Shown here: piece by piece, positions 1-64,000 of the stretch | Layout: each line of letters starts with the position of its first letter | How positions within the stretch are numbered: position 1 is the stretch's first letter | From: Adineta vaga | Taxonomy: Eukaryota; Animalia; Rotifera | DNA length: 64,000 nucleotides | Reading direction: 5' to 3' | Assembly: GCA_021613535.1 (NCBI GenBank) | Contig: CP075493.1 | Span: forward strand, 4,464,001-4,528,000 | Notes under the pieces: generated by a model | Databases searched by the model: none | Told to the model about the DNA's origin: nothing | What the model saw: only the letters and a program-made list of their open reading frames with translations | Made by a program: the position numbers and the translations under genes

Positions 1-486
1 ATTTTTTTGCTCTATCAATGATAACAATAACTTTTCTGCTCTTAGCATATATTCAACTTTTTCGAATTAAAAAAAACAAATAAATTGAAATTAAAATATA
101 GGTTATCTAGGAGATTTTCTAACGAATAAACCATGTGTATTATACATTGATTCTAAAATTACATTCTCCATATCAAATACATGATATAGATCAATGACAT
201 TTGTTTAGTGATGATTACTTTATTGCTAATGAACGATTTATGATCATTACATAGTATGATTTATATCTAGTGTAATATTTCCACATTAAGGTTAGAAAGA
301 GCAGCGAACGATAACGTTAACAAAAAAAGAAAAGTAAAAGGTAACACAACCACGTGGTGTAATTGATCTTGAAACTAAACTGACGAAAACAAGGACGTTT
401 AATAATGTATGATTTCTTTTCTTCATCCATCAAGTAAATGTGATGTATAGTTATGTTATTCTTTCATTTTTAATTTTAACATTACA

Positions 487-2265
487 ATGCTATTTGAACA
501 ATTAGCCAATGAACTTCTACTCGACTTGTTCGATTATTTGGATTTTATCAATCTATTTCGTGCTTTCTATGATCTCAATCATCGTTTCAATCAATTGATC
601 TTCTCTCAACTTCAAAAATATCATCTTGATTTTCGTTCAGTACCAAAATGTGATTTTGATCTTGTTTGTCAGGAATATCTATTATCGATTCAAAATCAAA
701 TCATTTCACTTCATCTTTCCAATGATGTCGACATACCAGAATTACCTCAAGTTTTTCTTACTCATGGTCATCATGTTAATCAATTTATTAATTTAAAATT
801 TCTTTCAATTCGTTGTCAATCTTTTGCCATATTAAAACAAATCTTAAATGAATGTCATCAGCTCTCCTATCTTACACGTTTATATATTCATACAAATAAT
901 TATGATTGTATAGAATATAATTATCGTCTTTTAATAAATCGAATTTGGAGTCTATCACAATTAACTTATTGTCATATAGATGTTATGTATTCTTCTTCAA
1001 CATGGTTTAATCCTATGACAATTATTTCGTCATCAATACTCTGTTTAATTACTACAGGTACTTCTTATACAATCAATAACCTTTGTAATCTATTCGAACA
1101 TACACCTAATCTAAAACGACTCGAAATAGGTAATATTATTGAATCTCATGATGTACCATTGCAAACGATCTTTCCATCATTAACTACATTACGTATGATG
1201 TTGGATATTTCTATAGAATCAACAAAATCTCTTTTTCAAATCGTACCTAATCTACGTTACTTGATGGTTCAAGTGAATAACATTGAATTCAATGGATTAG
1301 TATGGGAACAAATCTTCATCGATTATTTGACGAATATTAAACGTTTTCGATTACTAATGAATATTCAATTTTCACTTGATGACTCTAATGATGATATCGA
1401 TGAACAAATTGATGAACTATTCGATTCATTTCAAACTGACTATTGGATGAAAAAACAACGATGGTTTGTTCGTTATGATCGATATCAGATGAATTCTAAA
1501 GATACAATTGTTCTTTATACTTTACCTTATCCACTCGATACATTCTCTTTTATTGGTGGATGTCAATCAAAATCAACTAATCCAAATGATTTAAATCAAT
1601 CATCATCTTATGATCAAGTTCAAACACTTGAACATATACATAATAATCAATACAATATCTCATATAATCGTATTCTAATACCTATTCAATGTGCAAATAT
1701 TCATCATTTGAAACTAAAATTTCCACTTCATGAACATTTCTGGTCAATGATTCCAACATTGGATCGTCTGATTTCTCTTGATGTAACATTATATGAAGAT
1801 AGAGATTATTCTCAATTACAACTTCTACTTCAACGAACACCTCATCTTCATTTGTTAAAATTTTGTCATCGAAATAAATTCTCCTTGGCTTCATTCAATA
1901 TCTACAATGCATCTATTCGACGACTTGCCTTCTTTCAAAATTCTGGATTTCGTTTACATTATTTCGATAGCATCGAATGTGCATTGTTTACTAATTTACC
2001 ATTAGCATCTCAATGTGAAATTCTTACTATTGATGTTCAAAATCGTATAGATATTGTCAAATTAATTAACAATATGCCTAATCTACAAGCCATGAACGTT
2101 CATTGTCGAGATAGTATTAAATATCGATATGAAACTGCAGAAGTAAATGATGATTTAATTCAATGGTTACACAACCATTTATCCAAAAATTATTCATATT
2201 CTGTCATTCGAAAAGGATATACAAATATACCATTGATTAATATCTCGATTAATCGACGAAAATAA
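487..2265 (+). CDS. F-box domain / degenerate LRR (RNI-like) protein, intronless
   Basis: 592-aa ORF; N-terminal F-box-like FEQLANELLLDLFDYL...LNHRFNQLI followed by LxxL-rich repeats (TPNLKRLEI, VPNLRYLMV). Confidence 0.8.
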   Translation: MLFEQLANELLLDLFDYLDFINLFRAFYDLNHRFNQLIFSQLQKYHLDFRSVPKCDFDLVCQEYLLSIQNQIISLHLSNDVDIPELPQVFLTHGHHVNQFINLKFLSIRCQSFAILKQILNECHQLSYLTRLYIHTNNYDCIEYNYRLLINRIWSLSQLTYCHIDVMYSSSTWFNPMTIISSSILCLITTGTSYTINNLCNLFEHTPNLKRLEIGNIIESHDVPLQTIFPSLTTLRMMLDISIESTKSLFQIVPNLRYLMVQVNNIEFNGLVWEQIFIDYLTNIKRFRLLMNIQFSLDDSNDDIDEQIDELFDSFQTDYWMKKQRWFVRYDRYQMNSKDTIVLYTLPYPLDTFSFIGGCQSKSTNPNDLNQSSSYDQVQTLEHIHNNQYNISYNRILIPIQCANIHHLKLKFPLHEHFWSMIPTLDRLISLDVTLYEDRDYSQLQLLLQRTPHLHLLKFCHRNKFSLASFNIYNASIRRLAFFQNSGFRLHYFDSIECALFTNLPLASQCEILTIDVQNRIDIVKLINNMPNLQAMNVHCRDSIKYRYETAEVNDDLIQWLHNHLSKNYSYSVIRKGYTNIPLINISINRRK

Positions 2266-2476
2266 ATAAACACATTTTCTATTTCATTAATTATTGTAAT
2301 TATATAAGTATTCAAACGAAAGAAAGGAAATCGAGATGCGTGACTATATCGTTTCATTTTTAAAGTATAATTAATTTCTATAGTGCCTTTTATAATCGAT
2401 CGAGAAAGTTGAATGAAGTAAATCATAATTTACATTTCTCTTAGAAGTATACAGACAAAACTTGAATCTTCGAGAG

Positions 2477-4376
2477 ATGAAGTTATTGAAATATTATTTT
2501 ATACAGATATTATTACTACGAAAATGTATTGGTATTTATGGTCAAATATTTCAATCTATCATGAGTTTTGAGGCAACGGCGACTGAGTTTTTACCGGCAA
2601 ATTCTATTGAACTTATAACAATGTACGATGATATATCATCATTTACTTCATGCTATATTCGATGTAGTATGAATCCATTATGTCGATTATTTGTTAGTGA
2701 TACTAGTTGGTCATACGTCTGTCGTCTCTATCAAGGTTCAATTGATACAGGTTCTCTTATCATCTCCATCTCCTCTACATCTCGAGTAGGTATTCTTCAT
2801 TATGATGCATCATGGTATGAAGCTTATAATCAGATATGTCATTCTAATAGTATCTCATCCAATCGATATTTAACATGTATTAATAATAGATTACAGTGTC
2901 CGATGAATACATACTGGAATGGATCGATGTGTTTGAATCAAGTCTATTATCTTGATTTATGCTCTACAAACGAAGATTGTCGTCAAGATATTGATCTTCA
3001 ATGTTCTTTATCATGTCAGAAATGTTTATGTTCTTCTACTACATTTTGGAATGGTTCATTTTGTGGTAAATATAACTATAACTATCTTTCATAATATTCT
3101 CTTCATTACCATTATAGTTCCATCAATATGCCCAACATTTCTACCAACTGATCTAAGTTTAATTGCATTTTGGTTGTTCAATGGTGATGTTACTGATTCA
3201 ATGAATAATTACAATGGCATATCGATGGGTAGTTCAATTTTTGTTAGTGGTTACCTTGGTCAAGCCAAAAAGTTTGCTATGAATACTTATGTGAAGATAC
3301 CTTATATTAATTTTGAGCAACAGGATTTTACTGTTGAACTATGGTTTTATCTTACTAACGCCATTACTACTAATATGACTCTATTTAGTGAATGTGCAAA
3401 TACTAGTCTTGTTGATCAATGTTTTTATTTTGGAATTACTTCCAATGAAACTGTATATATGAATGTTGGTGAAGATGATATTTACGGCACAACCACTGTT
3501 GATATTAAAATATGGCATCATATCGCTTTTATTTCTGATTATTATCGTCGTCAACAGTTTATATATCTGAATGGATTATTAGAAAAGATAAATGCATTTC
3601 AAGCAACTACTGCTCCTTTTCATTTAGGTTTGTCTGGAAATGCAGCGATTGGAAGTATAGCCATGTTGAATAGATATTTCATTGGTAATATTGATCATGT
3701 GTCCGTTACACTTCGAGCAAAAACTAGCAACGAAATTATGAATGATGCCACCTTTGTTGCCTATTATTCATTTGATTGTGGATCAACATTTGATTCAGGT
3801 CCTAATCTATTACATGGTAATGCTAGTGATTATACAATAGTTTCTGGTCGAATAAATGATGCTCTTCAATTAAATTCAGCAAATTCTTATTTTCAAGCAT
3901 ATGGATTCAAAGCTTTAACTTCTCTCATTCAACCTTATTCGTTTTCACTTTGGATAAAACCACAAAATTTAAGTGGAACTTTAATTCATCTATCGACTGA
4001 AGCAACTGGCACTGGTTCATGTTTATCTACACTGGGTTTTCTACCAAACGGTGCTCTCATTGCTATAGGACCAAACAGTTTATTTTCCGTTGGATATAAT
4101 GTGACCAAAAATACTTGGACACATGTCGTCCTTACCTTTAGTCCAGCAACTGGTATACGTCTCTATCTAAACAAAACCATGTATTCATCGTCCATAGTCA
4201 GTGTATCAGGTACACTAGGTAGTACTGCTTATCTAACACTCGGTAGTAGATTATCTGGACCATCAAGTTGTGCCTCACCATATCTTATTCAAAAAGCATT
4301 TCTAGGTACTATTGATGAAGTACGTGTTTATAGTCGACTTCTCGATGGGTCTGATGTTTGCATGTTATATTCTTAA
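2477..4376 (+). CDS. Secreted PAN/Apple-like + Cys-rich (EB-like) + two LamG/concanavalin-A-like domains; exons 2477-3065, 3118-4376
   Basis: Two track ORFs join in frame across a 52-nt GT..AG intron (3066-3117; ...SFC-V-PSIC...). LamG motifs FTVELWF, WHHIAF, GNIDHV, WTHVVLT, GTIDEVRVYSR. Confidence 0.8.
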
Positions 4377-4513
4377 GTGATCACAATTATTATTCCATTT
4401 AGTAATTGAAATAAATTCATATGTGAAAGTTTTTCTTTAAGATAATTGAGAATAATTGAAGTCACGCAAATTTATGAACATGAACGTATTTTATAGTTTT
4501 CATGAGTTATTTC

Positions 4514-4741
4514 TCAATTGTTTTGAATACAGTTCATAATTCCTTGTGGAATATAGCCAGGTTGACAGGCACATATATTATTGTGACAAATTGAATTGCC
4601 AACTAAACCACCACAATTTGTATCCGAATCACAATGATAACCAAGAGCACTATCATAAATGAAAGTAGTCATAGTAGTACTTGGATAAGTAGTTGGAACC
4701 GCAGTTGCTGTTGCAATTAAAAGTAAAAGTATAAACCGCAT
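4514..4741 (-). CDS. Small secreted Cys-rich (EB-module-like) protein, ~75 aa
   Basis: ATG at 4741, signal peptide MRFILLLLIATATA, six-Cys module LGYHCDSDTNC...NSIC...CACQPGY...C. Confidence 0.7.
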   Translation of the reverse strand: MRFILLLLIATATAVPTTYPSTTMTTFIYDSALGYHCDSDTNCGGLVGNSICHNNICACQPGYIPQGIMNCIQNN

Positions 4742-5317
4742 TTTAAAATCTAAAATTGTATAGTATAAAATCACTTCTTTCACTCCTTCTGTCTAAGATA
4801 TGAACAATAATATCCTTAAATATTCACTCTATTTAAACGAAAGTTATTCTTTCAATTTCTATCCTTAAATTGATTAAATATCATTTGATAACCTTTTTCT
4901 CTCATAAATATACAAAGACAACAGATGGAAGCTTAATTTATTTTCGTTTTAAGAATATGCAAATATGCAATAAAAAATGTATGCACGACTTGAATCATAA
5001 GGACAAAGATTAGAAAGATTTAAGATGACGTTTTTCATGTGAAAGTTCGACGTCATACACTCTTTCATACCGACATAAAATTGAACTAAATTAGAAATAA
5101 ATAATAAAATATTAATTACAGATAAGCAACAAATAGGTGTACATACTTTACGTTCGTTGGCATCATTATCAGTTGTTCTTTTGATCTAAACAATCATGCG
5201 CATAGATTTTATTTCTCGTTGAAAGATTTTGAGCTTTAGTCGGATATTTTTCTAACTTTCATAATGTATTATACATATATTTTGTAGTTGTTGGAAACGA
5301 CTGATTATAACTATTAA

Positions 5318-7053
5318 TCAAGTAGTTATTGTATTTTCAATATTGCATACTTGTAAGTCATTCATATCTCTATGACAAAGCCATAAATGAATAGTAGAAA
5401 AAGATCCGAGATGGTATCGATAAGTATGTTGCTGATTTTGTTTCTTAAACCATTTATAAAAGTGTCGAAATGACATCTGTTGTGATTTATTATTTAACCA
5501 ACTTAATGAAATATATGAAAGTTGGGTTTTTAAATGATGCATTATCAAACGAATTCGACTAAAAGATTTGACAAATCCAACATGTAGCCGTTCTAAATTA
5601 GGAAATTGACGACATAAACGAGATGCACTATCGATAATATGAATATCAAGTATACGAATTTGTTGCAGAGAAACTGGTCGTTTCCAATGATAACCTGGTA
5701 ATGATTGAAAATTGAGATGATACACTTTTGGTAAAACATTAGAGAAGATTTTTCTAAGATCTTCGATAAAAACAATTTCCGATAATTTCAGATAATAAAC
5801 ATTCGATAAATCAGCAATCGAAAACAATTCAGTTAATGGAATTTGGCCAGAAAATGACAGTCTTGTTATATTAGTAAAACGATAGAATGGCAATGATCGA
5901 CATAAACATTGATTAATAGTCAGATCATTAATATTTTCATAGAAAAACGGATTATCACGTTCAATACTTGTATAAATAGGTGGTTCAAATGATGAATGAA
6001 AATTGTATTCAGCAGATTTTTCAACAAATCGAGGAACTGTATAAACATATAATCGTTGATCATCATAAACTATATACCATTGTTTTTGTTTAAGCCAAAA
6101 TACTGAACAAAATGTATTTATAAAAGCAATTGGATGAATAATTGCCTTTTGAATTTTGAATTTAAAATCAAATATAATCAAATGTTTAACAATTGGCATC
6201 CAATCATCACCATTGAATATTTCCGATACTATTGCTCGTAATTCGAAGTATCTTAATTGTGGCATTGTTGATAGTAATTCTTTGATATCATCCATCCACA
6301 TTTCAATATCTAAACAAATGAAATATGTAGAAAATTTGTGTCACCTAATCAACGTCTTCATTCACGAAGAAGTGAATATTGTCTTTCTCTATTCTTACGT
6401 GTATTAAGCACTAATCGTTTTAGATTGATTGGAATAGTATCAAGAGTTCGCCAGAATTCGTTTGTTCGGTATATCGTAATTTCTAATGTATGAAGAATTG
6501 GTATCATGTGAAGTATGCTTTCTAAATCATCGATACTACATTCTTGAATAATCAGATGTCGAAGATGAATTAATTGTTCAGGATAGGTTGTGAGATAACA
6601 TGCATTACTTATAACTAAGCGTTTTAATTGTTGAAAAATTGATTGTAAACCTGTTGTGATATCGCAATTAATTATTGACAGTGATGTTAAATGATTATCC
6701 GCAATTTCGTTTATAGATCCAATCAATTCACTTAATGATTTATCATTTATTTCAATCAAAGTTAATGAACGAAGTGAAGTAAAATATCTAATATTAAATT
6801 GAGAAATAAATAATTCAAATTGATCAGGAGTATCATCACAATTGGATAACGTTAATGAAACGATCTGCTTGGGTTGAATATATGAATGTACCAAATCAAA
6901 GTGTGTTCGAAGACAGGACTGAAAATTAACATGATATCGATTGTAATACAATACTATCGAATCAAAATAAGTATCAATATTCAGAAAGCCATTCAAAATA
7001 TCAATGGCGGAAAGATATGTAAAAATTTCATATATGATTTCTGTCGGTAACAT
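5318..7053 (-). CDS. F-box / LRR-like protein; exons 7053-6399, 6309-5318
   Basis: F-box MLPTEIIYEIFTYL; an 89-nt GT..AG intron (6398-6310) joins both track ORFs in frame; same family as the 487-2265 gene. Confidence 0.8.
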
Positions 7054-7351
7054 CGTACAAGTTAAAACATGTTCCGTTATACAATTGTATTAGAACATAT
7101 ATAAATATACGTTTGGTTTATTTTGTATAATTTCGAAATACTACAAACTATCGTCATGAGAATGTTTCAAGGTTTGTAAGGACAAAAATCGAGTATAATT
7201 ATACTATTGACGTCATGTGGTTATAGATGCTATACGACTCTGTCTATATGTATGTAATTACACAAGATACAATCTCGAAAATAAAAATAGTAAATACGAT
7301 AATAACTGTGATTAAAATAGATAAAATTTTATTTCTCATTTTTATCAATTT

Positions 7352-8962
7352 TTAACAAGGTGGATATTTTATTTTTAAATATTCCATTAAACTTCTTGTC
7401 TGCGTTATGTTTGTATCATATAAAGTGATGACATTTGTATTATTTAATTGTGTATAATCACGTATATAAGATGTTGTTGCTACGGAATAATTAAGTCCAC
7501 TTTTCGATATATCTGTTCCATTGAAAAGCCATGTTTTACCACCATCAGATGTTTCAATTCGTGTATATGCAAGAAACATTCCATTACCTTTCAATGATAT
7601 ACCATATGTAAGTACTTGAGCAAGTAATACTCCAGGAACAGATATTGCAACAACACCATTTCCAAACGGTAATGTACGTAAAATATCATATTGTGAAATG
7701 GTTTCACGAAGAACATCATCAATTCGTACAGTTCCACCGTTGATAATACCAATTACTGTCCCATTACTTGCTGTGAAACTTAACATACTTTCACAAATTA
7801 AAGCAGTTAATTCCGTTGTAAAACTTCGTACAGATTCCGATCTACCATCTAATTCAAGACCTGGCGGTAAACAAGATACAATTGCTAATGGTTCATAACC
7901 TAATGCTTGAAAACCTTGAATACCTAAATTAAACCAATGATTCGCAACGATTGCTGTTTGTTTTTCATCCGGTATATCGGAAGTAATCGATGCTAAATTA
8001 CTATAAACACGAAATTGTTTTGTATCTAAATTGAAAGCACAACGATGAATATAAACAGTGAATGCATTTGCATCAGCTTTATAGATCGGTGTATACTTTG
8101 TTCCTCGTAAATAATAATAATTTTCATGTTCATGTCCACCAAGAATTAAATCAATTTGAGGAATTTTTGAAGCAAGTGCAGTATCAATTTGTAAATCTAG
8201 ATGAGTTATTGCTACAAGTACATCGTATGTGTTATTCGAAAAAGATTTTAAAAATTCTTGAACATATGAAACTAAAGATGTTTGATTAATATATCGAATA
8301 TATGAACCCGTTCCATCAACAGTTAAACCAATGAAAAGTATTCGAACTGTACCAATCGTAATAATTTTATGTGAAATACTTGAACCAAATAATTCATTTG
8401 AATCTTTTCGAAAGACATTAGAACTAATCCATGTAAATGTTGATTCATTCATTCGTGTAAGTAAATCATTTTCAGTTAAATCAAATTCGTGATTTCCAAA
8501 TGTCATCAAATCAAGACCGAGTGTATTCATGGTTGCAATCATTTGTTTACCATTTAAATTTGTTCCATTTACCTTTGATAAACTCAATGCTGATGGAGAA
8601 AGAAGATCACCAGCAAGAATTGTATATGTATGTGGATTTTCTTCTTTTAATAATTGCCGAACGTAAGCAACACGTGCTAAACCACCTTTACGTCCTCGAT
8701 CAAGTGGTAATAATTCATAAACATCATTCATATGTAAAAATGTCCATTGTACATATCGGCCATCTTTAGGTAAACGAATTGGATAACCGATAATTCCATT
8801 TTCAACAGCATAAACATACGAAGATACTTTCGTATTACGCCATAAACTAGCATATACAATAGTTAAAATAGTAAGAGATAGAATTATACCAATTAAGATT
8901 GTAAGAATAAGTCCATACGGAAAAAAAGACTTTTTCAATCGATCAATGGTAATTGGTGCCAT
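7352..8962 (-). CDS. 5'-nucleotidase/apyrase family (calcineurin-like metallophosphoesterase + 5'-nucleotidase C-terminal domain) with N-terminal membrane anchor, intronless
   Basis: Motifs HMNDVYE, AGDLL, GNHEFD, ITH, GGHEH, NGGTVR, LPFGN; hydrophobic segment at aa ~17-40. Confidence 0.9.
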   Translation of the reverse strand: MAPITIDRLKKSFFPYGLILTILIGIILSLTILTIVYASLWRNTKVSSYVYAVENGIIGYPIRLPKDGRYVQWTFLHMNDVYELLPLDRGRKGGLARVAYVRQLLKEENPHTYTILAGDLLSPSALSLSKVNGTNLNGKQMIATMNTLGLDLMTFGNHEFDLTENDLLTRMNESTFTWISSNVFRKDSNELFGSSISHKIITIGTVRILFIGLTVDGTGSYIRYINQTSLVSYVQEFLKSFSNNTYDVLVAITHLDLQIDTALASKIPQIDLILGGHEHENYYYLRGTKYTPIYKADANAFTVYIHRCAFNLDTKQFRVYSNLASITSDIPDEKQTAIVANHWFNLGIQGFQALGYEPLAIVSCLPPGLELDGRSESVRSFTTELTALICESMLSFTASNGTVIGIINGGTVRIDDVLRETISQYDILRTLPFGNGVVAISVPGVLLAQVLTYGISLKGNGMFLAYTRIETSDGGKTWLFNGTDISKSGLNYSVATTSYIRDYTQLNNTNVITLYDTNITQTRSLMEYLKIKYPPC

Positions 8963-9877
8963 TAGTACAAAAAAAGTCTACATAAATAATTCTTTCTTTT
9001 CTTTTTTACATTTATTAGACGATAAATATCGAATTATACTAAAGATAAGAAGGCTATACTCTTTGATAAGAACAAATGAGAGGGAGAGAGAAAGAGGACA
9101 TTTATTTCGTTTTGTCCATCATCAATGTCATTTTGAAGAGTATAGATTATAAGCAACAAATAAAACGAATGGTTTATCTTTGTAAAATAACTAAATTATG
9201 TATTTATCTGTTATTTTTGAAAAACTTATCAACACTCATCATGTTTAGGTAGAAGAAAATTATCTCGTTTTCTCTTTTGTATTTTCGTTCTATTGCAAAA
9301 TGAAAACACGATGCAAATATCAAACATAATAACATAGTACCTAAAAGGAATATATAATATAGATTTAAAAACAGAGTATGAGAACATAAAGATTATGCAC
9401 TTTTGTCATTATATTATAACGAAAAGAATGACAATAAATTCTTTTTTCTTTCACTTAAACGCTTATCAATCTTTCCATTATTGATACAAATGTAGATTAA
9501 ACTCAAATTCTGTAATATCTCGAATTCCTGACGGAATGTTACTTTCCAACATACTGTGTGTATGCATGTGTTTTTTAAGACAACACTTTGTCGAAAGAAA
9601 GTATTCTAATGGAATAGAAACCAAATAATGCATCAATAACAATTCTTTTTTCGATTCTGTTCAAGAATCCACGTCTCTTTTTTTCATTCAAATTGCTGAA
9701 GTAATAACAAACAAAGAAACACTTTCACGCAACTCTTGTGAAAGCATCACAATCTACTTGTAACGACAATTTCGGCGAATTATTCTCTTTTTTTTTCACT
9801 GCTCTGAATTTTTCTCATAAATAAAAGTCTATAAATCTTCGAGCACAAACACTGGTAATACACATAAACGTAAATGA

Positions 9878-12800
9878 ATGGCACACAACAATCGCCTCAC
9901 TCGTTTTACAGATGCAGCAGAAGAGCCTACAAGAGCCTTAACACCAATCAAAGGTTACGAGACAAAAGATTTAGTGTCATTGGAAGAGGCGACTGCTGAA
10001 GTAGATCCACCTATTTCTGATGTCGACAGTATGGTTTGGTTAGCAAAACGTGACTCCCGTAATCCATTAGATGAACTGACTTCCGATGAGTCAGCTTCCA
10101 TTCGGCTTTACACATCGGAATGGCCGGAAACGGAGCAGAGCGTTTATACAATATTGAACAAAAAATTGCGTTCCTCGAGACGACATGAACTTCGACCATG
10201 GTTTTCGTACCTAAAATTATTCTTAACTGCATTGTATAAATTACCATCATTGAAAACAACAATTTGGCGAGGAGTTTCTGGTAATATTGATGAACTTTAT
10301 AAAGAAGATTTTATTTGGTGGGGTTTCAGTTCATGCACTGCAACAATGAAAGTTGCAGAGAAATTTGTTGGTCGTACAGGTGTCCGTACATTATTTATGA
10401 TCGATTGTATCAATGGGAAATCTATTGAGTCACATTCACAATACAAAGATGAAAAAGAAATTTTATTAATGCCAGGTACATTCTTACGAGTTATTGATAA
10501 ATGCAATCCGGCCGATGATTTACACATTATCCGATTGCAAGAGGAGACACCGCCTTATCAACTGATCGCTCCACCATTTACTTCAGCATCAGCATCAGCA
10601 TTGAGTGTTAATACGTCGTCTTTTCAAAAACTGACAATATCCACAAGTGGTGCATCTACAACATCAGTTGGTAAGTTATTTTCTTTCAATAATGAGCAGG
10701 TCAGATATAACTATTCAGTGACTTGGTAAATGAGGTTAGCTATTTTTGTCTCTTATAAATAGAAAATAATAGTATAAGTAGACATAGAGCTTACATAAAT
10801 TATAGAAAACGAAGAAATAATTTCTTGAAATATTATATAAAAAATGAATAAATTTCACAGTATATCACCAGATAAAGTTACTGATTGTCTATATGTTACG
10901 AAAAAAATATGTAGAAGGCGTGTATTTCCCCTGAATCCTTCAAACTCGTTGTGTTTTGGCAACATTGTCATTATACTAGGTGATGATTAAGGATCAGAAG
11001 CTTTTCTACTTATTTGGACAAAAATAAAATGCAGGAAAGACTCGCTTCCAGCCATAAATTGCATATAATCTTTTTAGCTGTTCTTTTTATTCATTTAGAG
11101 ACAAAAAAAACAACGTTTTTATCGAAACCTCCAACATACAAAAATCCAAGACTTGAACAAAAGATCAACGAGAACAAAGACGAGTCTACTATTTTTTTAC
11201 ATTCTTCTAACTGGACGGATGACGATATGGAAATCGTTGCATATTATTTACTACGAGACAATAAGGTCAGTAATATGTTTTTCGTTTTCATCCTTATCAC
11301 TTAGCTGTCGAAAAATGAGAGATATTCCCAGAAAAAGTAATTTTTAGAAGCTACAAAGCGAAGCTACGCTCTGCATGTCAAAAGAATAAATTTAGCAAAC
11401 ATACGTTCGTATGGCTGTTATGACATTTCACAAAGCCCTAAAAGACCTTGTTTGATGAGACAATCTATTTAGAAGCAGAATGATCGCAGATGCAGTATAT
11501 TAATAGTGCGATTAAAACCCTGAATGATTTGATTAATATACAAGGTATGTAAGGAAAGCAGGAATAAATCGCAGTCTATCCCTTTTACCACTTTATATGA
11601 TTCAATGCAGGATACATAGCACTATACTAAAGTACGAGTGTGTATCTGCCTTTTTGTTTCCATGTCAAAGGATACTTCATTGAATTAACTATAGTCGTGC
11701 AAAGATTTGGATGCTTGTGAAAGATCCTAAACAATTTGACATGTTAAAAACTGGAGCAAAATCATAGATTCCTTGCTATAGTATTTTCATAATAAGGTCA
11801 TGATATTCACTAAATATTTTTCTTGTGTATCAAACAAAAGTCAGTTTGCAGTCAGATCATCCAATATTTTGATGGACCTCACAGTTCTTTTTCCTTACCA
11901 TCAGAGCATCTTGGTGATTGGTACGATGCTAAGCTACCTTTCTTTTCCTGGGACATAGCTTTCTAAGATATATTCAGTTGGTATTAGAACATAGGTACTT
12001 GACAACCAAAATCTAACAATTTCAATAATAGCTATATCCATGCAACAGTAGTACAAAGTAAAAGGAACATCGCTAACATTTTCATAGACGAATATGTTTT
12101 TAGAAAATGAGAACTAAATTAGAATGCTACTGTACAATAATCGAGAGAAAATGAATGTGTGAGAGTAGTAGATGCATGGTAACAAAAAATACAATAAAAC
12201 AATAACAATTGTAGCACTTCATAACTTCTATGTATAAGAAAGTTTAATGCGTAAGTGTAAAGCAATATTTTTTCTCATCGGGAAAATGCATGGCACAAGA
12301 GTTGCACTACTACCCGCAAGCAACTACTTGGATTTCATTATGGCCTTGGAACTGAAAATAAGAGAAAAATTTTTCACTCAAAGGCTAAAATTGATACTGT
12401 AATTAAAATATTCAAACTGATCAATAAAACCGATTCAGCTCATACTGTTTTGACCAAAAAATTGTTTTTCAAGAAAGCATTCGTTTCTGAGTAATCTCTC
12501 AATTAGTGACGCTTTTATTAAAACAACTATTTCAAACCACTGAACGAAATCTATCTCTTAAAAAGCACCTTGAGTATCTATTTTTTCTTGTAGCAAATCT
12601 AACGCTAAATTCTAATCGATCTATTTGACGTTATACAAGATAGAAACTTAGTATTTCTTTCCGAATTTTAATTACGAAGAAACCAGATGATACTTTTCTT
12701 TTTCAATCGAATTATTGCGATAACAACTAATTTTCCTGACTTCTGGAACGTTTAAGTGCACGAAGATGATATTCATTTTAGGTACTGATATTAACAAATA

Positions 12801-15800
12801 CTGTCTTCGAAATCATACGCCTAATTATATTTTTATTATCCTGTTTTACTATAAAAATAACAGACACATCTAATACTCTTCGTAGTTTCTGAAATATCTC
12901 CGTTTATCATAATAAGACAAACTTCAAATATCGTCTATACTAGCTTCCAATGTACCAGCAGAGCTAGCTACAACTAAAACATTCAATTTCGCTCATCTAA
13001 ACTGAAACACTCTCCTTCTTATTCCCTAGCAAATAATCATCCTTGAAAAATAATCCATCTGTCATTTTTCTCAACATTTCTCTAAGAACATTTAGAAGGA
13101 GGCACTTCATGCAAACATGAATGTTCAAAGAAATCTCAGTTACTCTTCTTGCTCTATAATATTTTCTCGAAAAGCTTTACAAAAACAAAAGTTTGTCCCT
13201 TTCCCGTTCTCCTTAACGTCACCTAAGCAATTTCCACCAGCAAGATTCCCGAATTCTCGATCTAAAAGGCATCGGGAAACATAAAAACACAACATCCATA
13301 GAAAACAAAAGTAGACAAAATTCATCTCCATCATATTACTTTCTAATTCATTCACCTTTTTTCTAATTAAAAATCTAGTCTTCATTATGATTTCCCAGAT
13401 TTAAACCACAAGTTCATTTCTCTAAATTCACAATGGACCTTCGAATAATATAATACGATACAACTCTATCCGAATACCCCAAAATTACAACATCTTTCTC
13501 TCTCTCTGGTTTCACTCATCTTTCGATCATCTTCATCTCTTTTATTTCATTCAGACACTCACTAGACTCTATCTCAACAACAATCAGATCGGAGACAAAG
13601 GTGCACAAGCATTGGTTGAAGGACTCCAAAAGAACGCAGTGAGACAATATCTTCCTCTCTCTCACTCTGCTTTCACTCATCTTTCGATCATCTTCATCGC
13701 TTTTATTTCATTCAGACACTCACAGAACTCGACCTCAACAACAATCAGATCGGAGACAAAGGTGCACAAGCATTGGCTGAAGGACTCCAAAAGAACGCAG
13801 TGAGACAATATCTTCCTCTCTCTCACTCTGCTTTCACTCATCTTTCGATCATCTTCATCGCTTTTATTTCATTCAGACACTCACAGAACTCGACCTCAAC
13901 AACAATCAGATCGGAGACAAAGGTGCACAAGCATTGGCTGAAGGACTCCAAAAGAACACAGTGAGACAACATCTTCCTCTCTCTCACTCTGCTTTCACTC
14001 ATCTTTCGATCGTCTTCATCTCTTTTATTTCATTCAGACACTCACTACACTCTACCTCAACAAGAATCAGATTGAAGACAAAGGTGCACAAGCATTGGCT
14101 GAAGGACTCCAAAAGAACACAGTGAGACAACATCTTCCTCTCTCCCTCACTCACTCTGCTTTCACTCATCTTTCGATCATCTTTCGATCATCTTCATCTC
14201 TTTTATTTCATTCAGACACTCACTAGACTCTACCTCCGCAACAATCAGATCGGAGACAAAGGTGCACAAGCATTGGCTGAAGAACTCCAAAAGAACACAG
14301 TGAGACAACATCTTCCTCTCTCTCTCTCACTCTGCTTTCACTCATCTTTCGATCATCTTCATCGCTTTTATTTCATTCAGACACTCACAGAACTCGACCT
14401 CAACAACAATCAGATCGGAGACAGAGGTGCACAAGCATTGGCTGAAGGACTCCAAAAGAACACAGTGAGACAACATCTTCCTCTCTCTCTCTCTCACTCT
14501 GCTTTCACTCATCTTTCGATCATCTTCATCTCTTTTATTTCATTCAGACACTCACTACACTCTACCTCAACAACAATCAGATCGGATACAAAGGTGCACA
14601 AGCATTGGCTGAAGGACTCCAAAAGAACGCAGTGAGACAACATCTTCCTCTCACTCTCACTCACTCTGCTTTCACTCATCTTTCGATCATCTTCATCTCT
14701 TTTATTTCATTCAGACACTCACTACACTCAACCTCGGCAACAATCAGATCGGAGACAAAGGTGCACAAGCATTGGCTGAAGGACTACAAAAGAACACAGT
14801 GAGACAACATCTTTCTCTCTCTCTCACTCTGCTTTCACTCATATTTCGATCATCTTCATCTCTTTTATTTCATTCAGACACTCACTACACTCTACCTCTT
14901 CAACAATCAGATCGGAGACAAAGGTGCACAAGCATTGGCTGAAGGACTACAAAAGAACACAGTGAGACAACATCTTTCTCTCTCTCTCACTCTGCTTTCA
15001 CTCATATTTCGATCATCTTCATCTCTTTTATTTCATTCAGACACTCACTACACTCTACCTCTTCAACAAGAATCAGATTGAAGACAAAGGTGCACAAGCA
15101 TTGGCTGAAGGACTCCAAAAGAACACAGTGAGACAACATCTTCCTCTCTCCCTCACTCACTCTGCTTTCACTCATCTTTCGATCATCTTTCGATCATCTT
15201 CATCTCTTTTATTTCATTCAGACACTCACTAGACTCTACCTCGGCAACAATCAGATCGGAGACAAAGGTGCACAAGCATTGGCTGAAGGACTACAAAAGA
15301 ACACAGTGAGACAACATCTTTCTCTCTCTCTCACTCTGCTTTCACTCATATTTCGATCATCTTCATCTCTTTTATTTCATTCAGACACTCACTACACTCT
15401 ACCTCTTCAACAATCAGATCGGAGACAAAGGTGCACAAGCATTGGCTGAAGGACTACAAAAGAACACAGTGAGACAACATCTTTCTCTCTCTCTCACTCT
15501 GCTTTCACTCATATTTCGATCATCTTCATCTCTTTTATTTCATTCAGACACTCACTACACTCTACCTCTTCAACAATCAGATCGGAGACAAAGGTGCACA
15601 AGCATTGGCTGAAGGACTACAAAAGAACACAGTGAGACAACATCTTCCTCTCACTCTCACTCACTCTGCTTTCACTCATCTTTCGATCATCTTCATCTCT
15701 TTTATTTCATTCAGACACTCACTACACTCTACCTCTTCAACAATCAGATCGGAGACAAAGGTGCACAAGCATTGGCTGAAGGACTACAAAAGAACACAGT

Positions 15801-16620
15801 GAGACAACATCTTTCTCTCTCTCTCACTCTGCTTTCACTCATATTTCGATCATCTTCATCTCTTTTATTTCATTCAGACACTCACTAGACTCTACCTCTA
15901 CAACAATCAGATCGGAGACAAAGGTGCACAAGCATTGGCTGAAGGACTCCAAAAGAACGCAGTGAGACAACATCTTCTTCTCCCTCACTCACTCTGCTTT
16001 CACTCATCTTTTGATCATCTTCATCTCTTTTATTTCATTCAGACACTCACTACACTCAACCTCTCCGAGAATCAGATCGGAGACAAAGGTGCACAAGCAT
16101 TGGCTGAAGGACTCCAAAAGAACACAGTGAGACAACATCTTCCTCTCTCCCTCACTCACTCTGCTTTCACTCATCTTTCGATCATCTTCATCTCTTTTAT
16201 TTCATTCAGACACTCACTAGACTCCACCTCTCCATCAATCAGATCGGAGAAAAAGGTGCACAAGCATTGGCTGAAGGACTCCAAAAGAACACAGTGAGAC
16301 AACATCTTCCTCTCACTCTGCTTTCACTCATCTTTCGATCATCTTCATCTCTTTTATTTCATTCAGACACTCACAGAACTCCACCTCAGGAGCAATCAGA
16401 TCGGAGAAAAAGGTGCACAAGCATTGGCTGAAGGACTCCAAAAGAACACAATGAGACAACATCTTCCTCTCACTCTGCTTTCACTCATCTTTCGATCATC
16501 TTCATCTCTTTTATTTCATTCAGACACTCACAGAACTCCACCTCAGGAGCAATCAGATCGGAGAAAAAGGTGCACAAGCATTGGCTGAAGGACTCCAAAA
16601 GAACACAGTGAGACAACATC

Positions 16621-16663
<43 letters not shown>

Positions 16664-16815
16664 GCTTTCACTCATCTTTCGATCATCTTCATCTCTTTTA
16701 TTTCATTCAGACACTCACTAGACTCGACCTCTACAACAATCAGATCGGAGACAAAGGTGCACAATATTTGAAAAAAGCAACAAGAAACAATGATAATATA
16801 ACTCTATGTCTTTGA
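9878..16815 (+). CDS. NAD:arginine ADP-ribosyltransferase (R-S-E clade) fused to an RI/NLRC3-type LRR array; exons 9878-10670, 11099-11265, then 20 LRR exons from 13555 to 16815
   Basis: ART motifs IWRG, FSSCT, EKE. A phase-1 intron (10671-11098) and a phase-0 intron (11266-13554) link in frame via an LRR N-cap-like exon (LHSSNWTDDDMEIVAYYLLRDNK) to 84-nt exons TLTxLxLxxNQIGDKGAQALAEGLQKN(T/A). The terminal exon 16711-16815 ends in TGA. Confidence 0.8.
13488..16765 (+). repeat. Tandem array of 20 exon+intron units (~157-187 bp period): 84-nt LRR exon plus 73-103-nt near-identical intron
   Basis: Exon starts 13555, 13716, 13877, 14038, 14216, 14381, 14548, 14715, 14878, 15041, 15222, 15385, 15548, 15715, 15878, 16043, 16210, 16367, 16524, 16711. 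Each follows ttttatttcattcAG; internal exons are followed by GTgaga except exon 18. Confidence 0.97.
16624..16658 (+). repeat. (CT)n microsatellite expansion in the last LRR intron
   Basis: Long ctctct run; the same position holds shorter CT/CA tracts in the other introns. Confidence 0.9.
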
Positions 16816-18441
16816 GACGTGTAGTATTGGTTTCCAATAGTGTACTTATGTATTGAATCAGAAAAACGCAGTGAAAGTATTGAATTTATTGAAAAATACT
16901 GATGAAATTGTTTCTCTATTTGTTAACATTATGAATTGTATGTTAAAAGGTTGATCGTAGAGGAATAGATGAAAACGATTTTATTTTGCAATTTTTGTTT
17001 TGAAGATTTGCTGATTTATTACATGAAGTTAGATCGATTTGAAACATAGAACTGTTGACATTCGAAGTGTGATTTACATGAGATAGATATTACGTAAAGA
17101 ATTTTCAATGGAAGCAGCTGCTTTATACGATTCGTATTATAAGACAAATTAGAGTGTCTATTTCAAATGAATACTGCACAGGCGTATTTCGCCGATCATG
17201 TTGATTGAGTAAGCTCATATCGTGAAGTAAGCGTGTGAAGAGTTCTAGCAAGAGAAATACGACTGTTTGGGTTTTGTTTTGAACAAAGTAATTTAACGAT
17301 TTGCTCCATTATTGTAATACTGATGAGTGACACATTTGAAATGCACTATTTTTCTGAATAAATATCTCGTGTTTGTTCCGATGTGTCACGGATGATCTAT
17401 GGAAAGGCCATTTGTGAATGGTGTCTCTCTGAATAGAACGACATTATTGCTAAGCATAGAATGCAGAGAAACCTATGATCCGAAGTAGACATGAAGAAAT
17501 ATTTGGAATATCTTTTCGACAATTTGCTACTGTTAAAAAATGTTCAGGTGCAGTTTTCATACGATGCATCGCAGGAAATCTATTTGATTTCTGTTCTCTG
17601 ACAAACTGACTTTAAATTATGATGATTGTCCGTGAACTCAAATGCAGTTCGACAAGAAGCGCACCGACAACCAGTCCTTTGAAAGTTGAAATAGAAAAAC
17701 AAGAAATTTTCCTAATACACCGCTATAAGTTACAATTCAAGATCATAATATGATCTTATAGTCAAAATGCTGTTCGTACATTTGGATTGCTTTCCACTAT
17801 ATTGTCAACTTTGTCTCGTCTTGTTGTCTCCGTAAAAACTTCATATAATAATACGAAATCAATCAATACCACTATTTTTCAAATATAGAAGATTATACAA
17901 TCTCGAGCCGATTATGAGAAAGGAGAAATTATCAATACATTTTGATTTCATTACATTGCTGTAATATTCATAACGACAAAAGATTAAGGTTTGGTATTAT
18001 TTTTTTCTAAAGTATTTTGATACAATCATAAATATTCTAATCATCAAATAGATTATTCTTTCTTTTTCGCATAATAAAAACGTTTCTATCAAATTTGATT
18101 AATGTCTTTTCTTTTTCTCAAATAACAACCATATCGTCAAGGTTAAAATTTATTCTATCACATACTTGTTGGAAAAAAAAGAGAAAAAAATGTTTTGTGT
18201 TTTTTTATTCTCTTGAGAAAAATTTCTTGTTCTTCTCCTAAGTTGCTTTGTATGCAACGTCATGACTGTCTTCCTTTCTTTTTCTATTCGTTCTATTTAA
18301 AGAAAGAAAAAGGAAAAGAATTGAATGGCATACCAAATAAAATAAACTGTACACTTGAAAAACAACAAAGGTAAGAAATCTACCGCTCTCATAGTTAATC
18401 AATAAATAACAAATACACAATTCTAACTAAATCTTCAGATT

Positions 18442-20724
18442 ATGTCTTCATTTCGACCATATCAATGGACTTATCCACAAAAGACTGGAACTGGATTTAC
18501 TATTCTTCCTCGTTTTCCCACTTCAAATACTGATATCGAACAATATTTTTTACAATTAGCAACTCGATTGAAAAATTTTGATATTATCATCAATCATAAT
18601 TTACCATTTCTTTTACATGGACATTTAAAAGAATCGATTCATAGAGTACATAAATTACAATTACATGTTATACATAGATATATAAATAATATCGAACGAT
18701 TTTTAAGAATAATTAATGATAATTCGAATGGTTCACTGAATAGAAAACAACGATATGAAATCGAAAGAGAATTGAATAGTGTTATTAATGATTTAACTCA
18801 ACTATTAGAAAATATACAAACAAAAGCACGATTCATTAATGACTTAGTCGGACAAAATTTCATATATTTAAATGCGGGTCAATACAATTTCAATGAAATT
18901 AACGATGTAGAAATGTTAAAATATCTGTTAATGAAAGATTATAATAATGATCGTATTCTTTGTTCGAATGATATATTAAATAGTAATCATCAATCACAAT
19001 TAAAGATATTAATTCATGAACTTGTTGAAGAACGTAAGAGAAAACCAAATCTACGACTTGTCTATGCTGATTTTTCTAATTCCTTATTCAAATTACATGA
19101 TTTTATCGTACTACCATTCCGAACAAACTCGATTGAAAAACGTCTATTCGTACCAGTGACTAATAATGACACAGTACAGATTCTTTTACTCGGTGAGAGT
19201 GGAATCGGAAAATCCACATTTATCAATGCTTTTATCAACTATCTGACATTTGAAACACTTGAACGAGCACAATCAAAAACACCCGCTGTTGTTATTCCAG
19301 TTGAATTTATGATTACAGTGGGTGATCATTTCGAAGAACATCGAATCAAATTTGGTGAAAATAATGATTCCATGAATGAAGATTTCCATCATCCTGGACA
19401 CTCGGTAACACAACGTTGTAAATCCTATGTATTCAATCTTGGATCGAAAGATAAAAGAAAATTACGTATTATTGATACGCCAGGTTTTGGAGATACGCGT
19501 GGTATTGATCAAGATGAACAAAATATGCAACATATTTTAGAATATATTCATGATTTAACACATTTAAATGCTGTATGTTTTCTTCTTAAACCAAATGTAT
19601 CACGAATAAGTAGTTTTTTCTCATCTTGTCTCAATCAATTATTCGAATTAATGGGATCGAATTTTCATCAAAATATTATCTTTTGTTTCACCAATGCTCG
19701 ATCAACTTTTTACACACCAGGAGATACAGCACCTTTATTAAAAAATATTCTTCATGCACATCCTGTAAAACATATTCCATTCAATAAAGAAAATACATTC
19801 TGTTTTGATAATGAAGCATTTCGTTATCTAGTTGCTTTACAAAATAAAATTCATTTTACCAAAGAAGAACAACAAGAATATGAAACGAGCTGGTTAAAAT
19901 CAGTACAAGAATCTGATCGATTACTTCAATACATTCGTACACAATTGTCAAGTTATCCATTAGATGATACTCAACAATCCATTCAGCATGCTCGAATTGA
20001 AATTCATCAAATGATTCGTCCGATCTTAGAAGCAATGCGAAATCTTCTTCGAAATCGAATTCTATGGAATAGTAGTACTTCGACTAGATTGATTAAATTA
20101 TGTCCACAAGTTATTCAACGGTCAAGTGCATTTTGTAGATCCTGTAAACGAGATGCTTTCCATATAGGTCATTTTTGGATTCTGCCAGACGATGCACATG
20201 AATTTCGAAATAAGAAATGTTTAACATGTTCATGTGCTTTCGATCAACATATCATCATCGATTATATTCTTGGTTATGATACGATGGATTCATCTTTGAA
20301 TGATAACCAACTAGACAAAATCAATGATCTTCTTGAAATATTATGTGCAACTAGCGTGAATTTTGCTCTTTTTCTCAGGGATATGACTCGTTCAGGGAAA
20401 GAAGATCCATTTCTTATTGGTTTAAAACGTCTTCTTCACGAAGAACAACAAATTTGTACAGTTCATCATGAATCAAATCAATACAATTTACAATTAGTCG
20501 AAGAATTGAAAACACTTCTGATTTCTCACGACGAACAAATGACAAAGTTGAAATCGAGAGATTTATCATTTATTTATCAAAAAATCAAAACAACTAAGCA
20601 ATATTCAACTATTCAGGAACAAATGACGGCCATTCATCAACATAGAAGAAAATATAAAAATCAATGTTATGAATTTGAAATTATGAATAATTCGCTTCAT
20701 CGAAAAGCCTTCTCGTTCGCATAA
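18442..20724 (+). CDS. P-loop GTPase (TRAFAC class, septin/AIG1-like G domain) with Cys/His-rich C-terminal region, intronless
   Basis: G1 GESGIGKST, G2 SVTQ, G3 IIDTPGFGD, FCFTN, CFDNE; C-terminal CRSC...H...CLTCSC...H. Confidence 0.85.
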   Translation: MSSFRPYQWTYPQKTGTGFTILPRFPTSNTDIEQYFLQLATRLKNFDIIINHNLPFLLHGHLKESIHRVHKLQLHVIHRYINNIERFLRIINDNSNGSLNRKQRYEIERELNSVINDLTQLLENIQTKARFINDLVGQNFIYLNAGQYNFNEINDVEMLKYLLMKDYNNDRILCSNDILNSNHQSQLKILIHELVEERKRKPNLRLVYADFSNSLFKLHDFIVLPFRTNSIEKRLFVPVTNNDTVQILLLGESGIGKSTFINAFINYLTFETLERAQSKTPAVVIPVEFMITVGDHFEEHRIKFGENNDSMNEDFHHPGHSVTQRCKSYVFNLGSKDKRKLRIIDTPGFGDTRGIDQDEQNMQHILEYIHDLTHLNAVCFLLKPNVSRISSFFSSCLNQLFELMGSNFHQNIIFCFTNARSTFYTPGDTAPLLKNILHAHPVKHIPFNKENTFCFDNEAFRYLVALQNKIHFTKEEQQEYETSWLKSVQESDRLLQYIRTQLSSYPLDDTQQSIQHARIEIHQMIRPILEAMRNLLRNRILWNSSTSTRLIKLCPQVIQRSSAFCRSCKRDAFHIGHFWILPDDAHEFRNKKCLTCSCAFDQHIIIDYILGYDTMDSSLNDNQLDKINDLLEILCATSVNFALFLRDMTRSGKEDPFLIGLKRLLHEEQQICTVHHESNQYNLQLVEELKTLLISHDEQMTKLKSRDLSFIYQKIKTTKQYSTIQEQMTAIHQHRRKYKNQCYEFEIMNNSLHRKAFSFA

Positions 20725-21034
20725 TGTTTTCTATTTTTCGATAAATGATTGTTTTGCGTATCAAGAAAATAATTCTATTGCTTGATGTTTTTTAAACATT
20801 CAATTACCAACTATTTTTCTCGTCGAACAAGAAAAGAAAAGAATTTGTTGTTCTTTTACAAAACAAAATGAAGAAGTAGTTTTACATCAATTCTTCTAAA
20901 AACAAAACATGTGCTAAAGAGACTCCCTCGAAAGAATGAAATTTCATGATAATATAAATAAATAGACTTTATCGTCCAACAGCAGCGAAAAACAAAACGA
21001 ATCGTCTTTTTTGTTTTCCATCTCTTATACGTCA

Positions 21035-21650
21035 ATGAAATATACAATTACACGACAATTCTCATTTACTAATGAAAAATTTCGAATTATTAGTGATTCA
21101 AAAACAATTTGTACAGTGAAAGCAACACCATCTAAAGACTTTCAAGGACATTTCAAGTAAATATATATAAGTATCTCATTCTTATCTAAAACCTCATATC
21201 TTTAATAGTATTAAATTATCCAATCTAACGCAAGAATATACAGGAGAAGATTATTGTCTCGTTGAACCGGATTGTCAACAATCACAAAATTATTTAATCT
21301 ACTCAAAAAATGATGAAAAAAACACGAAAATTCTGTTCGGACAATTACATTGGAAACTCTACAGTTATAATAATTATGAATATACAATAATTATTGGTCA
21401 AAAATTATATAAAGTTCGAAGTTGTGATTTAAAAGATTGTCGTTTAGTTATTGTTGATGCTAATCATTCTTCAAATTTAAATCCATATTCTACGACAAAT
21501 TATCCTGAATTATTATATCAAGTTATTGATACATTTTCAAAGGCAAATAAAAAATTTCATGTAACTATTCATGAGAGAGAATGGTCATTGGGTTATCTAG
21601 CGATTACGATTTTACTTGATCTTCATGAATGTGAACGAAGTACAACATAA
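21035..21650 (+). CDS. ~187-aa protein, possibly LURP-one/Tubby-C/scramblase-like; exons 21035-21156, 21209-21650 (absent from ORF track)
   Basis: Manual translation: MKYTITRQFSFTNEKFRII..., 52-nt GT..AG intron, open frame to TAA at 21650, C-terminal hydrophobic helix LGYLAITILLD. The family call is by pattern only. Confidence 0.65.
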
Positions 21651-21802
21651 CGACTATTGAACTCATAGAAAAGTGTTTCTTTGTATAAAAATAAATGAAT
21701 TTAGAGATATGTGAAAAGATAACACGACTAAGAAAAAAGAGTATTTTATCAACGCTTGTTTTATCTGTTTCTTACATACATTTACATTTCGATTGTGATA
21801 GA

Positions 21803-23578
21803 ATGAAATTCATTTGTAGTTGGTTAATTGTAATACTTCTGTTGGTGAGACAATCATCAATAGAAGGAAAGAAAGTTTTTGTATCAGATTATGGTGCTTA
21901 TCCAAATGATAATCTTGATGATACGATTGGAATTCAAACAGCTATCAATGAAGCGATTCAAAATGGATATATAAGTGATATTATTTTTGGATTTGGTATT
22001 TATACAATATCATCGACGATTAATATACAAAATGTAGTTAATTTAACAATAACTGGAGAAGGAATAGATCAAACATTTCTTATTGGTTACAATGAAGTCA
22101 CTATATTTGTTGCACAAAAATGTCAAGGATTAAAGTTTACTTCATTTTCAATTGATTATATTCCACTTCCATTTACAGCTGGATATGTTGTTAATGTTGA
22201 TGATAAATTTCTAGATGTACGAGTTGTTCCACCGCATCAAACTGATGTTGGTCGACAAGTTCAAGCTATTCTTCGATATGATCCTGTACAGAAAAGACCT
22301 GCCTTTGGAAATGATACTTATGAAATGTATCAAACACCACCAACAGATAGAAATACAAGTATTGTTGAACCAGAAGTCATACGTTTACCATTGAGTTCAC
22401 CAACACAATTTCGTCAAGGAAATCCAGTTGTTGTTCGATATGCTTTTCGTGGTCATGCTATTTATGGTGAAGATTTAACTGATATTTTAGTCGAATCAAT
22501 TGCAATTTATACATCATGGGGTATGGGTTTTGTTACTCTTAGATCGAGACGTTTACAGGTAAAGAATTATCATGTTCTACCTCGTGATGGTCGTTGGATG
22601 AGTACAATTGTTGATTGTATGCATTTTATTGATACGAGAGAATATGTTTCGATCTCTGATAGTGAATGTCATGCCATGGGTGATGATGGTTTAAATGTTC
22701 ATGCCGTTTTCTTTCTTGTAACGGAAATTATTGATGCGAATACGATTATGATTCAAACAAAAAATTCTGATGTATTTATAAATTTTGATGTTGGAACAAA
22801 TTTAGAATTCAGTGCTAATCAACAACCATTTGTTGTACATGGAAGTGGATTAGTTGCATCGATTTCATCTACGAATTCGAGTGATTCAAGAAAAATTACT
22901 TTTACAAATCCACTTGTTAATATAAATGTCAATGATTGGGCATGTGGTTCCGATACTCCTATATTGACGATACGAAATTTTACAGTAGCAAATAATCGTG
23001 CTCGTGGTGTTCTTTTAGAGACGCGTAATATTGATATTCGACAATCATTGTTCTATCGTACAAGTGGACCTGCCGTTTTAATTCAACCATCAATGTATTG
23101 GCATGAAGGTCCTGAAGCTCGAAATGTCTCATTGATTAGTAATATTTATATGGAAAATAATGAAGGTATTGCGCAAGAAAAAGGTATTATAACTATTTTA
23201 CCTGATCCAATTGATATAGTTCCTGTAATTAATGATATTCGCATTGAATCTTCATCATTCTATCTTGGATTATCCAGTCAAGGACTTTTACAAAGTGATA
23301 ATATGAATAATTTATATCTTACAGGCAATTATATTGCTACAAATCTGTCGACACCATTTATAAGTATTTGTAATAGTCGAAATATATCTGCAACGAATAA
23401 TTGTGTCGTAAACAAGGAAACGAAAATTACAGAATATTATACATTCGATCAAACAAATCCTTGTTCAATGAATTTAAGTAGTTTAATTGATTTACCACCA
23501 TCAGCATTTAATGCATCATTTCCACCACCTGTCATAATGAATAAGAGTTTCTCTTTTCAAAATCAACATTTCAATTAA
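21803..23578 (+). CDS. Secreted right-handed beta-helix glycosidase, GH110 (alpha-1,3-galactosidase)-like, intronless
   Basis: Signal peptide from ATG 21803; VSDYGAYPND...DDT start; DCMHF, MGDDGLNVH (GH110-type acidic motif), NNRARGVLL, WHEG. Confidence 0.8.
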   Translation: MKFICSWLIVILLLVRQSSIEGKKVFVSDYGAYPNDNLDDTIGIQTAINEAIQNGYISDIIFGFGIYTISSTINIQNVVNLTITGEGIDQTFLIGYNEVTIFVAQKCQGLKFTSFSIDYIPLPFTAGYVVNVDDKFLDVRVVPPHQTDVGRQVQAILRYDPVQKRPAFGNDTYEMYQTPPTDRNTSIVEPEVIRLPLSSPTQFRQGNPVVVRYAFRGHAIYGEDLTDILVESIAIYTSWGMGFVTLRSRRLQVKNYHVLPRDGRWMSTIVDCMHFIDTREYVSISDSECHAMGDDGLNVHAVFFLVTEIIDANTIMIQTKNSDVFINFDVGTNLEFSANQQPFVVHGSGLVASISSTNSSDSRKITFTNPLVNINVNDWACGSDTPILTIRNFTVANNRARGVLLETRNIDIRQSLFYRTSGPAVLIQPSMYWHEGPEARNVSLISNIYMENNEGIAQEKGIITILPDPIDIVPVINDIRIESSSFYLGLSSQGLLQSDNMNNLYLTGNYIATNLSTPFISICNSRNISATNNCVVNKETKITEYYTFDQTNPCSMNLSSLIDLPPSAFNASFPPPVIMNKSFSFQNQHFN

Positions 23579-23587
23579 AAGATTTAT

Positions 23588-25566
23588 TTAAAAGAATTTT
23601 AACAAAATACAAAAAACAATTAAAATGAATTCATTCGAAAATAATACTCTTCTTGCATTGCTTCGAGTAGATGTACTAGTCGATTCGGTTATTGTGATTG
23701 TTGTTGTTGTCGGTGTCGTCGTTGTAGTTGAACTAATAGTTGTAGTAGTATCAGTTGTTGTTGTTGTGGTTACAGTAGTCGTCGATGTCGTAGAGGTTGT
23801 CGTTGTAGTTGTAGTTGTAGTTGGATCGAGAATATCACAAGGTCCTATTTCAATATCATCAAATGCAACTGACACAGGTACATTGACAAGTTGATGAACA
23901 TAGAAATAGATTGTTCCTTCACAAACAATCTTTGGCACAGGTATAACTATAGTTTGCCATCCTTTACTATCATCTAATTTTCGTTGCCAGATACTTTGAC
24001 TATCACAAAGACCAGTCCAAACACTTACTACTGTACCATTTTGATTTTCTACAGATGATTTTACATAATAAGCATATCGTACACACATTCCTAAATTGAA
24101 TTCGACCATTTTTGGCGGAAGGACAACACCAGAATTTCCAGCCATGAAAGGTAATTGACGATTCCAATAAACGAAACCACCAGTTGATGAATTTGTTGTA
24201 TGATCATGAAATGGACCTAATGTTCGATCTGGAATAGTTTCACTAGTTTCGATGGTAAAATTGTATGTTGGTGTAGTATACCGATCTCCATTTTGCATTC
24301 CACACATCGATGAATTATCGAAATTGCATTCAAAAGAGAGAAGCATACCATCGTATGGAAATGTGATTGGAGGATAGGCACATGTTACAGAGAGATCATC
24401 TATAGCAAATGAACGTGGATAAGCTTTCAGAGTATCTACACGAAACCATAATGAATAATATCCAAGCGGTAAATTGATCACACTCCATGTCCTGTATACA
24501 AAAGAACACATTCGATTAATATCAGCTATGATGTATAAAATAGAGAGAATAACTTACCATTTTGCATTTGTATATCTGAAAAGCATCGAAAATCATATTT
24601 ATATATCTATATTCTGTTTGATGTTAGTGAGACTTACATATATTCACGAAACGTTGGTGGCCATATTTGTTGTACTGTTTCAAATGGATCTAAATATCTC
24701 GCATACACTTTTAGATAGCTATAATACTCGACACCAAAGGCATAATAATGAAAATTCAAACAGAAAGATTCATTTGCAGTAATATCGAATTGTGTTCGTG
24801 TAGCTAGATATCCGACATTACCCTGCTCGATTAGTTTCGAGTTTGCAACAAAAGCATAATGTCCTGATTGATTTCCATAGGTGAAATCAAAGGTAGGTGC
24901 TTTCGTTTCTTCTACAATAGCTTCACTTGCCTTCTTTATTAACCATGGATATGGATAATCTGATAATGAAACAAATTCATTGACACAGTTAGATTCAAAA
25001 TCACATGCTAGTAGAGTTTTAGGAGGTTCAGGACGTGGTTCATCGCAGTAATCAATAGATATATCATCGAATGCTAGAGGTTTAACTGAAACATTCGATC
25101 GAATAAATAATTTGAATTTTTCAGCTGGTAATCGAATTTTAACTAGTGTCCAATCGTTAGTCGAAGGATCTTTTCCTGGTATTGATGCGACAATTCGTGT
25201 AAGTTGTTCATCATCACCTTGTACTAATTGAACTGTGAATGGAAAGTCAATACGAGGTGTATAGTACCACATTTGAAAGCATACAGCTCGATCAAGTGGT
25301 AATTGGACCCATTCTTTGGTTTTGATTTCAGCCTCAACGTTATAAAATGGTGGCTGACTTTGTGGACTATAGAAAAGATAGTGTCCAGCACTTGTATTCA
25401 GTGTATGATCATGATTAGTGGGTAGTGGATGAGCACCATCGGTCAAACCCCAATTACTGTCAATGGCAAAGTCGTTACAAGATGTCTCAAAATCACATTT
25501 GAGAATAGCCGTGTTACTATTGTGGAATGTAAATGCACAAAGAGTAAAAAAGAACAATGAAAACAT
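23588..25566 (-). CDS. Cell-surface protein with three MAM domains, Thr-rich stalk and C-terminal hydrophobic (GPI-like) tail; exons 25566-24638, 24575-24558, 24491-23588
   Basis: CDFE/CNFD, DHT...G.Y, CF.MWY, LAFDDI motifs; splicing through an 18-nt micro-exon restores the frame (REY-I-YTNAK-W-TWSVINLP). Confidence 0.85.
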
Positions 25567-25786
25567 GTTGATAGCTTAAGTGTGTTTGTAAAAGAGATGA
25601 TATATATATATATATATATATCGCAGACAATGTGAGATAGGATGTTGCATAGCCGTTGTGCAAGAACAAACCTTGATAGATATGACAATGCAGGATATTT
25701 TATAAACTGATAAGATTAGAAATTGTTTTGCATATGTTCTGCATTATCTGAGATTATAGTAAAGAATTACATGACAACCTTTATTA

Positions 25787-27815
25787 TTAAAATAATGATA
25801 GAAAAAGACAAAAAAGAAAATAAATGAAAAACGTCTGAAATCTATTTGAACAAAATACTCGACGAGCATTGCTCTTTGAAGTTGTTGTTGTTGTTGTTGT
25901 TGTTGTAGTTGATATTGTCGAACCACTAGTAGTTGTCGTAGTATGAATAGTACTACTAGTAGTAGTAGAGGTAACAGTGGTGGTAGCCGGTGTTGTTGAT
26001 GTAGTTGTTGATGGTGATGTGATTGTGGTTGTCGTCGTAGATGTAACTGTCGTAGTTGTAGTAAAAGTATTACATTGATCAATAATGAAATCATCAATAG
26101 CAACTGCCACTGCAACTGGTGTTTTTTGATAAACTGACAAATAGTACGTTTCCATACATACAACATTAGGAGCAAGCAAATTAACAACTTGCCATCCTTG
26201 ACTATCATCTAATAATATGGACCATAAAGTAGTACCAAAACATCCTCCTGTTGTTACACCTAGCATTGTACCATTTTTATCCTTAACTGATGACTTAACA
26301 TAATAAGCAAATCGAATACACATTCCTAAATTTGATACCATAGGATACGCAGTAAATAAATAGCCTAAATCTCCGGAAGTAAAGGGTAGCTGACGTTTCC
26401 AATAACTAAAACCACCAGCTGATGAATTTGTTGTATGATCAAGAAGTGGACCTAAGCTTCGATCTGGGACTGTCTCACCAGTTTTGATAGTAAAGTTGTA
26501 CATTGGTTTCATAAAACGATCTCCAGTCTCCATTCCACACAACGTTAGATTATCGAAATCACATGAAAAGTGAAGTAAACCAGTGTTATCATCTCGAATT
26601 TTGGCTGGAGGATAAGCACATGATGTTACAGATATATCATCGATCGCATAAGAACGAGGAATCATCAGTACTATCTACACGAAACAATAATGAATAGTAC
26701 CCTTCAGGCAAATCTACAATTCCCCAAGTCCTAGGCACGAAAGACAAGAGACACATTAAATTACCATTCTAACTCATTTTTTGTCAAAAGTAAAAACTTA
26801 CCAATTATCACTTGCATATCTGAAAAGAAGAAGATTATGAATGGTAATATATAAGCTGTTTAGTATATCATTCCATCTTACACTTACATATATTGTTGGT
26901 ACAGTGGTGGCCACAATTGTTGTACAATTTCAGGTGATTCATATAATTGTGCATATATTTTCAAATTACCCGATAACATTCGACCATAATTATAATAATA
27001 AAAGTTTAAACAGAACGATTCATTCGCAGTGATATTCAAGGAAGTTTGAAGAGCAAGATACCCAACTATCCTGTTTTGATTGATTTGGAATTAGGAACCA
27101 ACGCATAATGCCCTGATTGATTACCATATGTGTAATCAACGATAGGTGCTTGCCTCTCTACTTTCACAGCATCACTTGCTTTCATTATTGACCATTCGTA
27201 TGGATAGCCGGATAATGGAATGAAATCATTTATACATGATGTTTCAAAAGTACATGTATATAATATTTCCGAAGGAGATGGCAATGGTTCATCACAAACA
27301 TCGATAGAAAGATCATCTATCGCTAGTGGAATAGTAGTCGTATTCAAACGGATAAATAATTTGAATTTTTCAGCTGGTAATCTTATTTTAACTAATGCCC
27401 AATCATTAGTCGAAGGATCTTTTCCTGGTATTGTTGCAACGATTCGTGTTAGCTGTTCATCGTCACCTTGGACTAGTTGAATTGAAAATGGAAGATCAAA
27501 ACGAGGAGTATAGTACCACATTTGAAAGCATACAGCTCGATCAAGAGGTAATTGAACCCATTCTTTGGTTTTGATTTGAGCCTTTACATTATAAAATGGT
27601 GGCTGACTTTGTGGATTATAGAAAAGATAGTGTCCAGCACTTGTATTCAGTGTATGATCATGATTGATGGGTTTCGGATGAAGTCCATCAGTGAAACCCC
27701 AGTTCGTATCAATGTCAAAATCATCGCATATGGTTTCAAAATCACATTTGAGAATAGCTGTGTTACTATTATGGAATGCAAATGCACAAAGAGTAAAAAG
27801 GAATAGTGAAAACAT
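25787..27815 (-). pseudogene. Tandem paralog of the MAM-domain gene with two frameshifts (~27067, ~26660)
   Basis: Same exon structure (micro-exon 26819-26802). Relative to the paralog, 1 nt is missing at G-x-VGYLA, creating TAG, and there is a second shift before PRSYAIDD. Assembly error is not excluded. Confidence 0.65.
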
Positions 27816-28107
27816 GTTGACGGTTTGAGTATGTGTATATGAGAGATAATATATAAATATATATGTCGCTGACAATGTAAGATAAGATATTGCATAGTTG
27901 TCGTGCAAGAACAAAACTTGACACGTATGATAATGTCGAACAATTTATAAACTGATAAAATTAGGCAAATGTTTTATGTATGTTCTTCACTATTAGTTTA
28001 TAAATTCAATTCGTTATTTTTTAAAATATTAGACGAAATTTCCGACTTTTGAATGAGTTTTATTGACACTCTCACATCCGCCAGAAATTTCGTTTTGGGA
28101 AGACATG

Positions 28108-28890
28108 TTAATCAATTTTGTCTTTTGTTATTTGTTTAAATTCAGCAAAAACAGCATGATGATCTGTTTCTCCTTTCGTATCAATGATTGAACATTCGTT
28201 TAATTTCCAATAATCATTCATACGAGGATGTGTATAAATATAATCAATTCTGGTACCGTATGGACACGTTGCTACTTGTTCATCTTTTAAAGTTGAATTC
28301 ATTGTTCGAAAAGCATCTTGATAATTCCATTGATGTGTTATTAGATGTGTTAAATCGAATCGTGGCTTTTCCCAACCAGCTGTTTGCCGTTTACCAACTA
28401 CAATATCACGATAATAAGTATCTGAATAATCTTCTCTTGTCAAAGCATTCATATCACCAATGACGATATCAATATTTTCTTTGTGGGGATTAAATTCTTG
28501 AATTTGTTTTATTCGATCATCTTCATTACGATGATCTAAATGTGTTACAGCAAATGTTAAATTTTCTATACCTTCTAAACAAAACTGAAGCATTGATCGA
28601 TTTCCACCGTTACAGAAAAAAGTAATTTGTTGAATAGAGGAACAAGCGATGGGATATCGAGATATAATACCATTACAAAAAGTACGCTTCGGTGGTCCAT
28701 ACGCAGAAAAAGGTAAACAAAGGCGTTGAGAAAAATCTCTCCATTCATCATTTTCTTGCATTTCTTGTACTGCAATAACATCGAGATTGAATGGACTAAG
28801 AATTGCTGCTAATTCAGACACATTCCTAGATGTACTACGAGGTCGACGAAATGAATGCACATTGATTGTAGCTATACGAAGTGTTGCCAT
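28108..28890 (-). CDS. Endonuclease/exonuclease/phosphatase (EEP) family protein, intronless
   Basis: ATINVH, AVQE, THLDH, GDMN, RIDYI, TDHHAV motifs; ATG at 28890. Confidence 0.9.
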   Translation of the reverse strand: MATLRIATINVHSFRRPRSTSRNVSELAAILSPFNLDVIAVQEMQENDEWRDFSQRLCLPFSAYGPPKRTFCNGIISRYPIACSSIQQITFFCNGGNRSMLQFCLEGIENLTFAVTHLDHRNEDDRIKQIQEFNPHKENIDIVIGDMNALTREDYSDTYYRDIVVGKRQTAGWEKPRFDLTHLITHQWNYQDAFRTMNSTLKDEQVATCPYGTRIDYIYTHPRMNDYWKLNECSIIDTKGETDHHAVFAEFKQITKDKID

Positions 28891-29257
28891 CGTGTATGAA
28901 GACGTTAAAATAATTGTAGATGTTGAGTCCACGTGCTCTTTGCTTTCGTATTTGATGTAAAAATGATTCGGTTCTCTTTTCCTATTTTGCAAATGTGCGT
29001 CAACAATGACGTCATACTATGAATAATTATAAAAAGACAAACCTATTCTCGTGAAATGTGTATCACTTGAAATCTTCTAGTCAATTCATAACACTATATG
29101 GAACTATAAACTAATGAACTCAATCATGTTACGTATTATTGGTCATTGTTTAAATTCGAAACGGCAAAGATTATGTTATTTATCTGTCTTATATATATAT
29201 ATATATATATATATTTCAAAAGAAAACTTTATTAAAACAACGAATCATCGCATTTAT

Positions 29258-29760
29258 TCAAGCAATCGATATGACAAATGTTGAACTATGATTTACTAAT
29301 CGTCCATGTCGTGTTTTTGTTACATTATATTTATACACAATATCTTTGATCGGAGCAAATGTTAAATCTCCATTGTGAAATGGTTGATGACAATCAAGTT
29401 TGAATGATGAATACGTATCTGAATGATATATCGTGACAACTGGACTACCTGTAGTTTCATTCCTATCACACGAATGAGTGATACTATTTTTCTGATTGAA
29501 TTGATGTAATATGACACAGATATCTATCTTTTTTACGATAGCACATTGTTGAACAGTATTAATCGAAGTGAAACAAACAAGATCCGTATTATTCGATGAT
29601 AATGGTGATCTAGTAGCTAATGGTAAAAGTTCTTGAATAGTTGCATTTGCACCGTATGTTTGTTTAAGTATTTCATTAGCTGTCTCGATAACTAATGTTG
29701 AATTCATTGATGATATATCACTACCCAAATTAAATTCATAGTTTTCACGATCGTACCAAA
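29258..29760 (-). CDS. Open frame of unknown function, Cys-containing; probably a 3' exon or fragment
   Basis: >156-codon open frame in AT-rich DNA; 5' structure unresolved, no recognised domain. Confidence 0.35.
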
Positions 29761-29961
29761 CTTTGAAAGTGTTATTTTTTTTATAAAATAGATACGAACA
29801 GATTAACCTTTTTCTAGATAAATTATTTCTATTTTTTCACGATCAATACAAAGGAAACCAATGCATATAAATTCTTTATTTTAACACAAATCAGTTATTA
29901 ACATGAACGGTTTTATATTGAAAGGTAACAGTTGAATCTAATTTCCATTGTCAATTAGATT

Positions 29962-31084
29962 TTACCCAGCCCGAGCTTCACGTATGTGTTCATGTCTAAA
30001 ACCAAGTCGAATTTTATTCGATAAATACTGTCTTAAATCATGATTATTTATAAATAAATGTATAACTACACTGCATAAAGACATTTCACATAATAGAACA
30101 GAACATGCATAGATAATTATATCAATATCAATCAGTTGATTGATAATACGAACAAAATAAATTGGACTCCAACCACCAATAAAAGTAGCAAAGACAAAAA
30201 TCATTTGTCGTACTAAAGCTACTTCTCGTGAATTAAATTTTATTTGTTGATTATTATTATTATTCGTTGTTAAAATATCGATAACTTGTGGTTGTATACG
30301 ACGTGATGATGATCGAATATAACGAAATATAAGAGCATTTAAAATAATTGTCGTCATCGAAGGAATAATAATAACCATAATACCCGTATAAATCCGACTA
30401 GAAAGTGGATCACTACAAATCTATAGAAGAAGATTATCAACATTTTCATTACATACTACAATCTTTATTCTAAATATAGTTGTTAATATCCTGAAGGAAA
30501 GGTACTGAAAATAAGAAATATATTCCGTCGTTGTCTACGACCTTATTTATATATTCGATTGATTACATCATTGCACCTAGTTGTGTTTAAGATTTGTAAG
30601 AAATCTCATTTTCAATGTATTCATCTCTATATCAGTAAAATTGACTTACTGAAACTTTGACGAAAATGACTGGTAACGAAAGAAGTAGAACAGTTATCCA
30701 TTGACTTGTAATACATATAATTACCCATCTTTTTGTCTTAAAAATTGGTTTTGTATGATAAACAATAAAGAAAAATCGATGAATAGAAAAAATCATAAAT
30801 CCAAATGGTACTCCAAGACTTGCGAAATTATATGCATAGAATAAAATAAAACATGAAGACATATTGAATAAAACTTCTGGATCATAATAATTTATTGTGA
30901 AATAAGTAATAAAAAAAGTACAACTGGCAATGACAGCTAAACATATATTGAGAATAAACATGTTATTTCGATGACGAAATCGACGAATACATAGAATTAA
31001 TATTGAATATGTTATTGTCAAGATTAGAGCCAATGCTAGAATAGCATCTTGAAGAATAGCAAAGATGAACGACGTATCTGTCAT
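29962..31084 (-). CDS. Divergent class-A (rhodopsin-like) GPCR, copy 1; exons 31084-30650, 30420-29962
   Basis: Seven hydrophobic segments, SIHRF (DRY-equivalent), GWSP in TM6; phase-0 intron verified in frame. Confidence 0.85.
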
Positions 31085-31296
31085 GATATTAAATGGATTC
31101 AGAAGAGTCGATGTTTAAATCTCTTGATAAATTTAGAGAAGAAGAAGAAGAAAACTTGACAGGTGCTTTTAATCTTATTAATAGCTTCTTCCAGTAATGG
31201 ACTTCATGTGAAGAGACAAAGATATTTATATCCTATTGATCATAAAATCTTTATTTAAAAAGAAGACATATACAAATGATTCCATTAAGAAAAGTT

Positions 31297-32422
31297 TTAA
31301 TGTCTGAAATAAAATTGAATCTTATCGGAGATATATTGTCGTAATTCACGATTAAATACAACTAGATTGAACACTAAGCTAAGTGCAGCTATTTCACATA
31401 TTAATACTAAAATTCCATTTGAAATCACGTCAACTGTTATGTATAGATTAACAATATTCGATAGATAAACTGGACTCCACCCAAGAATAAAAATAACAAA
31501 TGTAAATATCATTCGTTGCAATAAAACAATTTCTCGGCGACCGATTTTTCCTTGTTGATTAGAATTAATACCAGTGTTTATCACACTAAACACCTGTGGT
31601 AAAACACGACGAGTCGATGAACGAACATGTAAAAAAATAAGTCCATTCAATATGATATTGATTGTAGAAGGAATAATGATAGTCATTATACAGGCATAAA
31701 CTTGAAAACCAATTGAAATACCACAATACTAAAAAGTAAACTTCATAGAAAAGAACTTTTACTACATCTTAAAGATTATGAATACATCTTTTGAAACGAC
31801 ATGATAAAATACTATCAAGTAATCAGTGCTATTCATTTCACAAATAGAATTGAGTTTAATGAGGATAATAACATTTCGTTTCAATAATTTTAATATTCTC
31901 GAAGAATATTTTCAGTAATAGTGAATCATTTGAATCTTAGCTCTGTATTACTTACTGTGTAACAATTTAAAACAACAAGTAACTTACGGGTTCTGATCGA
32001 AAAACAAATGGTAATGATAAAAAAAATGTTAGAATCCATTGACTTGCAATACATATGATAACCCATTGTCTTGATTTGAAAAAAACTTTAGTATGATAGA
32101 TAATAAAGAAATACCGATGAATAGTAAAAGTAACAAAAGCAAATGGAATGCTTATATTAGCAATATTATTTGCATAAAATAATAGAATACATAAATGTTG
32201 AGCATATAAACGTTGTGGATCAAAATAAGATAATGTAAAATGAATGAAGAAATAAACACAACAACATATAACAGTAAAACAAATGTTGAATATAATCATA
32301 TTATTTCGATGACGAAAACGTTCGATGAAAAGAATTGATATTGATAATAGTATGGCTAAGAATATAGCTATTGCTAATAGACTATCTTGAAGGATGAGAA
32401 ATATATAACTTATATCTGTCAT
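31297..32422 (-). CDS. Divergent class-A GPCR, copy 2; exons 32422-31988, 31728-31297
   Basis: TIHRY, GWSP; same intron position and phase as copy 1. Confidence 0.85.
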
Positions 32423-32594
32423 GATGAAAGTGTAACTAATATGATCTTTGATTTCCAAATAAATGAGGTAAAAGAAGAATGTGAATGTTTTATTCTGCAT
32501 CCTAGATTATCAACACTTATTTCCGTTTGCTTTTTTGAAAGGAATAATTACATATACAAATGTCACAATCAATTCTATTCATCATATTTGTTTG

Positions 32595-33494
32595 TTAACG
32601 TCGAAAGCAATTACGTATTTTATCTGATAAATATTGTCTTAGTTCACGATTATACATAAATAAATTAATAACAATGCCTAAGACACATATTTGACTAAAG
32701 ATTAAACAGATTTGAACAAATTTAAAATCCATATCCATTGCTTCGTAGAAAATACTGATGATAAAAGCAGGTGTCCAACCTCCAACAAACATTGAAAACA
32801 TAAAAATCATTTGTCGTAATAATGCAATATCTCGACGATTGATCACTATCTGTGGATTAATTGCACCACTTGTTGTTGTACTAAGCATTTGAGGATGAAC
32901 ACGACGTGTAGAAGAACGAACATGAAGAAAAATCAAAGTATTAAGTATGAGATTTAGAATCGATGGTAAAACAGCAGCAATTACAAATGTATAGATTGTT
33001 AACCATAATTGATTACCACAATACTAGAACAAAAATTTCGATCTTCTTTACAAAACAAAACTATCGTCACTCACTCGTTTCGATCTGAAAAAGAATGGAA
33101 TTGAAATAACAAATTGAGAGATCCATTGAGAAGCAATACATATAATTACCCATCTTTTCTTTTTGAAAAAAGGTTTATAATGAAATTTCAATAAACATAA
33201 ACGATGTACTGAAAAAGCAACGAATGCAAATGGTACTTCTATACTCGCAACATTAAATGTATAATATAGCAAATTACATATTTGTCGAGGATATTCATAG
33301 TCAGCAATGATAAAATAAACGATAAAGTAAACCCAAGTGATGATAACTGTAATACACATATTGAGTATAAATACATTATATTGATTATGAAAACGTCGAA
33401 TACATATTATTGACAATGTATAGACTAAAGCGACGAGTAAATTGATTGCATATAAACCGCCTTGTAGGATAGTTAAAAAGTCACCGACATTCAT
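32595..33494 (-). CDS. Divergent class-A GPCR, copy 3; exons 33494-33075, 33023-32595
   Basis: SVHRL, GWTP; 51-nt phase-0 intron at the homologous site. Confidence 0.85.
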
Positions 33495-34430
33495 CCTTGT
33501 TAAAACAAACTAATTTGAGAAAATAAGAAAAGATTGTATGCAAGATAAAAACTCAATTTTTGATATCGTATAATTCATTAATCCGATTGCTGTTTTTCTA
33601 ATCTTTCTAATGCAATATGTAGAAGGAGAAGATTACTTGAGTAATCAAAAAAAAAGCAATTATTTTGTTTAAAAATAAATTTGTGACGTTAATTTAATGG
33701 ATATACTCTGTTCTTTCCAGGCTTAAACAATCGTTCTACTTTCAGAGAACTTTTACGTACTCTTTGGAAATGAAATATTGTTTAATGCAAATGACAGCAG
33801 ATGATTTGTCAGAAAGAAACGATCATGTCTGAGTATGGAAAAGACAGGTAGATTATTTTGCTTTAACAATATATATATTTACTAATACCTTTGCTATATT
33901 ATCGTAGAATTTCGGTCAAAATTAACTATTACAATTCTTGATAACAATAAAATATATTGCCGAAAATAAGAAACAAAAACCAAATCATAGTTACATAAGT
34001 ATTCTTCATCGTTTTCTCTTCGACTATTTGAACTTATCGACGTGCACATTTTTTATCTTCTTACTTTTGTATTTATTTCATAGTTGAAAAAAAATTATTA
34101 TGAATTAATCCTATAGCCTTAAGTATTTTCTTCGTATTATCGGATAATTGAAAAGTCACGTTTAAAAATCAGTTCTAATTCACAAGATATAAATGGATAT
34201 GATAAATTTGGAAACAGTAATCATTTGCCGTATCATTGAAAGATCTCTTCGATTAATTTTTATCTGAACATGAATGTTAACAATTTCGTCATAAGGAATG
34301 AATCAATTCGCCTATTTATTGATCATAGAATCTCAAACTATATCTAAATCTTGTCTATACTGATGAGACATGTTTTATTTTTGTTTCTATATATTCTAAT
34401 TAAAATATAGAAAACGTTCTTATACGTCGT

Positions 34431-35788
34431 CTAAATGCAATGACAACATGTTTTATCAAATTCACGATCGAGTCCGTATCGATGTAATCTATCATCATCC
34501 ATGATAATAATCCATTTTAATATTTGTGCTGGATCTTTAATACAAAATTCATCGCGATTTTCTTCCCGTTGTGCATAATAGATTGTGTCATAGGAATCCC
34601 ACCAAGATTTCGTATTTTTCACTTGATGAATCTCATCAAAAGTAATAATTCGAACTTTTCCCATTCGAATTTTTGCACATATATAAGAACCTGTACAAGA
34701 AAATGTATCAACTAATTACATAAAGTTAAGATTTATTTACCCGTATATCGTGCCTTGCCTTCAGTATCTGCAAATGAACGAGCAAAATATACACCATAGC
34801 CGAGCATTTGAGGTGGTTTATCACTAATACGAAAACCTTCTTTTGCTATACCAACAGCACCTTCAGGTGTCGTTCGATGAAAACCAATATAAATTTCATC
34901 AACATCTAATTGATAACGTCGATGAGGTTTAAAATCAAATGCATGAAAAATAACCACGTGTCTCAGTGATAAATTCGGGCAGTTGCCTGAAGTTGTGTAC
35001 TGACATGGACGATTACCAAGTTTACCAGCTTGTCGATGTGCTCCTAGTAGAGGAATAGGAAGAAAACGTTGATGACTAGGATGAAAATGTTGTTTAAAAC
35101 AACAACATCGACATTTTTTATAAGCTCCGTCAGGTCCATAATACCACCATGCACGATATTGGTAATAATCAATGAGCATTGTCAAAATAATACAACAAAG
35201 TGAAACCGTGCAAAGCACTGCCATATAGTTACCATAAATACTATAACTGCTGACTGTAGCATATAGAATAATAGCAATAATACGAAAGAAAATACAGAAA
35301 GATAGAAGACCAAAACGAACATAAAAACGTAGTTGTGGTCGTGGTTCATAACACGGACAATTCCAGGTAAGGGAGACAAATCGATGAACAGATTTACTCT
35401 TACACATAATACACATTAATCGACAACAACTTAAACATGCTTCCGAATCTTCATTGCTATGCTCTCAAGCATTCAGAACGCAATTACACATAAGCAGCAT
35501 ACTACAACCAGCAAATAATAGGAACAGAGCAACATAAATACCCATCAGTGTTGGTATAATGGATGCAATCCAATCGTAATAAATGCGATCTTCGTTTGAG
35601 TACTCAAAAGTAATGGTGCTGGAGTTGACTGAATTTGACTGGCAATCGAGGTTGAAATGTAACCATCGGAAGGAGTTGATGAGCCGCCTCCAAAAAAGAT
35701 AGCAATACGAATGATACCTAGTATCATTTCTACCAGGGAAATCAATCCGAGAAAAAAAGGCAAGGATTTGTAGCCACATGCCGAACAC
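34431..35788 (-). pseudogene. Multi-pass membrane protein with C-terminal PARP-like (H-Y-E) ADP-ribosyltransferase domain; disrupted
   Basis: GFHRT, MLGYGVYFA, DEFCI motifs; intron 34740-34691; apparent +1 (~35755) and -1 (~35576) frameshifts and an in-frame TGA at 35465-35467. Confidence 0.65.
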
Positions 35789-36419
35789 ATAGTTAAATCT
35801 TACAATATTTCTTTGACAAATTCGTCGTTTTTTATATGAATGGCTTCGTTATTGTTGAAAAAAAACCAACTATTTCTATAGAGTAAATGTGGCTATCACG
35901 GAATCTATTCAAAACAAAGAGCACATAAGTTGTTGATTTGCGTTACTAACAAAATACGAATTATACGTTTCTCTGCATGCACATACGCAGCCCGAAAAGT
36001 TTAAGTCGGAATATTTAATTTGCGCAGCATGTCATTGTAAAAGCTTTTACTTCACCCTGCAGACATACAGACACTACTACTACTGCTGTCTCAATATTTC
36101 TTTGAATCCGAACAGGAAACACTTTCCACGTAAATGTAGAGGAAGACTGTCTTGTTTTGTTTGTTTAAATTGATAAAAAAAACATGGACAAATTCAATAT
36201 CAAGATATTCACAACACTCATAGATAACAGACTTATTCTTTATATTTAAATTGTCGAAATTTTAGATATTTAGTACTTCTATTGAAAATGACAAGTTAAA
36301 AAGTAGAATCAATGTTACTACTACATATATTCTCAAGTCGCCTCATTTACAAAGTTCGCTTTATTAACTTAAATAAATAAATAAATAAATGTAAAAAAAT
36401 ATACAAAAAATTTACAATT

Positions 36420-38173
36420 TTATGTAATTACATCCTGTTCGTTGAGAGAAGAATATGAATTAGCACGAGCTCTTTCATTTTGAGATAAACAAAGAGAATT
36501 CGTTAATGAAAAAGATGACAAAAGTGAACCAGGTACATCAGCATCTTGAGGTAACAGAGTATTCGAAAGAGACAGTGAAATTGGATTTACATCCACTTGA
36601 TTTATAGTCATCAATTCTTCTTCACCAGATTCTTCGATCGATTATGTACAAATATCTATGAGAAAAATAAATAGATACGTGTTAGTCTCCAAGAACAAGG
36701 CAATATTTACATGTTAAGAACAAATGGAATAACAGAAAGTCCACTAGCAAATAATAATGTAAAATTTTTCTCATAACTAACAGTTCGAGCATAAAGCCAA
36801 TTGAAAAATGAACTTCCAAAACAGACAATAATTGTATTAATTTCTGTTAATAATGTAAAAACATGAGTACGTTCGTGAACTTGTAATAATTTCGATAACA
36901 TCGATATTGTTAAAGTATTTTGATAAAAGGAGAATGGATGCATCAAAAGAGCCATATACAATTGCCAATTATTTCTTGCAAGCGCAGTTGTTAATGAATA
37001 ACCAAAAAAACAAAAATGTCCAACAGCACACATAAGTGTATCATTAGCACCGAAATAATTCAACATTTTCATTCCTACGACACTAAAAATCGCAGTAGCA
37101 ATCTGTGAAACAGCTGAAAAATTCCCGAGATCTGTTGATGTCCAACAAAATGGTGCTCCAAGAAGATACCAGAGTAGTGGTGATAGAGATGATGCTGCCA
37201 GTGTATGAAATATATAAGAAATAATGATGATAATTAGACGAACCGTTTTCGTCGATGAACGATGTTTGAAACTAAATATCATACACATTTCAAAACAGTG
37301 ATAACGATTGATTCTTGAAGGTGTCTTAATATTAGTATCTGTATGATTTGACGACAGAAGAGATGTTGTTTCATCAACTGTTGTTGTTGTTGTCGATGAT
37401 GATGAATTTGTCGATTTTGGAAGAAGTAAAATTGAAAAAATTGATAGCACTTGAAATCCAATGGCCATCCAAAAAAGATCAGCAAAACCACGCCATTGTA
37501 TATAGTATCCAATACCAAATGTTGCAACAGCAGATAAAGCTGTCGAGATAGCACCAATACCAACAAAACGTAATGAACGTTCAGTATCTTCCGTACTTTC
37601 AGTAATAATCAAATTGAGTACAATACCTAAAAGGAAATTGCACGAAAGCATGGATTCAAACATGTAATATCAGTACAAACTGAGAACATTTGTTCCACCA
37701 GAAAAACCGGCAACAAAAGCTGATATATACCACCAATATTCTGGCAAATTTTTATAAACAATTGCTTGATAAATAACAACATGAATACCATTGCCAAATA
37801 ATGATAAAAATAGAATTAATCGTCGATTCAATTGTGAAGCATAAAGACCAAATAAATATGTAATAACAATCACGGGAAATGCTCTCCATAATGTCGATTG
37901 AAATATCAAATCAGCTGATCGTTGTTGTGCCCAGACTTCTGCTGCATTAGCGGAAGTATTTGTAGTCGTATTTTGTTCACATGTTTCTTGATTTGATTCA
38001 TAAAAGTAAATCATCAACGAAGTGATATTCGTCCATTTTGGTGAATCATCATCATTTGGATAATTTTTCAAGAAAAATTGATAGATATATTGTCCAACGA
38101 TTGATAAACAGCAATTATACAATGTTTGAAAACATATCATAGATACAACAAAATAAGTATTGGTTGCAATCAT
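36420..38173 (-). CDS. MFS transporter, SLC46 (PCFT-like) family; exons 38173-37681, 37626-36711, 36655-end
   Basis: About 12 TM segments, YLLGAPFCW motif, GLYASQLNRR loop. Last exon stops at 36622 or continues to 36420 via a frameshift. Confidence 0.8.
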
Positions 38174-38657
38174 GGCGTCTGAATATCACCTGATGAGTAT
38201 AGCGTACATACCTCCATGTGTTTTTGTTTTTCACTGACAACAGTCAACAATTATTTCGTCTTTTTTTTCTTTCCTTCTATAAAAAAAAATAATTGCATCG
38301 CCAACGTCGTGAACGATTTCTTTTTTTTCGTTATTCATACAAAAAACGATGGCACGTTGTGATTTTTGTTAAAAATGTACTGTAAAACATTCGCGAAGTA
38401 GAATGTTGATGCATATGGACAGTTCAATCAAATATAAACGATAGAATTGTCGCTACCTGTCATTGATCTATTTGTGATGGTAAAACATTTTATTGTAGGC
38501 GAATGCCATCATATAAAAAAAAAGGTGATTTTTGTTTGGTCGATGAAAACAACGAATATAACGGTAGATAAAGATAAAACTTTTTGGAGTACCTATTTTC
38601 GACCTACTTGTTACAAATAACTATTGAATTAGTGTAATAGACACGAAGCTAAGTAAT

Positions 38658-39416
38658 ATGACTGATGATAATTCACCACTGGGAGAAATTGTTCCAAATT
38701 GGACACCACGAGCTCATCCTCTGTCCGATCCTCAATATCATAGTATTCAAGGTCAATATTGTCGACTTGAATTACTTAATTCCAAAACAAATGATCAAGT
38801 CTTTCAACAATTGTATGATGCATTCAAACCAATCGAAGACATGCATTTTAAATATTTAAAATACGGTCCATTTAAAACAGTCGATGATGTCAAAGAACTT
38901 GTACGTCAAAAAGAGCAGCCTAGTAGTAATACTGTTCTATATACGATCTTTGTTAATGATATCGCTGTCGGCTTTGTTGGTTATTTAAGAATTGATTGTG
39001 ATCAAGGTACAATTGAAATTGGAAATGTTAATTATGGTCATGAATTAGTACGAACACGACAAGCAACGGAAGTGGTCTTTTTGTTATTGAAATATGCATT
39101 TGATACACTTGGATATCGACGTGTTGAATGGCGATGTAATTCGTTGAATAGCAAATCTCGAGTAGCTGCTGGAAGATTTGGTTTTCAATATGAAGGTACA
39201 TGGTTGAAATCGGAAGTTGCGAAAGGTCGATCAAGAGATAATTCATGGCATAGTATTATCGATGATGAATGGTCATTAGTAAAACAAGAATTTCAACGTT
39301 GGTTAAATGCTAATAATTTTGATCAAACTGGTCAACAATTGACGAAATTAAATGCAAAAAAAGTGAATCCACGTCAACGAAAAATTACTGATGCCGATCA
39401 ACAAAAATATGATTAA
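38658..39416 (+). CDS. GNAT acetyltransferase, RimJ/RimL-like, intronless
   Basis: GTIEIGNV, AFDTLGYRRVEWRCNSLN, RFGFQYEG, KGRSRD.SW.SIIDDEW motifs. Confidence 0.9.
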   Translation: MTDDNSPLGEIVPNWTPRAHPLSDPQYHSIQGQYCRLELLNSKTNDQVFQQLYDAFKPIEDMHFKYLKYGPFKTVDDVKELVRQKEQPSSNTVLYTIFVNDIAVGFVGYLRIDCDQGTIEIGNVNYGHELVRTRQATEVVFLLLKYAFDTLGYRRVEWRCNSLNSKSRVAAGRFGFQYEGTWLKSEVAKGRSRDNSWHSIIDDEWSLVKQEFQRWLNANNFDQTGQQLTKLNAKKVNPRQRKITDADQQKYD

Positions 39417-39536
39417 TTTTAAAAGTTCAAATGAAGTTTTATCTTTTATTTTATTATTATTTGATTGAATAAATTATGATTTATATCTAGAGAAAAGTAG
39501 AATTTAAAAATAATAACTGTCTGTAAATGTTACAAT

Positions 39537-42500
39537 CTAAGAAAATAGTGGATGAAGTAATGAATACTCTGGGTGAGTTTCTCGAAGATGTATTATATGT
39601 AAACCATTTCCTGGATTTAATTGTCCAATAACTTGAAATTGAGTAGCAGGTAAAAGGAGAATTTCTTTTTCCTTTTGAAAATATGAATGAGCACCAATTG
39701 ACTTTCCGGTTTTACATTCAATATTAAATAATGTTCGAACACCAATTTGTCCAACAAATCGATTTGATTTGAGATAATGCAATGAATCAGTACAAGAACT
39801 AAATAAGATAAAACGAAATATAGAATGTTACCCGAAAAAAATCATTTTACCTAAATCCCCACCAAACAATAGTTTTACCCACTGGATATTCAGTACTTAA
39901 ATCCATTCGTACACCACGCCATACTGTTTGTTCGACGGATTTCAATTTGCATAGACCAGTTAGAAGAAGTTTTAAATATAATAAATATACACGTAGTTCA
40001 ATTCGATCTTCGGCTCGTAATGCACCGTTAAGTTTTGCATACAGTGATTGACTACCGAATGACCATTCCATTGTATACAATTGAATAGCAGCAGATTCAT
40101 CGTTTGTCAATCCATCAGATGGATTCATACTTCTGTCGAGAGCAATCAATGCATTTTGTTTAATTCTATGTACAATAGAATCGAGATGTTCAACAGCAGT
40201 AACCAATGATACTAATGGTATACTTTCATAACCTTCAATACTAGAAAATAATAGAAAAGCGACATTTTGATTAGGTTAAACTGCGAACGCTATGACATAC
40301 GATAAACGTGATGATTGTCGTTCATATTGAACATCTAAAAACCGTTCCTCTACTTTTGTGTATACTGGAAACTTATCTTCTATAAAAATACATATTATAT
40401 TTACGACTTGAAACTTTTTTCACATTTTGAATCTCAACATGAAAGAATTTCCAATATTCCCTCACATTCACAAACATAGACAAAGTAATAAAAAAAAAGT
40501 ATTCTTACTTGAATTGATAGATATAGATATATCTGAATATTCAGGTGTCGTATGTCTAAGTCAAAGAATATAATCAATCGAATGATTTTTTTATCTTATA
40601 TTATATACCGAATCAGGTTGATTTTTTCAGATGATGGATCAATCTGAATACGATTATCTCTATACCATTTATATCCATGATCATCAACAATCAATAATGT
40701 AACACGACCTTCTTGATGATATGAATATCCGATTAATTGATAGACATCATGTAAAGTTTTCTCCTCAATATTTTGTTCATTTACTTCAATAATGTAATCA
40801 CCATTGTATACTTGTGTATATGCAGCGGGTGATTCTAATTGAAGTTGTTGTATTCGATAGGCTTGATCATTTGTCAATATATTTGTTGCTCGAATTATTT
40901 CAAAACCAAGATCTTTATAATGAGCCCATGACTAATAAATATCATACAAAAGTCAGGATAGAAGAAACGAATGTTCTATTTAACAATGAATACATACTCG
41001 AATCGTACACAGTCGTATCTGTGGATATAATGATATCGATCTATATGTATCTTCATTCGTTACTTCTAATAATAAATGACCATCGATGATTTTAGTCTCA
41101 TCTTGAATTAATGATATCAGTTTATCTAATTTCATTTTAACCACAAGTTGGTTATTCACACGTATGATATAATCTCCAATAGAAAGACCTGCATTACTGG
41201 CTGGTGATAATGGTTTGATAGAAATAATTCGAAATGATATACCTTTTGTTTGTACAGAAAAGCCGTAATTTTCGAAGTTTTGATTTGCTTTTAAACGATA
41301 TTGACGTATGTTTTTCGATGAATTGTGTTTTGATAATTTATTCATTCGTAGAATTTCTAAATATTGTTGATAAATAGTTTTTTCTGCAACTAATAAAAGT
41401 ATTGTTTCATTGTTATTTAGACGATCGAGAAGATTAATTAATTGTTCATGAGTGAAATGTTCAATATTTTCATTATTAATCGATAGAATATAATCATTTA
41501 AATGAAGATTTGATAGATTGATTTGAAAATTTACATCAATAGACGTTATTACATGACTATACAATGAATTTTCATTGGATATTGTATGAAAATTGAAACC
41601 AAAACTATTTGAACATTTTTTAATGATTATAATCCGTGGTTGTGAGGACAATATTGATGATTCTTTAGATTTCGATGTGTTCAATAAAGATGTAGGCTTT
41701 GGATCAGTAGCTAGAATGTGTAGAGAGAAAAAAAAGAGTAGAAATTGAAAAAGAAGAATAAAGTGGTTCATACGACGAGGTGGTGGAATATTTGACGGAG
41801 AAGGTATATTTGGTGGTAGAATACAAACATTTGAAAGTTTTCGATAAATACGTTTGTTTTGTTGTTGATAGTAATGATAAGTTGGAACATCGACTACTAA
41901 CAGTTGTAATGAATTTGGATATTTAATTGCATGAATACGCTGTTTAATTTCTTCATTAGTAAGATTTTCAATATTTTTACCATTAATTTCGATTAATCGA
42001 TCATTAGGTTTTATACCAGCAAGTTCAGCATCTATAACTCATCATCAATATATCTAGAGGTTGAATGATAGTAAAATTCTTACCTGATAATCGATTCTGA
42101 CAACTTGGTACGATATTTAATACATGTGATCGTTCTTTTTGATTATAATCTATAACAAAACCAGGCGGGTCTCTTGAATTAGTTCGTAGAATTGTACACA
42201 ATCGAATATCTTCTTGTAATACTTTAGATAATCATAATTTGAATCTTACTTATTTCGATCAATTCTACTTACTTGATATTTCAGGATTTGATATATGATG
42301 TACTTTTGATGGTTCTGTACGATTTGGTGTAGATTGATTTTTTAATGTCAAATGTTTATTATTCATTTCTTGAAATAGTTTTATCGATTGACTCTTTCGT
42401 AATCCACTTGATGATAAAGGTATTTTGTTTGCTTTAAAATATCTATATGTTTCAGTATCAACGACATATAATTTTACTGAACGTCTTGTCTCGGCTTTAT

Positions 42501-43125
42501 TTAACTTTTTAAGTATAGAATCACTTGAATCATTATCGACATATTTATCATTGATTTCAATTATTCGATCATACTTACGTAAGGATGTTTTACTGGCTGG
42601 TGATTTTGGTTTTATTTCTTCAATGAATAGTCCGATTTTATTTTCACCTTCAGCAATAGTAAGACCAAAACTTGTATCTTTCTCATGTAAATCGATAATG
42701 CATGTACGTGGTTGATATTTATGGAAATACTTATATTCAATTGGCATGACACGAGGTGTTTCAATGATTTTAGCTGATGCTGCTTTAATAAAAATATCTT
42801 CTTGACTCAACAGTGCATGTGCATCTTTTGCAATAACTAATAATTCAAGACGATTAGAACTCGATTGTGATGTTCGTATGATTTCTTTTAATTCATCATA
42901 AGTCATTGATGAAATATCATAATTATTCACAAAAAGAAGAACATCATGTATTCGAAGACCACCAGCAACAGCTGGACTATGTGATTCAACACTTTGAATT
43001 ATATAAGGTGGTAGAGGTACTGAAGCATCGAGACTAAAACCAAAGCCATTATAATTAGACCATGTACATAATCGACAAATACGAATACAGTCATCATTTG
43101 AATATTTTGTTTTAATTGCAGCCAT
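39537..43125 (-). CDS. Six NHERF/PDZK1-like PDZ domains fused to a C-terminal R-S-E ADP-ribosyltransferase (~1020 aa, 9 exons)
   Basis: Exons 43125-42273, 42221-42084, 42031-41774, 41710-40998, 40931-40609, 40555-40509, 40379-40301, 40240-39851, 39798-39537. All introns are GT..AG, total 3063 nt in frame. PDZ signatures GFGF, SFGL, PPGF, SFGF, NYGF, DLGF; ART motifs VWRG, FSSCT, EKE. Confidence 0.8.
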
Positions 43126-43329
43126 AAAAATTCGTTTTTATCGAAACTCAAGAAGTGAAATACTATATTGAAAGAATAGACTTTTTATTGAAGCTTACAG
43201 TCTAGTATTAATCGCTTAATGCGATAAGAATATCTCATTCAAACAATATCAGAGACTGGATTCTTTGTGTTTTTATGATTTATTATTGCATTTTACTATA
43301 GAATTGTTGCTTGATCCTTAATATAACAT

Positions 43330-44268
43330 TATCAATACAAAACACATGGCCATGTTCTTTTATCATTCGATACTCATTCATCCGTTACAATCAATACGAG
43401 TTTCGTTCATTTCTTTATTCATTCTATACAATTCGATGGAGAAGAATAGTTAATATACATTCACCTGTATGTTGTTTTTTAACGACAAAAACGTAACTTC
43501 AATAATTTGATTGCCGACCTTTCTCTCCAGCGAGACGATACGTGTCCTTACATCTTGGCTCGTATAAGTGAGAAAATAAAGTCCACGTTCAATGAATGAC
43601 CGCTTACCAACATCAAACAATCATATCAACCGATATGTTCAAGTAATGGCATTTATTTCAAGTAGATTTCTATGGACACTCTCTCTATCCAAATCGAATA
43701 AGGAACCGATGACAGATTCTATTTTTTTCACAAAGAACTTCTATCGAACAGTTTCCATCTTCAAAATTCGACTTAATAGTATGTTTTTATTTCAAATTTA
43801 TTTACAAAATAATAGCCTTCTATATCTGTTTGTAGAGCACAATATACATAACATGATATTATCGATTACAATCCTCAACATTATATTCCTATGCAATCGA
43901 ATGAAGAAACTGATACAAAGAACTCGTAAACCATAATATTTTCCATCAAAAAATGAATATTTGGTAGAAATCTATCATCGTCCAGCGACAATATTCTTCT
44001 TCTTGGTGGCTGTCATATGTGTACTGATGATACTTGTAGTTGTAATATGAGCTCAAGCCTCCCCATTTATATATACAATGCGGAACGCATGAATGGCAAA
44101 TGATTGAATCAAGTTTCTTATAAATATATTTCAAAAACAATTTGACATACGTGTATTACCAAGAGTTGTGAAAAACTTATCTAATGATATAATACAACCA
44201 TATAAAGATTTCACTTTGAATAAAATGCTTTTTATTTTGAATTCTTTCGTGATCCTTCTCATTGCCAT
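43330..44268 (-). pseudogene. Degraded coding relic, possibly ubiquitin-conjugating (E2)-like at its 5' end
   Basis: Begins MAMRRITKEF; scattered PP / LPNI / GK-like fragments in broken frames with many stops. Confidence 0.25.
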
Positions 44269-44919
44269 TTGTTTCGATATGTGTCTACAATATGTTTAGA
44301 AATATTCACGAGTAGAATAGTTGTTTGTTGATAAAATACTTGGGCACATTTAGTGTAAGAAAGTATATTCTATCGAGCTATAGACGAAATGACATCATAT
44401 AAAATGAAGAAAAAAAACGTTCTTTTATTTTTTATAATAATCTCACTATATTTACAATTGAATATAAATATCTTTTCGATTTAAAGAAAGTTCTATACAT
44501 TTGACATCTATGATAAATCATGTTAGATTGTGACCTCTATATACAATTATATCATTCATTTCGCTCTTATCCATTAATATTATGACACGTCATTCTTCTT
44601 GAATTCGTTGTTTTCACTAACTTCTTTCATATGATTGTTAAAAACAATCATCAATCTAAATATAATATGAACGTCATTCAAATGCATATATATTTACAGA
44701 GCATAAGTGATTATTTGTTTTCTACAGAATCGATGTGACGCATTTTTCTTTCAGAGAATAAAATTTTTTCAAAGAAAATATATTGTCTATTTGTTGCGTA
44801 ATATGTCAATAATGATTCATTAAAACTTAACATCATTTTATTATTACTACGAAAAACACAATATATAAATAGGAGATTGAAATCCTTACTCAAGCAATTT
44901 TTTTACTTTTCCATAGACT

Positions 44920-45612
44920 ATGTCAAATACAAAGTCTCGTGTACGCCTAATTTTTATTCGTCATGGTCAATCGGAAGCTAACCTTCTTTCGGAAACTATA
45001 TGTGGTCAAAATATTCCAAGTAGATTAAGTCCATTAGGATGCGAACAAGCTGTTCTGTTAGGCAAACGATTAAAATATCAGAAGATTAATTTCGATTATA
45101 TTCTGTGTTCAAATGCAATGCGTGCAAAACAAACAGCAGAAATTGCTTTACAATTAACCAATATGGATGTATCAAAATTAATCCTATCCGATGCACTTTT
45201 AGAACAATCACAAGGTGATTGGGAAGGAAAGAATCGTTACTTATGTTATACAGCAGAAATTATGACACGAATGAGTGATTTACATATTGAATTTAGTTCA
45301 CCCAATGGTGAATCTATTCGAATGGTACAAAAACGTGCAATTGAATTTTTAGAACCATATATTGAACGAGCAAAACAACAAAGTATAGAAGAAAATCGAG
45401 AAATATCTATTGCTATATTTGGTCATGCTAATTGTACACGATCTATTTTACAATATTATTTGGAAACAAATGCGAGATATTCATGGCTTATTGGACAAGA
45501 AAATACTTCAATAACTGAAATTCTATTTAATGAACATGGTACAGCGATGGTTAAAGTTAATGATGCAGCACATTTAACATTTCCCATACCTGACTTGTCT
45601 GAAGAGAAATAA
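44920..45612 (+). CDS. Histidine phosphatase (phosphoglycerate mutase-like) family protein
   Basis: FIRHGQS, RAKQTA, LLEQSQGDWEG, GES, FGHA, ENTSI motifs. Confidence 0.9.
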   Translation: MSNTKSRVRLIFIRHGQSEANLLSETICGQNIPSRLSPLGCEQAVLLGKRLKYQKINFDYILCSNAMRAKQTAEIALQLTNMDVSKLILSDALLEQSQGDWEGKNRYLCYTAEIMTRMSDLHIEFSSPNGESIRMVQKRAIEFLEPYIERAKQQSIEENREISIAIFGHANCTRSILQYYLETNARYSWLIGQENTSITEILFNEHGTAMVKVNDAAHLTFPIPDLSEEK

Positions 45613-45719
45613 TATGTTTAACACTAAATTTTATACTCGTACAAATTCTTAGGAAAATATCTTGTTTGTTTAATGCTACTTATTTTGAATAGAAAAAATA
45701 AAGTTTTAATCAATACAAT

Positions 45720-47776
45720 TCAGTCATCCATATCTATTAAAACTGTTTTTGAGATACTTGAAGGTTCTGAATTAGATCGATTATTTCCATGATAAGTATA
45801 ATTTTGTGCTCGTTTATTTGTTGCTAGTTTGTACTGGTGAGTTGGTTGAGATAATAAATCGATTCCATTACTACTAGAAATTTGTTTCTCAAGACCATAA
45901 TGAAGTACTATGGTTTTTATCACATAGTATCGAAGAAAATAGATCAATAGTTTACTTGAAATAATCAGAAAAAGACCACTTCCAATGATTATAGCGATAA
46001 TTTCACTTATAGTTAAATGAGCGGCAATCTTTTTCGCTGATAAAATAGTAATTGTTGTAGTACTTGCTTCTGTCACAGTAGTCAGTGTGGATGTTGTCAT
46101 CGATGTTGTTGTTGTTCGAGTCACTATGGTTCGTTGACTAGGTATCTAAATGTAAATGTAAACGTACACAACGATGATTTTTATAATTTTGAAAAATAAA
46201 CGGAACTTACTGTACGTATACGTAAAGTAGATGTCACAGAAGTTGTTGACGTAGAAGTCGTGGTAGAACTTGTTGTTTCATAAGGTATATCAAAAGGCCA
46301 AAAAGTTGAATCCACAATAGGCATGGATGATTTAGTACATGTAGAAGCAAGAGCAAGGATACCACTATCAAAATAGATATAATATTGTTCACCAGGAGTC
46401 CATAAAACATTCGATGTGATAACGAGACGATCCGAAAGATAGAGAACATTAGTTGTTTCAGTGACAACGTTAAGACGAAATACATCTGCATTATCGGATA
46501 AACGTTTAAAACGAATGTATGATTCAATTGATGGTCGCATATACTCATCATTTCCCGTAAATATGGTCCATATTGATGTTACTGAAGTTACTGTTCCCAT
46601 CGGAAAACGTGTCATGTTTTGTGTATAGAGAGGATTCATTAATACTGAAGGTGATTCAATGATGAAACGAAGACATGCTGATGCACCTTGATTACCAATA
46701 GAATCAACACCAGAAAAACAATAGAGATTTTGACCATATTGATCTGCACTAGCAAAATAATAAATAAAATAGATAAAAATTGTCGGATCAAATGGATCTG
46801 TTACGAGTTCAGTATTTGTTAAACCTGGTGGATTTACGGATATAATACTAGTTACATTTGACTTGGGGCATTGTACTTGCAGACGTATTCGAGTTTTAAA
46901 TGTTGTATTAGCTGTCAAATAGATACATTTATCAGCCAAAAGATCACCAACATAAAGTGGTCCAGTCCAACATGGATTCGGAGAATCGTAAACACGAAAA
47001 ACAAATTGAATTGGAACTTGAGATAGATATGATGATGGAGGACTAGTTGGTGTTTCATAATCCACAATGGTTAATGCTACTGCATAATAACCAGATATAT
47101 TAGGAGTAAAAGTTAGATAACAGCTAGTCTCATTAAGTGTTGCACCAGGAATATTATCTGTTAAGTTTCCACATTGTCTCGTTCCATTTGACCAAAGACA
47201 TTGGTAAGGATCAAAATCATTATCAGCAACATTTATTTTCAGAACATATGTTTTTAAACGACGTAGTATATAAATAGGTAACATAGTTACAACAGGAGCA
47301 TTATTATAACGACCACTGGGTCGTTTATATGTTTGAATTTGAACAGCTACACTCCAATCAGCATCAGCACTATAGACTAATAAAAACCAGCCTTTATCAC
47401 TAAATGTTGCAACAAAACTAGCATTTTTGCGAACATTAAATGTAAAACGACCTTCACCAGCAGCATACTGTTCACTGATACTATAACCTGTGCATGGTAC
47501 TTGAACAGAACCAAGAGTTGAAAGACCAGTTGGACATGTACTTACACATTTGATACTTCCAGCTCCCAAAAGTGGTAATCTATTTGGTATGGTAAGACCA
47601 GTACATACTGGTGTATAAGCATCATATTTCCATGCATGCCTTTGTAAGATTTCAATCAGAACATTCGTAGATGAACTTTCATTCAATACACGCCATGATA
47701 TCATCGAACCACGATAATGTTTAGTACTAGCATGGTCTATTATTATAATAAAAAGTAAAACAATGTCTATCCACAT
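45720..47776 (-). CDS. Type I membrane protein with Ig/cadherin-like ectodomain and Thr-rich stalk; exons 47776-46211, 46145-45720
   Basis: Signal peptide, HYRGSMISW, NNAPV, VADNDFD, GYYAVALTIVD; 65-nt phase-0 intron; TM segment IIAIIIGSGLFLII. Confidence 0.75.
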
Positions 47777-48116
47777 ATTTTTCGAAATGTAATTATTGAT
47801 CTGCTATCAACATAAAGGAGTCCATCAAAAGAATTGTCATGAATATAAATTATTTATTTGCAAAAACAAATTCCATTGTATGTAAATAACAAGGCGGCGG
47901 ACAAACTATAGTTATATTACTTAAAAAGACAAAAGTATGCTGGATGACATAAAAAGTATGAACTGAAAAAAGCTTCTATACTATGTATGCACTATTTCAT
48001 AATTACATATCTGGTTATTATACAAGATATATAACAATTATGTTCGTTATTAACTTTAGGTGTAAACAATTTCTTTAAAAGAAACAACGATCAGTTTTGT
48101 TTAAATATTCGTATTT

Positions 48117-50393
48117 TTATTGAACAGGACATTGTATTTGTATCGGATTAGCAGCATTTGTATCAACTTTAACTCCAGGTACATCTTGTGGATTCTCAAG
48201 AAATTCGGATGGAAATCGTTTTCGAATGAATTCAGTTGCTGGTAAATGAAATTTTTCATAGAAAGCAACGAAGATTTTATCTTTGTCTTCTGTCGACAAC
48301 GTTATGTAGCCTGGATGTTTCTTCAGAATCATTTCATTGAAACCAGTATTATAGAGATCAAGAGTTTTTTCAATTTCTAATGCTGTTGGACGTCGTTTTG
48401 GATCATCTACTGTACATCGAGCGATTAAATCAGCAAATATAGGACTCGGTTCTGAAAACGCAATTTTATTATCAGCACGTGGTTGAAACACGTGTCTTTT
48501 TGATGTAAAAAGTTCATTTAATGTTAGACCAAATGTAAATATATCAAGTTTCTGATCATAACTACCTCGATAAAATTCCGGTGGCATATATGGTTGACAT
48601 CCAATCATTGTATGTTGATTCATTGGATCGATCACTCGTGCAATACCCATATCACCAATTTTGGCTATATAATATTCATTAACAAGAATATTATCAGGTC
48701 GAATATCTCGATGAATCATTCGATGTTCATGAATTTTTCTCATTCCACTAACAATATGTCTTGCCATATCAAGTTTTCGTCGTAAAGATATCTGATTTCC
48801 TTTATCTTTAATCAAACTAGCAAGACTACCACGAGACATATATTCCATTATGAGCATATAAACTTTTCCTTTCTCATGAATTCCTGCTGAGAAACCATAT
48901 GTTTTTAAAATATAAGCACCCGATAATTCTGTATAAGCTGCAATTTCTTTCAAGAAACTTTTTTCCAATATTTCAGCATTAACTGTCGGTGGTACTAAAA
49001 TAAGTTTACATGCTACAGGACGTTTTTTTGATAACCATTTTGCTTTATATACTGCACCTAGTTATTCGATAAAGAAAAATATGAGTTTTTTCTAATCAGC
49101 CATAAAAATGTAATTGTCAAAGAAAACATACCAAATGCACCTTTTCCCAATTCATCACCTAATTCAATATCAGACGCAGGAATTCGATGGACAGGTTCAC
49201 GAGATATAACAATAAGTGGATGAGTAGATTCATGTTTTTTACTAATAATATCTCTTGCTAAACATCGTTGACATAAATTATAATTGGGACATGTATCACA
49301 TTTAAATCTTAATCCTATAATTGGAACAATATCACATCCATCACAACTAATTGAATCATGTACATCGTTTTTATGAAATTCTTGAAGTTTACTCAAAGTG
49401 ATATCAGCATCTGTAACTGTTCGGCCAAAGATTTCACCAGGTGTTTTAAAATGAACGAATGCATGACCACTTTTATGATGATTCGATTCTCGACGTCGTT
49501 CAAAACATCGTGCACATAAATTGATTTTTTCGCAATGCAAACATTTATATCGATCAGTTCGAATAGGAGAACAACCACATGCAGTGCACTGTACTCGATG
49601 AAATTCTCCATTATCATTCTCGGTAGACGTATTATTTCCAAGCATTAATTGTAAAATTTGCATCAATACTGCATTACGAATTGCCTTCTCTTCTTTTTCA
49701 TCTCTACTTGAACCTTCTAAAAAGATGGATTCATCTGTGATTATACACATTTAATTTAGAATGAAACTAACGAGCGTGCTACTATAAATAGATATTTTTC
49801 GAAAGAGTATCTCTTACTCGTTTCTTCTTGTACATCAGAAAGAATGTTCGATTTTGTTCGTATAGCACTGTCTGAATGTGATGTTTTTGATATTAGTGTA
49901 TTGTCATCTTCTAAATAAAAACTAGTATAAGTAATCAAAGATGATATCGAATCTTCAACTTGAATATTCATTTGTTGATACAGCACTACTGTTAGTAGAT
50001 TGTGTTGGAGATATATTTCCATAAAGTCTTTCGCAATCATGTCGTGTTCCTAAGAAAGTGTTCAAGTTACGTTATTCTATATGTATTGTATAGACATAAT
50101 ATACCTTTTAAGAGAATCGTTCCTTTGCATTCTCTACCGTTGTAATTCACTGTATATGTTTCATAGACTTGAATCGATGTTGGAGAAGCTTTTATTTGAT
50201 TTAATGGTACAATATCGAAATTTTTTCTATCTGACCATCGTATCAAACAATATTGTTCATTGGTAGTATATTCACTTTCTGAAATGATACCATATCCAAT
50301 GTGTATATATATATATATATGTAATGCAATTCGAAAAAGAAAATACTTACCCTCTCGCTCACTCGTTGTTTGTTTTAGAAAACGACGAAACAT
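48117..50393 (-). CDS. Protein kinase (TKL-like) with two ZZ-type zinc fingers; multi-exon
   Basis: ZZ: CTACGC...RYKCLHC...NLC..C...H; CDGC...RFKCDTCPNYNLC. Kinase: GKGAFG-AVYKA (intron 49131-49058), VACK, HRDIRPDN, GDMG, YMPPE. Upstream exons 50393-50105, 50049-49960, 49910-49818 splice in frame but are less certain. Confidence 0.85.
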
Positions 50394-50992
50394 TTCGATC
50401 GTAATTGATTATCTAAAACATATAACATAGGTACGGTAAAGAAGGAAATCAATTATTAATGTGGGAAATTTTCGTAAATATATGTGTATGAATGATGACA
50501 AACGACCTGCATTATCATGTTTCTTCGCTTTTCCCTTTCAGGCATTATAAGTTACAATAAAAACCCATAGAATTCTAAATCATCCAAAAAACAAAAGAAT
50601 GCAAATATGTTTTCAAAAACAATAATACAACAATACCATGACTATTGTACCATCAGTCATCCCTTTACTATTAGATATCTTCTCTCGAGACAACTTAGTT
50701 TGTGTTCTTCATCATTTTAAGCTCTATTAATATAACTCATAGTTGGAAAAAAAGAATGTGAAACATATATTGACTATAGCAATTAACATGTGATGTTATC
50801 AGCCAGGTTTCTTTTGCATTCCTTATCTTTATAAACAAAACAAAAACATGAAACATTCATGTATCTTTTTGTGCTATAATTTCTTTTCAACATATATGAA
50901 CATGAAAACGATTGTTTATTTTTTGGACACAAAGTGCATAAATACGTACAGAAAGTCATAACGAAAACACTATGAGAAATGAAAGAAGTAGC

Positions 50993-52699
50993 TTAAGTAC
51001 AAAAGTATGTTAACCAAAGTCTTTTTTGCTGACCAAAGCATGTATCGAGAAAAAATGCGTTATTGGAAATAAATGTACATATTGATGCATTGTTACCACA
51101 ATACGATGTAACATTAACAGTAACATCCATTTTTGAACAGGGACTTGATGCACAGTTACATAACATTAGATTTTGAACACCATAAAAAGCGTAGTGAATA
51201 TTAATCGTTGGTGTTGGTGAAGAGCAATTCATATATACTAGAGAGCCTTCGATTAAGCTGCTTAGAGTTTGAAGAACTAAAAGATGAAAAATAGTGAAAG
51301 ATGATTATACGAATAAAACTGATGTACCACCCGTAGTTGTAGTTGTATTTTGATCTAAAAATAGTGAAACTGATGATAAGATTTTGTAATCTATTGAGAA
51401 TCTAAGAAAGTCTTTTGGTTTTTTTGTCATAAATGGTTTGAAAGAATATTGAAATGATAGTTTCAATGTAAAACGAAATCCTGCTAGTCGTATATGCTAT
51501 ATATTTATTTAAGAACATGATGAGGTCTTACATGATATTGTTGATATTGATTTGTATGGTTTAATTAAAAGTCCAACCAGAAGTGTAGAAATAGCTATAC
51601 TTAGACATAGCACTGAAAGTACAGATATAACGATACATCTCCAAGAACAATGACAACAGTTTTTTGACAAATATCTATGTGGAAAGTCGAGATAATTTAA
51701 AAAAAAACTGTTTAATTAATTTACTTTCTTTGAGCACGATTTTTCGAATTTTGTCGATGGAAATCATTTGTGACACACCACTTATCTGGTGTGATAACTG
51801 TCAGATTCTAATCACACAGAAAAGAATATAGAAGTCAGAGAATGCAAATTAATTTTACTCTTATATCATTAAAATCATTCACACTATTTCGAAGATATGT
51901 TTTTGAACAGTTATCATTCGAACTTAAAGAAGAATTGAGAGTATTTGCTGTGTTTAATGAACTAACACCATCGTCCACTTGTACATTGTTTCCTCTGAGA
52001 GTACTATGGTTTTCCAATCGATCATGCATTTTCTTCGTATTTAATATCATCTATGACAAAATAGATAAAAAGACACGACTGTTATTTTGTGTACATACAG
52101 AGTGATCAGACGATCGAATTGGTTTTACAGGTTCGACTTGATTTATCTTGAATGAATGAGGATGTGATAGTCGTTTATAAATATCAAGAGAATCAGTTTG
52201 ATCTTTTGAATCTTGTCGAGAATTCTAGAATAAATGAACTATACTGACTAGATACAAGAAAACGAATGATAATGCATGTTAAATCAAACCGATAATGATT
52301 TCTTCTGAGTGGACTGAATGCTTTTACGTCGTCTTATCGTCACGTGAATAATAGACTTTGATGATGTTTTCGTTACAGATTCGTGTTGATGCTGAAAATA
52401 CACAATCATATATATAATCAAACAAGGTAAGATGTTAAAGAAATTTACTAAGGTTTTACGCGAACGATGACGCGCTTTGACGGCGTTTGATTGAGTTTCA
52501 TGAAGTTGATCTAAATACGAATTATATAGGAATGTTCAAATAGATTTGACATATACAGATTAGTACCTCGAATAACTCGCAGCATTTTTTACACTCTTTC
52601 TAAGAGAGGATAGAGTTTTTTATGTGAATGGTTTCGTTCTAATTTAAATAATGAAAATGAATCTATGAAAATACCTTTGTTCTCGTTCCTATCAACCAT
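50993..52699 (-). CDS. Type II membrane protein with C-terminal SUEL/galactose-rhamnose-binding lectin domain; many small exons
   Basis: Last exon CSSPTPTINIHYAFYG...C...FLDTCFGQQKRLWLTYFC; TM exon ~51560-51650 (WRCIVISVLSVLCLSIAISTLLVGLLI); candidate ATG 52699. Internal junctions not all verified. Confidence 0.6.
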
Positions 52700-52959
52700 G
52701 GATTGATTCTTTGTTTGATTATGTATTTCTTATTGAATACTTTCAAATATATAATTTGCGTATCATGTATTTTCTATCGTTAAATAGTCAAAAGAAAATA
52801 TTTCATCGAATGTCATAAAAATCGAATAATTCCTTATCTTGTTATTATCACATTATAAATCTGATTATAATTATAGTTTGATCGAATAATTAGAACGAGA
52901 ATATGTCCATTCTTCGTTGAATTTATTTTTCTATTTTAGGTAACCATTTTCAACATCAG

Positions 52960-53927
52960 TTAACCAAAAATATTCTTTTTATAAGTCATTTCAGTTAGCA
53001 CAGGTAAATGATCCGATGGATAAAATCCATTGTTCGAATCAGTTAAAGTTCCATGTTGTAATACTTTAAAATCTGCACTCGTCACAAAAATATGATCGAT
53101 ACATTTGCCCATTTGATTTCCAACAAAAAATGTAGAAAATGTACTATCTGGACCGCAATGATATGTTTCTGTCAAATGTTTACTATCTTTGAAATGTGTA
53201 TCTGTAATCATTGTGCGATAAGCATCCGACGAGGGCGATGCATTAAAATCACCAGTCAATATCATTGGTGTTGAATAACCAGCAATAGCTTTTGTTTGAG
53301 ACATAAGAAGACGCGCACTTTGAAGACGAGATGTTCTACCTTTACTATCAAAATGTGTATTGAAATGATAGAATGTTTGGAGAGTATATCGATCTCGTAA
53401 TTTCACCCAACTACAAATACGTGTTGCAGCTGCATCCCATCCTTCACTACCAGGTCGTGTTGGTGTTTCCGATAGCCAAAATGTACCATTATCAAGTAGA
53501 TCAAAACGATCAGATCGATAAAATATCGGAGAAAATTCTCCTCGATTATGTCCATCTCTATCGCCAACACCATAATAATTATAATTAGGTAATCGATATT
53601 TTAAATCAGAAAGTTGTCCACGTAAAACTTCTTGAAGACCAAAAACATCAGGAGCACGCATTCGAATCAAATTGAAAACATTTTGTTTACGAACTGACCA
53701 TCGATTGATTCCATCAGAAGATGTTTCATATCGAACATTATACGACATTACACGCAATGCATGCACTCCACCTTTAGACAGCATGGCTACGAAAAGAGAA
53801 AAACAATGCAAACTGTATTCATCAAAACTGACATCAATTTAAAAGATGCTGATGAAGTCTTACCACAAGGTGTTTGTGTATTTGCAACATGACAGAAATA
53901 TAGAATGACGATTAGAAGGACAAACAT
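52960..53927 (-). CDS. Secreted EEP-family hydrolase of bacterial type; exons 53927-53864, 53786-52960
   Basis: MSYNVRY, GLQEV, TFWLSETP, NTHFD, GDFN, IDHIF, SDHLPV; signal-peptide exon joined by a phase-1 intron. Confidence 0.88.
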
Positions 53928-54236
53928 CTTCTTGATAGATGAAAATAAATATGTCATATGGAAGCATGGTATTTATATATCAATTTTCTGATATTCATCA
54001 ATAAAAGATTAAATGGATCATATTTTTAGAGGCACATTATTAATAACAAGTCATGTTTTTGTACTTTGGACAAAGAAAGATACAGATGGGTATTAATTTA
54101 ATCTTCTATCAGGGCATTTGACAATATCAAATGTACTAAACTATTTCCTTTGAAATGATTTATGCCATGATTCATTTATTTTTGTGTAAACTACAATATC
54201 AATATAAAAAAGAAACGTTTCTATTCATTCATTCAT

Positions 54237-55448
54237 TCAATAGAATTCTCTATCTCTATTTTCAGCACAGACACGAAAAGCTAACAGTTGTGGTACAATT
54301 GCTAATACTGAATTCAGGCCGACACTAATCCACCAATTGTCCGATGGAATTGCTGACCAAGATGAATCAGGAAACAACGGTGGATTGTGTAATGAAGATA
54401 ACAGGTATGAAAATTGAGCTTGAGCAGCAGCTCCAGCATGTACCATGGTCCAATCAGGAAACCAATTGAATTGAGATGGTTGTTGATCATAAAATAGCAA
54501 TGCATTAATTGCAAGATAATAGTATGCAACAAAATAAAATCCATATGTTAAAAGTTGAACGGTTGGAAATCCTGATTTATTTAATATATATGGTTCATAT
54601 TGATAATAGAAGCTATTCATTGTTAATGGCGTTTTCAAAGCATGTAATACACGAAAGATAGCAAATAGTATAGCACATATCATATAACTAATAAATAGCA
54701 TATCCAAAGGACGTGAATATAATGATTTTCGATTTGGTAATTTTCGATTTTCTTTCATTTGTTGTTGAATAAAATAAGTACGTGTATGACATTGTTGTAG
54801 AAGAAAAATTAATGGAAACATTGCATACGGTACATTTAATAAACATGATGGTTTGATATGACTCCCATATTGACCAACTGCAGCACCACCAACGAGTACA
54901 ATCAATGAATTTATAATTGAACCACACCAAAATAATGAAAGAAAACGGAAAATTTTCGTTTTCGTTCGTTGTTTTAACATGAAATATAACATTATTAAAT
55001 ACAAGAGAAAATGTACTGTACCATCCCAATAATTAATATATAATCCATGACCAGTTTTCAGATATACTTCTCCTTGTTCCAAATAGAAAAGAAACGCCGA
55101 TGAATAACCATCAATTGTCAAAGCTAGTAGAAGATCAGCAATAGCAGTAAATGAAAATATTGTAAATACGTAGAAAAACATCTCTTTTTTAACATGAAGT
55201 AAATGTTTAATCAATAGAAAATATGTTAATGGTGCTACTGATAGACATATAACTGCACTATAAAGAAAAACATTTAAGGAATTTTTCATTTCTTTCATAT
55301 AAGATAAAATGTAGCAGATTGGTACGGATAAGAATGAAACAGCAACGACACCGAATAAGATACGAAATGGTGATTCTGATTCAAATGATTTCATGGATGA
55401 TTGTATATCTGTTTCTTTTGATAATTGTTTCTTTTTTGTTCGATTCAT
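54237..55448 (-). CDS. TM6SF1/2-like transmembrane protein (EXPERA domains)
   Basis: GEVYLKTGHG..INYWDGTVHF, YEPYI, DWTMVHAGAAAQAQFSY motifs. Confidence 0.85.
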   Translation of the reverse strand: MNRTKKKQLSKETDIQSSMKSFESESPFRILFGVVAVSFLSVPICYILSYMKEMKNSLNVFLYSAVICLSVAPLTYFLLIKHLLHVKKEMFFYVFTIFSFTAIADLLLALTIDGYSSAFLFYLEQGEVYLKTGHGLYINYWDGTVHFLLYLIMLYFMLKQRTKTKIFRFLSLFWCGSIINSLIVLVGGAAVGQYGSHIKPSCLLNVPYAMFPLIFLLQQCHTRTYFIQQQMKENRKLPNRKSLYSRPLDMLFISYMICAILFAIFRVLHALKTPLTMNSFYYQYEPYILNKSGFPTVQLLTYGFYFVAYYYLAINALLFYDQQPSQFNWFPDWTMVHAGAAAQAQFSYLLSSLHNPPLFPDSSWSAIPSDNWWISVGLNSVLAIVPQLLAFRVCAENRDREFY

Positions 55449-55740
55449 TATCGCGTATTTATTACTTAATCTAATCAAAGCTTCTGAACATTAAAATATG
55501 TAAAAAATGAATAAACAGAACCTAGAAAAATAAGACGACTGTTTGTCTATTGATTAACCAATCGTTGACAACCTATGAAATCTATTAGCGACGCTTTTTT
55601 TTCGATAAGCATCAGCAATAAGGTTGTTCAATTCATTCAAGATGCTGTTGTACAGAGTAAACCTCTATACATAAGGAATCCATTTCTCAGATGTGTCGCT
55701 CTATAATATCTCCAGTAATATACTAATTTAATCCAAATGA

Positions 55741-56715
55741 TTATATTTTCCAATAAAATAATGTGATTGTTTTATGTACTAGTCGAGTCAGAACTGTCAT
55801 AAATGTTTTTCGAAATACACGAGATGTTAGTGTTGATAAATAAAAGGATTTTATATTGATTATATAATATAAATTATTCGTTAAACTTAATAAAAAAGAA
55901 TCGATTGCTCGTAATTCTGCACTTTTCGTCTTATATTGTGTGGTTGTAAAATACCAATACACGAAAATCCATTGTAATATGAAGAAACTTGTTACAAAGA
56001 CTTGAACAAACGCCGTAGTAATGAAATGATTTCGAAAAAAAATTCTCTTTTCTCTAGTCATGAGCATTACTCGATGACGATTTTGCTTAAATTTTTTATA
56101 AGTAAGTAACACAAGTATCAACATTACTAACGGCGTAATGATACCATGGATAAGAATATACAATAGACCATTAATTATCGGCTGAGTTGAATCACATCCA
56201 TAACTGGATACAATGTCGTTCAGAATAGGTGAATAAATTGAACTTACACTGCTAATAAGTATAGTAATTCCAATCAACCGTGGAACCATTTTTAATTGAA
56301 GAATAAGACGTATTCGAGATGTTAGATCATGTGTACAAGCATATCGATCAATCAAAGACATGATTAATAGATTCATAGATAATTGTGGAAGAAATACTAA
56401 GACAAACAGTCTCACCTTACATACCCAGCTAATAGGTATAGTTGATTGAACATTTCCGGTAAGTGGAGACAAATAAATAGGAAAGAGATTGACAAAAAGA
56501 TTGATTATATCAACAAATGAACCACTGAGAGTATACATAGAGAATGAATTCTTTCGAAGTGTAGGGTGAAGAAAAGTAAGACTGTTACCAATGAATCCAA
56601 GAAGACCCAGTATAGTAATAATCAAAGGTAATTGACTAACAAAATTTTGTTGTATAAGATCCAGTACAATAACAATAGAACTTGGTGATAGATATGTTTC
56701 ATTGTTGAGAGACAT
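55741..56715 (-). CDS. Divergent class-A GPCR, intronless
   Basis: GFIGN in TM1, CKVR, SLIDRY, FYLSTLTSRVFRK. Confidence 0.85.
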   Translation of the reverse strand: MSLNNETYLSPSSIVIVLDLIQQNFVSQLPLIITILGLLGFIGNSLTFLHPTLRKNSFSMYTLSGSFVDIINLFVNLFPIYLSPLTGNVQSTIPISWVCKVRLFVLVFLPQLSMNLLIMSLIDRYACTHDLTSRIRLILQLKMVPRLIGITILISSVSSIYSPILNDIVSSYGCDSTQPIINGLLYILIHGIITPLVMLILVLLTYKKFKQNRHRVMLMTREKRIFFRNHFITTAFVQVFVTSFFILQWIFVYWYFTTTQYKTKSAELRAIDSFLLSLTNNLYYIINIKSFYLSTLTSRVFRKTFMTVLTRLVHKTITLFYWKI

Positions 56716-56980
56716 TTTAAATAAGGCAAAAATGAAATTTTATCAAACAGATTCAGTTAAAAACAAAGGAGGCAAAAAGGGAAATGAGCAGATGTTAGAG
56801 AATATGAGTAAATCTTTCTTAATGAGACAATATACAAACAAATATTCATAATAATAAGATTTGATTAACACGAGATGCATATTTTGTCTTCTATTTCACA
56901 TGTCATTTCGTGCACACAAATTGAGGTACGATTTACTCATATACACAATACTATATGAAAGAAAGCTTTACTAATTGAAA

Positions 56981-57880
56981 TCAAATCTCGTTTTTTTTCA
57001 TAAGATAAAGACAAATTGGTCTCGAAAGGATTATTTTTAACGAATCAAAGTTTTCTGTTTCAATACTTTGATCATTTTGACTTTCTATTGTTCCATAAGA
57101 ATCAGTTAGTTTTTGACGTAATGTATGTAACGTATCTTGATATAATTGTTCACCATTTTGTTTTCGATATGATTGACAAGGTGATGTTGATTCAAGAAAG
57201 CCAAGAAGTTGTGTAATTGTTGTTTCCATTTTAAATTCAATTGTCTGTTGACATAATGTTGATGGGTATGGAAAACGAGGTAGAATTGATTCATAATCAT
57301 TTTCAATTATTCGTAGTTTTTCACTCCAATAAGGTAATAATAAACCATGATGAAATTCATGATAAACAGCATCAGCTTTTGGATTATCTAACATACCGAA
57401 TTTATATAACCATATAGCTATAACACCTGTCTGTGGTTTAAGTATACGTTTTACTTCTTTAAAAAAATTGTCTATATCAAGCCAATGTAATGTTGCAGCA
57501 ATAGTAATTAAATCAACAGAATTTGATTGAAGAAAAGATAAATCTTCTGCCGTATGATGACGATATTCAATGTTATCTTTGGGTATTGCATTAGCAATTT
57601 GATCAGCACTTACATCAATACCGATTACTCGTTCACAAAATCTAGAATAAATAATATGAATTATTTTCGTTTTTGATTATGATTATATTTACAAGCTAAG
57701 ATCGACTGTAGCTTGACCACTACCACATCCAACATCGAGTGCTAAAGGAATTTTTTCGTTGGTAGCTTTTCCATTGAAATAATAATTAGTAATCTGTTCG
57801 AATAAAGCTTTCGGATAGTTGGGTCTGTGAAGACGATATTTTGCTGTATGATCTTCTCCAACGAATAATAGATGGCTCAT
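56981..57880 (-). CDS. Class I SAM-dependent methyltransferase; exons 57880-57693, 57641-56981
   Basis: RPNYP, LDVGCGSGQAT, IGIDVS, ATLHWL motifs; 51-nt intron in frame. Confidence 0.88.
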
Positions 57881-58205
57881 TGTTGTTAACTCGATTCTCT
57901 AACGACAATGATCAATGACGACGAACATAATGATGATAGTATAGATTTATTTATATCATTTCGTCTTGTATCATATTGGTAAACTATTAACTACCAATGA
58001 CATCGATGAAGAACGTAGTGACATTTGTGTCGATAGTGTCTAATATAGATTTATTTTGTAATGATATTTGTTCAAAATGTCATGTATGATGTTCATTTTA
58101 TTTCTTAAAGAATGCATATACAAATACAAGCAGAGGAGTATAAGAATAAGCAGATTTAAGGATAATTTGTTCGAGTATGAATGAGTTCAAAGAATGATCA
58201 ATCAT

Positions 58206-59339
58206 CTATGCATTTCTTTGCTGCATAGGAATCATATCTGCAATTGGATCCGGCGGATGTTCTCGTCGAAAATGCAGTAAAGCTAAGAATTCATGTCGAA
58301 AAAGTTGACTTGATAAAGTACATAAGTAGAAACTTATGCATGGACCTAGAAGACCAACAAAAGAAAGAACATTACCAATCAAACCTTGTTTTGCTAATAC
58401 TAATGCATCTTTGCGTGAATTATCATCCAGTATATTGAATGTTCCACCGATAGCTCCAGAAGCTGATTCATAAATAGAAGAGATTGAATAAGAATTATTT
58501 GAATCAATTGTCGATCAATAAACCTAGTTCGTCGATACTGATTAGTATTAGCATTGGCATCTGCAATTCCTCGAATGGATCGTCGAACATTGCGCATAGT
58601 AAGAATACCAAATATAAACATTGCTATACATGGAATCATACTCCAGATAACTAAGATGAAGAATCCATTGATTTGTTGAAATAAATTTGGTTGACCAAGG
58701 CACACTACTGGTTGTGTATTTATTGTGTAAAAGATGAGGAATGGTACTTGTGTGAGACCAATGAGGACAGTTGTCAATAGAATTAAACGATTAGAAATAC
58801 GAATTGAACTCCAACTACGACGTACAACGGATGCTGAACTACACCAAAATCTAAATAAAATAGCAAAAGTTTTCCATCTCCATATAGAAAACTTTGCTTA
58901 TACTCTCTCACTTACCTATCAGCAGAGGCAAGAGCTATAAACCAGCAGGGCAAAATTCTAAGGAAATAAAAATATGTTAAATTCATTAAGCCTTAGAAAA
59001 ACAATAAAAATACCTAAACCATGAAAATAGAAATGTTAAAAATTTGCATAAAAATACTGAACGTATAAATAATGAGATACCATAACCGAATTGAATCAGA
59101 CGTATTGGTAGAACAATCAAAATGATGCAGTGACCTGCGATAGTTGATGCCATAAAATATCTTGCACATGAATTAGAACGAAGAGCAGGACGTGCAAATA
59201 CACAGAGATTCAATGAATGCCCAATAAAACCTACGATAAACATTGTAATGCACCAATATCGAGTGAACGTAATCGAACTTGAACTAACTGCACTGAGAGC
59301 AGCGGCATAATCACTGGAAACGTTTGATGAAGTAGACAT
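58206..59339 (-). CDS. Divergent class-A GPCR with two introns and an apparent frameshift near 58470
   Basis: GFIGH, CKF, ASADR; the TM7 region (SFYLCTLSSQLFR) lies in a different frame after QSLLF. Confidence 0.65.
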
Positions 59340-62002
59340 TTCAAAAAAAAGAAAAAAATCTGCAAAATAATTTTTAGGTAAAACAACTTTCGCTTAAATA
59401 TGTATGGCATGATAAGCTCATCATTTGGAATGGACAATCTATCCGTTCGTCAACTCCCAGATTATTTGATCATGAGCAGTTTGGTATCGGAAATGATTTA
59501 TCATAGGTATTTATATACGTAGCAAAAGAATAAGAAATTATCATGACATATAAATTCTGAGAAAAAGAGACTTTGTTGACATTGCGTACAAAAGATTTCC
59601 TCCTGTCTAAGCAAATTAAGATGATGATGTCGTATGCATTCAACAATCAAATATATTTTTATCATTCTAAATATACCCATCTTCATTATAATGATAGAAA
59701 AAAGAAGTATTATCAGATCTTATACAAAAGTATAATAGATTCATATCGATTATTTTTATGATGCTCATTTGAATCAAAAGGTTTAAGTATCCATCATATT
59801 TCTTTTAAAAGTACAAATATATATACACTCATTGAAATGTAAAGATAATTATCTTGATATGGACTTATCGGAGCAGAATAATCGTGTAGACAAAAACAAG
59901 CTTTTCCTTATATCAAGTTATAATGACATATATATCGTTTCATAGTCTAATAATGCAATGTATATTTTATAGACAAAACACTCAATAAATACTTGCCATC
60001 AAAGTATTCCTCTTCCGGAAATTCAGTCATCCATGATGACATCATATAAAGTAAGTAAACAGAGAAGATCATGAGATTTAATGGAAATTTTCATAAACAT
60101 TTGGTATTTACACCAGTTATTCTTTTCTATTAATAAATTTTCTTTCCTAACGCTTGCTACACTAGGTGGCTAACATAAGAAATAGTTCATTTTAGAAAAC
60201 AAATCATACTTTCACCGATTATTTTTATATACATATCAGTATGATCAATTCATTAGCATTTTCTCAACTACTGTAAGTGAATAGATTTTCAATTCTTGTT
60301 TTCGAATCATTCATTACGTTTCTTACAATGAAATCTAACTGAAATAGGCATACGGAACGAATAAGACAATCGATTATATCTTTTTTTGAGACTATCTCAT
60401 TATCAAACAAAGAGTAAAAGATAGTGCTTTTGTGACCCGAATGATTTTACTTAAAACTAACACGTAAAAACCTGTTTCTTGTTCTTCTTTCTCATTAATA
60501 TTTTCTCAATTTCTTCAGAATGTCTTGATTCGATCAAATGAAGCCAAAGCAACAAAAAACAAAGAATATTTATCAAAAGTAAATGAATAATACGATCCTA
60601 TTTTACAGAGAAGTGTCGAATTATTTGTCACAACGATGTCATAAACTACGAGAAATATGTTTGGCAAAATAGGAAAAGAAAATTGAAAACAACCATCGTG
60701 TTGATGAACATGTATATGAATTGAAAGAACTAACTAATTCTTCGATTGTATTAGAGTTAAATATACCTTGGTATTCTTTCAACGTAAATAAAACTTACGC
60801 TTTCCTATTATTACGACTATCAAAACATAACTTGTTTTTTTGTTTATCGCTTTACGTATAAACAAAGGTAATATAATTTACTGACGAAATATCCATTGTA
60901 TAACTAAATCGACTGTATCTTTAGAATGAAGAAAAACGCAGTTGGGTACAAAAAACATCAGATTAGACATAAATCAAATGTGAATTTCATTTGCAAACGA
61001 CGGTATTCAATAGCACAATGTCATGGGTAAATGATCATACCAAACCTAACTGGTAAATATCTTGGTTGAAAGAAATCTATTCTGTTTTGCCAATTTCAAA
61101 TAGGCCATTATGGTATCGTATACTTGTATTTGGTGGTTTATGTATTATCGTACCTCTTCTCATTATCATAACTGTTATTCTCGTTACTGTTTTTATCATA
61201 AGATCTCATCGACATGATCATAGACGAATTTATATCCGTAAATATACCATTGAATTATTTGAGCTAAAATAGAACTTCTTCTTTACTTTTTTTGAACAAA
61301 ATTCATTTAATGTTACTTACATATTGTTCACTGATATTGATTCTTCGTATTCAATTATCAATGTTGATTCGATTGATTATAATGAAATAACTGAACATGT
61401 AAGTAAATTATCTCCTTCCAATCGAAAACCAATTTCGGTTATAATCAGTTTGAAAATATTCTCAAATTATCAATGAAAAACAGTTTAAAACTCGAAAAAG
61501 TCTATCAAAGTCTTGTTAATCAATCACTTGAACAACGATCGTATGTAATTGTAAAGTTTTGATTTTGAAGACTATCATCATTTCATTAATGACTATTTAG
61601 ACAATGTAACTTTTTCTTTCCAAGTATCAATGATACACTTTTAATCTTTCAATTTCATCTTCGTCATTCATCAACTCATTATCAAAATCAATCCGATTCC
61701 AATATTCAAGAACAATTCAGAGAGATTACACATTTTCCGGTAGACATCAATGATAATTCATTTGAAGTCTACTTATGTTCCATTGATGGATTTCAAAATA
61801 CAGGTAAATCTTTCTCGACGATAATTCGAAAGATGATCGATCTTTTTTTCTTTTAAATTTCAGAAATAACTTCAACTGAAGTTTATTTTGAACCTGTTTC
61901 ATATACACCAGCAATTCGTGCTGTTGAAACGTCATCACGTTTACCAAATATTTGTCATTTGAATTTTTCTGGTAAATAATTTCTATTCAAATAATATAAC
62001 AA

Positions 62003-63079
62003 ATGACAATATCTGTCTTAGATCTAGAAAATAAATGGATTTCCATTGGAAATATGTCTGAATCTTTAATGAACCAGAGATCGATATTCATTCCAGAAGA
62101 TAATTCTATTCTTGTTATGGGTGGTACTCAAGATGAATTCCTCTTTTCAAATAAAATTCAAAAGTATCAATTGATAAATCAATCATTGATATTAAACTTC
62201 AGCAGTTCGATGAATATTAAACGTAATCTTTATTCAGCTGATCGACTATCATTATCAGGTTTAATTCTGCTCATTGCTACATCAGAAGAACAATCAATTG
62301 CTGAATTATTCGATCCTATTTCAAGTCACACGACATCAATCGAAATGTTAACTAATCGACGATTTTATACATCTGTTGTTCTTCCAAAAGAAGATAGAAT
62401 TATTTTAATAGGTGGTAATAATTATTCGTCGACTGTTCTCTCAACTGGTGATGTTTTTAATGGTACACATTTTCTACCGATATTAAATAAAATGATGGTT
62501 AAACGTATCTATCATACAGCTACATATATACCAACAATGAATAAAATTCTAATTACTGGTGGACGAGATAATGAAAATGATGGAAAAAATACATATGATA
62601 CAATTGAATTCTATGATATAACTTCGAACATGTTTGAAAGAATACCCAATATTACGATGTCAATAGCACGAGCTCGACATACAGCTACTTATATTCCATT
62701 TCCTATTGATAAAGTATTGATTATCGGCGGAGAAACTAATGATATCAATTATCTTGATAGTTGTGAATTATTTGATATTCAAACATTATCATTTACAAAA
62801 CAAGGAACAATTGCTTATGGACGTTCGGATCATCATGCTGCATTATTGAATAATAATAATGATATTTTAATAACAGATGGTATTTCGAATAGTATGTCAA
62901 TTATATCATCAGAAGTTTTTAGTCTAAAAACAATGTCTTCATGCCCAACGGCAACGATGAATACACTTCGAGAACGTTTTACATCGACATTAATACCATT
63001 AACTGGTGAAGTACTTGTGTGTGGTGGTAGAGATATTTTCTATAATACATTGAATAGTTGCGAACTTTATATTCCATAA
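62003..63079 (+). CDS. Kelch-repeat beta-propeller; probably the 3' part of a larger gene whose upstream exons include a TM segment at ~61100-61200
   Basis: Repeats R..HTAT.......VLI.GG......E.(F/Y)D; upstream structure unresolved. Confidence 0.8.
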   Translation: MTISVLDLENKWISIGNMSESLMNQRSIFIPEDNSILVMGGTQDEFLFSNKIQKYQLINQSLILNFSSSMNIKRNLYSADRLSLSGLILLIATSEEQSIAELFDPISSHTTSIEMLTNRRFYTSVVLPKEDRIILIGGNNYSSTVLSTGDVFNGTHFLPILNKMMVKRIYHTATYIPTMNKILITGGRDNENDGKNTYDTIEFYDITSNMFERIPNITMSIARARHTATYIPFPIDKVLIIGGETNDINYLDSCELFDIQTLSFTKQGTIAYGRSDHHAALLNNNNDILITDGISNSMSIISSEVFSLKTMSSCPTATMNTLRERFTSTLIPLTGEVLVCGGRDIFYNTLNSCELYIP

Positions 63080-63251
63080 GATTAAATCGAATAAAATATT
63101 TTTCTTTGGATTAATGACATTTGAGATTCAACGAGTAATCTATGTAACTCTATTTTAAAACGTACTAGTTAAGAATATGAAAAGAAGAAAAATCAATAAA
63201 TAAACTGAACAGAAAACTTCAGAGTGTTCCTCGGAAAGATAAATCATATTA

Positions 63252-64000
63252 TTACCAATAATAAAATTGATTACGTTCATTCTTATCATTCATATCACAA
63301 CCAGGAGTCCATTTGGAAAGTTTCGTTAGATTTTTAAAGCCAAGCTGTGCTGCTGGACTATTTGATTGTATAGTAAAGAAATCACATTGATTTACATCAC
63401 CCATAAATAGTGGATCGGCAATGAGACTACTATTATCTTGTCCAGTTTTTTGCCAATCAGAAAATGATGTATGATGTCTTCCGAATAGTAATGTTGTACC
63501 GTACGGATTATAATAAAGATTATTATTAAAGAAAGCAATGACATCTTGATCAGATTCGTAAGCTGAATGATTACTACCTTGAAATGTATCATAAACAATA
63601 TTACGTTGAAATATTAATGATGTATGATTTTCAGCAAGTGCAATATGAATATCACCATCCGTATCTGGATCACCAGCATGTGGTGGTGGATTAAGTGAAG
63701 CACGTGCAAAGACATTATTGATAATAGTATTATTAGCACCATAATGTTGAAAAAATGATGCCCAACCAGTGTTGTAAACAACATTATTGGAGACAACAAC
63801 TTGAGATGTACCTTCATCAAGATAGATACCCCACATATACATAGCATAACTAAATACGTTCTTAATGACATTTCCATGAATTACTGTTCCTGGTTGAATA
63901 CCAAGTGTATAGATACCACCTTGATCACAGAGTATATGTTGTCCAGTATTATAGATATAGTTACCTTGAACTAATATATTACTAGTATACGATGGAGCAT
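63252..64000 (-). CDS. Right-handed beta-helix protein, GH141-like; 3' part, runs off the window
   Basis: Open frame from the window edge: LCDQGGIYTLG.QPGT, WGIYLDEGTS, QHYGANN, SLIADPLF. Confidence 0.8.
   Translation of the reverse strand, partial: APSYTSNILVQGNYIYNTGQHILCDQGGIYTLGIQPGTVIHGNVIKNVFSYAMYMWGIYLDEGTSQVVVSNNVVYNTGWASFFQHYGANNTIINNVFARASLNPPPHAGDPDTDGDIHIALAENHTSLIFQRNIVYDTFQGSNHSAYESDQDVIAFFNNNLYYNPYGTTLLFGRHHTSFSDWQKTGQDNSSLIADPLFMGDVNQCDFFTIQSNSPAAQLGFKNLTKLSKWTPGCDMNDKNERNQFYYW

Follow-up and report, generated by a model that had tools for sequence, protein, structure and literature searches.

The locus considered here raises the question of whether recombination within an array of closely similar repeats is aimed at the codons that distinguish them, or passes through these codons only incidentally. 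The window (the whole 64,000-nucleotide stretch of Adineta vaga DNA that was analysed, assembly GCA_021613535.1, contig CP075493.1, positions 4,464,001 to 4,528,000 of the forward strand) contains an array of one-LRR exons, two of which had been predicted to be chimeras that record unequal crossing-over inside a hypervariable segment. The array likely belongs to a spliced ART-LRR gene, in which an ART exon is joined to 20 one-repeat LRR exons:

9878..10670, + strand: exon A, predicted ADP-ribosyltransferase (ART) domain, ending in phase 1; assigned from Pfam ART, P0001 homology and motifs
11099..11265, + strand: exon B, linker and LRR N-cap, ending in phase 0; located by tblastn with P0001 residues 267-321
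13555..16815, + strand: array of 20 exons with one LRR apiece, comprising 18 exons of 84 nt, a single 87-nt exon and the terminal exon
16451..16452, + strand: donor of intron 18, AT and not GT; a broken donor or a sequence error

Exon A matches the Pfam ART family (E 1.1e-8, above the cut-off), and is 70% identical to the ART-LRR protein P0001. Arginine-specific ARTs of the R-S-E type are defined by an Arg, a Ser and an E-x-E motif, and the predicted ART domain carries this set as R131, W-x-GFSS at 147 and E192-x-E194 (EKE at 192). Exon B is flanked by AG and GT, and its 3' end is spliced onto an LRR exon in a contig of public run X12. The LRR exon so joined is unlike exon 1 of the window and appears exon-8-like (an indirect table reading); elsewhere in X12 a similar exon follows one ending in ACA, an order absent from the window, which may reflect another allele or exon skipping. 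The 2.3-kb intron between exon B and the array (11266-13554) resembles the unit introns in its last 68 nt alone. Within the array the unit period is ~163 nt, and each exon encodes one 28-residue LRR, with Pfam LRR_6 matches; 18 of the 19 internal exons are 84 nt long and all are in phase 0, as are the introns of 73-103 nt, and units are ~90% identical as DNA. Contigs of X14 and X12 contain a spliced joint that skips 94 nt with GT..AG ends; as the unit ends are alike, this joint supports the exon boundaries generally, and not intron 10 specifically. The predicted protein has 887 residues, provided that intron 18 is spliced. Retention of that intron would shift the frame to an early stop, while introns 5 (14300-14380) and 15 (15962-16042), each 81 nt, are open in frame and could be retained without loss of the frame. 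Donors in related arrays comprise 618 GT and 2 GC, as counted by a finder that admitted these two forms alone. In the terminal exon, contigs of X6 and X7 differ from the window by one base within 16766-16790, either an allele or an error. Unit-like sequence also occurs in other contexts, including five DNA runs with a unit intron joined to a 255-nt flank, the listed letters of which have no match in the window, and six runs with a diverged exon type (loose ends 15156 and 15061).

Around the array, the window contains further genes, the first of which begins beyond the exon 20 stop:

18427-20724, + strand: ORF of 765 residues that immediately follows the LRR gene and contains an AIG1/septin-like P-loop GTPase region
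39847-40275, - strand: another ART-like gene, of which 168 nt are 67% alike to the first

Tandem gene duplicates occupy 23721-27993 and 29986-33396, among them a pair with 73% likeness across 2 kb and a cluster of short membrane-protein-like ORFs that are 65-74% alike.

Sequence differences between the repeats of the window are concentrated in codons 4, 6, 8 and 9, which hold 16 extra codon alleles, 14 of them residue-changing; the other 24 codons hold 10, of which seven change the residue. Among 509 related exons from the arrays listed, positions 6, 8 and 9 have entropies of 2.6, 3.7 and 3.8 bits, respectively, and positions 15 and 26 likewise reach 2.6-2.8 bits across families. In the structural model of P0001, strands occupy repeat positions 4-6, with positions 8-9 just behind, at a pLDDT of about 70-95 for the LRR part; the ART part (residues 1-278, pLDDT under 50) was set aside as unreliable. 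Ribonuclease inhibitor is the PDB entry that P0001 matches best, and the repeats are RI-type. In this predicted fold, variation is centred on exposed strand and loop positions. The variability at codons 4, 6, 8 and 9 likely reflects point substitutions retained by selection and, by analogy, the variable positions may bind a ligand, such that the protein would act as an intracellular sensor with an ADP-ribosylating effector.

The two chimeric exons lie in a patch at 15063-15576, the anatomy of which is as follows:

14057..14236, + strand: upstream copy of block A, from within exon 4 (14038-14121) through intron 4 (94 nt) to nt 21 of exon 5
14731..15069, + strand: upstream copy of block B, from within exon 8 to nt 29 of exon 10, including intron 8, exon 9 (14878-14961) and intron 9
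15041..15127, + strand: exon 10, 87 nt, beginning TLTTLYLFNKNQIEDK, a 29-residue repeat with an exon-9-type 5' part and an exon-4-type 3' part
15063..15069, + strand: junction 1, 7-nt overlap of blocks B and A with a 3-nt shift, from exact matches; exon nt 23-29, codons 8-10
15128..15221, + strand: intron 10, the same 94 nt as intron 4, 11-nt duplication included
15222..15305, + strand: exon 11, 84 nt, with an exon-5-type 5' part and an exon-8-type 3' part
15238..15242, + strand: junction 2, in register, within the 5 nt that separate the markers at exon nt 16 and 22; exon nt 17-21, codons 6-7
15238..15576, + strand: block B, downstream copy; 3' part of exon 11 to nt 29 of exon 13
15632..15714, + strand: intron 13, of intron-7 type amid exon-9-type exons, with switches in conserved DNA

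Two exact matches account for this arrangement, one of 180 nt between 14057-14236 and 15063-15242 (exon 4 nt 20 to exon 5 nt 21, equal to exon 10 nt 23 to exon 11 nt 21), and one of 339 nt between 14731-15069 and 15238-15576 (exon 8 nt 17 to exon 10 nt 29, equal to exon 11 nt 17 to exon 13 nt 29). No exact match in the array is longer than the latter, for which chance is thus excluded. The 514-base patch is made wholly of these two upstream copies, and the block order A, Y, B, A, B is that of a tandem duplication without its middle. The net gain is three in-frame repeats in 507 bp (exons of 87, 84 and 84 nt, introns of 94, 79 and 79 nt); the array minus 15070-15576 has 17 exons. At junction 1, six of six diagnostic sites to the left are of exon-9/intron-9 type and nine of nine to the right of exon-4/5 type, so that the assembled letters indicate a clean switch and not a blend. 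The reading frame is intact across the patch, and the extra residue in exon 10 lowers its LRR_6 score to 19.3 bits (below the cut-off of 23.4), from 30.7 in exon 9. Exact copies elsewhere in the array bring the overall range to 133-339 nt, and the unit copies among them, of 156-180 nt, show that the array is turning over. In the assembled sequence, the original prediction was right about the length, parentage and one-codon offset of exon 10, about the identity of intron 10 with intron 4 including its duplication (from parsing of the array), and about the two parts of exon 11, for which the direction of copying is ambiguous. Its two mosaics are not separate events, as both mark the ends of one copied block; and its breakpoints, placed at codons 7-9, in fact span codons 6-10.

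We consider it moderately likely that the patch at 15063-15576 arose through recent homology-driven exchange between misaligned units, which added three in-frame repeats and was not targeted to the variable codons. The route would be an unequal crossover, or repair synthesis with template switching between misaligned repeat units; the exchange between units that had been predicted is upheld, whereas crossing-over as its specific form is, on one haplotype, indistinguishable from such repair. At junction 1, an exon-9-type strand end (codons 8-10) would have been unable to pair in register with exon 4, and may have shifted back by one codon, to a perfect 7-nt match in the AAC-rich stretch; this would retain both codons, and produce the 29-residue repeat. 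Junction 2 would be an ordinary in-register switch. Under this mechanism switches would be spread along the whole unit at about equal per-base rate, and if exchange is that frequent over the whole unit then variable residues would be reshuffled without being aimed at. The patch is probably a by-product of recent turnover in the array of a hypervariable one-LRR-per-exon family.

Three other readings compete with exchange of this undirected kind. One holds that codons 6-10 are the target of breaks or switches, and that recombination is the main source of new binding faces. In the window itself this has some appeal, as no identity intervals are shorter than the two that hold the junctions (5 and 7 nt, where the median for uniform crossovers is 33 nt). 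A single detectable crossover would fall within nt 9-30 by chance in 7% of cases with intron markers (31% with exon markers alone), and two free draws at 7% each amount to 0.5%. Painting of the window by minimum switches under three cost settings, a procedure in which junction 1 enters three times and junction 2 twice, and which does not separate repeated substitution from switching, assigned to nt 9-30 a share of the switches (13 of 31, 9 of 17 or 9 of 15) above the uniform expectation. Junction 1, however, is not a free draw: exact out-of-register runs (+-3 nt) of at least 6 nt among the 18 window exons are confined to the AAC-rich codons at nt 20-29, and this micro-repeat is the sole place where such a match is available. 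The painting also places switches of units 2, 3, 5, 13 and 18 in conserved DNA (e.g. intron 13), and informal inspection of the unit alignment brought no candidate signal sequence to notice. A copying model in which each site had its own mutation rate, applied to distinct related units with introns of 59 nt (152 of 157, five outliers dropped), gave a switch rate at nt 16-27 (codons 6-9) of 0.036 per base, 0.98 times that of the other seven bins, with all eight bins at 0.02-0.06 per base. Simulated ratios, in 12 runs each, were 1.01-1.88 under uniform switching and 1.49-2.52, 1.81-4.13 and 3.27-5.53 under two-, three- and five-fold enrichment, respectively; two earlier simulation sets were dropped for calibration (diversity 0.38 vs 0.11; switch rate 0.01 vs 0.035, with a uniform range of 0.66-2.58). 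Among clean two-parent mosaic exons in 59 related arrays, none of seven breaks in nt 9-30, where 21% are expected (p 0.36, not significant), while linkage disequilibrium across the variable segment was r2 ~0.02 even within 6 nt (ratio 1.05, 0.39-2.03), in a test without power. A recombination hotspot in the variable segment is not supported in the related arrays, which are metagenome contigs of other organisms, presumed bdelloid (ART matches in 9 and exon-B matches in 6 of 131 loci, among those listed), many of them maybe from the same populations. Chimeric repeats can arise in short-read assemblies of similar arrays, according to available sections of 10.1101/2025.01.13.632504, and would raise the background and thereby dilute a real hotspot. 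Directed switching is in our judgement very improbable. What stands of the corresponding claim is that recombination generates new combinations of variable residues; the preference of breakpoints for the hypervariable segment does not, as in the related arrays the breakpoint analysis that the original prediction called for found no concentration there.

A narrower alternative, which we regard as improbable, makes exon 11 a parent and not a product: exon 8 would be a mosaic of exons 16 and 11, or exons 5 and 11 would be related by one substitution and a crossover in conserved DNA, and in either case only junction 1 would lie in the variable segment. Exon 8 is indeed a perfect mosaic of exons 16 and 11 with its switch in the same interval as junction 2, hence the ambiguous direction of the latter; exons 5 and 11 are set apart by a single codon-8 base, with the next difference at nt 68, and two X12 contigs ending at 15267 appear, by an indirect reading, to share a GGC-type 3' part behind different 5' parts. 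Nevertheless, one switch accounts for exon 11 with no added mutation, and the end of block A coincides exactly with the start of block B. The remaining alternative is that neither the 87-nt exon nor a second 94-nt intron exists in the animal, through the joining of length-variant alleles out of register during assembly, or through a chimeric molecule in the library. A patch composed entirely of exact copies of upstream sequence would suit such an artefact, and a consensus at an ambiguous indel could, we reason, keep both alternative codons. A second oddity occurs in the window, namely the AT donor of intron 18; the one-base difference in X6 and X7 suggests that other alleles or loci exist; and the tendency of short-read assemblies to create chimeric repeats is, as noted, documented. 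The perfect split of the 15 diagnostic sites at junction 1 is, conversely, unlike a mixed consensus, the frame remains open, and the overlaps are just 5 and 7 nt. Graph assemblers join on words far longer than this. An artefact is unlikely on balance, though far from negligible, and the undirected exchange described above remains the reading that we prefer.

The reality of the patch deserves separate comment, as the junction facts were established on one assembled sequence. Contigs from public runs (8 of 24 runs, 15000-15300) contribute listed pieces that contain neither the 87-nt nor the exact exon-11 junction, and such contigs drop variants, so that this absence carries no weight. The sole contig over junction 1, in X1, lacks the 3 nt and has the exon-4 form, as exon 4 itself would yield; the other seven runs have zero contig cover at 15070-15076, exon-4 form included, after a filter that removes records. 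Contig depth was discarded as a measure of copy number, as its values disagree (X2, 3.0, patchless array; X7, 4.1, window; X3, 2.6-4.5). Across at least 90 related arrays, chosen by one canonical exon, 509 of 512 distinct exons are 84 nt long and the other three are last exons, so that no internal 87-nt exon occurs among the 512 in the arrays listed, a point in favour of an artefact. Of nine double-spaced gaps that were rechecked, eight held 84-nt exons, and one (L009) resembles an insertion, with apparent additional residues immediately behind the strand, in the segment that also carries the insertion of exon 10. Taken as a whole, we judge it quite likely that the patch is a real event.

Chimeric exons by themselves are an expected product of concerted evolution in a repeat array, and the family to which these belong outweighs the two junctions in importance, as it fuses hypervariable one-LRR exons to an ART enzyme in bdelloids. 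Among longer homologues of exon A, 32 of 75 also carry LRR_6, and all organism-named matches are to bdelloid genera; the related arrays of 84-nt-exon LRRs form a large family, with up to 23 exons per contig, and A. vaga itself holds at least one further locus of this unit family. Hypervariable positions 6, 8 and 9 recur in L003, L022-L025, L051, L117 and others, some of them behind an ART domain, and in L003 a block of about nine exons is present twice. How largely asexual bdelloids defend themselves against parasites is an open question. If bdelloid ART-LRR proteins are sensor-effectors, then their binding surface could be re-dealt within few generations by repair-driven template switching, slips in AAC stretches (which would give new loop lengths) and exon skipping; we regard this as doubtful, and yet if true, it would give a largely asexual animal a recognition repertoire that is heritable and built by recombination. 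Because every unit is individually marked, long reads from clonal lines would give a direct measure of array turnover at this locus. Expanded LRR families with proposed roles in defence have been described in A. vaga (available sections of PMC3846280). The ART-LRR family is not described in the sections available of PMC12957317, PMC3417536 and 10.64898/2026.10.17.759577, and no paper on bdelloid ART-LRR exon arrays was found in a mainly open-access literature, taken without supplements.

The combination of one LRR per exon with turnover of the exons is already known from brown algae, ciliates and NLRs. No NACHT or NB-ARC domain was found in exon A or in the Pfam list of P0001, and ROC-COR is absent from the gene model (ART, linker and LRR); because the defining NTPase is lacking, the rotifer gene is neither a ROCO nor an NLR. 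NOD/NLRC proteins possess a NACHT domain. The germline VLR is an incomplete gene, completed in somatic cells by copying from separate cassettes, and in a comparison with VLR-like assembly, made on the genome assembly only, the window gene is complete. The likenesses that follow are drawn from the available portions of the sources cited. Brown-algal LRR-ROCO genes similarly combine one LRR per exon, exon shuffling and a fused enzyme domain, with diversifying selection on exposed residues (PMC3341825; PMC11378527), but their exons are of 72 nt and 24 residues and accompany a ROC-COR GTPase, whereas the rotifer has 84-nt RI-type exons behind an ART (PMC3341825, the main text of which does not contain the words breakpoint, unequal, chimeric or gene conversion). 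In Tetrahymena LRR genes, near-identical exons occur at different places, and exon/intron units are turned over by unequal crossing-over or conversion; these exons are 90 bp long, in phase 2 and retrotransposon-linked, unlike the 84-nt, phase 0 exons of the rotifer (PMC6564038). Vertebrate NOD/NLRC genes share one 28-residue RI-type LRR per exon and a frame that survives exon skipping (PMC6642158), and differ in their NACHT domain, none being found in the rotifer gene, the units of which are ~90% identical as DNA. The het-d/het-e genes of the Podospora HNWD family resemble the array in near-identical repeats homogenised by unequal exchange, in four hypervariable positions, in the gain, loss and shuffling of repeats, and in chimeric repeats as a known assembly artefact; they encode WD40 repeats of a fungal NLR with a tested ligand, in contrast to the intron-separated LRRs seen here (10.1101/2025.01.13.632504). 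Junctions of short microhomology between LRRs, read as slippage or break repair, are likewise found in a Flavobacterium psychrophilum locus that, unlike ours, is bacterial and intronless with many broken gene fragments (PMC10392669). With exons of equal length and the same phase, and units duplicated and exchanged within the gene, the rotifer locus is an array of the shuffled, one-LRR-per-exon type.

Follow-up and report, generated by a model that had tools for sequence, protein, structure and literature searches.

A fast-diverged copy of a PDZ scaffold, very likely spliced to an arginine-type ADP-ribosyltransferase, in the rotifer Adineta vaga

PDZ domains bind the C-termini of proteins. What is an array of six such domains doing in front of an ADP-ribosyltransferase (ART), and do the two halves belong to one gene at all? 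The question is raised by a locus on the minus strand of A. vaga contig CP075493.1, at 43125-39537 of the window (the whole stretch of 64,000 nucleotides analyzed here, to which all positions refer). The window is AT-rich, with a GC content of about 0.30, and eukaryotic. The locus comprises nine exons joined by eight GT-AG introns; once spliced, they form an open frame of exactly 1020 aa, from the ATG at 43125 to the stop at 39539-39537, which encodes six NHERF-type PDZ domains followed by an R-S-ExE ART. An earlier note on this DNA had described a frame of ~1020 aa through eight canonical introns, six NHERF-like PDZ domains and an ART with an intact R-S-ExE motif; the nine-exon, 1020-aa observation is confirmed, as are the identities of the domains.

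The first five exons (all coordinates are on the minus strand) encode the PDZ half. Exon 1 (42273-43125) starts at the first ATG after an in-frame stop and covers aa 1-285, that is PDZ1, PDZ2 and a linker. PDZ3 is divided between exon 2 (42084-42221; joints 42221/42273 and 42031/42084), with its first half, and exon 3 (41774-42031; joint 41710/41774), which holds the second half and a Pro-rich linker; exon 4 (40998-41710; joint 40931/40998) encodes PDZ4 and PDZ5, and exon 5 (40609-40931; joint 40555/40609) encodes PDZ6. Introns 1-4 lie at 42272-42222, 42083-42032, 41773-41711 and 40997-40932. Pfam recognizes two PDZ stretches in exon 1, three in the open reading frame at 40983-42038 and one in exon 5; the last, PDZ6, scores 20.8 bits in a single-exon scan, under the 23.2 cut-off. 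The 19 best PDB matches of the PDZ half are all PDZ domains of NHERF1, NHERF2 or PDZK1. Intron 5 (40608-40556) and a very short exon 6 (40509-40555, 47 nt) lead to intron 6 (40508-40380), which measures 129 nt vs 51-66 nt for the other seven. Beyond it, exon 7 (40301-40379, 79 nt; joint 40240/40301) carries the ART family N-terminal motif RFxD, exon 8 (39851-40240) the helical part of the ART and the catalytic R912, and exon 9 (39537-39798; joint 39798/39851, seen in three of four runs) the S-S motif, E977-x-E979 and the stop; introns 7 and 8 occupy 40300-40241 and 39850-39799. Scanned exon by exon, the two ART pieces in exons 8 and 9 score 17.2 bits, which is below the Pfam cut-off of 22.3, and 27 bits.

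Are the two halves transcribed together? Seven of the eight introns are listed joints with CT..AC ends in contigs of four RNA-type runs, and the RNA-type contigs extend to 43139 at the exon 1 end. All spliced contigs come from one study; the lack of joints in a DNA-type run across 40002-41094 is the reason for treating them as RNA. Runs X5 and X6 also lack joints, and parts of exon 4 (about 41275-41660) are without true contig cover; these data carry no weight in the argument. Intron 6 is crossed by one 233-nt contig, whose pieces (40609-40776, 40509-40555 and 40362-40379) span both intron 5 and intron 6 and enter exon 7; its ART side is 18 letters long, and the bar for a bridge is 31 letters. 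Exons 7, 8 and 9 are joined in one 523-nt contig. Of the chain of junctions drawn in the earlier note (40609>40555>40379>40240), 40555/40609 and 40240/40301 are thus listed joints, and 40509/40379 is seen in one contig with its 18 letters. PDZ6 and the catalytic residues are not linked by any single RNA-type contig: on each side, contigs run into exon 7 and then end, which leaves 17 letters (40345-40361) between them. The gap lies beside position 40361, where the DNA-type run reveals a difference between alleles, and the contigs probably break because of this allelic site. An open frame across intron 6 is not decisive, since 17 of 44 donor-acceptor pairs leave the frame open; the contig selects 40508/40380. 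Could the ART begin on its own? Within intron 6, no ATG shares the frame of exon 7, and the earliest Met of the ART, Met842, is replaced by Thr in the second allele; a separately translated ART could therefore not include the family N-terminal motif. Taken together, the PDZ and ART halves very likely form one mRNA.

Public annotation holds part of this gene. Exon 1 is 100% identical to A. vaga I4U23_001443 (UJR14446.1, 692 aa), a model that begins at Met74, reads into intron 5 and stops there, omitting the ART. In Table S2 of PMC12220480, in which FUN numbers differ from I4U23 numbers, neighbor order places the gene at FUN_003675; the entry for FUN_003675 names PDZ as its sole domain and is followed directly by a GNAT gene, so the ART exons are missing from this gene set, too. 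Expression of FUN_003675, determined on the PDZ-only model, is low (baseMean 34.7) and changes in spaceflight by a log2 value of -0.35 (FDR 0.035; PMC12220480). The gene is real and expressed, and the public model has missed it in its full form.

Where do the PDZ domains come from? The A. vaga genome also encodes a nine-PDZ scaffold without any enzyme domain, I4U23_001938 (1420 aa), whose orthologues occur in Rotaria and Didymodactylos. Residues 14-777 of the PDZ-ART protein are colinear with this scaffold and 47% identical to it; the alignment ends at 777, and the ART follows. Introns 2, 4 and 5 of the PDZ-ART gene fall at the intron places of the scaffold in locus L007. Relatives of the PDZ half in Priapulus and vertebrates point to metazoan ancestry, and the NHERF/PDZK1 scaffolds share its tandem NHERF-type PDZs; they are, however, enzyme-free and have a tail of their own, whereas the PDZ-ART protein ends in the ART. 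The PDZ half is a fast-diverged duplicate of the A. vaga nine-PDZ scaffold: its six PDZs are 46-57% identical to those of I4U23_001938, while that scaffold is 76-92% identical to three Rotaria orthologues. Four of the five linkers are shortened relative to the scaffold, and deletions lie mostly in linkers. The hydrophobic-Gly-hydrophobic loop is kept in five of the six PDZs. Two positions of PDZ3 that are invariant in 6/6 scaffold rows have changed, F to P in the carboxylate loop (exon 2) and His to Asn in helix B (exon 3); we take both to be groove residues. PDZ4 keeps the His.

The scaffold gives way to the enzyme just after exon 6. This exon is a shortened remnant of the next exon of the parent scaffold: in comparisons with two scaffold loci, 35 of 52 letters match before the donor is reached, and 7-8 of 36 beyond it. 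The graft was therefore made in intron 6, the joint between scaffold-derived and ART-derived DNA. In the alignment, the parent exon has an internal GT of its own where exon 6 has its donor (40508). By way of this new donor site, the ART took the place of the scaffold's last three PDZs and C-terminal tail.

Is the ART a working enzyme and, if so, of which kind? Its triad is complete (R912, S934-S935 and E977-K-E979), and neither the Arg nor the last Glu is lost in any of the 10 aligned ART rows; ExE marks arginine specificity in ARTs (PMC3102197). The family profile weakly matches Vis, a Tre1-type chain, HopU1 and rat ART2.2, whose folds are also matched by the model of a 46% identical paralogue encoded at 9878 in the window (pLDDT 86.6; Foldseek E 1e-10 to 4y1w); the fold evidence is thus a model of this paralogue, not of PDZ-ART's own ART. 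Vertebrate ecto-ARTs (rat ART2.2, PDB 1gxy/1og3) share with it the R-S-E fold, PF01129 and the ExE of arginine-specific members, but differ in profile score: ART2.2 scores 21-25 bits and bacterial fusions of a uracil-DNA glycosylase (UDG) and an ART score 152-174 bits, each against a different family profile. Furthermore, while ART1-5 are membrane-bound or secreted (PMC3102197), PDZ-ART has no hydrophobic leader or anchor: its top 19-residue hydropathy, which lies inside the ART, is 1.32, a value that (by hydropathy rather than a dedicated predictor) gives no indication of a membrane span either. PDZ-ART is probably catalytically active. The literature searched describes neither an activity or target for any member of the bdelloid ART family nor the function of the family, which the ART natural-history review of Aravind and colleagues may cover.

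The enzyme belongs to a large family. It is 46-54% identical, over about 220-230 aa, to all eight bdelloid-type ART rows tested, which include the Rotaria ART-LRR proteins P0001 and P0004 and the paralogue at 9878, and alignments reveal the family motifs: an RFxD...PI(E/K)GY leader, LYT(M/S)EW, WRG and WWG.SSCT. The Table S2 counts cover the first ~7,600 genes of A. vaga; at least 44 of these rows carry PF01129, and 24 of the 44 carry another Pfam entry (PMC12220480); the partners are TPR, LRR, ankyrin, WWE, TRAF/RING, NACHT, phosphatase, hydrolase and others, as well as ADP-ribosylglycohydrolase. PDZ-ART has the N-terminal motif and triad of this family ("NAD(P)(+)--arginine ADP-ribosyltransferase") but differs in its partner, an N-terminal six-PDZ array: PDZ accompanies PF01129 in 0/44 of these rows. 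Since the ART is a member of a large bdelloid family with freely swapped partners, the fusion is one shuffle among many. This family context, like the nature of the gene as a chimeric duplicate of the nine-PDZ scaffold, was missed in the earlier note, which had the architecture, exon model, NHERF likeness and motif right. Its view that two introns within the ART indicate long residence in a eukaryotic genome is not supported: the 46% identical paralogue in the window has an intron-free core, so intron number cannot date the family, and the fusion is seen in one species.

Did the ART family arise in animals? Of the 44 PF01129 rows counted above, 19 are flagged as horizontally transferred (HGT) by the authors of the table, and 14 have "uracil-DNA glycosylase" among their listed matches (PMC12220480). 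The nearest bacterial relatives found are indeed UDG-ART fusions: six UDG-like-ART loci (6/6), from Polyangiaceae, Streptomyces, Embleya and Nonomuraea, share 34-40% of residues with the ART across 160-220 aa and have a DNA-repair-type partner, not PDZ, and the N-terminal part of one of them, L049, matches solved uracil-DNA glycosylases (E 2e-15). In an unrooted tree, built with no protist or other animal rows, PDZ-ART and the bdelloid-type rows separate from the six bacterial rows with 100/100 support. The matches listed in Table S2 for the paralogue at 9878 are protist proteins (PMC12220480). The ART is likely foreign in origin, to judge by these comparisons, with the choice of donor left wide by the protist matches. 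A relative is encoded by 0/84 pattern matches in viral contigs; a GTDB pattern scan gave one locus among 34 stretches and 2/201 genomes of the phylum concerned, and the scan of a plasmid collection gave four records.

How common is the combination of PDZ and ART? To the earlier note the architecture was unfamiliar, and no second complete protein with PDZ and an R-S-E ART has turned up among the representatives, longer proteins or metagenome loci. Of the best 150 of 765 representatives passing E 0.001, one has an ART piece; in A. ricciae CAF1635814.1, a 52-aa ART N-terminal motif directly follows PDZ2-3, and the model ends there. No ART is present in 30 longer proteins or in 25 bdelloid-like metagenome loci (kept from 48 after leaving out 23 weak PDZ matches, L026-L048), many of which are short and eight of which show the scaffold's own tail; locus L023 has PDZ1-3 and no enzyme recognized by eye downstream. 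In these searches, the six-PDZ ART fusion is seen in A. vaga alone. The literature searched does not describe a PDZ-ART fusion; subscription papers or an ART review may bear on this.

The scaffold head, in turn, has other tails. In Rotaria, it is followed by macro-PARP in 4/30 proteins and by HEPN-TPR-Sel1-MYND in 1/30; P0009, P0036, P0185-P0187 and P0010 carry the same two-PDZ head on an effector tail, but the enzyme classes are others than in PDZ-ART, and the break comes after PDZ2. The head of P0010 groups with the Rotaria scaffold (98/93), and therefore at least two graft events have to be assumed. That five grafted heads go back to a single origin is rejected (p-AU 0.028, a lenient test because the group was named after the first tree); one origin with the PARP fusions has a tree support of 66/86, which speaks neither for nor against it, and the PDZ-ART gene and the A. 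ricciae PDZ-ART may share one origin, which a long branch in the tree obscures. The scaffold head appears to have been reused for ADP-ribose writers more than once. There is a parallel in arthropods, in which HGT-chimeras unite a duplicated animal gene with a likely foreign segment and evolve faster as chimeras (PMC13389597); a likely foreign segment, an animal duplicate and fast divergence are found in PDZ-ART as well. That screen concerned arthropods, and its main text contains none of the words "rotifer", "PDZ" and "ADP-ribos". The architecture of PDZ-ART is new; its enzyme class and the way in which the gene was born are known ones.

Is the gene under selection? Its two alleles differ by 25 nonsynonymous and 15 synonymous changes, with no stop and no indel. 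The per-site nonsynonymous/synonymous ratio is ~0.47, which departs from neutral when the halves are pooled (p 0.018); neither half is significant alone (p 0.07 and 0.09, with transition bias uncorrected). By these figures, selection is weak.

What would such a protein do? In the model that we favor, with a probability of about one half, the chimeric gene encodes a cytosolic arginine ART that is aimed by its PDZ domains at the cell cortex. A copy of the scaffold's first six PDZs, very likely spliced to the ART module in one mRNA, is predicted to dock on cortical membrane proteins by binding their C-terminal tails; the ART would move ADP-ribose from NAD+ onto arginines of these PDZ clients or of their neighbors. 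The PDZ domains would thus aim the ART, and a role in defense or stress signaling may be considered because the family's partners include LRR, TPR, ankyrin, NACHT, TRAF/RING, WWE and ADP-ribosylglycohydrolase. A broader and doubtful extension of this model would be a bdelloid cytosolic arginine-ADP-ribosylation system that derives from a horizontally acquired UDG-ART and has grown into a large family aimed by swapped modules; the head of a central membrane scaffold of animals, captured separately by ARTC- and PARP-type writers as an aiming or decoy module, would then make PDZ-guided ADP-ribosylation at the cell cortex a recurrent rotifer defense design.

Could the gene instead be a by-product of shuffling, young and weakly constrained, which is transcribed and spliced but has no selected function and is drifting to loss? 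This is unlikely. The six-PDZ form is indeed known from one species, its PDZs retain 46-57% identity to their own scaffold while the scaffold holds 76-92% to Rotaria orthologues, 4/5 linkers are shortened, expression is low and nonsynonymous allelic changes exceed synonymous ones (25 vs 15). However, with about half of the PDZ residues changed, there is still no stop or frameshift in 1020 codons; deletions have struck mostly linkers, the catalytic triad is intact and the alleles, with both halves pooled, deviate from the neutral expectation (p 0.018). A different fate for the array, as a decoy that mimics an essential scaffold, traps C-terminal motifs of pathogen or parasite proteins and activates the ART, with the invader or the cell itself as its target, would suit the altered grooves and rapid divergence of a copy whose host scaffold is conserved, the repeated grafting of HEPN, PARP and ART tails onto the same head (one origin rejected, p-AU 0.028) and the likeness of the ART family's partners to immune sensors. 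We consider it quite unlikely: a paper on the response of A. vaga to a fungal pathogen contains neither "ADP" nor "ribosyl" in its main text (PMC11258130), and the sole expression change seen is the small drop in spaceflight (PMC12220480).

Two further alternatives concern the product itself. A PDZ-only protein of ~765 aa, translated with intron 5 retained, could be the main product, with the ART exons separate or reached by minor read-through; UJR14446.1 ends in intron 5, after all, and no contig spans both halves, with 17 letters of exon 7 uncovered. Yet the sole contig over intron 5 has it spliced out and crosses intron 6 into exon 7, a separate ART would lack an in-frame start, and the published Table S2 shows no gene between the PDZ-ART gene and GNAT (PMC12220480), all of which makes this arrangement very unlikely. 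That the protein is one but hydrolyzes NAD+ or has a non-protein target, as may suit its UDG-fused bacterial relatives (the nearest found), is highly improbable: rat ART2 does hydrolyze NAD+ instead of modifying proteins, but it has QxE (PMC3102197) in place of the ExE of PDZ-ART, and the PDZ partners would point to cell-cortex proteins.

What can be learned from this gene? The birth of this chimeric gene is unusually readable, with the parent gene, the shared introns and the recruited splice donor all visible. Correction of the public gene model, from which a whole enzyme was absent, suggests that architecture counts for the ART family are too low as well. According to a 2010 review, all vertebrate arginine ARTs then known were ecto-enzymes, with no intracellular one characterized (PMC3102197). 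A cytosolic R-S-ExE enzyme of an animal, with a built-in address, would let intracellular arginine ADP-ribosylation be probed directly, because the ligands of its PDZ domains name candidate substrates.

The PDZ-ART gene is not the only member of its ADP-ribosyltransferase (ART) family in the window: a second ART (FUN_003687) lies at 9878-10729 on the + strand, with an intronless core and an ATG of its own, and is marked as HGT in the part of the PMC12220480 gene table that covers genes up to FUN 7,613. Tandem LRR_6 exons follow it on the same strand, at about 13400-16300; FUN_003687 and these exons may be a single ART-LRR gene cut in two by annotation, comparable to the Rotaria ART-LRR proteins P0001 and P0004.

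HGT flags in the same part of the table also fall on both genes that flank the PDZ-ART gene, a GNAT acetyltransferase (38628-39416, +) and a histidine phosphatase (44917-45612, +), and on a 765-aa open frame (18427-20724, +) that contains an AIG1/septin-like GTPase domain. The GNAT transcript is convergent with the PDZ-ART gene, leaving a gap of ~45 letters to the 3' contig end of the latter. Elsewhere in the window, at 29962-33509 (-), small hydrophobic frames in tandem resemble, by eye, two-exon GPCR-type genes.

How is the ART family distributed over the published annotation? Among genes up to FUN 7,613 in Table S2 of PMC12220480, all 44 PF01129 rows lie within the first 5,112 (FUN_000003-FUN_005112), 20 of them within the first 1,000, and genes 5,113-7,613 hold none; one table entry, FUN_001375, combines an ART with an ADP-ribosylglycohydrolase. 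The closest bacterial relatives found for the bdelloid family are themselves fusions, of a uracil-DNA glycosylase (UDG)-like domain to an ART (loci L049-L055); the Streptomyces copy (L051) carries an extra macro domain at its N-terminus.

The two-PDZ head of the PDZ-ART gene also sits on other tails: Rotaria proteins P0009, P0036, P0185-P0187, and P0010 join it to macro-PARP or HEPN-TPR-Sel1-MYND tails. In P0050 there are three PDZs, and its C-terminal part is without a Pfam match. In Adineta ricciae CAF1635814.1 (P0043), PDZ2-PDZ3 are followed by the initial 52 aa of an ART module, after which the gene model, on a 5.2 kb contig, stops; this is possibly a second PDZ-ART gene, with a break point that differs from that in A. 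vaga.
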